A stretch of 63,512 bases of DNA, the filler included, from Sandaracinaceae bacterium (GTDB taxonomy: Bacteria; Myxococcota_A; Polyangia; Polyangiales; JADJQN01), in assembly GCA_947483975.1 (NCBI GenBank). It is 4 parts of 4 records of this genome, joined end to end, with 100 filler letters (N's around TTAATTAATTAA, not from the genome) between each part and the next. Parts side by side here need not be neighbours in the genome. Positions count along the whole stretch, not along the records: positions 32,244 to 47,848 come from CANKOL010000087.1; 3 more parts are not named here. One strand, given 5' to 3'. The position numbers and the translations under genes were made by a program. A model generated the notes under the pieces. It had not been told where the DNA came from, searched no databases, and saw only the letters and a program-made list of their open reading frames with translations. Position 1 is the stretch's first letter; every line of letters begins with the position of its first letter. Shown here piece by piece: positions 1 through 63,512 of this stretch.

Positions 1-394
1 CAGCGGCAGCGGCGGCGACAGCCTCCGCGTTCGCGGTGTGCACGAACGCGGGAAGCCCGTTCCAGCCCTGGATCGCGGCGAGGTCAGTCGACGCCTGAGG
101 CGCGATCAGCGTCGGGCCCGCCTGCCGGCCGCGGGCGAGTTGGGCGAACACGCGCTCCATCGGGACGCCCGTCTGCAGGAGCAGAGCGTCCTCACGGCGC
201 CGTATGGCGTCGTACTCGACGGCCGGTTGAGTCGAGACCTTGGCGCTGATCTCCGCAGAGAACATCGACTCGAAGTACGAGTCGAAGATCGGCTTCAGAC
301 CGATCAAGCAGAGCGCGGCGAGCGCCGCATACATCGCGATCATTCCCGTGCGCGGTGGAGTGCCATCCGCGCGGAGGTGTTTCGGAGTCGTCAT
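1..394 (-). CDS. Hypothetical single-TM membrane protein directly downstream of actF (partial, runs off window edge)
   Basis: Not in ORF track; ATG at 394 preceded by GGGAG; translates MTTPKHLRADGTPPRTGMIAMYAALAALCLIGLKPIFDSYF... with no stop before position 1; begins 12 nt after the actF stop. Confidence 0.7.
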   Translation of the reverse strand, partial: MTTPKHLRADGTPPRTGMIAMYAALAALCLIGLKPIFDSYFESMFSAEISAKVSTQPAVEYDAIRRREDALLLQTGVPMERVFAQLARGRQAGPTLIAPQASTDLAAIQGWNGLPAFVHTANAEAVAAAAA

Positions 395-406
395 GGAAGG
401 CTCCCG

Positions 407-1798
407 TTACGCGTTGTGAAAGCGCATCGCCCGGCCGATGCGCGGGTCGCCGACGGCCACGAGTGAATGACGCGACATCTGCCAGAAGACGACCGCGAGG
501 AAGGTCCCGACCACTCCGAGCAAGCACGCGATGTCGAGCCAGTGCGGCGCAAAGCCTGGAGCGGCGTAGGGGATGACCAGCCAGTAGATGTCGAGCACGT
601 GCATCAGCAACATCCAGCCTGCGCCGAAGCCGAGGATGCCGAGGCGGCGCTTCGCGTTCCGCGAGATCAGCATGAAGAACGGCACGACGAAGTGCGCGAC
701 GAGCAGCACGAGCGAGACCGCACGCCAGCCGGAGGAGGCCCAACGGAGGTGGAAGAAGGTCGTCTCCTCCGGAATGCTCGCGTACCAGATCAGCATGAAC
801 TGGGAGAAGCCGATGTAGGCCCAGAACACGGTGAAGCCGAACATCAGCTTGCCGAGGTCGTGCAGGTGCTCGGTGGTGACGGTATTGCCGAGGTAACCCT
901 GGGAGCGAAGGCCCAACGTCACCACGATCAGGAGCGCGTGAATGCTCACCACGGAGCCGGCGAAGAGGTAGACGCCGTAGATGGTGGAGTACCAGGTCGG
1001 CTCGAGCGCCATCATCCAGTCGAAGCCGGAGAAGGTCAGCGTGAGTCCGAGGAGCGCCATCCCGCCCGGGGCGAGCGCCTGCAGCTTGCGGGTGATCGTG
1101 ACGTCGCGCGTCTTGTCCTGCCGCGTGGACAGCGAGAAGAGCCGCCAGGCGAAGAAGATCCACACCGCGAAGTAGAGGAGCGCACGGCCGGCGAAGAACG
1201 GCAGGTTGAGGTACCAAGCCTTGGCGGCGAGGACCTCCCCGTGCTCCGCGTGCAGCGCCTCGTCATTCCCCTCCCAGGCAGCGGCGTCGGGGATGGGCAT
1301 ATTGTCCTCGCCGACTCGGGCGATTGCGCCGTCCTCGCCTGCGGGAGCGACGTGCGCCTGCCCATGCTCAGCGGAGGCCCCGCCGTGCTCGCCTTCGCCG
1401 CCCGTGTGCCCGATCCACGGATAGAGCGTCGGGAGGGAGAGCGCGATCGGCACGAACAACACCGGCAGCACGAACATGCCGGTGAGGAAGAACTCCGCTG
1501 TGCGGCGGACGGTGACGCTCCAGCCCGCGCCCGTGAGGAACTGCAGCAGGACGAAGAACATCGCGCCGAGACCGAGGGACAGCGCCACCATGAAGGCGAA
1601 GAGCCAGCTGAACGCGAAGCGCTCGGGAGCGACCGTGTAGCCCGCGGCCGACGCGACGAGCCCGAGGACGGCAAACACCGCCATCACCTTCCATGCCTGC
1701 TGCCACGCCCCGTTGGCGGGGATGCGGAAGCTGGTCTCTGCCTTGGCGTTCGCAGGCTGCGCTTCCGCGCCGCCGGTCGCCGTGCTGGACGTGGTCAC
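407..1798 (-). CDS. actF: Alternative complex III membrane subunit ActF
   Basis: Multi-TM NrfD-like protein with DWMMALEPTWYST, HLHDLGKLMFGFTVFWAYIGFSQFMLIWY motifs; last of the coupled act genes. Confidence 0.9.
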   Translation of the reverse strand: MTTSSTATGGAEAQPANAKAETSFRIPANGAWQQAWKVMAVFAVLGLVASAAGYTVAPERFAFSWLFAFMVALSLGLGAMFFVLLQFLTGAGWSVTVRRTAEFFLTGMFVLPVLFVPIALSLPTLYPWIGHTGGEGEHGGASAEHGQAHVAPAGEDGAIARVGEDNMPIPDAAAWEGNDEALHAEHGEVLAAKAWYLNLPFFAGRALLYFAVWIFFAWRLFSLSTRQDKTRDVTITRKLQALAPGGMALLGLTLTFSGFDWMMALEPTWYSTIYGVYLFAGSVVSIHALLIVVTLGLRSQGYLGNTVTTEHLHDLGKLMFGFTVFWAYIGFSQFMLIWYASIPEETTFFHLRWASSGWRAVSLVLLVAHFVVPFFMLISRNAKRRLGILGFGAGWMLLMHVLDIYWLVIPYAAPGFAPHWLDIACLLGVVGTFLAVVFWQMSRHSLVAVGDPRIGRAMRFHNA

Positions 1799-2400
1799 GG
1801 TGCCTCCACGGGGACGTTGGCCTGGCTCACTTGGAGCGCGCGGACGTAGGCCACGATGGCCCAGCGGTCGTCCGTCGGGATCTGCGAGTAGTAACCCGGC
1901 ATGTTGCGGATTCCGTTCGTGATCGTGGCGTAGAGCTGCCCGTCCGGCATGTGCCGGAGACGGTCCTGGTGATACGACGGCGGCGCGAGCATGCCGCGAG
2001 TCACCATGATGCCCTTGCCGTCGCCGGTGCGACCGTGGCAGGGCGCACAGTAGATGTTGAAGCGCTCCTCGCCGCGCAGGAGCATCGCGTCGTTGCCGCC
2101 GAAGCGCTGACCGATCTCCTCCGGCAGGGCGAGGAGATAGGTCGTGCCATCCTCGTCACGACCGGTATCGATGCGCGTGTCGGTCTCCATCTCGCGCGCC
2201 ACCGCTCCGAACACCTGGGGGCGCATCATGCGGCCATCCGCGAAGAAGGCGCTGCGCCCCTGATTCTCGTAGCGCGGCTGGTCGTGCATGTTGCGGATGC
2301 CGCCAATCGGAGCATCGCCCGACGAGCCTCCGCGACAGCCCGCGAGCGCCGCGACGAGGACGAATACGGCGACGAGAGTCGCTCGAATTGGATTCCTCAC
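1795..2400 (-). CDS. actE: Alternative complex III monoheme cytochrome c lipoprotein ActE
   Basis: Lipobox LAGC; one CxxCH (CAPCH); MPGY..QI...DRWAIVAYVRALQ C-terminus. Confidence 0.9.
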   Translation of the reverse strand: MRNPIRATLVAVFVLVAALAGCRGGSSGDAPIGGIRNMHDQPRYENQGRSAFFADGRMMRPQVFGAVAREMETDTRIDTGRDEDGTTYLLALPEEIGQRFGGNDAMLLRGEERFNIYCAPCHGRTGDGKGIMVTRGMLAPPSYHQDRLRHMPDGQLYATITNGIRNMPGYYSQIPTDDRWAIVAYVRALQVSQANVPVEAP

Positions 2401-2993
2401 GATGGGTACTCCTCGATGAGTTCAAGGTGCGCGGGGGCGGTGCCCTGGAGCAGAGCGCGAGTCTTCTCGAGGTCGAACTTCGGGTCCGCCGCATCGACCG
2501 AGAGGAAGAAGCGGTCGTCCGTCGCGCGAGCGAAGCGCTCCGAGTTGAAGATAGGGTGGTGATGCCGCGGCAACTGGCAGAGGCCGAAGAGGCCGAACAC
2601 CGCGCCGAACGCGGACAGCAGCACGGTCATCTCGAACATCACGGGGACCATCGAGGGGATGGCGTCGGGCGGCTTGCCGCCGATGATGAGCGGGTAGTCG
2701 ATGCCGTTCATCCACGTCATCATCAGGAAGCCCGCGATGCAGCCGGTCAGGCCCATCACGAAGACGATCCAGCCGAGCGGCGTGTCACGCATCCCCATCG
2801 CCGCATCCATCCCGTGGATGGGATACGGCGTGTGGGTGTCGAACTTCTTGTAGCCCGCGTCGCGCAGTTTCATCGCGGCGTCGACCACGCCGTCAGGCGT
2901 CTCGTACTCCGCGAGGAACAGAGAAGCGATGTGCTCCTCGACTCCCTCATCCGCGCCGACCGTGTTCGTCGTAGTGGTCGTCATGGCTGTCAC
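2397..2993 (-). CDS. actD: Alternative complex III subunit ActD (DUF3341)
   Basis: [25 protein letters not shown] motifs; two TM helices; between actC and actE. Confidence 0.9.
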
Positions 2994-4483
2994 TCCGCCG
3001 GTACGGCCGCAGCCGCGTCGTGGTGATCGTGCTCTTCGTGCGCGTGGTCGGTGCCGTGACTCGCGTGCGGATGGGCGTTGGGCAAGGTTGCCTTGACCTC
3101 AGCGAGCGCGATCATCGGAAGCCAGCGGAGGAACAGGAGGAAGCACGTGAAGAAGAAGCCGAACGTGCCTAGGTAGAGACCCATGTCCCAGATGGTCGGG
3201 CTGTACATGCCCCACGAGGCGGGGATGTAGTCGCGGTGGAGGGTCGTCACGATGATGACGAAGCGCTCAAACCACATACCGACGTTGATCAAGATGGAGA
3301 CGACGAACATCACGGGGATGCTCGTGCGCATACGCTTGAACCAGAACACCTGCGGGAAGATCACGTTGCACGCGATCATCGACCAATAGGCCCACGCGTA
3401 CGGGCCAGTCGCGCGGTTGAGGAACACGTACCGCTCGTATTGGTTGCCCGAGTAATAGGCGACGAAGAACTCCATCGCGTACGCGTAGCCGACGAGGCTA
3501 CCCGTCGTGAGCATGATCTTGTTCATCAGCTCGAGGTGCTTCATCGTCACGACGTCCTTCATGCCGAAGACCGCGCGGCAGATGAGCATCAGCGTGAGCA
3601 CCATCGCGAAGCCGCTGAACACTGCGCCGGCGACGAAGTAGGGCGGGAAGATCGTCGTGTGCCAGCCCGGCTCGACCGACGTGGCGAAGTCGAACGAAAC
3701 GATGGAGTGCACCGAGAGGACGAGCGGCGCGGAGAGCCCCGCGAGGATCAGATACGCGCGCTCGTAGTGCTGCCAGTGACGGTTGCTGCCGCGCCAGCCG
3801 AGCGAGAAGAAGCCATACGCAAAGCGGCGGATCTTCTGCGCGCGAGAGTTGCCCGTCGAGCGGTCACGCAGCGTCGCGAGGTCGGGAATCAGCCCGATGA
3901 ACCAAAACAACGCCGAGACGGTGAAGTACGTCGAGACGGCGAAGATGTCCCACATCAGCGGGCTCTTGAACTGGGGCCAGAGCCCCATCTGGTTCGGGAG
4001 CGGGAACATGTAGTAGTCGAACCACGGACGCCCCGTGTGCAGTCCGGGGAAGATGCCCGCGCACATGACGGCGAAGATGGTCATCGCCTCGGCGAAGCGG
4101 TTGATGCTGGTGCGCCACTTCTGCCGGAACAAGAACAGAATCGCGCTGATCAGCGTGCCGGCGTGGCCGATGCCGATCCACCAGACGAAGTTGGTGATGT
4201 CCCAGGCCCAGCTGACGGGGCTGTTGTTGCCCCAGACGCCGACGCCGCGATAGAGCAGCCAGCTGATGGAGCCACCGAGGATGCCCGCGCCGAAGAGGGC
4301 GATGGCGAAGCCGATCCACCACGCCTTCGGAGTCTTCATCTCCGTCGGAGCGCAGATCGTGTCCGTCAGGCTCCTCATGGTCGTCCCGGGCGGGAGGAGG
4401 TTGCGCTCGCCGAGGAACTCGATGGGTCCTTCGGCGCCGAGCGCGAGCTCCTGCTCGACCGGGGAGAAATGCGCCTCACTCAT
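2990..4483 (-). CDS. actC: Alternative complex III quinol-binding NrfD/PsrC-family subunit ActC
   Basis: [51 protein letters not shown] motifs. Confidence 0.95.
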
Positions 4484-7400
4484 GCGGACATCTCCGGGTT
4501 CGGATTGCGGACCTTGCCGAGGTAGGTGGTTCGCGGCTGTGCGCCGACTTCGGCGAGCAGCTTGTAGTGTCGGGAAATCTGGTTGGCTCGGGAGAGCCGG
4601 CTACCAGGGTCGTTGAGGTCGCCGAAGACGATGGCCTGCGAGGGGCACGCCTGCGCGCAAGCGACGTTGATGTCGCCGTCTCGGAGCGCCCTGCCCGCGA
4701 CCTTCGTCGCGATGCGCGCCATCTCGATGCGCTGCACGCAGTAGGTGCACTTCTCCATCACGCCGCGCATGCGGACCGTGACGTTCGGATTGAACTGCAT
4801 CATCCGCGTCGACGGAACTTCCTCGTCGGCTTCGTTGACCGTGTGCCAGTTGAGGTAGTTGAAGCGCCGCGCCTTGTAGGGGCAGTTGTTGGCGCAGTAC
4901 CGCGTGCCGATGCAGCGGTTGTAGGACATGTCGTTGAGGCCCTCGGGCGAGTGGGCCGTCGCCTCGACAGGGCAGACGTTCTCGCAGGGAGCCTCTTCGC
5001 ACTGCTGACACGAGAGCGGCTGGAAGGAGACTTCCGGCTCGTTCGCGTCCTCGCCCACGAAGTAGCGGTCGATGCGTATCCAGTGCATCTCGCGACCGCG
5101 GGCGACCATCGCCTTGCCGACGGTCGGGATGTTGTTCTCCGACTGACACGCGATGACGCAGGTGTTGCAGCCGGTGCAGGCGCTGAGGTCGATGACCATG
5201 CCCCACTTGTGTCCGCGATACTCGACCTCGCGCCAAAGCGGCAGGGCCCGCGGCGCCGGCGAGCGGCTGATCGCGAAGGTCGGATCTGCCTTGAACTCCT
5301 CGAGGGTGGCGTCGATCGCGATCGGGCGCCCCTCCATCGAGTTGTGGTCCTGCGTCTGCGAGACCGAGTGCTTCGCGCCGGTCTTCTGCACCTGCACGAC
5401 CGCCGAGTGGAGGCCGTCCGACCGACGCAGCGGATAGACGTCGAAGCCGACCTTGGTCCCGTAGCGACCGGTGTGCTCGCGGCCCCAGCCCATCAGCAGG
5501 CCGACTGTCTTCTCCGGCTGGCCCGGGAGCAGCCACGCGGGAAGCTCGATGGAGGCGCCGTCGCGCGCGACGCGAATCATGTCGCCATTGCGCAGGCCGA
5601 GCTCGCCCGCCGACTTCGGCGAGAGGAGCGCGACGTTGTCCCAGCTGATGCGGGTCATCGGGTCGGGGAGCTCGAGGAGCCAGGCGTTGTTCGCGTGGCG
5701 TCCATCGAGCATCTTCGGACACGCGAGGAAGACCGCCTCGAAGCCCGCCGCGGCCGGAGCCACGGCGCGGCTGAGCGCCGACGCGATGCGCCCGAGGTCG
5801 ACCCCCGGGCCGCGCGGCGCCTCTGCCGTCCCGGCGATGAAGCCGCGATTCAGGATGCGACGCCACTCCGACTCGAAGCCGAAAGCCTCGAAGCCGGGGG
5901 CCGCGCGGAGCGTCTCTCGCACGACGTAGTAGGGGCGCCAGTTGCGCTCGCCGGCGAGCTGCGCGAGCACCTCGAGGTCAGTGCGGCCGCCGAAGAGCGG
6001 GGCGATCAGCGGCTGCTGAATCGTGACGGTGCCGTCGAGCGCCCGGAGGTCGCCCCACGACTCGAGCTCGTGGGCGCGCGGAACGTGCCACTTCGTCGTG
6101 CGGCTCGTCTCGTCGTGGAAGGCCGAGTAGTGCACGGACGTCTCGACGGCCGCGAGCTTCGCGGCGAGGCCGAGGTCCGCCGGGGCGTCGAGCACCGGAT
6201 TCCCACCGAGCACGAACACGGTCTTCGCGCCCGCGAGGCCCTCGGCGAAGGCGCGGATGCTGGCGAGTTGCGAGTCCTCGTTCGGGTCGGCGACCGTCGT
6301 GAACGAGATCGTCGTGCCGTGGTTCCCGAGGGCCGCGTTGAGCGCGTGCACGAGCGCGTGCACCTCGGCGGAGAGGCGGCTACCAGCGACGATGACGCTC
6401 TGGCCGCGTGCGCCTGCGAGCTCCTTGGCCACCGTCGACAGCCACTTGCCCGGGAGCCCCGCGACGCTCGCGCGCTGCACGGACGCGCCCACCGAACCGA
6501 GGTCCAGGCGGTGGGTCGTGGCGAGTTCCTTCGCGAGCGCTCGGACGTAGGCCTCAATCTTCGAGGGCGCGAGCGCGAGGCGATGGTCGGCGTTCGCGCC
6601 GGTCGTCGAGTGAGTCGACTCGACGACGTAGAGCCGGCTCATCGGGTCGCCCGGATGCGAGAGGCGACGACCATCTGCGAAGCGGCGCGACGACTGCACG
6701 GCGGCGGACTCCGTCTGCAGGAAGTCGGCGTCGAGCGAGAGGATGACCTTGGCGCCCTGGTAGTCGTGGTGCGCGACGAGGGGCTCACCGAAGGCGAGGC
6801 GCGCACCGTCCCGGGCGTTCGACTCGTTGACCGGCGTCCAGGTGTGGAACTTGGCGCGCGGGAACTTGGCGAGGACGCCCGCGCGGAGGCGCATGAACGA
6901 CGGAGAGATCGTCGGCGTCGCGAGGATCCGCAGCCCTGCGCCTGCGTCGGCGGTGTGGGTCCGGACGATCTGGGCCATCAGCGCGTCGACGTCGGCGAAC
7001 GACTTCGTCGCCTCGCCTTGCCGCGGACCGTTGGAGCGATCCGGGTCGTAGAGGTCGAGGACCAGCGCCTGCGCAAGCAGGTCGGTCGAGCCGAGGCTCG
7101 CCGGGTGCTCGGGGTTGCCCTCGATCTTCGTGGGTCGACCCTCGTAGGTCGTGACCAACAGGCCGAGCGCCTCACCGCGACGCTCGACGCTCGTCGCGTA
7201 GTGCATCGGTGAGCCGGGGTTGAGGTACTCCGGCGCCTTCGCGTAGGGGAGGATCTCCTCGACCGGGCGGCGCACGCAGCCCTCGAGGCCGATCGCCGCT
7301 GCGGTCGCCGTCGCGATCGTCAGGAAGCCGCGGCGCGAGACGCTCGACGCGTCGTCGACATCGCCGACGCCCAGCGGGAACTCAGGCTTCGCCGACTCCG

Positions 7401-7497
7401 CGAAGACCTCGGGCGCGGCCTTTTCCTCGAGGCTCTTCCAGAACTTCTTCGCGCCGGCCGGAGCAGCCGCGAAGACGTATTTCTCTCGCTTGCTCAT
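4480..7497 (-). CDS. actB: Alternative complex III subunit ActB (molybdopterin-oxidoreductase-like domain plus Fe-S domain)
   Basis: Tat motif SRRGFL followed by [18 protein letters not shown]-terminal Fe-S motifs ([42 protein letters not shown]); ATGA overlap with actA stop. Confidence 0.95.
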
Positions 7498-8129
7498 CGG
7501 TGACACCCCGAGCAGTTCTCTGGCGGATGGACGTTGGCAGCGAGGGCCTGCACGGCTTCAGGAGTGGCGGTCTGCACCCACGCCATGTTCGTGAGCTGAT
7601 CGTGCGGGCGCAGAGACGGCCCCGGATTCCGGTGGCACTCGATGCACCAGCTCATGCTCATCGGCTGCGCGACGGAGACGACCTCCATCTGGTCGATGCG
7701 ACCGTGGCAGGTGGAGCAGCCCACGCCACCGTTGAGGTGGACGGAGTGGTTGAAGTACGCGTGGTCAGGCAGCTTGTGGACGCGCACCCACTCGATCGGC
7801 TTGCCCGTCGCCCAGCTCTCGCGGACGAGGCGCAGGCGCGGGGACTGAGCCTTGATCATGGAGTGGCAGCCCATGCAGCTCTGCGTCGGCGGGATCAACG
7901 CTTCGCCCGAGCGCTCGACGTTCGCGTGGCAGTAGCGACAGTCCATGCCGAGCTGGCCCGCGTGCATGCGGTGGCTATATGGCAAGGGCTGCCGGGGCGT
8001 GTAGCCCACCTGCAGATTCGCTGGTGACAGGTAGTACCAGACGATGCCGGTCACCGCGCCGCCCGCCACGAAGGTGACGAGGGCCAGCACGACCGGCAGG
8101 ATGTTGAGTGTCTTCGGGAAGATCTGCAT
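7494..8129 (-). CDS. actA: Alternative complex III pentaheme cytochrome c ActA
   Basis: N-terminal TM helix and five CxxCH motifs (CRYCH, CMGCH, CSTCH, CIECH, CSGCH). Confidence 0.95.
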   Translation of the reverse strand: MQIFPKTLNILPVVLALVTFVAGGAVTGIVWYYLSPANLQVGYTPRQPLPYSHRMHAGQLGMDCRYCHANVERSGEALIPPTQSCMGCHSMIKAQSPRLRLVRESWATGKPIEWVRVHKLPDHAYFNHSVHLNGGVGCSTCHGRIDQMEVVSVAQPMSMSWCIECHRNPGPSLRPHDQLTNMAWVQTATPEAVQALAANVHPPENCSGCHR

Positions 8130-8308
8130 GAGGCCTTCGCTCGCGTGAGTTCGGGAGCCAGACGGCTTGAGCCAGACTGAGAGCCTGCCGTGGGGAGGGC
8201 CACTCGGGCCTCCATGGCAGGCTCGACGGATTAGCCGCTCATTGGCGCGCCCTTATAGGGGACGTTCCGTAACGGCACAAGCCCTTAGCCTGGGATACGA
8301 CTGCAGTT

Positions 8309-8815
8309 TTATTCGGAAGCAGCTTGAAGGAGCGCGCGGACTTCTTCGGCATGGGTCGGACAGTCCCGAGCCAAGATCGAAAGCGATACGGAGTGGTCGG
8401 GGTTTTCGCTGCGGGAGAGCACCGAGACGGGCGTGGTCGAGAGGCGCGGGCCCTCGGCGAGTGGGCTCGAGGGGGGCAGAGTCGCACGAATCGCGACCAG
8501 AAGGCCCGAGTGAATTTCAAAACGCGCTCGGCGCGGGGCCGGGGATGCGAACGACGGGCCGGCGGCGGGGTCGGGGAACCACTCGAGCGCGAGGTCCCCG
8601 TTGGACGGGGCGTCTGCGGCCGCGCGGAAGGTGCCCCGAACGGGCGGGGCGAGTTTGCGTCGCAGGTCGCTCGCGCTCTGCCCGAGGCGCGCCCCGTAGA
8701 AAGAAGGTGCGTCGTCTGCGCCGATCGAGAGCGTCGAGACGACGGCCCATGCCGTGGCTCCGAGGAGCCCGACGACGACCACGACCGAGACTACTGCCGC
8801 CCGCGAGACCGCCAT
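8309..8815 (-). CDS. Hypothetical exported/membrane-anchored protein
   Basis: From ATG at 8815, hydrophobic N-terminus (AAVVSVVVVVGLLGATAWAVV); fills the gap between actA and the kinase. Confidence 0.55.
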   Translation of the reverse strand: MAVSRAAVVSVVVVVGLLGATAWAVVSTLSIGADDAPSFYGARLGQSASDLRRKLAPPVRGTFRAAADAPSNGDLALEWFPDPAAGPSFASPAPRRARFEIHSGLLVAIRATLPPSSPLAEGPRLSTTPVSVLSRSENPDHSVSLSILARDCPTHAEEVRALLQAASE

Positions 8816-8913
8816 TCCCACCGCTCTTGTCCGACGCAGGCGCGCGGGCGTCAAGCGGCGACTGCCTTCGGTGACGGCACAGTAGGACCTGGGCGCGACG
8901 CGGTGTACGCTCG

Positions 8914-10944
8914 GTGTGCTTGCGCACAACCCTGCCACCGCCACCGCCAGCACCCGCGCCGCACACGAGCTTTGGCCCGTATGTGCTCCTCGAACGTCTG
9001 GCCGTCGGCGGGATGGCGGAGGTCTTTCGCGCGGTGGAGGCGACCTCGAGCTGGTCGGGCACGCCACGCACGCTCGTCATCAAGCGGATGTTGCCCGCGC
9101 TGCTCGCCGACCCGGAGGCCCGGGCGATGTTTGCGGAGGAGCGGCGCATCGGCACGTTCCTTCGCCACGAGAACGTCGTCGCGCAGGTGGGTGGAGGCGA
9201 GGCGGAGGGGACCCCGTATCTCGCGCTCGAGCTCGTGCCGGGGATGGATCTCTGGAAGCTCACCCGCTGGCTGACGCGCGAAGGACGCGCGCTCGCGGTG
9301 CCGCTCGCGGTGTTCGTCACGAGCGAGGTGCTCGCGGGGCTCGCCGCCGTGCACAGCGCGCAAGATGAGCACGGAGTGCCGCTCGGGATCGTGCACCGCG
9401 ACGTCAGCCCGTCGAACGTGCTGCTCTCGCTGCATGGCGACGTGAAGCTCGCGGATCTCGGCATCGCGTCGGTGCGCACGGCGACCGCACAGCCGGAGAG
9501 CCTCGGGACGCGCGGGGTCGCGTCGCGGGCGAAGGGCAAGCTCGGCTATCTCGCGCCCGAGCAGGTGCGAGGCGAGGCGCTCGATCAGCGCGCGGACGTC
9601 TTCGGCGCGGCGGTGATCCTGGCGGAGCTGCTGCTCGGACGGCCGCTGTTCTCGGGGGGCTCGGAGCTCGCCGTGCTGCTGGCGATCCGCGACGGCGACG
9701 TGCGAGCGTTTCGCGAGATCGTCGGCAGCTTGCCCGAGGGCCTCGGCCCCGTCGTGCTCGCGGCGCTCGCCCGCGACCGGGAGCGCCGGATGCCGAGCGC
9801 GGCGGCGATGCGGCACGCGCTCGCGCGCTTCACTCCGGCGGACGCCTCGGTGATGCGCGCGGAGCTCGCAGAGTTGGTGCGCACGGGCGTCGCGACGCTC
9901 GAGGGGGGCGAGGTCGCGCCGAGGACCCCGCACACGCCCGTCGTGGAGGTCCTGCGCGAGACGTCGCGGACGCCGATCGCGGATCCGCAAGCGCCGACGA
10001 CGGGCGAGATGCCGACGCTCGACTACGTCATCCAGACGACGACGGGAGAGCGGCGCGGGCCCTGGCCGTTCGCGCAGATGGTGCACGCGATCGCGACCGG
10101 GGGCGTGAGCCACGACGACCTCGTCAGCGCGGGCGGCGGAGCGTTTCGCCCGGTCGGCGAGGTGAGCGGGCTCGCCCGGCACTTCCCGATGTCGAGCCTC
10201 AGCGCCGTGACGCGCGAGCGCACGACGCCGGCAGAGCCCGACGCGTCGTTCCGCCTCGAGGACGGCGGCTTCGTGCAGACCCTGGCGCTCCTCGTCCTCC
10301 GTGAGGAGACGGGCCTGCTCCTCTGCGAGCAGGGCGGAGTCCGCAAGGAGGTCTACGTCCTGCGGGGCGCGCCTACGTTCGTGACGTCGAACCTCGCGAG
10401 CGAGCTGCTCGGCGAGTTCCTCGTCGGGCGGGGCGTGATCTCGCGGGGCGAGCTCGACATGGCGCTCGCGGTGCTGCCGCGCTTCGAGGGGCGCCTCGGC
10501 GACACGCTCGCTGCGCTGGGGCTCGTCGAGCCGGTGCATCTCTTTCAGCACATCGCGGCGCAGGTCCGCGAGAAGCTGCTCGACCTGTTCTGCTGGGTAG
10601 GCGGGCGCGCGTCCCTCTGGCGCGGCGTCCAAGCCCCGCAGAGCGGCTTCCCGCTCGGGCTCGACCCTTGGTCGATCCTCGAGGAGGGCATCGCGCGGCG
10701 GATCGCTCAGGGGCTCGACGACGATCTCCTCACGGCGGCGCCGAATCTGCGCGTGTGCCAGACGCGCCCTCCCCCGCGCGACGTGGACACCGCGCTGCTC
10801 CCGACGGGGGCTCGACAGCTCTACGAGGGGCTCGCCATCCCGCGCATCCTGCGCACGCTGAACGCCGCGCCCGGCAACCCGAGCTGCGACGACCGGGTCG
10901 CCGCCGTCATGCTCCTGCGCCTCGGCCTCGCTCGCATCGCTTGA
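8914..10944 (+). CDS. Hanks-type Ser/Thr protein kinase with GYF-like and DUF4388-like C-terminal domains
   Basis: GGMAEVF, VIKR, HRDVSPSN, DLG, GKLGYLAPEQ; later RRGPWPF (GYF-like) and ETGLL..../LLGEFLV.RGVIS (DUF4388-like); start approximate. Confidence 0.85.
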   Translation: MCLRTTLPPPPPAPAPHTSFGPYVLLERLAVGGMAEVFRAVEATSSWSGTPRTLVIKRMLPALLADPEARAMFAEERRIGTFLRHENVVAQVGGGEAEGTPYLALELVPGMDLWKLTRWLTREGRALAVPLAVFVTSEVLAGLAAVHSAQDEHGVPLGIVHRDVSPSNVLLSLHGDVKLADLGIASVRTATAQPESLGTRGVASRAKGKLGYLAPEQVRGEALDQRADVFGAAVILAELLLGRPLFSGGSELAVLLAIRDGDVRAFREIVGSLPEGLGPVVLAALARDRERRMPSAAAMRHALARFTPADASVMRAELAELVRTGVATLEGGEVAPRTPHTPVVEVLRETSRTPIADPQAPTTGEMPTLDYVIQTTTGERRGPWPFAQMVHAIATGGVSHDDLVSAGGGAFRPVGEVSGLARHFPMSSLSAVTRERTTPAEPDASFRLEDGGFVQTLALLVLREETGLLLCEQGGVRKEVYVLRGAPTFVTSNLASELLGEFLVGRGVISRGELDMALAVLPRFEGRLGDTLAALGLVEPVHLFQHIAAQVREKLLDLFCWVGGRASLWRGVQAPQSGFPLGLDPWSILEEGIARRIAQGLDDDLLTAAPNLRVCQTRPPPRDVDTALLPTGARQLYEGLAIPRILRTLNAAPGNPSCDDRVAAVMLLRLGLARIA

Positions 10945-10977
10945 CCCAGTGCGCGCGCGGGTGCTACCCGCGTCGCC

Positions 10978-12267
10978 GTGAGCGAACAGCCGCGCAGACG
11001 CTTGGCCCCACTCGCGCCGCCCGCCGGCATGCGCGATCTGCTGCATCCCGAGAGCGGCGCGCGGCGCGCCCTGAGCGCCCGGCTGCTGAGGGCGTTCGCG
11101 CTCCACGGCTACGACCTCGTCACGACGCCGCCCTTCGAGCACGCGGAGGTGCTCGAGCGCGGGCTCGCTGCCGTCGACCGCCGTGACCTCCTGCGCTTCG
11201 TCGAGCCGGAGACCGGCGAGGTCGCGCTGCTCCGCCCGGACATCACGCCCCAGATCGCGCGCATCGTCGCGACTCGCCTCGCCGACCGGCCGGCGCCGTG
11301 GCGACTCTGCTACGACGGCACGGTCATCCGGCGACGGCGTGGGCGGGCCCGTCGGCAGCGGCAGATCGCGCAGTGCGGCGTCGAGTGCATCGGCGTCGGC
11401 GGCCCCGACGGGGACGCGGAGGTGATCGCGCTCGCCGCGACGGCCTGCCGCGCGGTCGGCCTCGAGACGTTTCGCATCGAGCTCGGGCAGGTGGAGATCG
11501 GCCGCGCGGCGCTCGCGCTGGTGCCGGAGGACGTGCGCGCTGCTGCGGCCGAGGCGCTGACCCAGAAGGACGGCGCCGCGCTCGACGCGCTGCTTCGGGC
11601 GGCGGGGGTGGGCGACGCGGAGCGCGCTCGGCTCGCTGCGCTCGTGTCGCTCGATGGCCCGGCGGCGTCGACGATCGCGCGGGCGCGGCTCCTCCTCGAC
11701 GACGCGGCTTCGCGGCTCGCGCTCGATGACCTCGCGGCGGTCGCGGAGCGGCTCGCTGCGCTGGGGCTCGGGGACGACGTCGTCGGCGTCGACCTCGGGG
11801 ACGTGCGCGGCTCGAGCTACTACACCGGCGTGCGCTTCACCGTGCTCGCCGAAGGTCCGGGCGAGCCCGTCGGCGCCGGCGGACGCTACGACAACCTGCT
11901 CGGGCGCTTCGATGCGCCGGCGCCCGCGACGGGCTTCGCGCTCGACCTCGACAACCTCGAGTGGGCGCTCGCGCACTCGGGACACCCCTTCGGCACGACG
12001 CGCCCAGTGCGGATCGCGCTGGCGGCAGCTGAGCCGCCCGTTCGCCGCGCCATCGAAGACGCCTTGCGGACCGCGGGGATCGCCGTCGCCGTCGTGCCGG
12101 GCGCGGACGAAGCCTCGGCGCTCGCCTTCGCGCGGGCGTGGGGCTACGATGCGGCGCTCGTCGCCGGGACCAGCGGCGCTCGCCTTCTGCGGGCGTCGGA
12201 TGGCGCGATGAACGAGCTCGACGCGCTCGACCCGAGTGCGGTCCTCGCGCTCGCACGCACCACATGA
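10978..12267 (+). CDS. hisZ: ATP phosphoribosyltransferase regulatory subunit
   Basis: HisRS-like motifs GMRDLL, LRPDITPQIAR, QCGVE, YYTG, GGRYDNL; immediately upstream of purA. Confidence 0.9.
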   Translation: MSEQPRRRLAPLAPPAGMRDLLHPESGARRALSARLLRAFALHGYDLVTTPPFEHAEVLERGLAAVDRRDLLRFVEPETGEVALLRPDITPQIARIVATRLADRPAPWRLCYDGTVIRRRRGRARRQRQIAQCGVECIGVGGPDGDAEVIALAATACRAVGLETFRIELGQVEIGRAALALVPEDVRAAAAEALTQKDGAALDALLRAAGVGDAERARLAALVSLDGPAASTIARARLLLDDAASRLALDDLAAVAERLAALGLGDDVVGVDLGDVRGSSYYTGVRFTVLAEGPGEPVGAGGRYDNLLGRFDAPAPATGFALDLDNLEWALAHSGHPFGTTRPVRIALAAAEPPVRRAIEDALRTAGIAVAVVPGADEASALAFARAWGYDAALVAGTSGARLLRASDGAMNELDALDPSAVLALARTT

Positions 12268-12317
12268 GCAGACGGTAGTCGCAGCTGCGCCCGAGGGCGC
12301 GAAGGACGGAGCGATCC

Positions 12318-13601
12318 ATGGGAGTCGTCGTGGTCGTGGGAGCCCAGTGGGGCGACGAGGGCAAGGGGAAGATCGTCGATCTGTACACGCAGGACGCGGA
12401 CGTCGTCGTGCGCTACGGAGGCGGCGCGAACGCTGGGCACACCCTCGTCGTCGACGGCAAAAAGGTCGTGCTGCACCTCGTGCCGTCGGGAGTGCTGCAC
12501 GCGAAGACGCGCTGCGTGCTCGCGCAGGGCACGGTCGTCGACCCGGCGGTGCTGCTCTCGGAGATGGACGAGCTGACCTCGCGCGGGCTACTCGACCCGA
12601 GCGCGGCGCACGCGCGCCTCGCCATCAGCGACCGCGCGCACGTCGTGCTCCCGCAGCACGTCGTCGTCGATCGCCTCCGTGAGGCAGGCGCAGGCGCCCT
12701 CGGCACGACGAAGCGCGGCATCGGTCCCGCGTACGAAGACAAGGCAGCGCGCCGCGGCGTGCGGCTCGGCGATCTGCTCGATCGCAAGCGCTTCGAGCCG
12801 AAGCTCGTCGCCAACCTCGAGGCTTGGGCGCCGGTCGTCAGCGCGCTCGGCGGCGAGTTGCCTCCGGTGAGCTCGATCCTCGACGTCTATCTCGCGCACG
12901 GCGAGCGCCTGCGTCCGTTCATCTGCGACACCGCGAAGATCGTCGCGGACGCCGTCGCGCGCCGCGAGAACATCCTGCTCGAGGGCGCGCAGGGCACGAT
13001 GCTCGACGTCGATCACGGCACCTATCCGTTCGTCACGAGCTCGAGCACGACCGCCGGCGGCGCGTGCGCGGGCGCCGGCATCGGACCGACCGCGATCACG
13101 AGCGTCATCGGCATCACCAAGGCGTACGCGACCCGCGTCGGCGGCGGGCCCTTCCCCACGGAGCTTCATGGCGCCGAGGGCGAGCGGCTCCGCTCGGTCG
13201 GCGCAGAGTTCGGCGCGACGACGGGGCGCCCGCGCCGCTGCGGCTGGCTCGACATGCCCGCGCTGCGTTTCGCCGTCCGCATCAACGGCATCAACGCGCT
13301 CGCGATGACGAAGCTCGACGTGCTCAGCGGCTTCGAGGAGCTGCGCATCTGCGTCGGCTACGAGCTGCACGGGCAGCCGCTCAGCGACCTGCCGTTCGAC
13401 GACCTCGAGAGCCTGGTGCCCGTCTACGAGACGCTCCCCGGCTGGACGGAGAACATCTCGCACTGCCGCACCATCGAGGAGCTCCCGGCGCGCGCCCGCG
13501 CGTACGTCGCGCGCCTCGAGGAGCTGGCCGGCTGCAAGATTGGGCTCGTGTCCGTCGGCGCCGACCGCGCGGAGACGATCCAGCTGGTGCCCGCGTTCTA
13601 G
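12318..13601 (+). CDS. purA: Adenylosuccinate synthetase
   Basis: GAQWGDEGKGK, GGANAGHT, EGAQGTMLDVDHGTYPFVTSS, TTGRPRRCGWLD. Confidence 0.98.
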   Translation: MGVVVVVGAQWGDEGKGKIVDLYTQDADVVVRYGGGANAGHTLVVDGKKVVLHLVPSGVLHAKTRCVLAQGTVVDPAVLLSEMDELTSRGLLDPSAAHARLAISDRAHVVLPQHVVVDRLREAGAGALGTTKRGIGPAYEDKAARRGVRLGDLLDRKRFEPKLVANLEAWAPVVSALGGELPPVSSILDVYLAHGERLRPFICDTAKIVADAVARRENILLEGAQGTMLDVDHGTYPFVTSSSTTAGGACAGAGIGPTAITSVIGITKAYATRVGGGPFPTELHGAEGERLRSVGAEFGATTGRPRRCGWLDMPALRFAVRINGINALAMTKLDVLSGFEELRICVGYELHGQPLSDLPFDDLESLVPVYETLPGWTENISHCRTIEELPARARAYVARLEELAGCKIGLVSVGADRAETIQLVPAF

Positions 13602-13634
13602 AAGGGTGAGTTCGCGTACACTCGCGGGACTTCG

Positions 13635-15113
13635 ATGCGTGGTCTCGTCGTCCTCCCGCTCCTCCTGCTCGCGGCGTGCACCAACGCCGCGACGCAGCTC
13701 ATCGTCACGGTCGACTCCGATCTCCCGGCTTCGTACGTCGTCTCGGTGCACGCGCTCGCGCGGCCCGGCGACACGAGCGCGGGGCTAGGAGTCGATTCGC
13801 GCTTCGATCTGTCCGGCGCGGGAGGGCCCGCGTCGTTCACGCTGCCGCTCTCGTTTGGCGTCGTCCCGCCCGACGGAGACGCCGCGCGGCCGGTCGAGCT
13901 GCGCGTAGAGGCGCTCGACAGCGCCGGCCTGGTGACGGTCGTGCGCGTCGCCCGGACGGGCTTCGTCAGCGAGAAGACGCTGCACCTGCCGATCTTTCTG
14001 TCGGACGCGTGCCGCGCGGTGACGTGCGCGCCGGAGCTCACCTGCGATCGCGGAGTCTGCGTGTCCCCCGAGGTGCCCGTCACGAGCCTGCGCGAGGTGC
14101 GCCCGGGCGACGAGCTGCGCGACGCGGGAGCGCCCAGCGCGCTCGACGCGGGGCCGCGGCCGGACGCCGGGCCAGTGGTGTGCGACGAGGTCACGACCAC
14201 CGGCGTGACGGGCGCCGCGTCCCTCGGCGCGATCGCCGTGACGGCGCGCGGCGCGAACGTCGGCTGGGGATACCAGGCTGGCGCCAACGCGATCGCCTAT
14301 CGGGTGCCGTCCGCGAACGTCAACCAGCTCGGCTCCGTGATCGCCACCGCGACCATCGGCGTCGCGCTCGCCGACGACGGCAACATCGGGCTGCTCTACA
14401 CCTCTGCGGGCTTCGGTCCGCGCCTGCGCTGGCCCGCCGGCGGCACGACGACGCACGCGCTGCCGGCCTACGGTGGCATCCGCCCGCTCGTCGCCGACGG
14501 GAACACCTTCAACGTACTCAGCGGCACGAGCGCGCTGACGGTCATCCGCGTGACGACCGCCGACGTCGCCTCCGGCGCCATGCCAGTCACCTCCGCCGCC
14601 ATCTCGAACCCGACGCTCGGAGCGATGGCCAACGGCTTCCTCGTCGCCTACACGGAGGCGGGCTCGTGCACGGTGCAGGCGTTCGACGCGACGGGCGTCA
14701 GCCTCGGCATGATGGCCACCGCGGACTGCCTCTTGGCCGACGCCACGCAGCTCGACGACGGTCGCTTCGCGGTCGCTTGGCTCCGCGCCTCGGATCGCTC
14801 CGTGTGGACCGCCGTGCTCAGCGCGGACCTGACGGCGCGCGCGGACGAAGCGCAGGTCGGCGCGGCGAACGCGACGGTCGACCTCGTTCAGATCAGCGCG
14901 CTCGCGGGCGGACACGCGCGCGTCGCCTGGGTGGACGCCCTCCCCTCGATCCGCTCCGTGCAGATGCCCGGCTGGGTCAACGAGCGCTGCGTCGTGCGGA
15001 CGGGCGCGACGCTCAGCGAGTACGGTCGATTCCGCACGGCCTCTCGCGCGACGGAGACGCTGATCGCCTTCCCGTTCGGCGACACGGTGATCGACGCGCG
15101 CATCGCGGACTGA
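13635..15113 (+). CDS. Putative lipoprotein
   Basis: Lipobox LAAC; myxobacterial-type N-terminal domain (TQLIVTVDSDL...LPLSFGV); DAG linker; beta-rich C-terminus. Confidence 0.75.
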   Translation: MRGLVVLPLLLLAACTNAATQLIVTVDSDLPASYVVSVHALARPGDTSAGLGVDSRFDLSGAGGPASFTLPLSFGVVPPDGDAARPVELRVEALDSAGLVTVVRVARTGFVSEKTLHLPIFLSDACRAVTCAPELTCDRGVCVSPEVPVTSLREVRPGDELRDAGAPSALDAGPRPDAGPVVCDEVTTTGVTGAASLGAIAVTARGANVGWGYQAGANAIAYRVPSANVNQLGSVIATATIGVALADDGNIGLLYTSAGFGPRLRWPAGGTTTHALPAYGGIRPLVADGNTFNVLSGTSALTVIRVTTADVASGAMPVTSAAISNPTLGAMANGFLVAYTEAGSCTVQAFDATGVSLGMMATADCLLADATQLDDGRFAVAWLRASDRSVWTAVLSADLTARADEAQVGAANATVDLVQISALAGGHARVAWVDALPSIRSVQMPGWVNERCVVRTGATLSEYGRFRTASRATETLIAFPFGDTVIDARIAD

Positions 15114-15178
15114 GCCCTCGGCCGCTCGACGCGCGTCAGAGCGCCCGCCCGGCGTGATAATGTGGGCCCGGGAAATAA

Positions 15179-16137
15179 GTGCCGATCCTCACCGAACAGG
15201 AGCGCTGCGGGACGCAGCTCGCGGGCAAGTACCAGCTCGAGTCGATCCTCGGTCGGGGCGGCATGGGCGTGGTGTTTCGCGCGCGGCATCTGCACACGCA
15301 GCGCCCCGTCGCGATCAAGATCCTCCGCCCCGAGTTCTCGCAAGACCGCACGCTCGGCAAGCGCTTCGTCCGCGAGGCGCGCGCCGCGTCGTCGATTCGG
15401 CACCCGAACGTCGTCGCCGTGCTCGACCTCGGCATCGACGAGGACGGCACCATCTATCAGGTGCTCGAGCTGCTCGACGGCGAGGGGCTGAGCGCACACC
15501 TCGAGCGCAAGGGCGAGCTCACGGTGGAGCGCACGCTCGAGCTCCTGCTGCCCGTGATGAGCGGGCTCGTCGTCGCGCACGCGCAGGGGATCGTCCATCG
15601 CGATCTGAAGCCGGACAACATCTTCCTCGCGCGCAATCACGACGGGCGCGTGACGCCGACGCTGCTCGACTTCGGCATCGCGAAGCTCGTCGACGCGGGC
15701 AGCTCGCTCGCGACGCACACGGGCTCGGTGCTCGGCACGCCGCAGTACATGGCGCCTGAGCAAGCGCGCGGCGCGAAGGAGCAAGGCGCGGGGATCGACG
15801 TCTGGGCGATGGGGATCATCGCCTTCGAGTGCCTGTCCGGGCGGGTGCCCTTCGACGGCTCGACGCCCGCGCTCGTGATGGTGCAGATCATGACCGAGCG
15901 CGCGCCGCGCCTCGATGTCGTCAACGCCGCCGTGCCCGCGGAGCTCGCGCTGGTGATCGAGCGGGCGCTGATGCCCGCGCCGGCGGACCGCTTCGGCGCG
16001 ATGAGCGAGTTCGTCGAGGCGCTGCGCGAGGCGGCGTCCGCGGTCGGCATCCCGCTGCCCGCGCCGCGCGAGTCGACCGCGGGGCCCATCACGCTGCGAC
16101 CGATGCGCGACACGCTCGAGGCGCTCGCGGCGACGGA
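15179..16137 (+). CDS. Ser/Thr protein kinase (partial, cut by contig gap)
   Basis: GRGGMGVV, VAIK, HRDLKPDN, DFG, GTPQYMAPE. Confidence 0.92.
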
Positions 16138-16237
16138 NNNNNNNNNNNNNNNNNNNNNNNNNNNNNNNNNNNNNNNNNNNNTTAATTAATTAANNNNNNN
16201 NNNNNNNNNNNNNNNNNNNNNNNNNNNNNNNNNNNNN
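16138..16237. other. Contig junction spacer
   Basis: 100-nt N run with central TTAATTAATTAA all-frame stop linker. Confidence 0.98.
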
Positions 16238-16534
16238 GCTCTGCGCGGCCGCGCGCGCGAGCGCCGGCACCGCGCCGACGACGCTGAAGTCGATGACGAC
16301 GTCGCTCACGCGAAGCGCAGCAGAGATGTCTGCGGTGAGCGACACGCCGAGCGCCCCGAGCCCCGCGAGCTCGCCCGCGTCGCGCCCGAGCAGCTTCGAG
16401 CCCGGCGCGTCGAGCGCCGCCGCGAGGCGTAAGCGCTCGTCGACCGCCAAGAGCGACACGACCGCGCGCCCCATGCGCCCGCCGGCCCCGTGGAGGAGCA
16501 CCCGCGCGCCGGCTTCGTTGGCGGCCGTCGTCAC
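16238..16534 (-). CDS. dapB: 4-hydroxy-tetrahydrodipicolinate reductase (N-terminal part, cut by gap)
   Basis: GAGGRMG, GRDAGELAG, DVVIDFS; GTGA overlap with dapA stop. Confidence 0.9.
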
Positions 16535-17457
16535 GACGCGGTGCCCCTCGGGCCGGACGTGCCAGGCGTCGTGGGCGCGAAGCCAGCGGCGTCGAGCGCG
16601 TCCATCGTGAGCTTCTGCGAAGCGGCGGCGGGCCACACCAGCGGCAGCCGCACCTCCGGCGCGAGGCGCCCCCAGCGCGCGAGCGCGGCCTTCACGGGGC
16701 CCGGGTTCGACTCCACGAACATCGACTCGTGGACCGGCACGAGGCGCAGGTGCAGCTTGCGCGCGCCCGCGACGTCGCCCGCGTTCCACAGGCGAATCAC
16801 CTCGCTCACCTCGCGCGGCAGCACGTTCGAGGTGACGCTGATCACGCCCTGCCCGCCCACCGCCAAGATCGGCAGCGTGAGCCCGTCGTCGCCCGACAGG
16901 ATCGTGAAGCGCTCGCCGAAGCGCGCGAGCAGCGCCTGGCTGCGCACGACGTTGCCCGTCGCCTCCTTCACGGCGACGATCTCCGGCACCTCGGCGAGCT
17001 GCGCCATCGCGTCGAGCCCGAGGTCGACGCCGGTGCGCCCGGGGATGTTGTAGAGGATCGTCGGCATCGACACCGCGCTGAGCACCGCGCGGTAGTGCGC
17101 GACCAGCCCGGCCTGCGACGGCTTGTTGTAGTAGGGGACGACGATCAGCACGCCGTCGGCCTTCGCGTCCCGCGCGAGGCGCACGAGGTCGATCGAGTGC
17201 GCCGTCGAGACGCTCCCGGCGCCCGCGACGACCGGCACCCGACCGCGCGCCTGCTCGACGACGCTGCGCACGACGAGCGCGTGCTCGGCGGTGCTGAGCG
17301 TGACGCTCTCGCCCGTCGTGCCGCACGGGACGAGCCCGTCGATGCCGCCCGCGATCTGCGCCTCGACGAGCGCGCGCAGCGCCTCGACGTCGACCTGACC
17401 ACCGCGGAACGGAGTGACGAGCGCGGTGAGCGCTCCTGCGAAACTGGGCGTCGTCAT
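16531..17457 (-). CDS. dapA: 4-hydroxy-tetrahydrodipicolinate synthase
   Basis: TALVTPF, CGTTGES, PYYNKP, LYNIPGRT, VKEATG, SGDD. Confidence 0.97.
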   Translation of the reverse strand: MTTPSFAGALTALVTPFRGGQVDVEALRALVEAQIAGGIDGLVPCGTTGESVTLSTAEHALVVRSVVEQARGRVPVVAGAGSVSTAHSIDLVRLARDAKADGVLIVVPYYNKPSQAGLVAHYRAVLSAVSMPTILYNIPGRTGVDLGLDAMAQLAEVPEIVAVKEATGNVVRSQALLARFGERFTILSGDDGLTLPILAVGGQGVISVTSNVLPREVSEVIRLWNAGDVAGARKLHLRLVPVHESMFVESNPGPVKAALARWGRLAPEVRLPLVWPAAASQKLTMDALDAAGFAPTTPGTSGPRGTAS

Positions 17458-19034
17458 GCGAGGTCCTTTGCGCACCGCGCCGGGTCGAGGCGCGGCAGAA
17501 GATTGTCACGGCTCTCGACCATGGAGAAAGCGGAAAGGCTCGCGCGCACCGCGTCCATTCCCGCGTCGAGCAGCCCGGCGAGCTCGCGAAAGCGACCGAG
17601 GTGCGCCTCGAGCCGCGCGCGGGCGTAGTGCGGGGCGGTGCCGGTGTGCACGAGGAACGGCCAGTCGCTCGACTGCGAGAGCAGCGCCTCTCGGCACGCC
17701 TGCCGCAGCACGCGCTGCGCGAGCGGCGAGGTCGAGCCGAGGTGCCGCCCGACGAGCCGCGGCAGCTCGCGCGCGGCGGCGTGCACCGCGGGCCAGAGCG
17801 CCGCCGTGTGCTCGCCGAGCCAGACGCGGCTGTGCCCTTCCTCGCCCCAGGAAGACGGCGCGGGCTCCACGACGGCGAGCTCGGGGCAGCCCGCGAGGTG
17901 TCCGCTCAGCGTGGTCGTGAACGGCGCGGCGGCGCGCAGCACCTGCTCGAGGAACAGCGGCCCCTCATGCCACCAGTGCCCGAACAGCTCCGCGTCGTAA
18001 GGCGCGACGCAGACGGGCGCGCGGTCCCGCAAGATGAAGCGCGCCCCGTCGAGGCGCGCCCGCCGCTCCGCGACGAAGTGCGCCGCGTGCACCCGCGCGC
18101 GCTCCGCCGCAGCGGCCGGATCGTACGGCTCCTTCTCGTCGCCGCTGCCCGTGATGCGCCAGAGCTTGAGCCCCGTCTGCACGCGCGCGTCGATCGGCGG
18201 CAGCACATCCGCGACGCGCTCTCGCGGCAGCGCATCGACCACATCGCGGTGATACTCGCGATAGGCCGGGTCTCCCGGATAGCCAGCTTCTCTCGACCAT
18301 ACGGCCTCTGAGGCTTCAGGGTCGCGCGCGAAGAACGCGACGCCCGACGGCGACAGCACCGGCGCGAACACGCCAAACGGCGGGCGCGGTCGTGCGAAGA
18401 GCACGCCGTGCGTGTCGAGCACCGTCGCGCGCACGCCGAGCCTCGCGAGCGTCGCGTCGAGCCCGGGGAGATAGCCGCACTCCGGCAGCCAGAGCGCGTG
18501 CGGCGTGCGCCCGAAGACGTCGCGGTGCGCGTCGGCGCCGACGGCGAGCTGCGTGAACACCGCCCCCGGCACCGCGGCGAGCCCGGGCAGATAGCCGTGC
18601 GTCGCCGCGCAGCCTGCGAGCTCGAGGTGCCCCGCGTCCGCGAGCCGACGCAGCGCGCCGAGCACGTCACCGCCGAGCGCGTCCCAGGTGCGCGCCGCGA
18701 GCGCCACGCAGCGGAGCGCGTGATCGAGCGCAGGCGCGAGCGGGTCCGACGCCGTGACCAGCGCCCGCTCGCGGCGCGCGAGCCGGTCGAGCCGCGAGAG
18801 CCACCGGACGAAGCGCGCGCCGAGCAGCGCGTCGCCCAGCATCGCCGCGAGCGTCGGCGAGACGCTCAGCGTGAGGCGATAGGGCACGCCTTCGCGCGCG
18901 AGCCGCTCGAACACGTCCACGAGCGGCAGATACGACTCCGCCAGCGCCTCGAAGAGCCAGCGCTCCTCGAGGTGATCGTCGTTCTCGGGATGCCGAACGA
19001 AGGGCAGATGCGCGTGCAGGACGAGCGCGAGCAA
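17454..19034 (-). CDS. GH57 1,4-alpha-glucan branching enzyme
   Basis: LHAHLPFV, WLPECGY, PYDAELFGHWWHEG, QSSDWPF. Confidence 0.92.
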   Translation of the reverse strand: MLALVLHAHLPFVRHPENDDHLEERWLFEALAESYLPLVDVFERLAREGVPYRLTLSVSPTLAAMLGDALLGARFVRWLSRLDRLARRERALVTASDPLAPALDHALRCVALAARTWDALGGDVLGALRRLADAGHLELAGCAATHGYLPGLAAVPGAVFTQLAVGADAHRDVFGRTPHALWLPECGYLPGLDATLARLGVRATVLDTHGVLFARPRPPFGVFAPVLSPSGVAFFARDPEASEAVWSREAGYPGDPAYREYHRDVVDALPRERVADVLPPIDARVQTGLKLWRITGSGDEKEPYDPAAAAERARVHAAHFVAERRARLDGARFILRDRAPVCVAPYDAELFGHWWHEGPLFLEQVLRAAAPFTTTLSGHLAGCPELAVVEPAPSSWGEEGHSRVWLGEHTAALWPAVHAAARELPRLVGRHLGSTSPLAQRVLRQACREALLSQSSDWPFLVHTGTAPHYARARLEAHLGRFRELAGLLDAGMDAVRASLSAFSMVESRDNLLPRLDPARCAKDLA

Positions 19035-19079
19035 GGTGGGCGCGAGCGTAGCAGCGTGCGAGAGCCGCGCGCGGCGAAC

Positions 19080-20234
19080 TCAGGGGCCGACGCGCACGGC
19101 CGACGCCACGGGACGCACGACGACGCCCTGCTCCCGGCTCGCGCGCGCGAGGAGCACCTCCTCGAGGTGCTGCCGATACTCGGCGCGGAGGCGGCTCGCG
19201 ACCGACGCGCGGGCGCGCTCGAAGGACACAGGCTCCGGCGCGCGCCGCTCGACGGTGCGCAGGATGTAGAAGCGCCCGTCGATCTCCAGCGGCGCGCGGG
19301 TCGTCTCGCCGACGCGCAGCGCGACGGCCGCTTCCACGAGGCCGTCCTCAGGGCGGCTGCCGACGTAGAGCCAGCCGAGGCTGCCGTCGCGGCGACGGGA
19401 CACCTGATCTGTCGTGCGCCTGCGCGCGACCGCGCCGAAGCGCCGGTCCCCGACGCCGCTCGCCTCTGCGAGCGCGCGCACTGCGTCCTCACGGCTGCCG
19501 AGCACGATGGCGAGCACGCGCACCTGCTCGGGCTTGGTGTAATCGGCGAGGTGCGCTTGGTAGAACGCGCGCGCCGCCGCCTCATCGGGCACGGGCGCGT
19601 GATCCGCCGCGAACGCGCGCTCGAGCAAGATTCGCCCGAGCGTGCGCTCGACCTCGCGCATCACCTCGACGTCGTCCATCAGCCCTGCGCGGCGCGCAGC
19701 CTCCGCGAGCACGCGGTCGCGCACGAGCGAGCGCGCAAGCTCGTCGACGCGCGCCGGATCGACGAACGCGGCGCGAAGCGCGGGCGCACGACGGTTGATC
19801 TCGGCGGCGACCTCGCCCGCCGTCACGAGCGGGACACGCTCCGCCGTCGCGACCGCGCGCGCCGGGTCGACCGTCGTCGCGAACACCTCCGGCAAAGGCT
19901 GCGTCGGCCCGATGGCGAGCATCGGCACGGGGGGACCGGCGGGAGTCGCATCGGACAGGCTACCGTCCTGCGCCCCGCTGTCCTCGGCCGAAGCGTCCTG
20001 CGCAGGGATGATGACGTTCGTGTCGGCAGGCGCCGCGTCCCGTGCACCCGCGTCGGGCGCGCTGGCGTCGAGAGGCGCCGCGTCGGGCGCACCAGAATCA
20101 CGCGCACCGGCATCGCGCACACCACCATCCCGCGCACCGGCATCGCGCACACCGCCGTCCTGTGCCACGGCGTTCGCGGGCGCCGCAAACGCGGCGAGCG
20201 CGAGCACGCCGAGGAGAATGCGCCGAGCGGTCAC
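19080..20234 (-). CDS. Exported parvulin-type peptidyl-prolyl isomerase
   Basis: Signal peptide, DAG-repeat linker, PEQVRVLAI...DGSLGW rotamase-like region. Confidence 0.8.
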   Translation of the reverse strand: MTARRILLGVLALAAFAAPANAVAQDGGVRDAGARDGGVRDAGARDSGAPDAAPLDASAPDAGARDAAPADTNVIIPAQDASAEDSGAQDGSLSDATPAGPPVPMLAIGPTQPLPEVFATTVDPARAVATAERVPLVTAGEVAAEINRRAPALRAAFVDPARVDELARSLVRDRVLAEAARRAGLMDDVEVMREVERTLGRILLERAFAADHAPVPDEAAARAFYQAHLADYTKPEQVRVLAIVLGSREDAVRALAEASGVGDRRFGAVARRRTTDQVSRRRDGSLGWLYVGSRPEDGLVEAAVALRVGETTRAPLEIDGRFYILRTVERRAPEPVSFERARASVASRLRAEYRQHLEEVLLARASREQGVVVRPVASAVRVGP

Positions 20235-20303
20235 GCGCGGACGCTAACCGACGAGCGCGCTCCGCTCCCACTTTCCCGCCGCGCTGATAGAGTCCGCCCC
20301 GCC

Positions 20304-21104
20304 ATGACGCACACCTTCGACCTCGCTCGCCTCGGTGGTCGCGCCGCGCTCGACGACCTGCTCGATGAGGTCCTCGCCGCGGGGGAAGACGCCCTCGCCT
20401 CGTTCCGCGGCGGCGCGGCTTCACGCGCGAAGACGAAGCCCGATCGCAGTCCCGTCACCGAAGCCGATCAGGCGGTCGAGCGACGCCTGCGCGCGTTCTT
20501 CGCCAAGCGCTTCCCCGACGCGGGCTTCCTCGGCGAAGAGAGCGGCGCGGGCGGCGACGGCACGCAGGCGCTGCGCTTCGTCGTCGATCCGATCGACGGC
20601 ACGCGCGCGTTTCTGCGCGGGCTGCCCACCTGGTCGATCCTCGTCGGGCTCGAGGCCGACGGCGAGCCCGCGGTCGGCGTCGCGTACTTCCCGGTCAGCG
20701 GCGACCTCTACTGGGGCGCGCGCGGGCACGGCGCGTACGGCAACGGGCGCCCGCTCCGCGTCTCGCAGGTCGCCACGCTCGACGCCGCGCTCGTCTGCCA
20801 CGGCGCGCTCCAGCAGTTCACGGCGGGAGGCTGCGCCGACGCCCTGCCGCGCCTCGCCGAGGGCACCTACACGCAGCGCGGCTTCTCGGACTTCGACGGC
20901 TACCGGCACCTCCTCGAGGGGCGCGCCGACGCGATGATCGACCCCGCCGTGATGCCGTGGGACACCATCGCCGCCGCGGTGCTCGTGCGCGAGGCGGGCG
21001 GCACCTTCACCTCGATGAGCGGCGAGCGCACCATCCATGGCGGCTCCGGGCTCGCGAGCAACGGCCACCTCCACGACGCGCTCGTCGCGCTGCTCCGTGG
21101 TTGA
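20304..21104 (+). CDS. Inositol monophosphatase-family protein (HisN-like histidinol-phosphatase)
   Basis: SPVTEAD, GEE, VDPIDGTRAF, PWD..A...VREAGG; true start at ATG 20304 inside track ORF 18408-21104. Confidence 0.9.
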   Translation: MTHTFDLARLGGRAALDDLLDEVLAAGEDALASFRGGAASRAKTKPDRSPVTEADQAVERRLRAFFAKRFPDAGFLGEESGAGGDGTQALRFVVDPIDGTRAFLRGLPTWSILVGLEADGEPAVGVAYFPVSGDLYWGARGHGAYGNGRPLRVSQVATLDAALVCHGALQQFTAGGCADALPRLAEGTYTQRGFSDFDGYRHLLEGRADAMIDPAVMPWDTIAAAVLVREAGGTFTSMSGERTIHGGSGLASNGHLHDALVALLRG

Positions 21105-22302
21105 CGCCCGCCGCGCCACCGGCGCGCTCCTGACGACGCTCAGCCTCCTCGCGCTGCTCTGCGCGCTCCCGACCCGCGCGCACGCGCAGGCGCTCCCCGA
21201 GGCGCAGCCGATCGTGGATCCGCACGACGTGTTGGCGTCGTTCCGCGCGTCGCTCGTGCGCGCGCGCACCGGCGCCGTCTCGCGCATCCTCTACGTCGGG
21301 GACAGCGCCGTCGTCGGCGACGGGCTCACGGGCGAGCTTCGGCGACGGCTGCAAGCGCGCTATGGCGACGGGGGGCACGGCTTCCTGATGCCGGGTCGAC
21401 CGTGGCCTTGGTACATCCACCAGAACGTGCGCCACGACGGCGCGGGCTGGGACTACACGAGCATCATCCACGCGCTCGATCCGACCGAGCATCTGTTCGG
21501 CCTGCCCTTCGTGCGCGCCACCTCCGCCGCGCGCGCGACCGCGACGTGGAGCACCGCGCAGAACGGCCCCGTCGGGCAGCGCGTCAGTCGCTTCGAGGTC
21601 CTCTATCTGAAGCAGCCCGGAGGCGGCTCCTTCCGCCTGCGCGTCGACGGTGGCGCCCCGCGCAGCGTCGCGACCGCCGGGCCGACGCGGGCTGCCGGGT
21701 ACGAGCTATTGCAGGTGCCCGATGGCCCGCACGAGCTCGCGCTCGAGACCGCCGCCGACGGCCCCGTGGACGTCTTCGGCGCGACGCTCGAGCGCGCGAG
21801 CGGCGTCGTCGTCGACGCCATCGGCATCAACGGCGCGCACTCGATGCACTTCCTGTACGCCGATCCCGCGATGCTCGAGGAGCACCTCCGCCACCGCCCG
21901 ATCGACCTCTTCGCCGTGCAGATCGGCACGAATATGTCGACGGGCCTCCGCCCGACCACGCACGGCAATCGCCTCGCGACCCTCGTCCGACGCCTGAAGG
22001 CGGCCGCCCCCGGCGCCGCCTGCCTGCTCGTCTCGCCCCCCGACCGCGCGCGCCGCAACCCCGACGGCACCGAGGGCACGCCGAGCTACATCCCCGCCAT
22101 CGTCGCGCAGACCGAGCGCGTCGCCCGCGAGAACGGCTGCGCCTACTGGAGCGCGTACGACGCGATGGGCGGCTCCGGCAGCTTCGTTCGCTGGAAGGCG
22201 CTGGAGCTCGGCGCCACCGACGACTCGCACCTCACGCGCGCCGGCTACGCCCGCATCGCGCGCCTCCTCGATCACGCGCTGACGGGCGACTCCGCGGAAT
22301 AG
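21097..22302 (+). CDS. Exported SGNH/GDSL hydrolase (PatB-like O-acetyltransferase/esterase)
   Basis: Signal peptide; VGDS, GDGGHG, GINGA, GTN, DSH motifs. Confidence 0.8.
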   Translation: MVDARRATGALLTTLSLLALLCALPTRAHAQALPEAQPIVDPHDVLASFRASLVRARTGAVSRILYVGDSAVVGDGLTGELRRRLQARYGDGGHGFLMPGRPWPWYIHQNVRHDGAGWDYTSIIHALDPTEHLFGLPFVRATSAARATATWSTAQNGPVGQRVSRFEVLYLKQPGGGSFRLRVDGGAPRSVATAGPTRAAGYELLQVPDGPHELALETAADGPVDVFGATLERASGVVVDAIGINGAHSMHFLYADPAMLEEHLRHRPIDLFAVQIGTNMSTGLRPTTHGNRLATLVRRLKAAAPGAACLLVSPPDRARRNPDGTEGTPSYIPAIVAQTERVARENGCAYWSAYDAMGGSGSFVRWKALELGATDDSHLTRAGYARIARLLDHALTGDSAE

Positions 22303-22326
22303 GCACTCTGCGAATAGGCACTCTGC
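22297..22326 (+). repeat. Perfect 15-bp tandem duplication GAATAGGCACTCTGC x2 spanning the SGNH stop codon
   Basis: Read directly at 22297-22311 and 22312-22326. Confidence 0.9.
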
Positions 22327-22434
22327 CCGAGGTCCACTCGGGCCGAGCGCCCTCCACGAGAGCGCGTCGCCGACGGTCTACACCGTCGAAGCCAGGCGCG
22401 TCCTCCGTAGTCTCGCGCCTGCGCGCTCAGCGGC

Positions 22435-25400
22435 CTAGCGACCCGCCGTGAGCGTGTACGAGTCGCAGGTCGCGGTCGCCGAGACGCGGTGGACCCTGAC
22501 GTAGACCGTGTCCGGCCAGGCGACGTCGTTGGTTTGATGGCCTCTGTCGCCGGCGCCGCTGTCGTTCCCATCGTTGAAGTTCCAGCTGGACAGCGAACTC
22601 CGCGTGTCGCCGACATAGTTACACGGGGTGTCCACCGGCGACGCGCAGGTGCCGACAAAGGCCTCGAAGCGGAACGCGGCACCCGCCAGGCTGATGGAGG
22701 GACGCCCGGCGCCAGCAGTTCCAGCGGTGACGCCCGGAGTACCCGCCCTCCGCCCCGACGGCGCAAAGGAGACCGCGTACCAGTCATACGCGGTCGTGCT
22801 GCCGATCGGGATCTTGCCAGTCTTCGTGACCGTAGTCCCAACCGTCGACACGAGCATGGACTGCGCCGTGGCGCAGGTCGTGTTTGCGTTCGTGAACTCG
22901 TCGCGGCACTCGCAACCGTCCGCGGCCAAGCCGGTGCTCAGGTTGAGGTCGTAGTAGGTGGAGTCACAGGCCAACGAACGGCAGATGTCCCCACCACAGG
23001 TCTCGGTGCCGTTCGGCAGGCTGCAGGCTGCCCCGCAGGCTCCACAGCTACTGAGCGAGTCGAGCGTGTTCTCGCAGCCGTCCGTGTCGTTCTGCCGCGC
23101 GAGCGCCGTCATCGAGGTCAGGTTGCAGTTGCCGAAGCCCGCGTCGCACGAGCCCGCGGTGCGGCACCTCTCGGTGCCCTCGACGCTGAGGTCCTCCGCG
23201 CAACTCTCGCCGACGTTGGCCCGCGCGCACGTCGGGAATGCTCCCGCCGCAGGGGTGCGAGCCTCTCGGTCCGAGTAGCCCGCACAGCCGCCACAGCTCG
23301 TCAGCGAGTTGAGCGGGTCCTCACAGCCGGTCGCGTCGATTCTGTCGCAGTTTCCCCAGCCAACATCGCAAGAGCCGATGTCACAGCTACCGACGCCGCT
23401 CGCGTCCGCGGTGCACCGCCCGCCGGCGTGCCCCCGGGGACACCCGGTGTCGCAGCCGTAGCAGCAGAACCGACCAAACGCGTCGCTCGCGCCAGCGTTG
23501 CAGGTGCCGAAGACCGCCGCGGGGCAGAGGTTGGGCCACTCCGCCACCTCGTTGACGCAGCCACCGTTGTAGGTCGCGTCTCCGAGGGGAGTATTGCCGT
23601 CCGACGCACGCTCACCGTACGTCTGATAGCGCACCGCCGCCCAGCCCACCGCCGCCTCCGACGGGAGCGCCGGGAGCGGCGAGACAGCGCAGCCGAGGAC
23701 GGGGTCCGCCGGGTCCAGGCCGCCGCCCGTCGTCGGAGGGACGGAGTCGACGCAGCCAGGGAGTCCGGCGCAATCCTGCACCTGACACGAGTTGAAGGTC
23801 AGCGTCGCGCTCGACGGCGCGCCCGCGCTGCCGGTGGTCGTCAGCGAAGTCCCGCCGAAGAGGCTCCGCCGGCGCTGATACGCGGTCGGCGCCATCGCCC
23901 CATCCGCGACCACCTGCACGCACTGGAACTGCGAGTGATGGTTCATGCCACGGAACACCCCACCCGCCGGGCGGGTCCCGCCAAGCTCGCAGAGGCCGTG
24001 ATCCCTCATCAGCGTCCCGGACGCGATGATGCGACTCCCGTCCGGTGCCGTCCCGATCGTCAGCGGCGGCATCCCGTCGTACGTGGGATTCGCCGGCACG
24101 GGCGCCGGCGGCGTGCCCAACGAGGACGTCCCCGAGACGTCGTTCGTCAGAGCACCGATCGGGTCGACACCACAGCGCCCTGCGCGGTCGGCGCAGGTGT
24201 ATTGCCCGAAGTCGTAGCCCGGGAGCGGCACGAGCGCGCCAGCATCATACCCAGGCCCGCGATCCCGCTCACAGTTGCGCCAATACGCCGTCCCCGTCCG
24301 CGTGCTCGGCTCGTAGGGCGCCGCGTCGCCATAGCCAAGCGGGAACGCCGCCTCGCACCGCGAGCGCTCCGCGATCATCAGCGTCCCGAGCCCTCCCGGC
24401 GCGACCGGCGCGCGCCAGCCAGTGCGATACAGCTCCACGAAGTGCGCGAAGCTGCTGAGTCGCAAGACCTCCCCGAGCGGAGCGGTGTCGACCGGATTGG
24501 GTTGAGTCTGCGAGAGGTCTTCGTGCCCGTCATCGTCGTAGTCGCCGAGCGCGCTGGCGCACGCCTTCGTCAGGCTGTTCAGCTCGCTCGCGCGGAATCG
24601 GCGGCCACCCGCGGCATACGCCGGCGCCACCCCGAGGCTCGCCGCCCAGCCCTCCACGTCGTTCCGCTTCGTCTCGAAGAGGCGCAGCGGCAGCGGGGTG
24701 CAGGGCGTCCCGGGGGCGCGGTCCTGAAGAAGTCCCTCTTCGCAGGAGTCCACGAGCGAGGTGTTCCCGTACTCGTCGGTCAACTCGACCGCGCCTGCCG
24801 AACGCACCTCGCACCGCTCGTTGGCCACGATCGCCCGGTCCACCGGAGTGTGGGCGCGAATGGCGCGCACCTCGGTACGGACCCAGCCGTCCCCGTCGGC
24901 GTCACAGGCGACCGGCGCGCGGACCGACGCGCCGTTGTCGAAGTAGAAGCCAGCCAGGGTCTCGCAGACGCAGTTGTCGCCCTCGTCCGCATAGGGCCAG
25001 TAGCTACCCAACGCTCCGGTGAGCGCGCAGCTTCGAGTGCAGGTCACGGAGCATGTGCCCGTGGTGCCGATCACCTGATTGCGGCTCGGACAGGGCCAAG
25101 CCGTGCACGTCGGGCCCGCGGGGTTCGTCGTGTCGCAGTACTGCGTACCCGTGCAGAAGGTCGCGCCGCAGACGAGGTTGGAGACGCACACGCCGTCCGC
25201 GTCGTGAAAGCCCGCGACGCACACCCCACAAGCGCCGACGCCGTCCGTCTGCACGCAGTCGCGATGCTCGGCAGCGCAGTCGAGGCTGGTGGGAAACCCG
25301 GCGACGCACGTCGGCTCAGCGCTGCAGTCGGCGCTGATGCACGCCACGCAGCTTGCCGTCGATGCCGCCCAACGGTAGCCGGCGACGCACGTCGCGGGCG

Positions 25401-26054
25401 TACAGCTCGCGTCGGCCGCGGTTCCCTCCGTGCACACCTGATACGGCGCGCAGAGGTCCGCTCTCACGAGGTCGTCGCACGTGGCCGCCGCGCGGCACGC
25501 GTCCGCCTCACAGACGAGGCCCCCCGTGCACGCGCCCGCGTCGCAGGGGCAGCCGATCACGTCCGAGGTGCACGTCCGGCAGAGCCCGCTCTCGCAGGTT
25601 CCGCCAAGGTCACACGCCGGGACGTCCACCCGACAGGGACAATCGAGCGCGCCCGCGACGCAGGTATCGGCGACGCAAACGGCCCCGGTACACAGCAGCC
25701 CACTGCCGCAGACATCGCCCGTGGCGCACGGACAGCTGAGCTCGCCCGGGGGGCAAGTCTCGCAGAGCCCCGACGGGTCCCCACAGCGAAACCCGGTGTC
25801 GCAGGAGCCGCTGCTCCTACATCCGCATCCCTCGCTCCCGAGCGGACAAGCGACGCACACGTCCAGCGTGCAGACGCCGTCCGCGCACGCACCCGCATCG
25901 CACGCGCAACCGAGCTCCCCCGGGACGCACCCTGCGTCGGCTCCTGCGTCCGCGGTCGTACCCGCGTCCGATTTGGGTTTGGCGTCCGCTCCGCAACCTG
26001 CCGAAGCCGCCCCGAGGAGAAACAAGGTCGCACACGCGAGGAGTGTATTGCGCA

Positions 26055-26055
<1 letters not shown>
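22435..26055 (-). CDS. Large cysteine-rich lipoprotein (~1206 aa)
   Basis: ATG at 26055 overlaps upstream stop (TGATG); lipobox SAGC; CxxGxxGCxC repeats; DGCE...CGxC (STIG1-like) repeats; beta-rich C-terminus. Confidence 0.85.
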
Positions 26056-31868
<5,813 letters not shown>

Positions 31869-31883
31869 AGAGATCTCCATCAC

Positions 31884-32143
31884 TCAGTTCCCCAATCGAA
31901 GTGAATCACCGGGGAGCGCGTTGCCCTCACGGTCGAAGCAGCGCGCGTGGCTCAGCGTCACCGCCGCGCCCATCCCGTCCGTACGGCGCACCGTGACGGC
32001 ACCTGCCGCAAACGGCGTATCGGTCTGACGCGTGAACGTCACCGCGGTGCGCGGCGACTCGTGCACTTGAGTGCCGAGCGTCCCGTCCGCGAAGTCCACG
32101 CCGAGCACCTCTGTGCCCGCCTCGACGAGCACGACCTCGCAGC
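31884..32143 (-). CDS. C-terminal end of an upstream gene in the same operon (cut by gap)
   Basis: Open frame from the gap to TGA at 31884, 15 nt before the next start; beta-strand-like sequence. Confidence 0.65.
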
Positions 32144-32243
32144 NNNNNNNNNNNNNNNNNNNNNNNNNNNNNNNNNNNNNNNNNNNNTTAATTAATTAAN
32201 NNNNNNNNNNNNNNNNNNNNNNNNNNNNNNNNNNNNNNNNNNN
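32144..32243. other. Contig junction spacer
   Basis: N run with TTAATTAATTAA. Confidence 0.98.
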
Positions 32244-32367
32244 GGGGTCGCGAGCGGCGCGCTCGACGCGGCGCGCGTGCGGAGCTTCCTCGCGCTCCGG
32301 GGAGAGGCCCGCGACACCGCAGAGCGTCGGCTCCAGCGCCCGCGCGGCCGTCGCTGATCGTTGGAGC

Positions 32368-32649
32368 TCAGACGATCGGGAGCCCGGCGGCGCGAGCGAG
32401 CGCGCGCAGGGCGGTCATCTCGAGGATGCCGACGGACGCGATCGCGACGAGCGCGTTGCCGTTCGACGCGAGGTCGCGCATCCGGTCGCGCACCAAGCTG
32501 ACGAGCTTCGCGCCCTCGTCGTGAGCGAAGAGCACGACCACGTTCTTTTCCGCGCGCGTGTGTCGCTCGGCGACGGGCGCCCAATCCGAGCGGGGCGAGG
32601 CGACGATCAGGACGGTCTCGGGGCGTTCGACTTCGGCTGAGACAGGCAT
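32368..32649 (-). CDS. Small hypothetical protein
   Basis: GGAGG upstream of ATG at 32649; 93 aa with alternating alpha/beta pattern. Confidence 0.55.
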   Translation of the reverse strand: MPVSAEVERPETVLIVASPRSDWAPVAERHTRAEKNVVVLFAHDEGAKLVSLVRDRMRDLASNGNALVAIASVGILEMTALRALARAAGLPIV

Positions 32650-32775
32650 CGCGCCTCCGTAAGGCAATCCGCGCGGGCTGGCCAGATATCGACCAGGCGC
32701 GTCCCTCCGAGCGCGCCGCGTCTTGACCCCTCGGCCTGCGGGCGCTACTAAGCCGCCGCCCGCGACCCCGCCGGC

Positions 32776-32847
32776 GAGCCGTTAGCTCAGTGGCAGAGCA
32801 GCGGGCTTTTAACCCGACGGTCGCAGGTTCAATCCCTGCACGGCTCA
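32776..32847 (+). tRNA. tRNA-Lys (TTT)
   Basis: Acceptor GAGCCGT/ACGGCTC, D-arm TAGCTCAGTGG, anticodon loop CT-TTT-AA, T-loop GGTTCAATCC. Confidence 0.93.
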
Positions 32848-32860
32848 CCCGAGATTCTCA

Positions 32861-32936
32861 GTCCCCATCGTCTAGAGGCCCAGGACGGCGGCTTTTCACG
32901 CCGCTAACGGGGGTTCGAATCCCCCTGGGGACGCCA
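32861..32936 (+). tRNA. tRNA-Glu (TTC)
   Basis: Acceptor GTCCCCA/TGGGGAC, anticodon stem GCGGC/GCCGC with loop TT-TTC-AC, GGTTCGAATCC, encoded CCA. Confidence 0.95.
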
Positions 32937-34596
32937 CATTAGTGACACCACGATCGACGAGGGTGGCCGGACCGAACACGGCCATCCCGTCGAGGCGCCA
33001 GCGAGGGCGGCCCTCTTCGTCGTCCTCGGGGAAGGCGCGGATGCCGTCGGGGAACAGCGCCCCCACGACGTCGCGGGCTGCCAAAGTGTCCGCCCGCATG
33101 CGCTCTGACAGCGCGGCGAGTTGCTCTCGTGCCTCGCGCTTCGCCCGCTTGAGCTCGAGGGAGATCACCTTGGCGCCGTCCGCCACCGGCATCTCTGCCA
33201 ACTCGGCAACCATCGCGCTCAGCTTCGCCTGACGCTGGCGGATCGCCTCGAGCACGGGCTCCGCCGCCGAGCCTGCCACCGTGAGCGCGTCCGTGAGGCG
33301 AGCGATCTCCGCGCGGAGCTGCGCAGCCTCCGCCTCGAGGGCGACACGATCGCGACGAGATGGCTTGGTGAACCGGGCGACGAGGCGGCGCTCCACCACC
33401 GCCATGAGCTCCTCGAGCAGCCCGTGGTGCTCGAGCTCGTCGATCAAGAACTTGGTGACCGCGTCATCGACCGCGCTCATCGGACGGCGACGGCCGTTGG
33501 AGCACGCCTCGGGTCCGCGGTTCCGGTGGTAGCTGCACGCGTAGGCGCGGATCTTCTTCTTGCCGTCCTTCGAGTGAACGACCTGCACCGAGCCGGCGCA
33601 CTGACCGCACCGCAGGAGACCGCTGAGCAGGAACTGCGGCGGTCGCCCCACGCGCTTCCCACCGCTGGCGAGCGCGCGCCCCGGTCGCTTGACCGCCGCG
33701 GCAGCGAAGAGCTCGTCGGACACGACGCGCAGCTCTGGCGCGGGGACGAGCATCCACTCCTCGCGGTCGCGCTCCACGCGCACCTTCGTGCCGCCCCGGT
33801 ACGTCTTCTGCGTGCGGTTCCACGGCACGAAGCCGCGGTAGCGGTCGTTGATCAAGATCGAGCGCACCGTCGAGGGGCTCCACGAGCCCGTGCCGCGTCG
33901 TCCTGCCCGTGGCGATGAGACGCCGTCCGCGTTGAGGGCTCGCGCGATCTTCCGGAGTCCAAGTCCGGCGGAGTACATCTCGAACATGCGCAGCACGACG
34001 GCGGCCTCGGCCTCGTTGACCTCGTACGTCGTGCGCACGCGAACCGGCCGGCCGTCGGGGCCGACGCCGAGCACCGGGACGTTCGTGTAGCCGAAGACCG
34101 CGCCGCCCGCGTTGCAGCGGCGCTCAGCTTTGCCCTTCAGGTGCTCGTACACGCGAGACGACACGCGCTCGCGCTCGATCTCGCTGCCGTAGTTCTTGAT
34201 CGTCGCGATCAGCTTTTGCGTCGGATTGTCGAGCAGCACCTCCTCGCCGCTCGAGTAGAAGAAGAGCCGCACGCCCGCTTCGAGCAAGTCCTGCATCAGC
34301 AGACCGGTGCGGTGCATGTCGCCGCCGAGGCGCGTCTCGTCGCGCACGATTAGCGCGTCGAACTCCGACGCCGAGGCCGCCGCCATCATCTTCCAGAGCG
34401 CCGGCCGGTTCTTGAACTCCGCTCGCGACTTCGCGTCATCGATGTAGACGTGCTCGTCCGCGACGATGCCACCACGTCGTTCGATCGCCGCGCGAGCCTC
34501 GCGAATCTGCGTCTCTGTGGACGCGAGCTGCTCGTCGGTGCTCTTGCGCGCGTAGATCGCCCAGCGACGAGGCTCGCTCTGATTCTTGCGCGCCAT
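32896..34596 (-). CDS. Large serine recombinase (integrase)
   Basis: Catalytic YARKST, RPAL, DETRLG; recombinase domain (FGY..., W..STVRSILIN..YRG); Zn ribbon LSGLLRCGQC...YAC...C; coiled coil; ATG at 34596 overlaps upstream stop. Confidence 0.95.
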   Translation of the reverse strand: MARKNQSEPRRWAIYARKSTDEQLASTETQIREARAAIERRGGIVADEHVYIDDAKSRAEFKNRPALWKMMAAASASEFDALIVRDETRLGGDMHRTGLLMQDLLEAGVRLFFYSSGEEVLLDNPTQKLIATIKNYGSEIERERVSSRVYEHLKGKAERRCNAGGAVFGYTNVPVLGVGPDGRPVRVRTTYEVNEAEAAVVLRMFEMYSAGLGLRKIARALNADGVSSPRAGRRGTGSWSPSTVRSILINDRYRGFVPWNRTQKTYRGGTKVRVERDREEWMLVPAPELRVVSDELFAAAAVKRPGRALASGGKRVGRPPQFLLSGLLRCGQCAGSVQVVHSKDGKKKIRAYACSYHRNRGPEACSNGRRRPMSAVDDAVTKFLIDELEHHGLLEELMAVVERRLVARFTKPSRRDRVALEAEAAQLRAEIARLTDALTVAGSAAEPVLEAIRQRQAKLSAMVAELAEMPVADGAKVISLELKRAKREAREQLAALSERMRADTLAARDVVGALFPDGIRAFPEDDEEGRPRWRLDGMAVFGPATLVDRGVTNVASPGGFEPPLAA

Positions 34597-35006
34597 CAGC
34601 GAGCACCCACCGACGCAGGGCCGATGATCAAGTCCGCGATGCGCTCGAGGAGATTGCGGACCGGCTGTGTCAGCTCGCCGTTCTCCGCCCGCACGAGGGT
34701 CCGCGAGAAGTAGCCGCGCCGCACGAGATCGAGCGTGCCGGTGGCCGCGTCCGCCGGCCACGTCGCGTCGAACTGCGCCGACGCGTCACCGATGCGGACC
34801 ACGAGGCGCACGGGCGACAAATGCCGCGTGGGCGAGATGATGTCGAACATGCGGGCCGCCTCCACGACCGCTCGCGCCGGATCATTCGCGCCGATCGACT
34901 TGATCATGGTCACGGCGCCCCGGCTGAGGAACAACGTCCCGCGCCCAACGCGAGGCGGAACATCATCATCGGCGCGCGACGCCAGCAATGCGCTCGCGGC
35001 ACTCAT
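34596..35006 (-). CDS. Hypothetical protein coupled to the integrase
   Basis: Start overlaps the upstream stop (ATGA) and stop overlaps the integrase ATG. Confidence 0.65.
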   Translation of the reverse strand: MSAASALLASRADDDVPPRVGRGTLFLSRGAVTMIKSIGANDPARAVVEAARMFDIISPTRHLSPVRLVVRIGDASAQFDATWPADAATGTLDLVRRGYFSRTLVRAENGELTQPVRNLLERIADLIIGPASVGAR

Positions 35007-35752
35007 TGCGGACGCCCTCCGATCCAGTCACTGCGTTGCGGGTACAGGCGTCCCTTCCCGTCAGCGATGCGCATCTGAGGCTCGAGGGCTGGCAGGCCGC
35101 CCAGTGGAATCGAAATGCGCAAGTAGCCCGGGCGGTCTGCATGCGCAGAGAAGCCGGCTAGCTTGCCGTTCCGCCGCCGACCACGCCGACCCACCCCCGC
35201 ATCGCGCAGATACTCATCATACGTACGCAGATCGCCTCGAAGCGCGATCCAGAACCGCTTCTCGGTCGGCGACACGAGGAGGTAGAGCGGGCTCTCTTCA
35301 TCGACCATGAAGCCGCCCACCAAGAAAGACGATTGGCCCGTCCGCGTCGCGCCCGCTGTGTAGACACGAGCTTGCACCGAGACACCTGGCTTGATGACCA
35401 ACATCTCGTCGGCCGCCTCGGGCTCGACCGTGCGGACCTCATCCACCGCGCTGATCTGTGCGAGCCGTGTGCGCCCCGGAGTGAATGCGAGAAGCTGCAA
35501 CCCGAATCGGCCGAGCCCTTCACGAAGCGTCGTCGCGGCGTCGTACTTGTACTTCCCCGAAGTAGCTCCATTATGGCCGGTCATGAGCGTGCCATCGAGC
35601 GCTCGCAGCAACGCACTTCGCGCAAAAACTCCGCAGACAACCCGAATACCAAGCTCGGCAAGAAACGCCTCGGCAGCTTTGACATCTGGGCACATGCCGC
35701 TATCAACGAGCTGCTGGGTGTTCCCGAGTTCAGGCATCTCCGCGGTCGGCAT
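35003..35752 (-). CDS. Hypothetical protein (first leftward gene of the element)
   Basis: Protein-like composition from ATG at 35752; coupled to the next gene; start uncertain. Confidence 0.6.
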   Translation of the reverse strand: MPTAEMPELGNTQQLVDSGMCPDVKAAEAFLAELGIRVVCGVFARSALLRALDGTLMTGHNGATSGKYKYDAATTLREGLGRFGLQLLAFTPGRTRLAQISAVDEVRTVEPEAADEMLVIKPGVSVQARVYTAGATRTGQSSFLVGGFMVDEESPLYLLVSPTEKRFWIALRGDLRTYDEYLRDAGVGRRGRRRNGKLAGFSAHADRPGYLRISIPLGGLPALEPQMRIADGKGRLYPQRSDWIGGRPQ

Positions 35753-35843
35753 GCAGGCCTTGTACCCCAAACCGGCCCGCGGGCAAGTAGATGTTGCGTA
35801 TGCCGGAAGTTGACCATTAGAGGCCGGGGGAGTACGGTGGCTC

Positions 35844-36023
35844 ATGCCCGAAGCCACCCGAGTCACGTTTCGTCTGCCCCGCCAATACGCGCTCGCCGTT
35901 CGCGAGCTCCGTCGGTCTGACCCTGCGATCCGAACCCGCACCGACGCGCTCCTACGCGTGATCAGCGCGGGGCTTCGGTCGCTGAAGCTCGAACCACCAA
36001 CCACTCGCACGCGGGCGCGGTAG
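35844..36023 (+). CDS. Small ribbon-helix-helix (CopG/Arc-like) DNA-binding protein, 59 aa
   Basis: Below ORF-track cutoff; GGGGAG RBS; MPEATRVTFRLPRQYALAVRELRRSDPAIRTRTDALLRVISAGLRSL fits strand-helix-helix pattern; ends 5 nt before next ATG. Confidence 0.7.
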   Translation: MPEATRVTFRLPRQYALAVRELRRSDPAIRTRTDALLRVISAGLRSLKLEPPTTRTRAR

Positions 36024-36028
36024 TTCTA

Positions 36029-37126
36029 ATGCGCACCCTCCCGCAGATCTGCGCCGAAGCCGGCGGTGCGGTGCCCGCCACGCCCGGCATCCTGACCTTC
36101 CACCTCAGCAGCGGGCTCGAGACGATCCGCCTCACGCGGACCCCCACGGCCGCGGAGTGTGTCGCCCTTGAGTTTGATCTTTCGGCCGACTTCCTCGGGC
36201 TGAGCACGTACTCGACCGCACTCGACGCGGCTGAACTCCTGGTGCGCGTCGCCGACGGGCAATGGGGCTTCACGCAGGTGGTGTCGACGATCCCGATCTC
36301 GATCATGCCGATGTCGAGCCCCGCCACCGTGGTGGTGTGCGATGTCGATCCCGCGTGCTTGGCCTCGTTCCTCAACGAGGTAGGAACGGCCGGCGCGGCG
36401 GCGGGCATCGACGATCTCCAGATGGTGCTCGGCGCGACGCGGGGCGGGGCCCGCGAGGACCTCGAGACGCTGTCCGGCGTCGTGCTGGACATCGACACAT
36501 CTGTCGCCGACCCCTGCACGCACCACCTCCTGCACCAAGCTCCCACGCCGAACGTCGTGTACTCGACGGAGCGTGTCGGTGGTGCCCGCATCCTCTACCT
36601 GTTCGATCGCGCGTACGCGCTCACATCGGCGGTGCTCGAGAAGCGGCGCGACCTCGTCGAGCAGCTGGCGCTCGCGTATCCCGGGGTTGACCCGCGGTGC
36701 GGCGACGTGACCCAACGCCAGCACCTGCCCACCACCTCGCGCACGATCAAGGGGCCTCGCCGCCTCGTGAAGCGCACCGCTGTGCAGCTCTCGACGGACC
36801 CGATCCTCCTCGAGAAGGTGACCCCCGGCCTCCCGAGCTTCGTCCTCGAGGCGCTCTCGCTCGGCGGCGGTGCAGTCTCGGATGACGAGCGCTGCGAGAT
36901 CGAAGCGTACCTCGACGGTCGCGGCATTCCTGCTCCTCCGGTCGGGGCTCGCAGCCCGCTCTACAGCCGCTGCCCCTTGAAGCAGCACAACACCGGAAAG
37001 ACCTACGTGAATCGACACGCCGACGGGCGCATCACGGTCCACTGCCTCGGCGGCCACGCAGGCGCAGGGCCGCAGCACTGGACCGAGCAGAATCTCCTCG
37101 AGCTCGCCCGCGAGGTGCCGTCATGA
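36029..37126 (+). CDS. Putative AEP-superfamily primase (VirE_N/BT4734-like) with C-terminal Zn-finger
   Basis: SGVVLDID (DxD), ST..GGARILY, DPRCGD.TQR, and CP..H...C..H at the C-terminus. Confidence 0.55.
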   Translation: MRTLPQICAEAGGAVPATPGILTFHLSSGLETIRLTRTPTAAECVALEFDLSADFLGLSTYSTALDAAELLVRVADGQWGFTQVVSTIPISIMPMSSPATVVVCDVDPACLASFLNEVGTAGAAAGIDDLQMVLGATRGGAREDLETLSGVVLDIDTSVADPCTHHLLHQAPTPNVVYSTERVGGARILYLFDRAYALTSAVLEKRRDLVEQLALAYPGVDPRCGDVTQRQHLPTTSRTIKGPRRLVKRTAVQLSTDPILLEKVTPGLPSFVLEALSLGGGAVSDDERCEIEAYLDGRGIPAPPVGARSPLYSRCPLKQHNTGKTYVNRHADGRITVHCLGGHAGAGPQHWTEQNLLELAREVPS

Positions 37127-38841
37127 GCCGCGCGCGTTCGCGGGTCGCGACACTCCCAGTCACTCGCGGCAACATGAAGTTCCTCGAGACGACCCTGAAG
37201 CAGCTTGGCTTCGACGCCCCGCGCATCGCTGCTGCCGTTCGTCAGTGGCGTCGCGCGATCGAACAGGCGTCGCGGTTCGCGCAGCTCCTCAGCGAGGTGC
37301 ACGACCGTCGGCTGCGCGGCGTCAGCGGCGCGCTGGAGCTGGAGATCGTCTACGACGAGCACTCTCGGATGCTCGAGTACACGAGCCGAGGGGGGCCTCA
37401 GCTTCCCGTCTCGGTGCGCCCGAAGTCGGCACTCTCGGCGAAGCAGCACCGCCACGAGCTCGCGACGATGAACGTCCAGTGGATCGGGGTGCCCGAGGGG
37501 AAGGTCGACCCGGTGGTCTCGCTGTCCCCCGACGCTGCGTCGCTCACGAGCCGCGCCGCTGGTGGTGATCCCGGCGCCCTTGGCGAACTGGGCGTGAGCA
37601 GCGTGAAGGTCTACGCGTTCCCGATCGCGTTCGTGCGCGCGAGCACGTCTCGCGACCCTGTGACCGGCCTCGTCACTCGCGTAGAGGTGCCTGCGCTGGC
37701 CGCTGCGTCGCCGTCGTTCGACGCGTTCTCGTTCCTGAACGCGATGCGGCTCGCGGGGGATCTGCCGCTGAAGTCCGAGAACGACGTTCGGCGCTTCATG
37801 ATGGCGCTCGCGGCGCCGCTGCTGCGGGCGGAGATGCCTGGTCTCCTCGGCGTGTACTGGGTCGTCGGACCGTCGGGCACCGGGAAAGAGCTCGTGCTCG
37901 TCGCCATCAAGGAGGTCTGGAAGGCGGTTGCCACACTGGCGAGCCGCGAGTCCTTCGAGCTCAAGGACGGCGGCGGAGGTGAGGACCAGAAGTCGTTCGC
38001 CGCCAACCGCCGCGCGGTGTACGTGCACTTCAGAGAGGCAGGCAAGCGCGGGATCCAGGCCGTCGAAGACTTCATCCGCCTGACCGGCGCAGCGAGGGTG
38101 CCCGCGCGTGGCCTCTACGAGCAGGCGGGCGAGATCGACAACTCGTTCGTCTACCTGGCCGACTCCGCGGAGTCCGTGCCGGATCGCCGCGAGATCAGCC
38201 GCCGGGTGGTCCCCATCAACGCGGTGGCAGTGCCGGGTGGCACCGATGGTCGCGGTCTGCTGAAGCGCGTTCGCGCTGTCGCCCCGCTCATCATCGCGAG
38301 CCTGAAGCAGCAGATCGAGGCCGCGGGGATCGAGGCGCTCGACATCCGGAGCGCGGACGGCCGCCCGCTCGCGGTCGCGTTCCTCGCGAAGCTGCTCGGC
38401 GCCTCGCTCGACACCGTTCAGGGGGAGAGCCTCGACGACATCTTCCGCGCGCTGCTGCTCTTCATCAGCACACCGTATCTCCTGCGGAGCGCTGAGCGCG
38501 TGCTCACGAACGGGCCAGCCTTCGCGTCGAAGCACACCGCGTTCAGCCCGTCGTTCTTCGTCGAGACGATGATGAAGCACGCGGGCTTCCAGGAACTCTT
38601 CACGCAGATTCGCCACGGGAAGTACCTGTTCGAGCGCATCAATCGCGAGCTCGCGGACCCAGGGCTCGTGGGCGACGGCGCGGACTACGCGGTCGTGCTG
38701 CTGGATGGCGTCGAGTACGGGCTGCGCTTCTTCGGCACGCGGCGCGACGCCATGACGTTCTTCCCGGTCGTCTCGACCATGGGGCCTGCCCCATCGCCAG
38801 CTGACGCAGGTTCGATCCCGCGTCCGTTGAGGGTGACGTGA
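37123..38841 (+). CDS. P-loop NTPase, probable replicative helicase
   Basis: Walker A YWVVGPSGTGKE; RREISRR arginine-finger-like segment; coupled to genes on both sides. Confidence 0.6.
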   Translation: MSRARSRVATLPVTRGNMKFLETTLKQLGFDAPRIAAAVRQWRRAIEQASRFAQLLSEVHDRRLRGVSGALELEIVYDEHSRMLEYTSRGGPQLPVSVRPKSALSAKQHRHELATMNVQWIGVPEGKVDPVVSLSPDAASLTSRAAGGDPGALGELGVSSVKVYAFPIAFVRASTSRDPVTGLVTRVEVPALAAASPSFDAFSFLNAMRLAGDLPLKSENDVRRFMMALAAPLLRAEMPGLLGVYWVVGPSGTGKELVLVAIKEVWKAVATLASRESFELKDGGGGEDQKSFAANRRAVYVHFREAGKRGIQAVEDFIRLTGAARVPARGLYEQAGEIDNSFVYLADSAESVPDRREISRRVVPINAVAVPGGTDGRGLLKRVRAVAPLIIASLKQQIEAAGIEALDIRSADGRPLAVAFLAKLLGASLDTVQGESLDDIFRALLLFISTPYLLRSAERVLTNGPAFASKHTAFSPSFFVETMMKHAGFQELFTQIRHGKYLFERINRELADPGLVGDGADYAVVLLDGVEYGLRFFGTRRDAMTFFPVVSTMGPAPSPADAGSIPRPLRVT

Positions 38842-40583
38842 TGACGCTCGTAGCGATCATCTTCGATCGAGGGGAGGTCGCCGCGTACGACGGGATCTCC
38901 TTCAGCTGCGGGATCTGGCCCGCGGCCGCGCTTGCCTCGACGGGCCAGACGATAGCGGCGCTGGATCCCGCCGTAGCGATCCCGTGGTTGCGTGCCCACG
39001 GTGTTGACCTCGCGCAGGTCGAGGTCGTCGACGTCGGTGCGATGCTCCGCGCTCAGGGACACTCGGACGGCCCCGCTGACTTGCTGTACGCCGCGGCGAC
39101 CCTGCACCCTGCACCTCGACCGGAGATCCGACTCGTGCACGCGTGCTTCGCGATGGCGCAGCGGAAGCTGGAGCCCGTGGAGCACGTCGTGCTTACGCAC
39201 ACCACGCGCGAGAACGCGCGAGGCCTGCGCGTGGACCGCGCGCGCGCCGCAGAGCTCGGCACGGAGTACCGGGACCTCCGAGAGGATGCACGCCGCGACC
39301 TCCAGGTCTTCCTGCCGCATCTTGACGATCGCGACATTCGCAGCGAGCCGGCGTTTCGCTCCGCGCTCGAGCAGCGCTTCGGCGCGGCTGTCACGACGAC
39401 CGCGATGGGGTCAACCACCGGCGCGCTCGGTCGAGCGGTCGATGCCCGGCAGGCGCTCATGCAGTTCGCGAACGCCGCCGTCGAGATGCAGAAGATCGCG
39501 GATGGCCCCGACTGCCTCCTGGACTTCCTCTCGTACTACGCCGCGCAGACAGGGCGATTCTCGGCGCCCGGCTTCGGCGTCCATAGCCTCCCGAAGCATC
39601 CGCATCCGCGGCTTCGGCCCCTCGTTCGGCAGCGCGAGGTAATCCTTCCATCTCCTGGGCACTGGTTCGCCGCGCGAGACCTCAACGCGATCGAGCCGCG
39701 CGTGCTCGCCCTGCTGTCTGGTGAGGACGCCCTGCTCAAGACGTTCCGCGCCGGCGACGACGTCTACGTGTGGTTCGCCAAGTCCGTGTGGCCCGGCGTC
39801 GTGGTCGAGAAGCGCGGGGAGAACGCCGACCTCCGCGACGTCAGCAAGATCGCGTTCGTGTCTCTCGGTTACGGCACCGGCCTGCCGGCGTTCCACGAGC
39901 AGGTGATGGAGGCTGCGCCGACGTCCACCGAGGAGGACGTCGTGCGCGCGTACGACTCCTTCCAGGCGCAGTTCCCGAAGGTCCAGTCGGCGCACCGCGA
40001 GGCGCTCGGCCTCCTCGTGCGCATGGCGCACGGTGACCACTTCACCGACTGCCCCCTGCTCGGCTGCTCGCTGACCTTCGATGGCAGCGTGCTTCGTGTG
40101 CTCTTGCCCACGGGCCGCACGGTCTTCTACCGCAACGTTCGGGTGACCGTCGACGAGGTCGGAGACCACAGCGTCTGGTTCTCGCGGGTGCGCCCGTCGC
40201 GGAGCTCGGCGACCATCGAGAATGTCCCGCGCTTCCCGCGGCGCAAGGAGCACCGCTTCGATGACGGCGTGGTGCGGCGCTGCCTCGCGCCGCACGTCCT
40301 CGTGCAGAACATCACGCAAGCGGTCGCACGCGACGTCATCGTGCACATGCAGGCCGAGCTGCTCGAGGTGAAGGCGGAGTTTGCGGCCATCGGCCTCGAG
40401 ATCCCGTTCACCGTACACGACGCCATCGTCGCGGAGTCTCTCGCGGTGGACTGGGCGTGGGACGACGTTCAAGCCGTGCTCGCAGACGTGATGGGCCGCG
40501 TCCCGCGCACGCTACCGCAGGCCATGCACGGCCTCCCGCTCGCGTCGGAGGCGGAGATTGGGCCGCGGGAACGGTACGGGTGA
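38838..40583 (+). CDS. Phage-type family A DNA polymerase with reduced N-terminal exonuclease region
   Basis: QTGRFS, motif A DLNAIEPR, motif B RDVSKIAFVSLGYG, LPTGR, QNITQAVARD, motif C VHDA. Confidence 0.88.
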   Translation: MMTLVAIIFDRGEVAAYDGISFSCGIWPAAALASTGQTIAALDPAVAIPWLRAHGVDLAQVEVVDVGAMLRAQGHSDGPADLLYAAATLHPAPRPEIRLVHACFAMAQRKLEPVEHVVLTHTTRENARGLRVDRARAAELGTEYRDLREDARRDLQVFLPHLDDRDIRSEPAFRSALEQRFGAAVTTTAMGSTTGALGRAVDARQALMQFANAAVEMQKIADGPDCLLDFLSYYAAQTGRFSAPGFGVHSLPKHPHPRLRPLVRQREVILPSPGHWFAARDLNAIEPRVLALLSGEDALLKTFRAGDDVYVWFAKSVWPGVVVEKRGENADLRDVSKIAFVSLGYGTGLPAFHEQVMEAAPTSTEEDVVRAYDSFQAQFPKVQSAHREALGLLVRMAHGDHFTDCPLLGCSLTFDGSVLRVLLPTGRTVFYRNVRVTVDEVGDHSVWFSRVRPSRSSATIENVPRFPRRKEHRFDDGVVRRCLAPHVLVQNITQAVARDVIVHMQAELLEVKAEFAAIGLEIPFTVHDAIVAESLAVDWAWDDVQAVLADVMGRVPRTLPQAMHGLPLASEAEIGPRERYG

Positions 40584-40588
40584 GGGTT

Positions 40589-40754
40589 CCGTGCATCCGT
40601 GCATCGCTGGCCAACTCCTCTATTTCAATCCCTCTCTAGCTTCTTCTTTTTCTCTCAAGAAGTTTCAAAAGGAATGCACGGATGCACGGGGCCAATAGAA
40701 ATAAGCATCTCCGCAGCCTCCCTGCTGCACGGGAGATGCACGCGGCATGCACGG
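40589..40754. repeat. Origin-like region: ATGCACGG iterons in inverted arrangement around an AT-rich spacer
   Basis: CCGTGCATCCGTGCAT (40589-40604) is the exact reverse complement of ATGCACGGATGCACGG (40674-40689); further copies at 40726, 40736, 40747. Confidence 0.75.
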
Positions 40755-41306
40755 GCCGCCTGCTGACCACGCCCAACCACGTCGTCTGGCTCATCCGTGC
40801 CTGCCTCGAGGTCTGGCTCCGCGTGACCGCGTCCACCTGCGCGCACGCCGTCGCTGCCCACGGTGATAGCCGACGTCAGCCGCAGCGTGTGCGAATGGTA
40901 CGGATCGCAGCCGAAGCGGACGCTCGAGAGCGACACCCCGACCTGCGGGGTGGCGTTTTCAAAGGCTATTTGCCACCGAAAATCGCAAAAGGCCTCTGGA
41001 GCCCGTTTATAGATTGGTATCGACGATCCGCGCTCCGTACCAAACAGGCCTCGGAACCTCGTATTCGCCTCTGTAGGGGGTGTTATCGGGCCCGAGAGGG
41101 GCGAACCGATACCATTCTCGACCGCGATCCCGAGAACCTCAGCTGCCCGTGGGCGGTGACGCAGTACGCGCGCCATGTGCTCTGCTCGAGTTGGTGTCGG
41201 CAGCGCTCGAGTGCCCGAGCAGGAGGGCGTTGTGCGCCCTCGATGCAGGCGCAGGCGTTGACGCCCGTCTTCGCAGAGCTCCCCGGCGCCTATCACGGAG
41301 CACTCC

Positions 41307-43460
41307 ATGTTCCCTGAGGATCTGCGCCCGTACCAGCGTGCTGCGGTCGAAGCCGCCCTGCGCAGTCTCCACGCGGACACGCCGGCGCTCCTCGTGCTCC
41401 CGCCGGGCGCCGGCAAGACCGCGATCGCGACGGCGGTGGCGGAGGGGTTCCTGAAGTCGAGCCAGGCGGTCGCCTACATCGCGCCGTCTCAGCAGCTGCT
41501 CACTCAGGCGCGCGCTGAGTTCGCGCGTGGCAGCTCGTGCTCCGCTGACGACCTCGCGCGACTGGTGTCCTTCGCGACGACGGTCAGCGCTCTCGGGGTG
41601 CTCGTGAAGCCGATGCCCGCGATGAGCGTCGCGCTCGTGATCGTCGACGAGAGCCACTGGGCGGAGACCGCGACGACCGGCAAGGCCATCCTGGAATGGG
41701 CGCGCCACGCCGGCGTGCCCGTGCTCGGGCTCACGGCGACGCCTTCGCGCGATTCGGTCTATCGGATCGCTCACGAGACGACCCACGACGCCCTCGTTGA
41801 GGCGGGCTTCCTTGCGCGGGCAAGGATCCAGCGCATCCACACCGGGGTCCGGTGGCGAGCCTTCGCCGAGGGCGAAGACCTCTCGGTCCAGTCGCTCGCC
41901 GCGATCGCCGCCAACGTCGACCGGAACAATCTGCTGGTCAAGGCCGTGGTCTCGCGTCCGCAAGCGCTCCCGGCGTTCGTCTTCGGCTGCCATATCGCGC
42001 ACGCCAATGCCCTCGTTCGGCTGTTCAACGCTGCGGGGATCCGCGCCGCCGCGTACCACAGCGGACAGCCAGAGGCCTCGAGCAACGCCGCGCTCCAGGC
42101 GTTTCGTGACGGACATGTTGATGTGCTCGTCGGCGTGCAAGGGCTGACGCTCGGCATCGACGTGCCTCACGCCCGCGGGGTCGTCCTTGGGCGGCCTACG
42201 CTGTCGCCAGCGCTCTTGACGCAGATGATCGGCCGCGGCACACGGCTCGACCCACGCACCGGCAAGATCGAGTTTCACATCATCGAGCTGGTGGACCACG
42301 AGGAAGGCGCGGAGCGCGTGCTGTCCGCCGCCACCGTCGTCGGGCACGGCAGCAGCAGCCCGTGGCGCGTGATCCCACGGCATCGGTTCGACCCGCTCGG
42401 CGAGCCATCGCGCGTGGCGGCGGACGCGCCCGCGAGCATCGCCGACCTGTGGTATCGCCGAGGCCAGACTTTCGGCATCGAGCTCGAGCTCTCTCGCCCA
42501 GAGGGGATCCCGAGCCCAGCGGAGTTCCGGGAGCTGGCGCCGCACTTCAGTCGCGAGATCGACGCGGCTACGGAGAGCATCGGTCGGTGGAGGATCGTCT
42601 ACGACTGCTCCGCCGGCCTGGAGATCGTGTCGCCGATCCTCGAGGGCGAAGACGGCCTGCGCGAGATGGTCATCGCCGTCACCGCGGCCGCGCGCGCAGC
42701 CGAGGCGCATGGCGTCGTCGTCACTTACCGATGCGGCTTCCACCTGCATCTCGGGCTGAACAACGACTACCGATTGGTGCGCCGGGTGCTTCGCGCGAGT
42801 CGGCTGTTCGAGAGCGGATTGGCCACGCTCGTCGCGCCGTCGCGCATCGCCGCGTTCGACGGCTGCACCTATCAGCTTGAGCGCGCGAATCGGTACTGCG
42901 CTCCCCTGCGCGTCGCGATGCCACGGAAGCAGATTGACCGCGCCACCAAGCTCGAACATCTCACGGCGTCCCGGTACCTGAGCGTCAACCCGCTCGCGCT
43001 GACGGAGCACGGCACGATCGAGGTGCGACTTCACAGCGGCACGATCGACCCCGCGAAGATCGGGCTGTGGGTCTCGCTGTGGCAACAGATCATCCACTAC
43101 GCGGAGGGCGCGAAGCGCGTGCCGCGTGTGCTGGACGTCGCGCGGCTCGAGCCGGACGGCGACATCGTCGCGCTCGCGACGCGCCTGCTGCCGGACAAGA
43201 GCGCGACCTTCCTGGAGCGCCTGCATCGGCGTCGCGGGGAGGTGGCAGTCGTCTGGGGGCAGCGCGCGACTCTGGCCCCGTGGCTGCGGTACCGCGACGC
43301 GTGGCAGATCGCACGCATCATGTGGTTGGCGGAGCAACGTCGGCGAGAGCGTCGCGAGCTTGGCCTGGATCGCTGGCCGCACCCCAAGACGTTCCGTATC
43401 CCGCCGAGCCTGGTGGCAGAGATCGAGGCGGAGTGGCGCGCGCAACAAGGTGCGGCGTGA
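41307..43460 (+). CDS. SF2 DExH helicase fused to a putative amidoligase (COOH-NH2 ligase) domain
   Basis: LRPYQ, PGAGKT, DESH, LTATP, GIDVP, QMIGRGTR; then TFGIELEL, YDCS, LEIVSPIL, CGFHLH, RYLSVN, GTIEVRLHSGT. Confidence 0.85.
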   Translation: MFPEDLRPYQRAAVEAALRSLHADTPALLVLPPGAGKTAIATAVAEGFLKSSQAVAYIAPSQQLLTQARAEFARGSSCSADDLARLVSFATTVSALGVLVKPMPAMSVALVIVDESHWAETATTGKAILEWARHAGVPVLGLTATPSRDSVYRIAHETTHDALVEAGFLARARIQRIHTGVRWRAFAEGEDLSVQSLAAIAANVDRNNLLVKAVVSRPQALPAFVFGCHIAHANALVRLFNAAGIRAAAYHSGQPEASSNAALQAFRDGHVDVLVGVQGLTLGIDVPHARGVVLGRPTLSPALLTQMIGRGTRLDPRTGKIEFHIIELVDHEEGAERVLSAATVVGHGSSSPWRVIPRHRFDPLGEPSRVAADAPASIADLWYRRGQTFGIELELSRPEGIPSPAEFRELAPHFSREIDAATESIGRWRIVYDCSAGLEIVSPILEGEDGLREMVIAVTAAARAAEAHGVVVTYRCGFHLHLGLNNDYRLVRRVLRASRLFESGLATLVAPSRIAAFDGCTYQLERANRYCAPLRVAMPRKQIDRATKLEHLTASRYLSVNPLALTEHGTIEVRLHSGTIDPAKIGLWVSLWQQIIHYAEGAKRVPRVLDVARLEPDGDIVALATRLLPDKSATFLERLHRRRGEVAVVWGQRATLAPWLRYRDAWQIARIMWLAEQRRRERRELGLDRWPHPKTFRIPPSLVAEIEAEWRAQQGAA

Positions 43461-43607
43461 CCGCGGGTCAGGCGGACCTCCAGTCGCGCGGGCAGCCCGC
43501 GCCGCTGCTGCGTTCGCAGCGACGTGTCCGAGCAGCTGCGCTGAGCAGCGTCGCGCCTGCCTGCGTCGTGGTCGCGGACTGATCTCTGAGCTTCAGAGGA
43601 GGACTAC

Positions 43608-43952
43608 ATGAGCTGGGACATCCCGTACGACGACAACGACCTCCTCGCGCTCGACGCCATTGTGCAGCGCATCGTGAGGCTCGGCGCGAGCCTGGCTTGG
43701 ATCACCGGGCCCGATGGCGGTCTGTTGGCCATCTGCGAGGCGGGCGAGCCGGGTCTGAGCGAGCCGACGACCATCGCCCGGACCCGACTCCCGGAGGTCG
43801 TCGTCGGCGCGATGGTCACCTCCAGGGTGGACCTCGACGCCGTGGCCGCCGTGCTCGAGGACGTCGACCGCATCTTCGCGCCGTACCGGCTGGCGTATCG
43901 CTCGTCCCGGTCGCACGGCGCGCGCCAGACGGCGGGGTCTCATGGGTACTAA
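43608..43952 (+). CDS. Hypothetical protein
   Basis: Strong GAGGAGG RBS before ATG; 114 aa. Confidence 0.6.
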   Translation: MSWDIPYDDNDLLALDAIVQRIVRLGASLAWITGPDGGLLAICEAGEPGLSEPTTIARTRLPEVVVGAMVTSRVDLDAVAAVLEDVDRIFAPYRLAYRSSRSHGARQTAGSHGY

Positions 43953-44217
43953 CCAGATCGGCTGCCTACGCGCCGTCGAGCGATTCGAGAAGGAGCGCGG
44001 GCCTGGCCGAGGTCGCCGTCTTCAGGTGCTTCCCGCGGGAGGCGGACTTTGACCGCGGGCACGCACAGGAGTGTCCACCGCGACTTCACGTTCGACTCAC
44101 TCGCGTACGCGCCTTGGCGCAACCAACACGGAGCCCGAAGATGATCAACGACCCGCTCACATCCATCAACCGCATCGCGCACCAGAAGCAGACGCAGACC
44201 AAGCGTCGGAGCGCGTC

Positions 44218-44796
44218 ATGACCGCGTCCAGCTTCTCGCCTCGTCTGCCCACCGGCTTCGGTAGCCGTGCGAGGGCGACCTCGGTCGCCACGCACAAGAT
44301 CCATCTCCCTCTGCCGGGGAGCGCGATCTGGCTGCCGCTCACCTTCGGGAAGCACGAAGGCAAGACTCTCCCTCAGGTGGCGCTCACCGATCCCGACTGG
44401 CTCTTCTGGGCCGAGGGCGACGGAATCCTCGTGCGGTTCCGGGTGCCCCGCGCAGTCGAGCTCTGTTTCAGGGCGCGGAACATTCGAATCAGTGACGGGA
44501 CTCGAGGAGCCCGCGTCGCCGACTACGTGCTGAACTCCAGCGGCAAGCTCAGCCACGTCGAGGTCGGCTACGCCAACGAGATGAACCGCAGCGAGGACCG
44601 CGGTGTGGTGCGGCGCCCAGGGCTCGACCTGTCCGTCGCGCACGCGATCGCCGGCCGAGACAAGCTCGGCGCCGAGCGGATTCTCAAGGCGCTCAGCGTG
44701 CACGTCTTCAAGCCGATGGGATGGGCGCGCGTGACCAAGGAGCGCGGAGAGTCGTTCTTCAACGACGCCGCGAACTTCATCCCTATGACCGGCTAG
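44218..44796 (+). CDS. Hypothetical protein with FGKHxG motif (DUF3820 / exonuclease X C-terminal-like)
   Basis: LTFGKHEGKTLPQVALTDPDWLFW; GGAG before ATG at 44218. Confidence 0.65.
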   Translation: MTASSFSPRLPTGFGSRARATSVATHKIHLPLPGSAIWLPLTFGKHEGKTLPQVALTDPDWLFWAEGDGILVRFRVPRAVELCFRARNIRISDGTRGARVADYVLNSSGKLSHVEVGYANEMNRSEDRGVVRRPGLDLSVAHAIAGRDKLGAERILKALSVHVFKPMGWARVTKERGESFFNDAANFIPMTG

Positions 44797-44914
44797 ATCG
44801 CCGAGGCGGCAGGGAGCCCTCACGAGGACGCGCCCGCGCTGACGGAGGCTCGACCCAGAAGTCGGGTGCGCGGAACCGCCGACCGACGTCGGTGTCTGCG
44901 TCGGCGTGAGGAGG

Positions 44915-45583
44915 ATGCTGCAACACTGGGAGGAGGGCGGGTGGGGAACCTACCCGCTCGTCCCGCTCGCCGTTCTCATGCTCGTCGTCGCGGCGCGGCA
45001 GAGCTGGCGCCTCCAGCGCGCCGGGCGACACCTCCGCGTGGTGGTGCCCGCCGCGCTGGAGTCGCTGCGCGTTTCTCACGATGTCGCAGACGCCCTCAGC
45101 GCCCTCGCCGCCCTCGGCGGCTCGCTCGCCCGCGCCGTCGGGGCCGGGCTCGCGCAGCTGCCGGCCTCGACCACCGCCGCGGAGTCCATCGCGCGCACGC
45201 AGCGCAACAGCGGCCTCGCCGTGCTCGATCGTCGCGAGCTCGCGCTACCGGCGGTCGCGAGCTTCTCGACGCTGTTCGGGCTGCTCGGCACCGTCACCGG
45301 CGCGGTGATCACCGCGTCCAGCCCGAACTCGGATGCGGCGTCACGCGCGTATCTCTTGGCGAAGGGCATCAGCGAGTCGCTGAACTGCATCGCGTTCGCC
45401 CTCGTCCTCGCGGTCGTCTGCCTCGCGCTGCACGCCCTGCTCGAGGGCTGGCGCGAGCGGCTGCGCGCGGACGCAGGTCACGCCGTCGCGCTCCTCCACG
45501 CCGACCTCGACGCCCTGCGCCCGTATCTCAGCTTCTTCGGCACGCGCATCTTCGACGAGCGGTGGAGCTACCGAGGTCCGTGA
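44915..45583 (+). CDS. MotA/TolQ/ExbB proton channel family protein
   Basis: EGGW..YPL, FGLLGTVTG, LAKGISESLNCIAFAL; GAGGAGG RBS. Confidence 0.8.
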   Translation: MLQHWEEGGWGTYPLVPLAVLMLVVAARQSWRLQRAGRHLRVVVPAALESLRVSHDVADALSALAALGGSLARAVGAGLAQLPASTTAAESIARTQRNSGLAVLDRRELALPAVASFSTLFGLLGTVTGAVITASSPNSDAASRAYLLAKGISESLNCIAFALVLAVVCLALHALLEGWRERLRADAGHAVALLHADLDALRPYLSFFGTRIFDERWSYRGP

Positions 45584-45713
45584 GCGCCGCCGTGCGGGGA
45601 TCGCATCGACCGCGGCGGTCGCGTTCGCTACCGCTTCCAACGTGGACGGTCACGTCGTCGAGCGCCGCCGGGCGCGTTTCAGAGCGCGCTCACGAAGTGA
45701 ACAACCACCCGCG

Positions 45714-46319
45714 GTGAACCAGGCCCGGGACGCAGAGCACGACCAGCAACTCGAGGACCGCCTTCGCGCGTACGTCCTCGCGACCGGCTGGCTCCGCGAT
45801 GCGCTAATGTCCCTGCGGGACGCCGAAATGCCGGACGCCTGGCTCGCCGCGGGCGCCGTGAGGAACATGGTCTGGGACCGCCTCCACGACCGCGTGCCCG
45901 AGCAACCCAGCGATGTCGATGTCGCGTTCTTCGACCCGCACGACCTTACCGCCGAGCGCGATGCAACCGTCACTGCGGCCTTGCGCTCGCGCCTCGCGTT
46001 GCCGTGGGAGGTGACGAACCAGGCCGCCGTGCATCGCTGGTATCCGCGCGTGTACGGCCGCGAGGTGAGCCCGCTGCGCTCGGCTGCGACCGGCATCGCG
46101 TCGTGGCCGGAGACCGCCACGGCGGTCGGCGTGCGCCTCGAGGGGGACGCGCTCGTCGTCTGCGCGCCGCTCGGGCTCGAGGATCTCTTCGAGCTGCGCT
46201 GGCGCTTCAACGAGGGCGGCTACGCGAGCCGCGAGCAGTTCGACGCGAGGACGCGCTCGAAGCGGATCACGGAGCGGTGGCCGAACGTGCAGGTGCTCAG
46301 CGCGCCGCCGGGCGCTTGA
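45714..46319 (+). CDS. DUF925-family nucleotidyltransferase
   Basis: WLAAGAVRNMVWD, DVDVAFFD, WEVTNQA, WPETATAVGVR, APLGLEDLF; start approximate. Confidence 0.88.
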   Translation: MNQARDAEHDQQLEDRLRAYVLATGWLRDALMSLRDAEMPDAWLAAGAVRNMVWDRLHDRVPEQPSDVDVAFFDPHDLTAERDATVTAALRSRLALPWEVTNQAAVHRWYPRVYGREVSPLRSAATGIASWPETATAVGVRLEGDALVVCAPLGLEDLFELRWRFNEGGYASREQFDARTRSKRITERWPNVQVLSAPPGA

Positions 46320-46432
46320 AGCAAGTCCAGAGCGTCGTGCTGCCCTGGGGAAACGAGACGGACACGAACTCAACGCCCTCGGTGTCGCGGTACGCGGAGT
46401 CTGCCGTCGGCCGGCGCGCTGGTTCCCGCTCC

Positions 46433-46915
46433 TCACCGCCGCCCAATCGCCGCGCACTCCTTGATGATCGCGGCGTCGATCTCCAGTCGCCGCTGTGCGG
46501 AGTGAACGGCATCGGCAGAGTGGTGGAGGGCGAATACCCGCTCGAGGCCGAGCCTCGGATCGCCTGTCCCCACGAAGTCGGCGTCGTGTTCGGCGCAGTG
46601 AAGGAGGTAGCCGATCTCGCCTACCCCGTCGCTCACGGACCGCCGCGCCTCGGCGACGTCCGAAGCAACGTGTTGAATCAGGTGAACCATCGCGTCAAGC
46701 GTGCTCGGGAGCTGCACACCCTGCTCTCGGAGCGCGGAGACGAACAGTTCACGCAGGTCGGCCGGCGTGTCTGCGGGCGTCGCCCCCGCGAGGAACACCA
46801 TGCTGCGGCCATCGACACCGTCGCACACGGCGTCGACGGCAATCTCCCTCAGCTTGTCGACGTCGAGATCGTCGAGAACGTACTTCGCCGCCAGGAGCTT
46901 CAGGTCGGTCATCAC
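46433..46915 (-). CDS. Hypothetical helical protein
   Basis: 160-aa ORF with protein-like composition; no recognised motif. Confidence 0.55.
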   Translation of the reverse strand: MMTDLKLLAAKYVLDDLDVDKLREIAVDAVCDGVDGRSMVFLAGATPADTPADLRELFVSALREQGVQLPSTLDAMVHLIQHVASDVAEARRSVSDGVGEIGYLLHCAEHDADFVGTGDPRLGLERVFALHHSADAVHSAQRRLEIDAAIIKECAAIGRR

Positions 46916-46980
46916 GCTCGTGCCCGCGCAGATGGTGGCACCGCGCCGCCGTCAGTCCACCGCCGGAGGAGCACCCGCGT

Positions 46981-47703
46981 TCACCCCTCGAAGCGAAACG
47001 CGCTGGCCACCACGAAGCTCCGCCCGAGAAGCAGCGCGCGATATCCAGGCCGCGCCTTCATGTGCGGGAGGAGCGACGGCAGTGCGCCGAACTCGCGGAC
47101 AACATCGGCAACCATGCGAGCTCTGCTCTCGGGCGCTCGAAGGAGAAGGCCGTCGCCGTCCGTAAGAACGCGAGACGTCGCGTCCACGAGTCCGTAGCTC
47201 CGCGCGCTACGCCAGCCGTCCGAACCGTCACGCACCCGCCGCGTCAGCGCGTCAAAGAGCGGGACGCCGCAGGACTGCGCGCGAGAGACGAAGACCGACG
47301 CCCACGGCTCGACGTAGTCCACGAGCAGCGGGTGTGCGTCGACGAGCTCGAGGTGGTCGTACGCCGCGCCGACGAAACCGGTCTCCTGCTTGTCGCTGAA
47401 GTGGATGCGGCACGGCGCGCCGGTGTCGGCCTGCACGTCCCAGTAGGTCGTTTGGCGGCGCGCGATCCTTCCCGACCCGCGCAGGTTCGCGGGCACCCTT
47501 GCCGACGGATCCTGCTCTGCGAACACTTCCGCCTCGCGCGCCTCGGGCAGGGTGCGGAGGAAGTCACCGAAGTCGCCCTGCTCGCACCAGTACTCGCCGA
47601 TGACGCCGCGGGTGGTGAACGCGCTGGTGTTGAAGCCGCGTTCGAGGTCGTTGTACCAGACCACCGCGCCCGGCCTCTCCGCCACGACCCAGAAGCCACC
47701 CGT
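46981..47703 (-). pseudogene. Probably 5'-truncated hypothetical protein
   Basis: Frame reads TGGFWVVAERPGAVVWYNDLERGFN...EYWCEQ directly after an in-frame TAG at 47704-47706, so the motif-like block begins upstream of the first usable start. Confidence 0.45.
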
Positions 47704-47848
47704 CTAGGTGACCGTCGGGCAAAGCCCCTGCGGCCCACGGTGCGGCGCTACCGCGGCTCGTGCGCGGCGACGTGGCATCGAGCCCCTGAGCGATCTGGAG
47801 GCGGCGAAGAGCGCCGAGGTCGCTTCTTTGGGCTTCCGCGAGGCCGTA

Positions 47849-47948
47849 NNNNNNNNNNNNNNNNNNNNNNNNNNNNNNNNNNNNNNNNNNNNTTAATTAA
47901 TTAANNNNNNNNNNNNNNNNNNNNNNNNNNNNNNNNNNNNNNNNNNNN
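47849..47948. other. Contig junction spacer
   Basis: N run with TTAATTAATTAA. Confidence 0.98.
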
Positions 47949-48000
47949 CACGCGAGGAGCAGCGCGTACACGCCGAGCGCCCGCGCGAGCCGCGTCGAGG

Positions 48001-48489
48001 TCACGCGGCCTTCCGAAGCGCCACGAGCTGAGCCGCCGGGAAAAAGACGAAATACGGGATCGCGAGCGCTCCGACGAGGCTCAGGATCACCGCGCCGCCG
48101 CGCCCGACCGGCCCGTAGAGCCCCGAGAGGTACGACGCCGTCAGCGCCAGCGTCGTCACGAGCGCGAGCCCGAGCACGAGCGTCACGCCGCCCGCCGCGA
48201 GCCCGACGCGCCGCGCCCACGGCGTGCCCATGAGCAGCCCCACGCCCGACGCCGCGAGCAGCGCGCCGAGCAGCGTCGCGGACACATCGATGGGCCACCA
48301 GCGCGCGGGCAGCACTCCCCACACGCAGCCGAGCAAGAGCAGCGCCGTCCCGAGGTCGATGCCGCCGAGCCACGGATGGCGGAGGCTCGCGCCCGCCGTG
48401 GTCCTCGCGGCGTCGCTCGCCGCGCCCGCGTCATTCGAGGCGTTCGTGGAGTCCTTCTGCGCCCTCTTCTTCGCGTCGGTCTTCGCCAC
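48001..48489 (-). CDS. Small membrane protein (about 4 TM helices)
   Basis: Four hydrophobic segments; YLSGLYGPVG; GTGA overlap with a downstream gene cut by the gap. Confidence 0.7.
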   Translation of the reverse strand: MAKTDAKKRAQKDSTNASNDAGAASDAARTTAGASLRHPWLGGIDLGTALLLLGCVWGVLPARWWPIDVSATLLGALLAASGVGLLMGTPWARRVGLAAGGVTLVLGLALVTTLALTASYLSGLYGPVGRGGAVILSLVGALAIPYFVFFPAAQLVALRKAA

Positions 48490-48692
48490 GGCGCGCGACC
48501 GTAGCCGAGATTCGCGGTCGGCACTACGCCGGGGCGCTGCGCGTCGTCCTGCGGAGCGCGCGCAGACGCTCGCCGAACGCGCGGCGCCGAGACCTGCTAC
48601 CGTCGACCCCCGCTACGACGGCATTCCCAGGCCATCGACGCTCCCTCCACGCTCTCTCCCGCTCTGCAGAGCGTCGCCGCCGAGGTCTCCGA

Positions 48693-49721
48693 ATGCCCAG
48701 TCCCATCGTGCTCACCGACCCTGAATTCGTCCGTCCCGAGAAGCCGAGCGCCTACTACCGCTTCGTCTGCAAGCTGATCGTCGACGAGCGCGACGTGCCC
48801 TTCTTCGGCACGATGTTGAAGATCTCGCTCGTGATGTGGTCGCTCGCGCTGCTCCTCTTTTGGCCGGGGATGTTCCGCTGGTGGATGGCGCCGCTCTACT
48901 GGATCCCGATGTTCTGGCTGCTGCCGACGTTCATCTTGATGATGCACTCCACGGCGCATCGCCGGTTCTTTCGGCGCGAGTACGACTGGGCCAACAAGAT
49001 CATCCCGTGGTTCATCGGGCCCTTCCTCGGTGAGACGCCGGAGTCGTACTTCTCGCATCACATCGGGATGCATCACCCCGAGAACAACCTCCCGACGGAC
49101 AAGAGCAGCACGATGGGGCGGCAGCGCGACAGCTTCCTCAGCTTCCTCGGCTACTACTCGCGCTTCATCCTGATCGGGCTCTACGAGACGTCCTCGTATC
49201 TGTTCCGCTCGGGGCGCCGCAAGCTCGCGCGCAACATCCTCGTCGGCGAGGGCGTGTCGATCCTCGTCGCCGGTGGGCTCGCCGTCTATTGCTGGCAAGC
49301 GAGCCTCGTCGTGTTCGTGATCCCGGCGTTCGTCGTGCGCTTTCTGATGATGGCGGGCAACTGGGGTCAGCACGCGTTCGTCGATCGCAACGACCCGAAC
49401 AACCCCTATCGCAACAGCACGACGTTCATCAACACTCCCTACAATCACCGCGCGTTCAACGACGGATATCACATCGGTCATCACGAGGATCAGCGCCGGC
49501 ACTGGACCGATATGCCGACGGAGTTCCGCGAGAACAAACAGCGCTACATCGACAACGAGTCGGCGGTGTTCCTCGGGCTCGACAACTTCTCCGTGTGGCT
49601 GCTGCTGATGCTCAAGCAGTACGCGTTCCTCGCGTCGCGCTACGTCGACCTCGGCGGGCAGAAGTCGCAGGCGCAGATCATCGCGCTCCTGCGCGAGCGG
49701 GCGCAGCGCATCCCCGCCTGA
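48693..49721 (+). CDS. Membrane fatty acid desaturase
   Basis: His boxes HSTAH, HHIGMHH, HIGHH; TM segments; GNWGQHAF. Confidence 0.92.
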   Translation: MPSPIVLTDPEFVRPEKPSAYYRFVCKLIVDERDVPFFGTMLKISLVMWSLALLLFWPGMFRWWMAPLYWIPMFWLLPTFILMMHSTAHRRFFRREYDWANKIIPWFIGPFLGETPESYFSHHIGMHHPENNLPTDKSSTMGRQRDSFLSFLGYYSRFILIGLYETSSYLFRSGRRKLARNILVGEGVSILVAGGLAVYCWQASLVVFVIPAFVVRFLMMAGNWGQHAFVDRNDPNNPYRNSTTFINTPYNHRAFNDGYHIGHHEDQRRHWTDMPTEFRENKQRYIDNESAVFLGLDNFSVWLLLMLKQYAFLASRYVDLGGQKSQAQIIALLRERAQRIPA

Positions 49722-49730
49722 GCGCGCTCC

Positions 49731-50630
49731 TCAGAAGACGCGCGCGCTCAGGTGCTCGAGGCGCGCGTCGTCCGGTGACACGACGCGCAGGCGCACTTCC
49801 TGGCCCGCGCGCCTCACCTCGACGGCGACGGTCGACGGCAGCAGCACCGGCCTGCGGAACGTGCACTCGATCGTGCGCGCCCTGGTCTGCGCGTCGACGC
49901 GCGGCAGGTCGACGCGCGCCAGCTCGAGCGCGCGCGAGAGCGTCCAGGTCCCGTGCACGATCGCCCGCGGAAAGCCGAACGGCCGCGCGAGCCAGGCGTG
50001 CTGATGGATCGGGTTGAGGTCGCCGGCGACGCTCGCGTAGCGACGCCCCATCGACCCCGGCACCTCGACGAGCGTGCGGCGCAGGAGCACGCACTCGGGC
50101 TCCGGGCGAACGGTGCGCGGCTCCGTGGACGACGCGCGCCGCTTCGCCTTCTGCAGCGCGACCGTGCGCGCGCGATAGACGAGCTCGCCCTCGACGCGCG
50201 CCTCCGTGACGAGCGTGACCTCGTCGCCCCGCGGCGTGCGCACGACGCCCTCGACGAACGCGTCGACGTCGAGCGCGAGCGCGTCGGGCAGCGCGCGGTG
50301 CTCCTCGAGCGTGTTGGACACGTGCACGAGGCCCATCGCGCGCAGGGGAAAGTCCGCATCGCCGAGCAGCTCGAGGTGCAGCGGCGCCGCGAGCAATTGC
50401 ACAGCGATCGGCGGGAGAATGCCGTCATCGGGCGCGCCGAGCAGCGCGCGAAGCCGGGTGAGCCGCTCGACCGAGAACCGCGCCCCCTTCGCCGACACGA
50501 CCCTACTCTCGCCCCCCTTCCTGCCCCCTCTCCCGCCGGGAGAGGGCTGGGGTGAGGCAGCGAGGCGCGCGCCCACCCGCCGAGGACGCAGCAGCCGCAG
50601 ATGCGCGAGCACCGTGCGCAGCGCGCTCAC
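49731..50630 (-). CDS. MaoC-like (hot-dog fold) dehydratase
   Basis: FPLRAMGLVHVSN, YASVAGDLNPIH, FGFPRAIVHG, FRRPVLLP; GTGA overlap with rarA stop. Confidence 0.88.
   Translation of the reverse strand: MSALRTVLAHLRLLRPRRVGARLAASPQPSPGGRGGRKGGESRVVSAKGARFSVERLTRLRALLGAPDDGILPPIAVQLLAAPLHLELLGDADFPLRAMGLVHVSNTLEEHRALPDALALDVDAFVEGVVRTPRGDEVTLVTEARVEGELVYRARTVALQKAKRRASSTEPRTVRPEPECVLLRRTLVEVPGSMGRRYASVAGDLNPIHQHAWLARPFGFPRAIVHGTWTLSRALELARVDLPRVDAQTRARTIECTFRRPVLLPSTVAVEVRRAGQEVRLRVVSPDDARLEHLSARVF
50521..50560 (-). repeat. Palindromic miniature repeat (CCTCACCCCAGCCCTCTCCC-GGC-GGGAGAGGG) inside the dehydratase ORF
   Basis: Hairpin CCCTCTCCC (50526-50534) / GGGAGAGGG (50538-50546); translates SPQPSPGGRG. 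Confidence 0.65.
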
Positions 50631-52000
50631 CCGCCGCCCTCTTCGTGATCGCCGGGCTTCTTTTCCTCGCGCGCGCCCTCTTCGCGTGCCGGCTCGCCCC
50701 GCAGCCGCGCGAGTCGCTCGGCGATCCGCTGCTCGTAGCCGCTCTTCTTCGGGACGTAGTAGCGCGCGCCCTCGAGCGCCTCGGGCAGATAGCCCCCGCC
50801 GCGCACGAAGCCGCCCGCGTCGTGCGGATATTGGTAGCCAGCGCCGTAGCCCTCGTTCCGCATCAGCGCCGTCGGCGCGTTGCGCAGCTTGAGCGGCACA
50901 GGCAGCGCGCCGTGCGCGGTGATGTCCGCGCGCGCCGCCTCGAACGCCGTGTAGCTCGCGTTCGACTTCGGCGCAGTCGCCAGATACGTGCAGCACTGCG
51001 CCATCGCGAAGAGCCCCTCGGGCATCCCGAGCCGGCGAAACGCGGCGTCCGCGGCGACGGCGACTTGGAGCGCGTTCGGGTCCGCGTTGCCGATGTCCTC
51101 GCTGGCGAAGATCATCATCCGGCGCAGCAAGAACATCGGGTCGTCGCCGGCCTCGAGCATGCGCATCATCCAGTAAATTGCGGCGTCCGGCTCGGTGCCG
51201 CGCAGCGACTTGATGAACGCGCTGACGACGTTGTAGTGCTCGTCGCCGCTCTTGTCGTAGAGGAGCGTGCGCTGCGCGAGGGCCTCGTCGACGATCGCCG
51301 GATCGAGCCGCTTCGCCTCGGTCGCGAGCGCGTGCTTGCCCGCCGTCTCGAGCACATCGAGCGCCCGCCGCGCGTCACCCCGCGCCCCCTCGGCGATCGC
51401 GCGGAGCGCCTCGGGGTCCACCTCCAGCCCGTAGCGCCCGAGCCCCCGCGTGCCGTCGGCGAGGGCGCGCTGCAGCAGGCGCACGAGGTCGTCCGGCGAG
51501 AGCGGCTCGAGCCGAAAGACGCGCGCCCGCGAGAGCAGCGCCGCGTTGACGGCGAAGGACGGATTCTCCGTCGTCGCGCCGATCAAAACGACCGTGCCCT
51601 TCTCGACGTGGGGAAGAAGCGCGTCCTGCTGCGCCTTGTTGAAGCGGTGGATCTCGTCGACGAAGAGGATCGTGCGCTTGCCGTAGAGCGTCTTCTGCTC
51701 TGCGGCGGCCGCGAGCACCTTGCGAAGCTCCGGCACGCCGCCGAGCACCGCGCTGAACGACACGAAGCGCGCGCGCGTCTCGTGCGCGACGACCTGCGCC
51801 AGCGTCGTCTTGCCCGTGCCCGGCGGGCCCCAGAGGAGCATCGACGGCACGCGATCGCCGCGGATCGCGCTCGCGAGCAGCTTGCCCTCGGCGAGGACGT
51901 GCTGCTGACCGACGACGTCCTCGAGGCGCACGGGGCGCATCCGGTCGGCGAGCGGAGCGCCCTCCGGGCTGCGCGCGGCGGCGTCGTCGAAGAGGTCCAT
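50627..52000 (-). CDS. rarA: Replication-associated recombination protein A (MgsA/RarA)
   Basis: [57 protein letters not shown]. Confidence 0.96.
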
Positions 52001-52227
52001 CGCCGTCAGCTTTCGCACGCGGTCCGCGGCGACGCGAGGCGTGCGGAAAAAGAATCGACGCTCCGCGACAGGGATGTCGCGGTCAGCCGTCGCCGATCGT
52101 GCCCGGGCCCCTCGAGCACCCCGCGATTCGTGGGGCATTCGCCACGGCACGCAGGTTGCTCAACGAATCCTCGAAACTTCTCGCGGTCGCGGACGTCTCT
52201 CGGTCGAGTGAGAAGAAAGCCAAGGTC

Positions 52228-52722
52228 ATGAACGAGTTCTTCGAGATGGTCTACGAGTACCAGCTGCTCCTCGCGAAGGAGTCGAAGCTCGCGATCCCGC
52301 TCGACGACGAGGAGCGCACGCGCCTCTTCGGGCTCGAGCGGCTGCTCTCGGGGGACGCGCCGACCCGCGACCCGCGCCGCATCATGCCGCGCGTCGCGTC
52401 GCCGCTCAGCGTGCAATTCACGCTCGCGGGGGGCTTCGGCGCGGGGCAGGTGCTCAACGCCTCGGGCGGCGGGCTCGCCTTCGCGACGAGCGTGCTCGCC
52501 CCGCTCGGCGCGCGCACGATCGTGCGCCTGGGGCTCGTGGCTTCGGGGCTCGAGTACGTGTTCCCGTGTCGCGTCGTCTGGGTCCAGCGTGACCCGCACT
52601 CGGCGCTCGGCGTGGCGTTCGACGGCGTGCCCTCGCGGACGCTGCTGCTCGCCGGCACCTCGGGCGACTGGCTCGTGCCGCCGCTCTTCGGCGCGCGCCG
52701 CACGGCGCCGATCGCGGCGTAG
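52228..52722 (+). CDS. PilZ-domain protein
   Basis: RRIMPRV (RxxxR) and NASGGG (D/NxSxxG), CRVVW, GVAF. Confidence 0.7.
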   Translation: MNEFFEMVYEYQLLLAKESKLAIPLDDEERTRLFGLERLLSGDAPTRDPRRIMPRVASPLSVQFTLAGGFGAGQVLNASGGGLAFATSVLAPLGARTIVRLGLVASGLEYVFPCRVVWVQRDPHSALGVAFDGVPSRTLLLAGTSGDWLVPPLFGARRTAPIAA

Positions 52723-52801
52723 CCCGCTGTTCTTCCGCTTCGGCGCGCTGGCTCTCTGACGCAGCGCGCTTCGGGCTTCGACGCGCGCCGCGCCTCGTCG
52801 C

Positions 52802-53734
52802 TCAGAGGCCGATCGGACCGCCCGCGCAGACGCGCGCATCGGTGCCCGCGGTGAAGATGAACGGCGGCACTCCCTCGACGTGCACGCGGTAGACGTCCCC
52901 GGGTACGAGCGGCGGCACCGGGCAGACGCGCGTGACGGGCACGCAGCCTGGGGTGCAGTCCACGCAGCCGGGGAAGTAGCGGTTCGCCATGACGGTGAGC
53001 TCTCCGCCGGGCGGCAGATCGTCGGTGTAGCGCGGGTCGAGCTGCACGGTGCAGGCGCTGTCGCTCGAGCAGCCGCCGCAAGGGTCGGTCACCTCGAGGA
53101 CATAGGCGTCGCGCCCGAGTCCGTCCTGCGTCGCGCACGCGAGCGCCACGGGGCTGCTCAGTCCGGGCAGCGCGCGATCGCCAGGGCAGAGGCTCGGCTG
53201 CGCGAAGTCCACGCACGCGGGGGGCGGCGGGACGAGCCCCGAGTCGTAGCGCACCGGCAGCGCAAAGGCGTCGCCGCCGTTGACGTTGACCGTCCAGTCG
53301 CCCTCCGCGAGCGGCGGCACCTCACACGAGACCGTCGGCGTGTTGCACGCGTCGCACGCGCAGGTGTCCGCGCAGAGCGCGGTCGTCAGGCTCAGCGTGT
53401 GCGTGCTCACGTCGACGCCGACGGCGCACTCCGAGTGAACGCAGCAGCCGCACGTCGCGAACGAGAGCGGCAGCGAGAACGCCCGCCCCGGCTGCACGAG
53501 GAACGACTCCAAGCACACATAGTCGGCGCGCACGGCGGGGCAGGACAGCCCGGCGTCCGAGCCAGCGTCGCTCATCGCCGCGTCGCTCATCGCCGCGTCG
53601 CTCAGAGCCCCGCCCGCGTCGCGCTCCGCGCCGCTGAGCCCGTAGCTCAGATAGCAGCCGCTCGAGGCGATCAGGCACGCGAGCGTGAGTCCGAGCGAGC
53701 AGACCTGTGGCACATGGCGGCGCAGTCGAGTCAT
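52802..53734 (-). CDS. Cys-rich lipoprotein with two similar domains
   Basis: Lipobox SSGC; DAAMS repeats; two units each ending CxVPPLxxG. Confidence 0.75.
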   Translation of the reverse strand: MTRLRRHVPQVCSLGLTLACLIASSGCYLSYGLSGAERDAGGALSDAAMSDAAMSDAGSDAGLSCPAVRADYVCLESFLVQPGRAFSLPLSFATCGCCVHSECAVGVDVSTHTLSLTTALCADTCACDACNTPTVSCEVPPLAEGDWTVNVNGGDAFALPVRYDSGLVPPPPACVDFAQPSLCPGDRALPGLSSPVALACATQDGLGRDAYVLEVTDPCGGCSSDSACTVQLDPRYTDDLPPGGELTVMANRYFPGCVDCTPGCVPVTRVCPVPPLVPGDVYRVHVEGVPPFIFTAGTDARVCAGGPIGL

Positions 53735-53777
53735 GCGCCGCAGCAGAGCACGCGCCGTGCCGCGCGTCCCGCGGGCT

Positions 53778-54911
53778 TCAGCGCACGATCTTCAGGCGCG
53801 TCGGCCCTTCGCCCGTCGGCGCCTTGCCGCCGCCGCTGCGCTTCCACTGCTCGATCGCGATGCCGCGCACGAGCTTGTCGGCGATGTCGTTGAACGCCTT
53901 CGCGCTCGCGCTCGCGGGTTCCGCCTGCACGATCGGCGTGCCCTTGTCGCCGCACTCGCGCACCGCCTGCTCGATCGGGATCTGCCCGAGGAGCGGCGCC
54001 TTCGCGTACTCCGCGATCTTGTCGCCGCCGCCCTTGCCGAAGAGGTCGTGCCGCACGCCGGCGGTGTCGATGAAGTAGCTCATGTTCTCGATCACCCCGA
54101 GGATCGGGATCGAGAGCTTCTCGCACATCGACACGGCCTTGTAGACGTCGATCAGCGCCACCTCTTGCGGCGTCGTCACGACCACCGCGCCGGTGACCTT
54201 CACCTTCTGCGCGAGCGTCAGCGCGACGTCGCCGGTGCCCGGCGGCAGGTCGAGCACGAGGTAGTCGAGCTTCCCCCAGTCCACGTCCTTCAAGAACTGC
54301 GTCAGCGCCGTCGAGAGCATCGGCCCGCGCCAGACGACCGCCTGCTTCGAGTCCTCGACGAGGAAGCCGATGCTCATCAGCTTCACGCCGAAGCGCTCGA
54401 GCGGGCTGATGTGCACGCCGTCGCCGCTCGTCGGGTGCCCGCCCTCGAGCCCGAACATCGTCGGCACGCTCGGCCCGTAGACGTCCGCGTCGAGCAAGCC
54501 GACGCGCGCGCCGGCGCGCTGCAGGGCGAGCGCGAGGTTCGCCGCGCAGGTGCTCTTGCCGACGCCGCCCTTGCCGCTCATCACGAGGAGCACGTTCTTC
54601 ACGCCGGGCACGGGGTCTTCGCCCGTCAGCTGTCGCGTCGAGACGTTGAGGTCCCAGGCGAGCTCGATCTCCTGCACGCCGAGCGGGAAGAGCGCCTTGC
54701 GCACCTCGGTCTCGATGCGCGCCTTGTGCGACTCGCTCGGCGCGACCAAGCGCAGGCGCAGCTTCACGCGCATCCCCGAGTCGAGCGGCTCGACCTCGAT
54801 GGCCTCGATCAGCCCGAGCTCCCCGAGGGGGCGCTCGAACGTCGGGTCGAGCACGGCAGAGAGCGCATTGCGGACGAGCTCGACGGTGGGCTTGGCGGGG
54901 CTGTTGGACAT
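53778..54911 (-). CDS. apbC: Mrp/ApbC Fe-S cluster carrier ATPase
   Basis: SGKGGVGKST, DADVYGPS, WRGPM, DLPPGTGD, VTTPQ, ENMS. Confidence 0.95.
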   Translation of the reverse strand: MSNSPAKPTVELVRNALSAVLDPTFERPLGELGLIEAIEVEPLDSGMRVKLRLRLVAPSESHKARIETEVRKALFPLGVQEIELAWDLNVSTRQLTGEDPVPGVKNVLLVMSGKGGVGKSTCAANLALALQRAGARVGLLDADVYGPSVPTMFGLEGGHPTSGDGVHISPLERFGVKLMSIGFLVEDSKQAVVWRGPMLSTALTQFLKDVDWGKLDYLVLDLPPGTGDVALTLAQKVKVTGAVVVTTPQEVALIDVYKAVSMCEKLSIPILGVIENMSYFIDTAGVRHDLFGKGGGDKIAEYAKAPLLGQIPIEQAVRECGDKGTPIVQAEPASASAKAFNDIADKLVRGIAIEQWKRSGGGKAPTGEGPTRLKIVR

Positions 54912-55032
54912 CGGCGGGCCTTGTAAGACCGCGCCTCTGGACCGTCAAGCGCGCCGCCCTCCGCGCTGCCGGTGCATTCTTGCGCACACACTTTGCCCCT
55001 CGGTGCGCGCGGCCAGTATGCTCGCGCGCGTC

Positions 55033-56361
55033 ATGGCAGCAGCCGCGAGCCGAATGCGCTCTCTCCGTCGCGTCGGCGTCCCCGCCGCGCTCTTCGCGCT
55101 CTGCGCGCTCCTCTACGTCCTCGCCCTCGGGGACCGGCGCCTCACGCCCTCCGCCGACAATCACTTCGTGCACCTCGCGATGAGCTTCCTGCAAGGGCAG
55201 CTCTCGGTGCTCGGCAACCGCGCGCCCGGCAGCAACGACTGGGCCCTCTTCGAGGGCAAGTGGTACGTGTCGTTCCCGCCGCTGCCCGCGATCGTGATCT
55301 TGCCGCTCGTGGCCATCTGGAAGACGCAGACGCTCGATCGCCTCTTCTGGGCGGTGCTCGCGGGCTTCTCGCCGGCGCTCCTCTACGTGCTCCTGCGCGC
55401 GCTCCGTGAGCGCTTCGAGAGCGGCCGGCACTGGGTCGAGGACGCGCTCCTCAGCGTGCTCTTCGCGTTCGGCACGGTGTTCTTCTTCGTCGCGGTGCAG
55501 GGCGCCGTGTGGTTCGCCGCGCACGTCGTCGCCGTCAGCCTGCTGATCCTCTATGCGCTCTTCTCGCTCGACGCGAAGCGCCCGTTCTGGGCCGGCTTGA
55601 TGCTCGGCCTCTGCTTCCTGACGCGCCCGAACACGTCGGTCGCGGTGCTGCTCTTCACGTTCGAGGCGCTCCGCGTCGCGCGCCGCGCAGACTCCCCCGC
55701 CGTGCCCGAAGGCGCGCTCGTCTACACGCGCGTCTTCGTGTGGCTGAAGGGCGTGCAGTGGCGCGTCTTCGCCAAGAGCGCCGCCATCTTCGCCGCGCCG
55801 ATCCTCGTCCTCGGCGGCGTCGCGATGTGGATGAACTACGCGCGCTTCCACGATCCCTTCGAGTTCGGGCACCGCTATCTGCAGATCATGTGGCGCGGGA
55901 GGATCGAGCGCTGGGGCCTCTTCAACTACCACTATCTCTCGAAGAACCTCGCGGTCTTCACGTCCGCGCTGCCGTGGCTGTCTGCGCGCGCGCCGTATTT
56001 GATGATGAGCCGGCACGGGCTCGCGCTCTGGGTGACGACTCCCGCGCTCCTTTGGGCGCTGTGGCCGAAGAAGCTCACCCCGACGATGGTCGCGCTCTTC
56101 TCCGCGAGCGCGGCAGTCTGCGTGTTCAACCTGCTCTATCAGAACAGCGGCTGGATCCAGTTCGGCTATCGGTTCGCGCTCGACTATATGCCGTTCTTGT
56201 TCGCGCTGATCGCGCTCTCGAAGCGCCGCTTTGGCCCGGGGTTCTGGCTGCTCGCCCTCTTCGCCATCGCGCTCAACACCTTCGGCGCGATCACCTTCGA
56301 TCGCGCGGGGCAGTTCTACGACGGCGACGCGACGCAGAACGTGATCTTCCAGCCGGACTGA
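55033..56361 (+). CDS. Multi-pass membrane protein, probable GT-C glycosyltransferase
   Basis: About 10 TM segments; YVSFPPLPA, LTRP, NYARFHDPFEFG, FGYRFALDY; start approximate. Confidence 0.65.
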   Translation: MAAAASRMRSLRRVGVPAALFALCALLYVLALGDRRLTPSADNHFVHLAMSFLQGQLSVLGNRAPGSNDWALFEGKWYVSFPPLPAIVILPLVAIWKTQTLDRLFWAVLAGFSPALLYVLLRALRERFESGRHWVEDALLSVLFAFGTVFFFVAVQGAVWFAAHVVAVSLLILYALFSLDAKRPFWAGLMLGLCFLTRPNTSVAVLLFTFEALRVARRADSPAVPEGALVYTRVFVWLKGVQWRVFAKSAAIFAAPILVLGGVAMWMNYARFHDPFEFGHRYLQIMWRGRIERWGLFNYHYLSKNLAVFTSALPWLSARAPYLMMSRHGLALWVTTPALLWALWPKKLTPTMVALFSASAAVCVFNLLYQNSGWIQFGYRFALDYMPFLFALIALSKRRFGPGFWLLALFAIALNTFGAITFDRAGQFYDGDATQNVIFQPD

Positions 56362-56388
56362 GCGTTCGCGGTATCCTCGCGCTCGCTC

Positions 56389-57423
56389 ATGTCGACTCCC
56401 ACTCTTCGCGCTGCTTCCGTCGCTCTCGCGGCTTCATGCCTGCTGCTTCTCGGGGGCTGCCCCCAGCCCGCGCCGCCCGAGCCTCCCGCGTGGAGCGCGC
56501 TGCCGGACGCCGCGAGCGCCGGGTGGCTGATGAACGTCTGGGCGTCTGGCCCGAGCGATGTGTGGGCCGTCGGCGGCAGTCCGGGCGCGGGCGTGGTGCA
56601 GCACTTCGACGGGACCTCGTGGCAGGCGCGCGACCTCGGGCGCGTGACCCCGCTGCTCGACTGGACCTTCGGATTTGCCGCTGATCAGGTGTGGGTCGTC
56701 GGCCAAGGCGGCACGCTCTTGCGCTGGGACGGCGCGGCGTTCACGCCCGAGGACTCCGGCACGACCGAGGACCTCTGGGGCCTCTGGGGCAGCGCGCCCG
56801 ACGACCTCTGGGCGGTCGGCGGCAGCGGCGTCGCGCCGTCGCTCGGCGTGCTCCTGCACCGCGACGCGAGCGGTTGGTCGAGCGTCCCGCTACCGACGCT
56901 CTCGCGCGCGAACGTGCACGCGCTCTTCAAGGTCTGGGGCAGCGGCGCGAGCGACGTCTGGGCCGTCGGGCAGCACGGCCTCTTGCTGCACTACGACGGT
57001 ACCGCGTGGGAGGAGCGCCCGACGGGCACGGGCGAGGACCTCGTCGCCGTCTGGGGCACGGGCCCTGAGCACGTCGCGATCGTCGGCGGTCGCGCGAACG
57101 GCGTGCTGCTCCTCTGGGACGGCGTCGCGCTGCGCTCGGTGGACCTCAGCTACGCGCCCGGCCTCAACGGCGTGTGGCTGCGCGACCCCGACGTCGTCCA
57201 CGTCGCGGGCGTGCGCGGCACGCTCCGCAGCTACGCGTGGGACGGCACGCTCCTGCGCGACGACGACGGCGCGACGACGCTCGATTTTCATTCGATCCAC
57301 GGCGTGGTGGCGCCGAGCGTCACCGACGAGAGCACGCTCTACGCCGTCGGCGGCAGCCTCTTCAGCACCGCCGCGCCGTATCGCGGACTCGCGTACAGCC
57401 GTCGCCTCACCACGGGCGAGTGA
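56389..57423 (+). CDS. Lipoprotein with beta-propeller-like WGxxxxDxWAVG repeats
   Basis: Lipobox LGGC; about six repeats such as LWGLWGSAPDDLWAVGG and VWGSGASDVWAVGQ. Confidence 0.82.
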   Translation: MSTPTLRAASVALAASCLLLLGGCPQPAPPEPPAWSALPDAASAGWLMNVWASGPSDVWAVGGSPGAGVVQHFDGTSWQARDLGRVTPLLDWTFGFAADQVWVVGQGGTLLRWDGAAFTPEDSGTTEDLWGLWGSAPDDLWAVGGSGVAPSLGVLLHRDASGWSSVPLPTLSRANVHALFKVWGSGASDVWAVGQHGLLLHYDGTAWEERPTGTGEDLVAVWGTGPEHVAIVGGRANGVLLLWDGVALRSVDLSYAPGLNGVWLRDPDVVHVAGVRGTLRSYAWDGTLLRDDDGATTLDFHSIHGVVAPSVTDESTLYAVGGSLFSTAAPYRGLAYSRRLTTGE

Positions 57424-57430
57424 CGCCCGC

Positions 57431-58045
57431 CTACGGGCTCGGCGCGCTCGGCGGCGTTGGGTGCGCGTTTTCACGCACGCGCGTCGCGATGCGCTCGCGC
57501 ACGTCGGCGTACGTCTCGTCGAGCTCCCGCATCGCGTCGAGCGCCTGAATCCGGGCGCGCGCGAGGTCGGGGAAGGCGACGGTCGGGTTCTGGTCGGCGA
57601 AGCGCATATACTCGGCCCACGCGGTGCGCGCGTCGTTGCGCCGCCCCTCGGAGCGCTCGAGCGCCTCCGCCGCGCCTTGCAGCCCGCGCGCCTGCATCGC
57701 CGCGTCGTTGCTCGCGCCCGCGAGCCGCGCCGCGGTGCGGAACATCTCGAGCGCCTCGGTCAGCTCGCCGCGGACGCGCTGCGTCTCGCCCATGTAATAG
57801 AACGCCCGCGGGTCGCTGCCCGAGAGCTGCACCGCAGCGCGAAACGCGCCGAGCGCCCCGTCGAAGTCGCGCGCGAGCAGCAAGCGCAGCCCGTTCGCGC
57901 ACTGCGTCGCGTACGGCGTCGTGCCGTGCGGGGTCGCGCTCGGCGGGGTCGCGCTCGGCGGGCTCGGCGCGTCTTGCGCGGCGGCGAGCGTCGGGAGCGT
58001 GGCGAGGGCGAGGGCGAGCGTCAGCGCGACGGGGAAGCGAGACAT
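57431..58045 (-). CDS. Exported TPR protein
   Basis: Signal peptide; DFDGALGAFRAA and AFYYMGE..R.RGE..EA TPR pattern. Confidence 0.75.
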   Translation of the reverse strand: MSRFPVALTLALALATLPTLAAAQDAPSPPSATPPSATPHGTTPYATQCANGLRLLLARDFDGALGAFRAAVQLSGSDPRAFYYMGETQRVRGELTEALEMFRTAARLAGASNDAAMQARGLQGAAEALERSEGRRNDARTAWAEYMRFADQNPTVAFPDLARARIQALDAMRELDETYADVRERIATRVRENAHPTPPSAPSP

Positions 58046-58058
58046 GGGCGTCACGGTA

Positions 58059-58586
58059 TCACGGCACGCCGTTGACGTGCGCGCCGCCGGAGCGCGCGAC
58101 GGGCCCGGTGATCGTCGCGCCCTGCACGTCGACGGTCGAGCCGCCGCCCGCTTGGATCGCGGCGACTGAGCCCGTCACCGTGCCGCCGATGATCGTCACG
58201 TGCGCCCCGCCGGACACCTCGACCGCCGTCGGCGCCGTCAGGTTGCAGTTGCGCAGCGTCAGGTTGCACGCGCCGCTCGCGCGGACGCCGACGTCCGAGA
58301 GCGTCGCCGTGATCCCCTCGAGCTCCATCGTGTTCGCGCCGGTGCACTCCAGCGTCGAGAGCCCGTCCCAGGCGCTCGCCGTGCGCTGCGCGGCGCCCGC
58401 CGTCTGCATATACGAGCTGAGGCCCGCGCCGCCGATGTAGACGAAGAGCCCCCCGACGAAGCAGACGAGCAGCAGCATCACGACGCAGCCGATCGCCCAC
58501 CAGACGACGGTGCTGACGGCCTTGTCCTTCGCCTTGCCGAGGGCGCGATCTACCTGACGGTCGAGCTGCTTCTGCGGATCGTACAT
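58059..58586 (-). CDS. Membrane-anchored protein with beta-helix-like C-terminus
   Basis: One TM helix then repeated AxGxxxxT(I/L) units; GGGGAG RBS. Confidence 0.7.
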   Translation of the reverse strand: MYDPQKQLDRQVDRALGKAKDKAVSTVVWWAIGCVVMLLLVCFVGGLFVYIGGAGLSSYMQTAGAAQRTASAWDGLSTLECTGANTMELEGITATLSDVGVRASGACNLTLRNCNLTAPTAVEVSGGAHVTIIGGTVTGSVAAIQAGGGSTVDVQGATITGPVARSGGAHVNGVP

Positions 58587-58637
58587 TTCTCCCCCTCTTT
58601 TTCCGGTTCTGAGCCTTCTCGGCTCAGGCTGCGCTGT

Positions 58638-58688
58638 TCAGCCTTCTCTGCTCAGCCTTCTCTGCTCAGCCTTCTCTGCTCAGCCTTC
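58638..58688. repeat. 14-bp tandem repeat TCAGCCTTCTCTGC (three full copies plus a partial) overlapping the cysN stop codon
   Basis: Copies start at 58638, 58652, 58666 and 58680 (partial); degenerate copies at about 58610-58637. Confidence 0.9.
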
Positions 58689-59963
58689 GGTGATCAGCAT
58701 ACCCGCGGCGACGGTGTTGTTGGTCGCCTCGTCGATCAAGATGAAGCTGCCCGTCGCGCGGTTGCGTCTGTAGGCGTCGTGCAGGATCGGCGCGGTCGTC
58801 TTCAGCTTCACGCGCCCGATGTCGTTCGGCCCGAGGCTCGCGACGCCCTCGACGCGGTGCCCGGTGTTGACGTCGAGCCTGTAGGAGAGCTCCGTCACGA
58901 CGGCGCGCGCGTTGCGCGTCGTGTGCTTGATCGCGTAGCGGTTCTTCACCGAGAGCGGCTTCTCGCTCATCCAGCAGATCATCGCGTCGAGCTCTTGTCC
59001 GACGACGGGTTGGTTGTTCGGGCGGCACAACATGTCGCCGCGCGAGACGTCCACGTCGTCCTCGAGGTGCACGATCACGCTCATCGGCGGGAACGCCGCG
59101 TCCACCGGCCCATCGAAGGTCTCGATGCGCGAGACGCGCGAGGTCATGCCGCTCGGCAGCACGACGACGTCATCCCCCGGCTTGATCACGCCGCCCGCCA
59201 TCGTCCCCGCGTAGCCGCGGTAGTCGTGGTGCTCGTCGGACTGCGGGCGGATCACCCACTGCACCGGGAAGCGCACGTCGACGAGGTTGCGGTCGCTCGC
59301 GATGTGCACGGTCTCGAGGTGATAGAGGAGCGGCGCGCCCTGCCACCACGGCATCCTCTCCGAGCGATCGACGACGTTGTCGCCGTTGAGCGCGCTCATC
59401 GGGATGAACGTGATGTCGTGCACGTCGAGGCGCGCGGCGAAGTTGCGGAACTCCGTCTCGATCTTGCGGAACTGCTCCTCGCGGTAGTCGACGAGGTCCA
59501 TCTTGTTGACGGCGAAGACGAGGTGCGGAATCCGCAACAGCGACGCGATGTACGCGTGTCTGCGCGACTGCTCGACCAGCCCGTGCCGCGCGTCGACGAG
59601 GATGATCGCGAGGTTCGCCGTCGAGGCGCCCGTCACCATGTTGCGCGTGTATTGAACGTGCCCCGGAGTGTCCGCGATGATGAATTTGCGGCGAGGCGTC
59701 GCGAAGTAGCGATAGGCGACGTCGATGGTGATGCCCTGTTCGCGCTCGGCGCGCAGGCCATCCGTCAGGAGCGCGAGGTTCGTGCGCTCGTCGCCGCGGC
59801 GGCGCGAGACGTCCTCGACGGCCGCGAGCTGATCTTCGAAGATCGTCTTGGTGTCGTAGAGCAGCCGCCCGATCAGCGTGCTCTTGCCGTCATCGACGCT
59901 GCCCGCCGTCGAGAAGCGCAGGAGCTCGATCGACTCGTCCGCGGGATCGTGGAGATGCTCCAT
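58680..59963 (-). CDS. cysN: Sulfate adenylyltransferase subunit 1
   Basis: GSVDDGKSTLIGRLL, EQGITIDVAYRYF, DTPGH, NKMD; no APS kinase domain. Confidence 0.96.
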   Translation of the reverse strand: MEHLHDPADESIELLRFSTAGSVDDGKSTLIGRLLYDTKTIFEDQLAAVEDVSRRRGDERTNLALLTDGLRAEREQGITIDVAYRYFATPRRKFIIADTPGHVQYTRNMVTGASTANLAIILVDARHGLVEQSRRHAYIASLLRIPHLVFAVNKMDLVDYREEQFRKIETEFRNFAARLDVHDITFIPMSALNGDNVVDRSERMPWWQGAPLLYHLETVHIASDRNLVDVRFPVQWVIRPQSDEHHDYRGYAGTMAGGVIKPGDDVVVLPSGMTSRVSRIETFDGPVDAAFPPMSVIVHLEDDVDVSRGDMLCRPNNQPVVGQELDAMICWMSEKPLSVKNRYAIKHTTRNARAVVTELSYRLDVNTGHRVEGVASLGPNDIGRVKLKTTAPILHDAYRRNRATGSFILIDEATNNTVAAGMLITEG

Positions 59964-60871
59964 CAGAAGTAGCCCTCCTTCTTGCGGTCTTCCATCGCGG
60001 CCTCGGTGAAGCGATCGTCCGCGCGGGTCGCGCCGCGCTCGGTCAGGCGCGCGGCGGCGACCTCCGCGATCACGTCGTCGAGCGTCGCCGCCGGTGAGTC
60101 GACGGCGCCCGTGCAGCTGATGTCGCCGACGGTGCGGAAGCGGACGTTCGCCTCGAACACGTCCTCGCCCGGCAGCTTCGTCATGAAGGGATTGTCCGCG
60201 TACAGCATCCCGTCTCTGCGGAAGACCTGGCGCGGGTGCGAGAAGTAGATGTTCGGGAGCGCGATGTTCTCGAGCTGCACGTACTGCCACACATCGAGCT
60301 CAGTCCAGTTGGAGAGCGGGAACACCCGCAGATGCTCCCCGCGCTTCACGCGCGCGTTGTAGAGCGACCAGAGCTCCGGGCGCTGGTTCTTCGGGTCCCA
60401 CTGCCCGAACTCGTCGCGGTGCGAGAAGATGCGCTCCTTGGCGCGCGCCTTCTCTTCGTCGCGCCGCGCGCCGCCGATCGCCGCGTCGAAGCCGTGCTCC
60501 TCGATCGCGTCGAGCAGCGTGATCGTCTGCAGCCGATTGCGCGACGCGCGCGGACCCGTCTCCTCGGTGACGCGCCCGGTGTCGATCGACCTCTGCACGC
60601 TCGCGACGAGCAGCCGCTCGCCGAGCTCCTTCACGCGCTGATCGCGGAAGGCGATCACCTCGTCGAAGTTGTGCCCGGTGTCGATGTGCATCAGCGGGAA
60701 GGGGAATCGCGCGGGGCGAAACGCCTTCTCGGCGAGGCGCAGCAGCACGATCGAGTCCTTGCCGCCGGAGAAGAGCAGCACGGGTCGCTCGCGCTCGGCC
60801 GCGAGCTCCCGCATGATGTGCACGGACTCGTCTTCGAGCGTGCGCAGATGACTTCGCTGGTAGGAGCGCAT
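59963..60871 (-). CDS. cysD: Sulfate adenylyltransferase subunit 2
   Basis: FSGGKDS, GGARRDEEKARAKER, WDPKNQRPELW, MEDRKKEGYF. Confidence 0.97.
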   Translation of the reverse strand: MRSYQRSHLRTLEDESVHIMRELAAERERPVLLFSGGKDSIVLLRLAEKAFRPARFPFPLMHIDTGHNFDEVIAFRDQRVKELGERLLVASVQRSIDTGRVTEETGPRASRNRLQTITLLDAIEEHGFDAAIGGARRDEEKARAKERIFSHRDEFGQWDPKNQRPELWSLYNARVKRGEHLRVFPLSNWTELDVWQYVQLENIALPNIYFSHPRQVFRRDGMLYADNPFMTKLPGEDVFEANVRFRTVGDISCTGAVDSPAATLDDVIAEVAAARLTERGATRADDRFTEAAMEDRKKEGYF

Positions 60872-60942
60872 AGGGGAGCCGCCGAAGTACCATCGTTCGC
60901 GGGTGGCGTCGATCTTCGGGCCAAACGCTTGGGGGGCAGGGG

Positions 60943-61629
60943 ATGACGCTGCGCGAGGAGCTGCTCGAGCTGGTGGTGGACACGCCCGCCACGGTGGAGC
61001 TGCGCGGCTTGCTGCTCGACGACGCGACGGACGTGCGCGGGGACTCCTACGGCGCCGTGCTGCTCAGCCGGGCTTACTCGCTGCTCGGGGTGCTGGCGCG
61101 GCCCCGTAAGGCGCTGCTCGCGCAGGCGCTCCTCGACGCGGGGGAGGTCGACGGCTGGTCGGTGGTCGCGCTGCGCGCGCTGCCTTTCCCTGGGCTCGAG
61201 TGGTCCCGCGCGACGCTGATGACGCTCGCCGATGGGCGCCGCCTCGACCGGGCCATCGACGCCTCGCGCGGCGTCGTCGCGCCCCTGACGCGCGACGACC
61301 TGCACCGACTGCCGCCGACGCACGCCGCCGAGCTAGGCGCCGCGTTCGAGCGTGGCGCCGTCCTGTGCGCGCGGGTCGGCGGCGAGCTCGCGAGCTTCGC
61401 GCACGTCGGGCTGCGCACCGAGGCGCACTTCGACCTATCCGTCGACACGCTCGAGGCGCACCGCGGGCACGGGCTCGCGCAGCTGACGGCGGCTGCGCTG
61501 ATCGAGCACGAGCGCAGAGCGGGTCGCTCGCCGGTGTGGGGCGCGCTCGAGGGCAACGCGCCGTCGCTCGCCGTCGGGCGCGCGCTCGGCTTCGTGGGAG
61601 TCGCGGAGCTCTTCGTCGCGGAGCTCTGA
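60943..61629 (+). CDS. GNAT-family N-acetyltransferase
   Basis: VDTLEAHRGHGLA acetyl-CoA motif; N.PSLAV..ALGF. Confidence 0.82.
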   Translation: MTLREELLELVVDTPATVELRGLLLDDATDVRGDSYGAVLLSRAYSLLGVLARPRKALLAQALLDAGEVDGWSVVALRALPFPGLEWSRATLMTLADGRRLDRAIDASRGVVAPLTRDDLHRLPPTHAAELGAAFERGAVLCARVGGELASFAHVGLRTEAHFDLSVDTLEAHRGHGLAQLTAAALIEHERRAGRSPVWGALEGNAPSLAVGRALGFVGVAELFVAEL

Positions 61630-61651
61630 GGCGCGCACGAGCGCCTCGGAG

Positions 61652-62194
61652 TCACGGAGCGCGTTGGCTGTGCCTCGCCCGCGCGAGCGTGACCCCGAGC
61701 CAGCCGTAGCCGAGGCCGAGCGCGGCGCCGACGAGCACATCCGTCGGGTAGTGCATCCCGTTGTGCACGCGCGAGAACGCCATCGCGAGCACGAAGAGCG
61801 CAGCCGGGATGCGCGCGCGGGGGTAGTGCCAGCCGAACACGAAGAGCACCGCGCTCGTGCTCGCGACGTGGCTCGACGGGAACGACGAGTCCTCGAAGCG
61901 AAAGCCGACGGGCACGATCTCGCCGGGGTGCGCGAGCCAAGGGCGGACGCGCTTGGGCAGAAAGCGCAGCATCCCGTGCTTGAGCAGCCCCTCCGTGACG
62001 ACCGCGTGCGTCAGCAGCGCGAACAGCAGCGCGACGCTCAGCTCCTTGGCGCGCGGCGGGTCGCGCCAGACCGCGAAGGCGAGCATCAGCGCCCAGGCGC
62101 CGACGAGGAACCAGATCGCGCAGAGCAGCTCCGTCGCTGGGTCGATCAGCCCGGCGCCGAGGGCGTTGAGCGCGCGCGCGAGCGTGAAGTCCAT
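61652..62194 (-). CDS. PAP2-family membrane phosphatase
   Basis: K......RVRP, SFPSSH, SRVHNGMHYPTDV. Confidence 0.92.
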   Translation of the reverse strand: MDFTLARALNALGAGLIDPATELLCAIWFLVGAWALMLAFAVWRDPPRAKELSVALLFALLTHAVVTEGLLKHGMLRFLPKRVRPWLAHPGEIVPVGFRFEDSSFPSSHVASTSAVLFVFGWHYPRARIPAALFVLAMAFSRVHNGMHYPTDVLVGAALGLGYGWLGVTLARARHSQRAP

Positions 62195-62224
62195 GCCCGG
62201 CTACGGTAGCCGAAGCGCGCCTGG

Positions 62225-63094
62225 TCAGCTGAAGTAGATGACCGCGACGACCGCGACGACCCAGAAGAGCAGGTTCGCGATGAACGGCTTGTCGCGCAGC
62301 ATCTCCTCGGTCGGGCTGTCGCTCTTGGCGTCGCGCCGGACGAGGTGCAGGAACCGCAGCACGCCGAAGAGCGTGAACGCGGTGGTCAAGACGAGGTAGT
62401 CGGTCGCGAAGGTCGCGCGCGTCGCCGGGTCGAGCGTGTACGCGGCGTACGTCGCGGTCGTCGCGAGCGCGGTGACGTAGAGGAGCGCCGTCAGCGTGCG
62501 CCGCGAGTACTGCGCGAGCACCGAGCGCGTCTTGCCCTCGCCGCCCTGCGAGACGAGCTCGTGCATGCGCTTGCCGAAGCCGAGAAAGAGCGCGAGCAAG
62601 AACGTGACGACGAGCAGGTAGACGCTCGGCGGCACGCCCGCCGCGTAGGAGCCCGCGATCACGCGCAGCTCGAAGCCCGCGGCGATGCAGAGCACGTCGA
62701 CGTACGCGACCTGCTTCAGGCGGAACGAGTACGCGAGGTTGAGCAGCAGGTAGGCGAGGGCGGCGAGCGCGAACTGCCACGCGAGCCCGATGCCGAGCCC
62801 GAGGGCGACGGCGACGAGCACGACGAAGGCGCGCTTCGCCGCGGTGACGGAGACGACGCCGCTCGCGATCGGGCGCGTCTTCTTGATCGGGTGCGCGCGG
62901 TCGGCGTCGACGTCGACGAGGTCGTTGAGGACGTAGACGGCGCTCGCGAGCAGCGAGAACGCGAAGAAGCCGACGACCGCGCCTGCGACCGGCTTGAGCG
63001 CGAAGAGCTCCTTCGCGAAGACGAGCGGCGCGAGGACGAAGAGCTGTTTGACCCACTGACGTGGGCGCATCGTCCTGAAGAGACCGCGAAACAT
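62225..63094 (-). CDS. UbiA-family decaprenyl-phosphate phosphoribosyltransferase-like protein
   Basis: MRPRQWVK, YVLNDLVDVDADRAHPIKKTRPIASG, LNLAYSFRLK, GKR..EL. Confidence 0.9.
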   Translation of the reverse strand: MFRGLFRTMRPRQWVKQLFVLAPLVFAKELFALKPVAGAVVGFFAFSLLASAVYVLNDLVDVDADRAHPIKKTRPIASGVVSVTAAKRAFVVLVAVALGLGIGLAWQFALAALAYLLLNLAYSFRLKQVAYVDVLCIAAGFELRVIAGSYAAGVPPSVYLLVVTFLLALFLGFGKRMHELVSQGGEGKTRSVLAQYSRRTLTALLYVTALATTATYAAYTLDPATRATFATDYLVLTTAFTLFGVLRFLHLVRRDAKSDSPTEEMLRDKPFIANLLFWVVAVVAVIYFS

Positions 63095-63512
63095 TGGGCG
63101 CCGCGGACTATTAGCACGAGGTCTGCGGGCCGGTCACGGCGGTTTGCGCGGGCGGGGCTCAGGACGCCCCCTCGACGGGGGACGGTCCCGTCGCTTTCGG
63201 CCGGGCGCGCGGAACATCCGGCGCGCGCGGAGTGTCTGCGGTCGAGTGTCGTGGGCCCTCGGCCGCCCCGGGCCCCCCTCCGGCTGAGATTGGATCATCC
63301 CGGCCGGGTCCATTACGCTGCGCCGTTCCGAGTTTCCAGGTCCGACCGCGAGCGCAGCTCCGGTGGAAAGGCTCCCTTCGATGATGCCCTGCAGGGCCCC
63401 CCGCTCCCCCTCCCTCGCGCGCCGCACCTCGGGCACGTCCCTCCTGGCCCTCGGCTCGCTCCTGCTCTGTTCGGCGGCGCTCGGCCGCGCCCCCGCGCTC
63501 CACGCCCAGGAC

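Follow-up and report, generated by a model that had tools for sequence, protein, structure and literature searches.

An SF2 helicase joined to a predicted glutamine-synthetase-fold amidoligase in a single, recurrent bacterial gene

Enzymes of the Amidoligase_2 family are frequent in phages and mobile elements, and it was reportedly Iyer, Abhiman, Burroughs and Aravind who, in 2009, described this 'COOH-NH2 ligase' family from such sources. A biochemically assigned substrate was not found for any member in the literature searched, and we know of none. More is understood about enzymes of related fold: glutamine synthetase (GS), YbdK, GCL and PafA/Dop act on the glutamate gamma-carboxylate, and PafA is a GS-fold enzyme that joins such a carboxylate, carried by Pup, to a protein lysine. 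GGACT, in turn, acts on free gamma-glutamyl amines. On the side of nucleic-acid motors, RadD (YejH), an SF2 DNA-repair helicase of E. coli, has zinc-binding and SSB-binding features, and TmcA combines a helicase module with a GNAT acting on tRNA. Here we describe a gene that encodes a RadD-like motor and an Amidoligase_2 domain in one polypeptide.

The gene and its contig

The window, i.e. the whole stretch of 63,512 nucleotides analysed from a Sandaracinaceae bacterium (GCA_947483975.1), is made up of four MAG contigs with N44-TTAATTAATTAA-N44 linkers between them at 16138-16237, 32144-32243 and 47849-47948. Therefore, only 32244-47848 is the true neighbourhood of the gene. The features of this contig are as follows.

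32244..47848, no strand: true contig with the gene (G000:C87, 15,605 bp), bounded on both sides by N44-TTAATTAATTAA-N44 linkers
32776..32936, + strand: tRNA-Lys(UUU) and tRNA-Glu(UUC), abutting the recombinase gene (Rfam, 69.2 and 60.5 bits; ARAGORN)
32896..34761, - strand: large serine recombinase, 621 aa (Pfam Resolvase, Recombinase, Zn_ribbon_recom)
36029..37126, + strand: 365-aa protein, putative RepB/AEP-type primase (Atlas feature score 0.96)
37123..38841, + strand: 572-aa protein, putative D5/VapE-like NTPase (phrog_1156 'DNA primase', E 2.4e-5; Atlas structure rows)
38838..40583, + strand: family-A DNA polymerase gene, 581 aa (Pfam DNA_pol_A, E 1e-11; phrog_17, E 1.3e-35)
40584..41306, no strand: upstream region of ~720 bp without coding signal (third-position GC flat in every frame; local GC ~0.63-0.66)
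41307..43460, + strand: helicase-amidoligase gene, product P0001, 717 aa (ORF list, translation, Pfam; 100% match to G000:C87:9064-11214)

The gene starts with ATG, and its codon-position GC of 0.72/0.51/0.86 is the pattern of a real gene in a genome of 70% GC. An earlier note, made from the sequence alone, had described a 717-aa ORF with two consecutive sets of motifs, and every one of these motifs is present in the translation of P0001. The helicase set comprises PPGAGKT (aa 31-38), VDESHW (113-118), LTATPS (142-147), LGIDVP and QMIGRGTR (306-313). The ligase set, FGIELE, YDCSAGLEIVSP, CGFHLH, SRYLSVNP and TIEVRLHSGT, follows in the order given before, but its onset, placed at about 42468 in that note, lies at nt 42471 (aa 389). 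The junction between the two halves, for which a check against reads had been suggested, is spanned with 0 differences by a 12,174-nt contig from public run X1 (35560-47707) and by a 3,254-nt contig from run X3 (39717-42970), although these are not independent of the assembly because both runs may be the source sample. No RNA runs with the gene are listed among the public runs.

As ~720 bp upstream of the gene lack a coding signal, the gene is probably controlled from a region of its own at 40584..41306. A 211-aa ORF at 40682-41317 has a codon GC of 0.67/0.58/0.69 and no family match in Pfam, PHROG or PADLOC. The polymerase upstream matches DNA polymerase nu, polymerase theta and Taq polymerase in the PDB, and a homologous polymerase is located directly upstream of the fused gene at another locus, L116. 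For the 572-aa protein, the Atlas structure rows name the VapE-like, D5_N and DUF5906 families at TM 0.43-0.47; as a lead, it is probably a D5/VapE-like NTPase and the replicative helicase of the element. The 365-aa protein, which has no match in Pfam, PHROG or PADLOC, belongs to an Atlas cluster with PF16793 RepB_primase in 84% of its members and is possibly a RepB/AEP-type primase, likewise a lead only. The tRNA genes are a likely integration site, and a second copy of the tRNA end (att repeat) was not found in the contig. The Rfam scan of the contig gave only the two tRNAs, and PADLOC had no match in 13 of its proteins. Pfam detected no GATase or GGCT/GGACT genes among the 15 contig ORFs, which agrees with the earlier observation that an amidotransferase or gamma-glutamylcyclotransferase partner is not visible here. 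The contig ends in a high-depth repeat.

Two enzymes in one polypeptide

P0001 can be divided into four regions.

41319..42302, + strand: SF2 motor core with two RecA-like lobes, aa 5-332 (Pfam, PHROG, fold match, motif conservation)
42306..42374, + strand: flexible linker, aa 334-356 (low pLDDT; variable and gapped in alignment A1)
42375..43106, + strand: glutamine-synthetase-fold carboxylate-amine ligase domain (Amidoligase_2), ~aa 357-600 (Pfam PF12224, domain model)
43107..43457, + strand: C-terminal helical region, aa 601-717 (A1; predicted helices at aa 620-684)

The domain assignment that had been read from motifs was confirmed by Pfam, where ResIII (aa 5-148, E 2.9e-15, 57 bits vs cut-off 22.5), Helicase_C (aa 224-314, E 1.1e-11, 45.4 bits vs cut-off 23.5) and Amidoligase_2 all score above their cut-offs, as does DEAD. 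The motor has the two RecA-like lobes of the SF2 superfamily together with motifs I (GxGKT), II (DExH), III (TAT) and VI (QxxGRxxR). When comparing P0001 with 22 fused homologues of 25-55% identity to it (alignment A1), it becomes clear that the motif residues G36-K37-T38 (Walker A), D114-E115-x-H117, T143-A144-T145-P146 and Q306-M307-x-G309-R310-x-x-R313 are invariant except T143, which is nearly invariant (>=90%). The helicase half matches phrog_16 'DNA helicase' (E 1.6e-57), and its fold matches include RadD, HsdR, XPB and RecQ. The best solved relative is RadD, both in the sequence comparison (6jde, E 4.9e-15) and in the fold comparison (7r7j, E 4.4e-16; 7r7j/6jde E about 1e-15). It shares the motor motifs and provides the top NCBIfam model. 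Since P0001 reaches only 74.8 bits, in two partial stretches, against the 720-bit cut-off of the RadD equivalog NF053632, it is not a RadD orthologue. It also differs in that the second RecA lobe is followed by a linker, whose pLDDT in the full-length model is <50 at aa 334-338 and 344-356, and by the ligase domain, which replace the C-terminal part proper to RadD.

The Amidoligase_2 match (PF12224) covers aa 387-595 and profile positions 3-244 of 245 (E 3e-15, 57.2 bits vs cut-off 22), and phrog_2443 'amidoligase enzyme' matches as well (E 8.9e-17). According to a model of aa 360-717 with pLDDT 93.1 and pTM 0.88, this part is predicted to have the glutamine-synthetase/YbdK (carboxylate-amine ligase) fold. 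In VIA-align, GS-type enzymes score Z 14.3-13.1 with 244-265 residues aligned, and unrelated rows begin at Z ~7. The matches include 1-naphthylamine GS (8wwu, Z 14.3), an archaeal GS (8oow, Z 14.2) and a YbdK homologue (1tt4, Z 13.9), and Foldseek gives the same families (1tt4, 1r8g and GS at E ~1e-6). The C-terminal half is thus an amidoligase by profile as well as by modelled fold, as had been suspected.

In A1, the ligase residues F389, G390, E392, E394, W428, D433, E439, G477, H479, E502, S512, R513, N561, E572, R574, H576 and G578 are invariant. They include the predicted catalytic set (E392, E394, E439, H479, E502, R513, E572, R574, H576). A second alignment of 40 sequences, A2, likewise shows its H, R and E-x-R as invariant or nearly so. 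By analogy with GS, we take the conserved acidic, His and Arg residues to form the metal and ATP sites. Judged by this conservation, the active sites of motor and ligase both appear to be under selection. The C-terminal region is kept to ~aa 660, with R642, W650 and W659 invariant and D619 and R643 nearly so, and the last ~55 aa are specific to P0001.

P0001 thus shares with the Amidoligase_2 family a near-full profile match, the GS/YbdK fold and the ExE...E...H...ExR set. In contrast to that family, its domain is preceded in the same chain by a complete SF2 motor, carries a conserved C-terminal helical extension and lacks an adjacent amidotransferase or GGCT gene in the contig. The resemblance to PafA and Dop is confined to the GS-like fold, where Dop (9cku, Z 12.0) and PafA (4bjr, Z 11.3) score more weakly. 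No Pup-ligase Pfam family matched P0001 at E <= 1, PafA has no helicase fusion, and a Pup-like small protein is not conserved near the fused gene. With TmcA, the protein shares the logic of an NTP-driven nucleic-acid-binding module that delivers a group-transfer enzyme. The two differ in motor class, in chemistry (acetyl transfer vs ATP-dependent amide ligation) and in substrate (tRNA for TmcA), and their catalytic domains are not homologous. In the PADLOC v2 library, there is no model for the whole architecture or for the ligase half: all 28 matches of P0001 lie within aa 3-344, i.e. in the helicase half, the best being mREase_IV (aa 108-314, E 7.6e-15).

Recurrence and neighbourhoods

The fusion is a sporadic accessory gene in many unrelated bacteria. 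PF12224 and helicase domains co-occur in 42 other 90%-identity clusters, both halves are found in 104 of the 150 best amidoligase representatives (50% clustering), and 136 of the 183 family proteins examined contain both. At 32 loci the gene is a single ORF in 28 cases and a pair of adjacent helicase and amidoligase ORFs in the same order in 3; this count leaves out L003 and L107, where the ORF caller chose the opposite strand, and treats L191, which is the same contig of length 66,595 as L001, as one locus with it. Named hosts include Myxococcota-type, Planctomycetota, Chloroflexi, Geobacter and Pseudomonadales records, and the gene was detected in none of the 40 nearest relatives and, elsewhere in the phylum, in 9 of 400 genomes. 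Full-text literature search retrieved no article on a helicase-amidoligase fusion, only reference-list citations or phage annotations, although the article of Iyer et al. from 2009 may mention the architecture. To that extent, the fusion is as unfamiliar as the earlier note had held.

That note had also allowed for an assembly artefact or a one-off fusion, and one may likewise think of a decaying gene without function. The fragmented state of the MAG (524 contigs, 81% complete) would be in keeping with this, as would one relative that is a remnant with an in-frame stop and flanking IS66 genes. However, the reading frame runs through all 717 aa without a break and with a gene-like codon GC, the junction lies inside two run contigs, the domain order recurs in more than 100 clusters at 50% identity, and the catalytic residues are invariant. 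These findings contradict the artefact or decay scenario, which we regard as scarcely credible.

C-terminal extensions of at least 80 aa occur in 18 family members. Two of these carry a fused GGACT domain at the C-terminus (P0013, P0142), and three carry GNAT domains (P0040, P0194, P0206). The link to gamma-glutamylcyclotransferases that had been noted for the family therefore stands in part: the partner gene is indeed missing, yet the tie survives as a GGACT fusion in 2 of the 18 extended members. Pfam found no GATase or GGCT/GGACT genes among the 192 neighbours scanned at other loci either. The adjacent partner gene of the classical phage amidoligase systems is thus absent, and GGACT is present only as a fused domain. 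None of the longer multidomain forms (1256-3585 aa) scored for the ligase half, which is weak evidence. Two fungal helicase matches (P0072, P0077) were considered as hidden fusions and rejected, since hhalign gave an amidoligase probability <1%.

When the neighbours at 34 loci were all compared with one another, no neighbour family proved common to more than 4 loci. At a threshold of E <= 1e-8, 11 of 23 loci have a PADLOC match within four genes; these loci were chosen from pattern-limited scans and are not an unbiased sample, and many of the matches are generic (helicase, AAA, WYL). A BREX cluster is among the matches in L001, and in L002 BrxHI-PglZ-BrxA ends 34 nt upstream of it. Type I restriction-modification genes are close by in L118 and L120, a type II system in L007, and WYL-WCX regulators in L006, L123, L133 and L195. 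Integrases, AlpA, DUF3631 or primases are found near the gene in L001, L003, L006, L110 and L116, and only housekeeping neighbours in L004, L106, L119, L129 and L140. As far as gene neighbourhoods can tell, such defence and mobile-element surroundings without a conserved partner would fit a single-gene system. Known single-protein helicase-effectors and BREX or RM accessory genes of PADLOC share the stand-alone architecture and the sporadic distribution, and at other loci the fused gene adjoins BREX, restriction-modification and WYL-regulated genes. In contrast, that library has no amide ligase among its known defence effectors.

The surroundings also raise the possibility that P0001 serves mainly in the replication or recombination of an integrative element, as a helicase of a phage-encoded kind. 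Its ligase would then modify or regulate replication proteins of that element and play no part against invaders. The phrog_16 match points in this direction, and so does the position of the fused gene just downstream of primase- or replication-type genes in five loci (the window contig, L001, L006, L110 and L116). A further argument for it is that 493 stand-alone relatives were found in viral contigs (IMG/VR). The best 80 of them match the helicase half only, with query residues up to 397; the fused form is absent from these 80, and the fusion is therefore not typical of phages. Against a replicative function speak the separate putative D5/VapE-like NTPase, a likelier replicative helicase, the ~720 bp without coding signal between polymerase and gene, and the lack of any replication genes at most loci. 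All in all, we judge this role distinctly unlikely.

Proposed function

It is reasonable to propose, tentatively and as a reading that falls a little short of probable, that P0001 is a self-sufficient, DNA-guided gamma-glutamyl-type ligase encoded by an accessory gene of conflict between mobile elements and hosts. The RadD-like ATPase in the N-terminal half would bind and move on DNA, and the flexible linker would tether it to the GS-fold ligase, so that one polypeptide would hold two enzymes. At the expense of ATP, the ligase would activate a carboxylate, most likely a gamma-carboxylate of glutamate type, as an acyl-phosphate and couple it to an amine. Carried by the motor to DNA or to a replication fork, it would mark something associated with DNA with an amide tag of gamma-glutamyl type, in the first place a DNA-bound protein, comparable to PafA with Pup, and in the second an amine-bearing DNA base. 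The gene would travel with integrative elements and defence islands, and its product might either disturb the replication of an invader or safeguard that of the element. Guidance of the ligase by DNA, gamma-glutamyl chemistry, target and defence role are all parts that we infer. The chemistry is favoured by the high-scoring fold relatives GS, YbdK, GCL and PafA/Dop and by the GGACT (P0013, P0142) and GNAT (P0040, P0194, P0206) fusions. A point against protein tagging is that PafA and Dop, at Z 11-12, rank below the metabolic GS enzymes at Z 13-14, and the observations fit a protein as target no better than DNA or a small molecule. Points against defence are the housekeeping-only neighbourhoods, the 13 proteins of the window contig without a PADLOC match, and the position of the gene there after a primase-like/D5-like/PolA module, which suits replication as well as defence.

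Alternatively, the protein might be a DNA hypermodification enzyme of a mobile element, its helicase opening or scanning new DNA and its ligase adding or extending an amino-acid-like group on a modified base, which would shield the element's DNA from nucleases of the host. In the window and in L116, a family-A polymerase precedes the gene, although such a polymerase stands beside it in only 2 of 32 loci. PMC8989533 describes phage contigs in which thymidine-hypermodification genes are accompanied by Pfam amidoligase and amidotransferase genes. Neither in the contig nor in the scanned neighbours, however, did Pfam detect a hmU (5-hmU) kinase, a dUMP hydroxymethylase, TET/JBP, aGPT-Pplase or an amidotransferase, a search that divergent forms may escape, and a thymidine-hypermodification cluster of the 5-HMUDK/aGPT-Pplase type is thus not apparent there. 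A precedent for the GNAT domains fused in three members is Mom, described in PMC13219725 as a GNAT enzyme that modifies DNA with tRNA-borne glycine, but the domains fused here match Acetyltransf_1, with no Mom-type family reported. That the best 80 of the 493 viral relatives have the helicase half only is a further argument against hypermodification, which we consider unlikely.

The ligase might also yield a free gamma-glutamyl amine or peptide, be it a toxin, a signal or a depleted metabolite, once the helicase senses foreign nucleic acid. Its closest fold relatives, GS, gamma-glutamylmethylamide synthetase, 1-naphthylamine GS and YbdK, are free-substrate enzymes, and the fused GGACT domain would suit such a product. 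Nevertheless, no gene for a transporter, a receptor or a second effector is conserved alongside, and a soluble product needs no covalent fusion to a DNA motor, which makes this scenario very unlikely.

Returning to the DNA-guided ligase, a more specific version, which we regard as rather unlikely, is a new conflict effector in which the DNA-tracking motor and ligase would gamma-glutamylate or amino-acylate targets met on DNA. Candidates would be an invader's replication protein and the free amine on a hypermodified base of a phage, and the fused GGACT domain of some members might serve as eraser. The motor fusion would narrow the search for Amidoligase_2 substrates to DNA or DNA-bound molecules, and because the ligase is welded to a DNA motor, the substrate question becomes testable with two point mutants. 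If the system proved to act against phages or plasmids, ATP-dependent amide ligation would join the known immune effector chemistries; if protective, it would be a one-gene system in at least five bacterial lineages, and if DNA-modifying, a new route to base hypermodification.

Gene, domains and predicted fold

The open reading frame at 41307-43460 (+) is a real gene encoding a protein of 717 aa (P0001), and its codon-position GC of 0.72/0.51/0.86 is gene-like in a sequence of 70% GC. The helicase and amidoligase motifs named in an earlier note are all present in the translation, at the places it had stated. Pfam places ResIII at aa 5-148 (E 2.9e-15), Helicase_C at aa 224-314 (E 1.1e-11) and Amidoligase_2 (PF12224) at aa 387-595 (profile positions 3-244 of 245, E 3e-15), all well over the curated cut-offs; the PHROGs matches are phrog_16 'DNA helicase' (E 1.6e-57) and phrog_2443 'amidoligase enzyme' (E 8.9e-17).

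When 22 fused homologues with 25-55% identity to P0001 were aligned with it, the motor residues G36-K37-T38, D114-E115-x-H117, A144-T145-P146 and Q306-M307-x-G309-R310-x-x-R313 proved to be invariant, T143 being kept in at least 90% of the homologues. Invariant in the ligase are F389, G390, E392, E394, W428, D433, E439, G477, H479, E502, S512, R513, N561, E572, R574, H576 and G578. In the full-length AlphaFold model (pLDDT 84.7) two RecA lobes are connected by a disordered linker (aa 334-356) to a compact C-terminal domain, and the structures most similar to the model are those of RadD, a type I HsdR fragment and XPB. RadD is also the top PDB sequence match (E 4.9e-15). On the NCBIfam RadD model, however, P0001 scores 74.8 where the cut-off is 720; the motor resembles RadD without being a RadD.

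Modelled on its own, the stretch aa 360-717 (pLDDT 93.1, pTM 0.88) matches 1-naphthylamine glutamine synthetase (GS; 8wwu, Z 14.3), archaeal GS (8oow, Z 14.2), a YbdK homologue (1tt4, Z 13.9) and glutamate-cysteine ligase (GCL; 2gwc, Z 12.0). Dop (9cku, Z 12.0) and PafA (4bjr, Z 11.3) likewise resemble the modelled domain, and unrelated folds start at Z about 7. A Foldseek search concurs in finding GS-fold ligases. The proposed membership in the amidoligase family is thus confirmed on sequence, predicted fold and active-site conservation. Sequence and models together establish that one chain joins an SF2 motor to a GS-fold ligase, both predicted to be competent, with a flexible linker between them.

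Recurrence and variants of the fusion

The earlier note had allowed for an assembly artefact or a one-off. The domain junction (about 42306-42470) is spanned without differences by contigs from two public sequencing runs, one of 12,174 nt from X1 (35560-47707) and one of 3,254 nt from X3 (39717-42970). Both runs possibly represent the source sample, so their support for the assembly is weak. What is decisive is recurrence, and the fusion is not an artefact. Among the best 120 matches from 5.8 billion proteins searched, 42 other 90%-identity clusters combine PF12224 with helicase domains (24-56% identity to P0001, mostly 730-930 aa). Searched exhaustively with HMMER, the ligase half alone (aa 380-717) has 3596 matching proteins at E <= 1e-3, of which 665 reach E <= 1e-10 and 60 reach E <= 1e-30. 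After clustering at 50% identity, 104 of the 150 best representatives also carry the helicase half; the remaining 46 are short (144-525 aa). Both halves occur in 136/183 family proteins examined.

The 32 callable loci comprise 28 single open reading frames, three adjacent pairs and one amidoligase only (L140). In the pairs (L007:736-3649, L123:4666-7816 and L129:2619-5375) helicase and amidoligase are separate open reading frames that keep the order of the fusion; frameshifts could account for them, or they may be true two-gene forms. At L112:6877-12229 a 909-aa paralogue that has the helicase half only lies directly upstream of a full fused gene.

Named records with fused genes include a Deltaproteobacteria MAG, Myxococcales, Anaeromyxobacteraceae, Corallococcus, Planctomycetales/Planctomycetaceae, Chloroflexi, Geobacter and Pseudomonadales. 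Within the phylum, the ligase half was found in 9/400 other sampled genomes (E <= 1e-15) and in 0/40 nearest relatives (E <= 1e-10; 41 genomes including the source genome, 30 of them at least 90% complete). The motor resembles common phage helicases; among IMG/VR viral contigs the fusion was not seen, the best 80 of 493 relatives matching the helicase half only.

N-terminal extensions of at least 100 aa occur in 44 of the 136 fused proteins, P0001 being without one, and C-terminal extensions of at least 80 aa in 18. Many homologues, including P0003, P0007, P0012 and P0013, are extended at the N terminus by 150-200 aa (alignment columns 1-290), and the start of this extension, judged by eye, resembles a SAP/HeH-type DNA-binding motif. 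When 36 extended members were scanned with Pfam, GGACT domains were found in two (P0013, P0142), GNAT domains in three (P0040, P0194, P0206), an FGE-sulfatase domain in P0129 and an N-terminal HTH in P0222. Through the GGACT fusions this clade is connected with the classical amidoligase and gamma-glutamylcyclotransferase pair, an example of which appears in tables of Clostridium prophages (PMC11318856).

Genomic setting

The window consists of four MAG contigs placed end to end, with N44-TTAATTAATTAA-N44 linkers at 16138-16237, 32144-32243 and 47849-47948, and gene neighbourhoods are not readable across these points. The true neighbourhood of the gene is therefore 32244-47848 (15,605 bp) only. 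A genome search located the gene at 9064-11214 of contig C87, and window positions 1-16137 on contig C84, of a MAG of 5.29 Mb (524 contigs, 81% complete). A 1942-aa open reading frame, a desaturase and an MgsA gene lie elsewhere in the window beyond the linkers and were excluded as neighbours; the first (26055-31883, -) has as its sole family match a weak DUF7107 (E 0.0013). The gene's own contig carries:

32776-32936: tRNA-Lys and tRNA-Glu
32896-34761 (-): large serine recombinase
First of a (+) run: 365-aa protein, RepB/AEP-primase-like by an Atlas score of 0.96 (a lead only)
Second of the run (+): 572-aa D5/VapE NTPase-like protein (phrog_1156, E 2.4e-5; Atlas structure rows)
Last of the run (+), ending at 40583: short family-A DNA polymerase (581 aa)
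40584-41306: stretch of about 720 bp without coding signal, between the polymerase and fused genes
41307-43460 (+): helicase-amidoligase gene, 717 aa
Thereafter, before the MotA/ExbB-like gene: small open reading frames of no named family
44906-46319: MotA/ExbB-like gene (Pfam E 4.9e-10), then NTP_transf_6 nucleotidyltransferase (E 2e-46)

The primase-like, D5/VapE-like and polymerase genes form a three-gene replication module (36029-40583, +) with 4-nt overlaps. Together with the recombinase beside the tRNA genes, it may represent a polymerase-encoding integrative element; that the fused protein serves as a replication accessory within this element seems distinctly unlikely. Within the contig the tRNA end was not found a second time. 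At the end of the contig (47353-47848) depth rises about five-fold over the remainder in all four runs (X1: 94 vs about 17), which indicates a repeat, the probable cause of the break in the assembly. Pfam found no amidotransferase or gamma-glutamylcyclotransferase in the contig, in line with the earlier note. PADLOC gave no match at E <= 1e-8 for any of the 13 contig proteins scanned, the MotA/ExbB-like and NTP_transf_6 cargo pair included.

We compared this contig with 6/19 genome loci and 27/75 metagenome loci, chosen for matches spanning the ligase half, mostly both halves, and leaving out very short contigs. In an all-against-all comparison of 369 called open reading frames no neighbour family was common to more than four loci. 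Among the shared families were a tyrosine integrase (four loci) and a WYL-WCX regulator (three); a family-A polymerase neighbour occurred only in the window contig and L116. Neighbours at the other loci were scanned with Pfam and PADLOC, and five further loci (L192-L196) were drawn from genomes of the same phylum.

Neighbours of the fused gene at other loci
L002 (Planctomycetales MAG), 847-9367: BrxHI-PglZ-BrxA upstream on the same strand, ending 34 nt before the fused gene
L001 (Deltaproteobacteria MAG), 9956-22176: BREX cluster (BrxHI, PglZ, BrxA) with NucS-like gene, convergent to the fused gene; on its other side integrase, DUF927 and CHC2 primase
L006, L110: AlpA and DUF3631; in L006 also PDC-S01, PDC-S35 and PDC-M72A
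L007: type II restriction-modification
L118, L120: type I restriction-modification; in L118 also BrnT and a Schlafen/AlbA_2 protein
L133, L154: IetA-like AAA proteins; in L133 also a PLD nuclease
L128: HNH
L116: CHC2-Toprim primase, 659-aa protein of no named family and polymerase, mirroring the window contig
L192: Fic, MoxR-AAA/DUF2201 and SNF2
L193: mostly uninformative
L194 (one-contig genome G183), 9069-15980: amidoligase-half remnant with in-frame TAG, between two IS66 transposase genes
L195: WYL-WCX, the fourth such locus
L196: large STAND-like ATPases
L004, L106, L119, L129, L140: housekeeping genes only

PADLOC matches (E <= 1e-8, within four genes), some of them generic, were obtained in 11/23 loci scanned. 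The L194 remnant is an example of gene decay. The loci and genome counts show that the gene has no obligatory partner and occurs sporadically, in variable regions that often hold mobile-element and defence genes.

Possible reaction and role

GS, GCL, YbdK, PuuA-type enzymes and PafA all activate the gamma-carboxylate of glutamate, and GGACT cuts gamma-glutamyl-amine bonds. Judging from the biochemistry of the fold, the ligase would phosphorylate a carboxylate with ATP and then couple it to an amine; from its relatives' chemistry and that of GGACT we infer a gamma-glutamyl-type amide product. Since the ligase is fused to a DNA motor, the reaction would take place on DNA. We tentatively favour, at slightly less than an even chance, that the ligase tags a DNA-bound protein in a conflict setting, for which PafA would be a precedent. 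Synthesis of a small molecule is the least probable of the roles considered. Hypermodification of bases appears unlikely. Thymidine-hypermodification genes in phage contigs are accompanied by amidoligase genes (PMC8989533); Pfam found no such hypermodification genes in the contig of P0001.

No PADLOC model covers the helicase-amidoligase architecture, and a full-text literature search, with the founding amidoligase family paper outside its coverage, found no publication on the fusion. Neither the Amidoligase_2 family nor the class of motor is new; the fused form, stand-alone and associated with conflict, appears to be undescribed in the literature searched. The NCBI label of one homologue reads merely 'helicase-related protein'.
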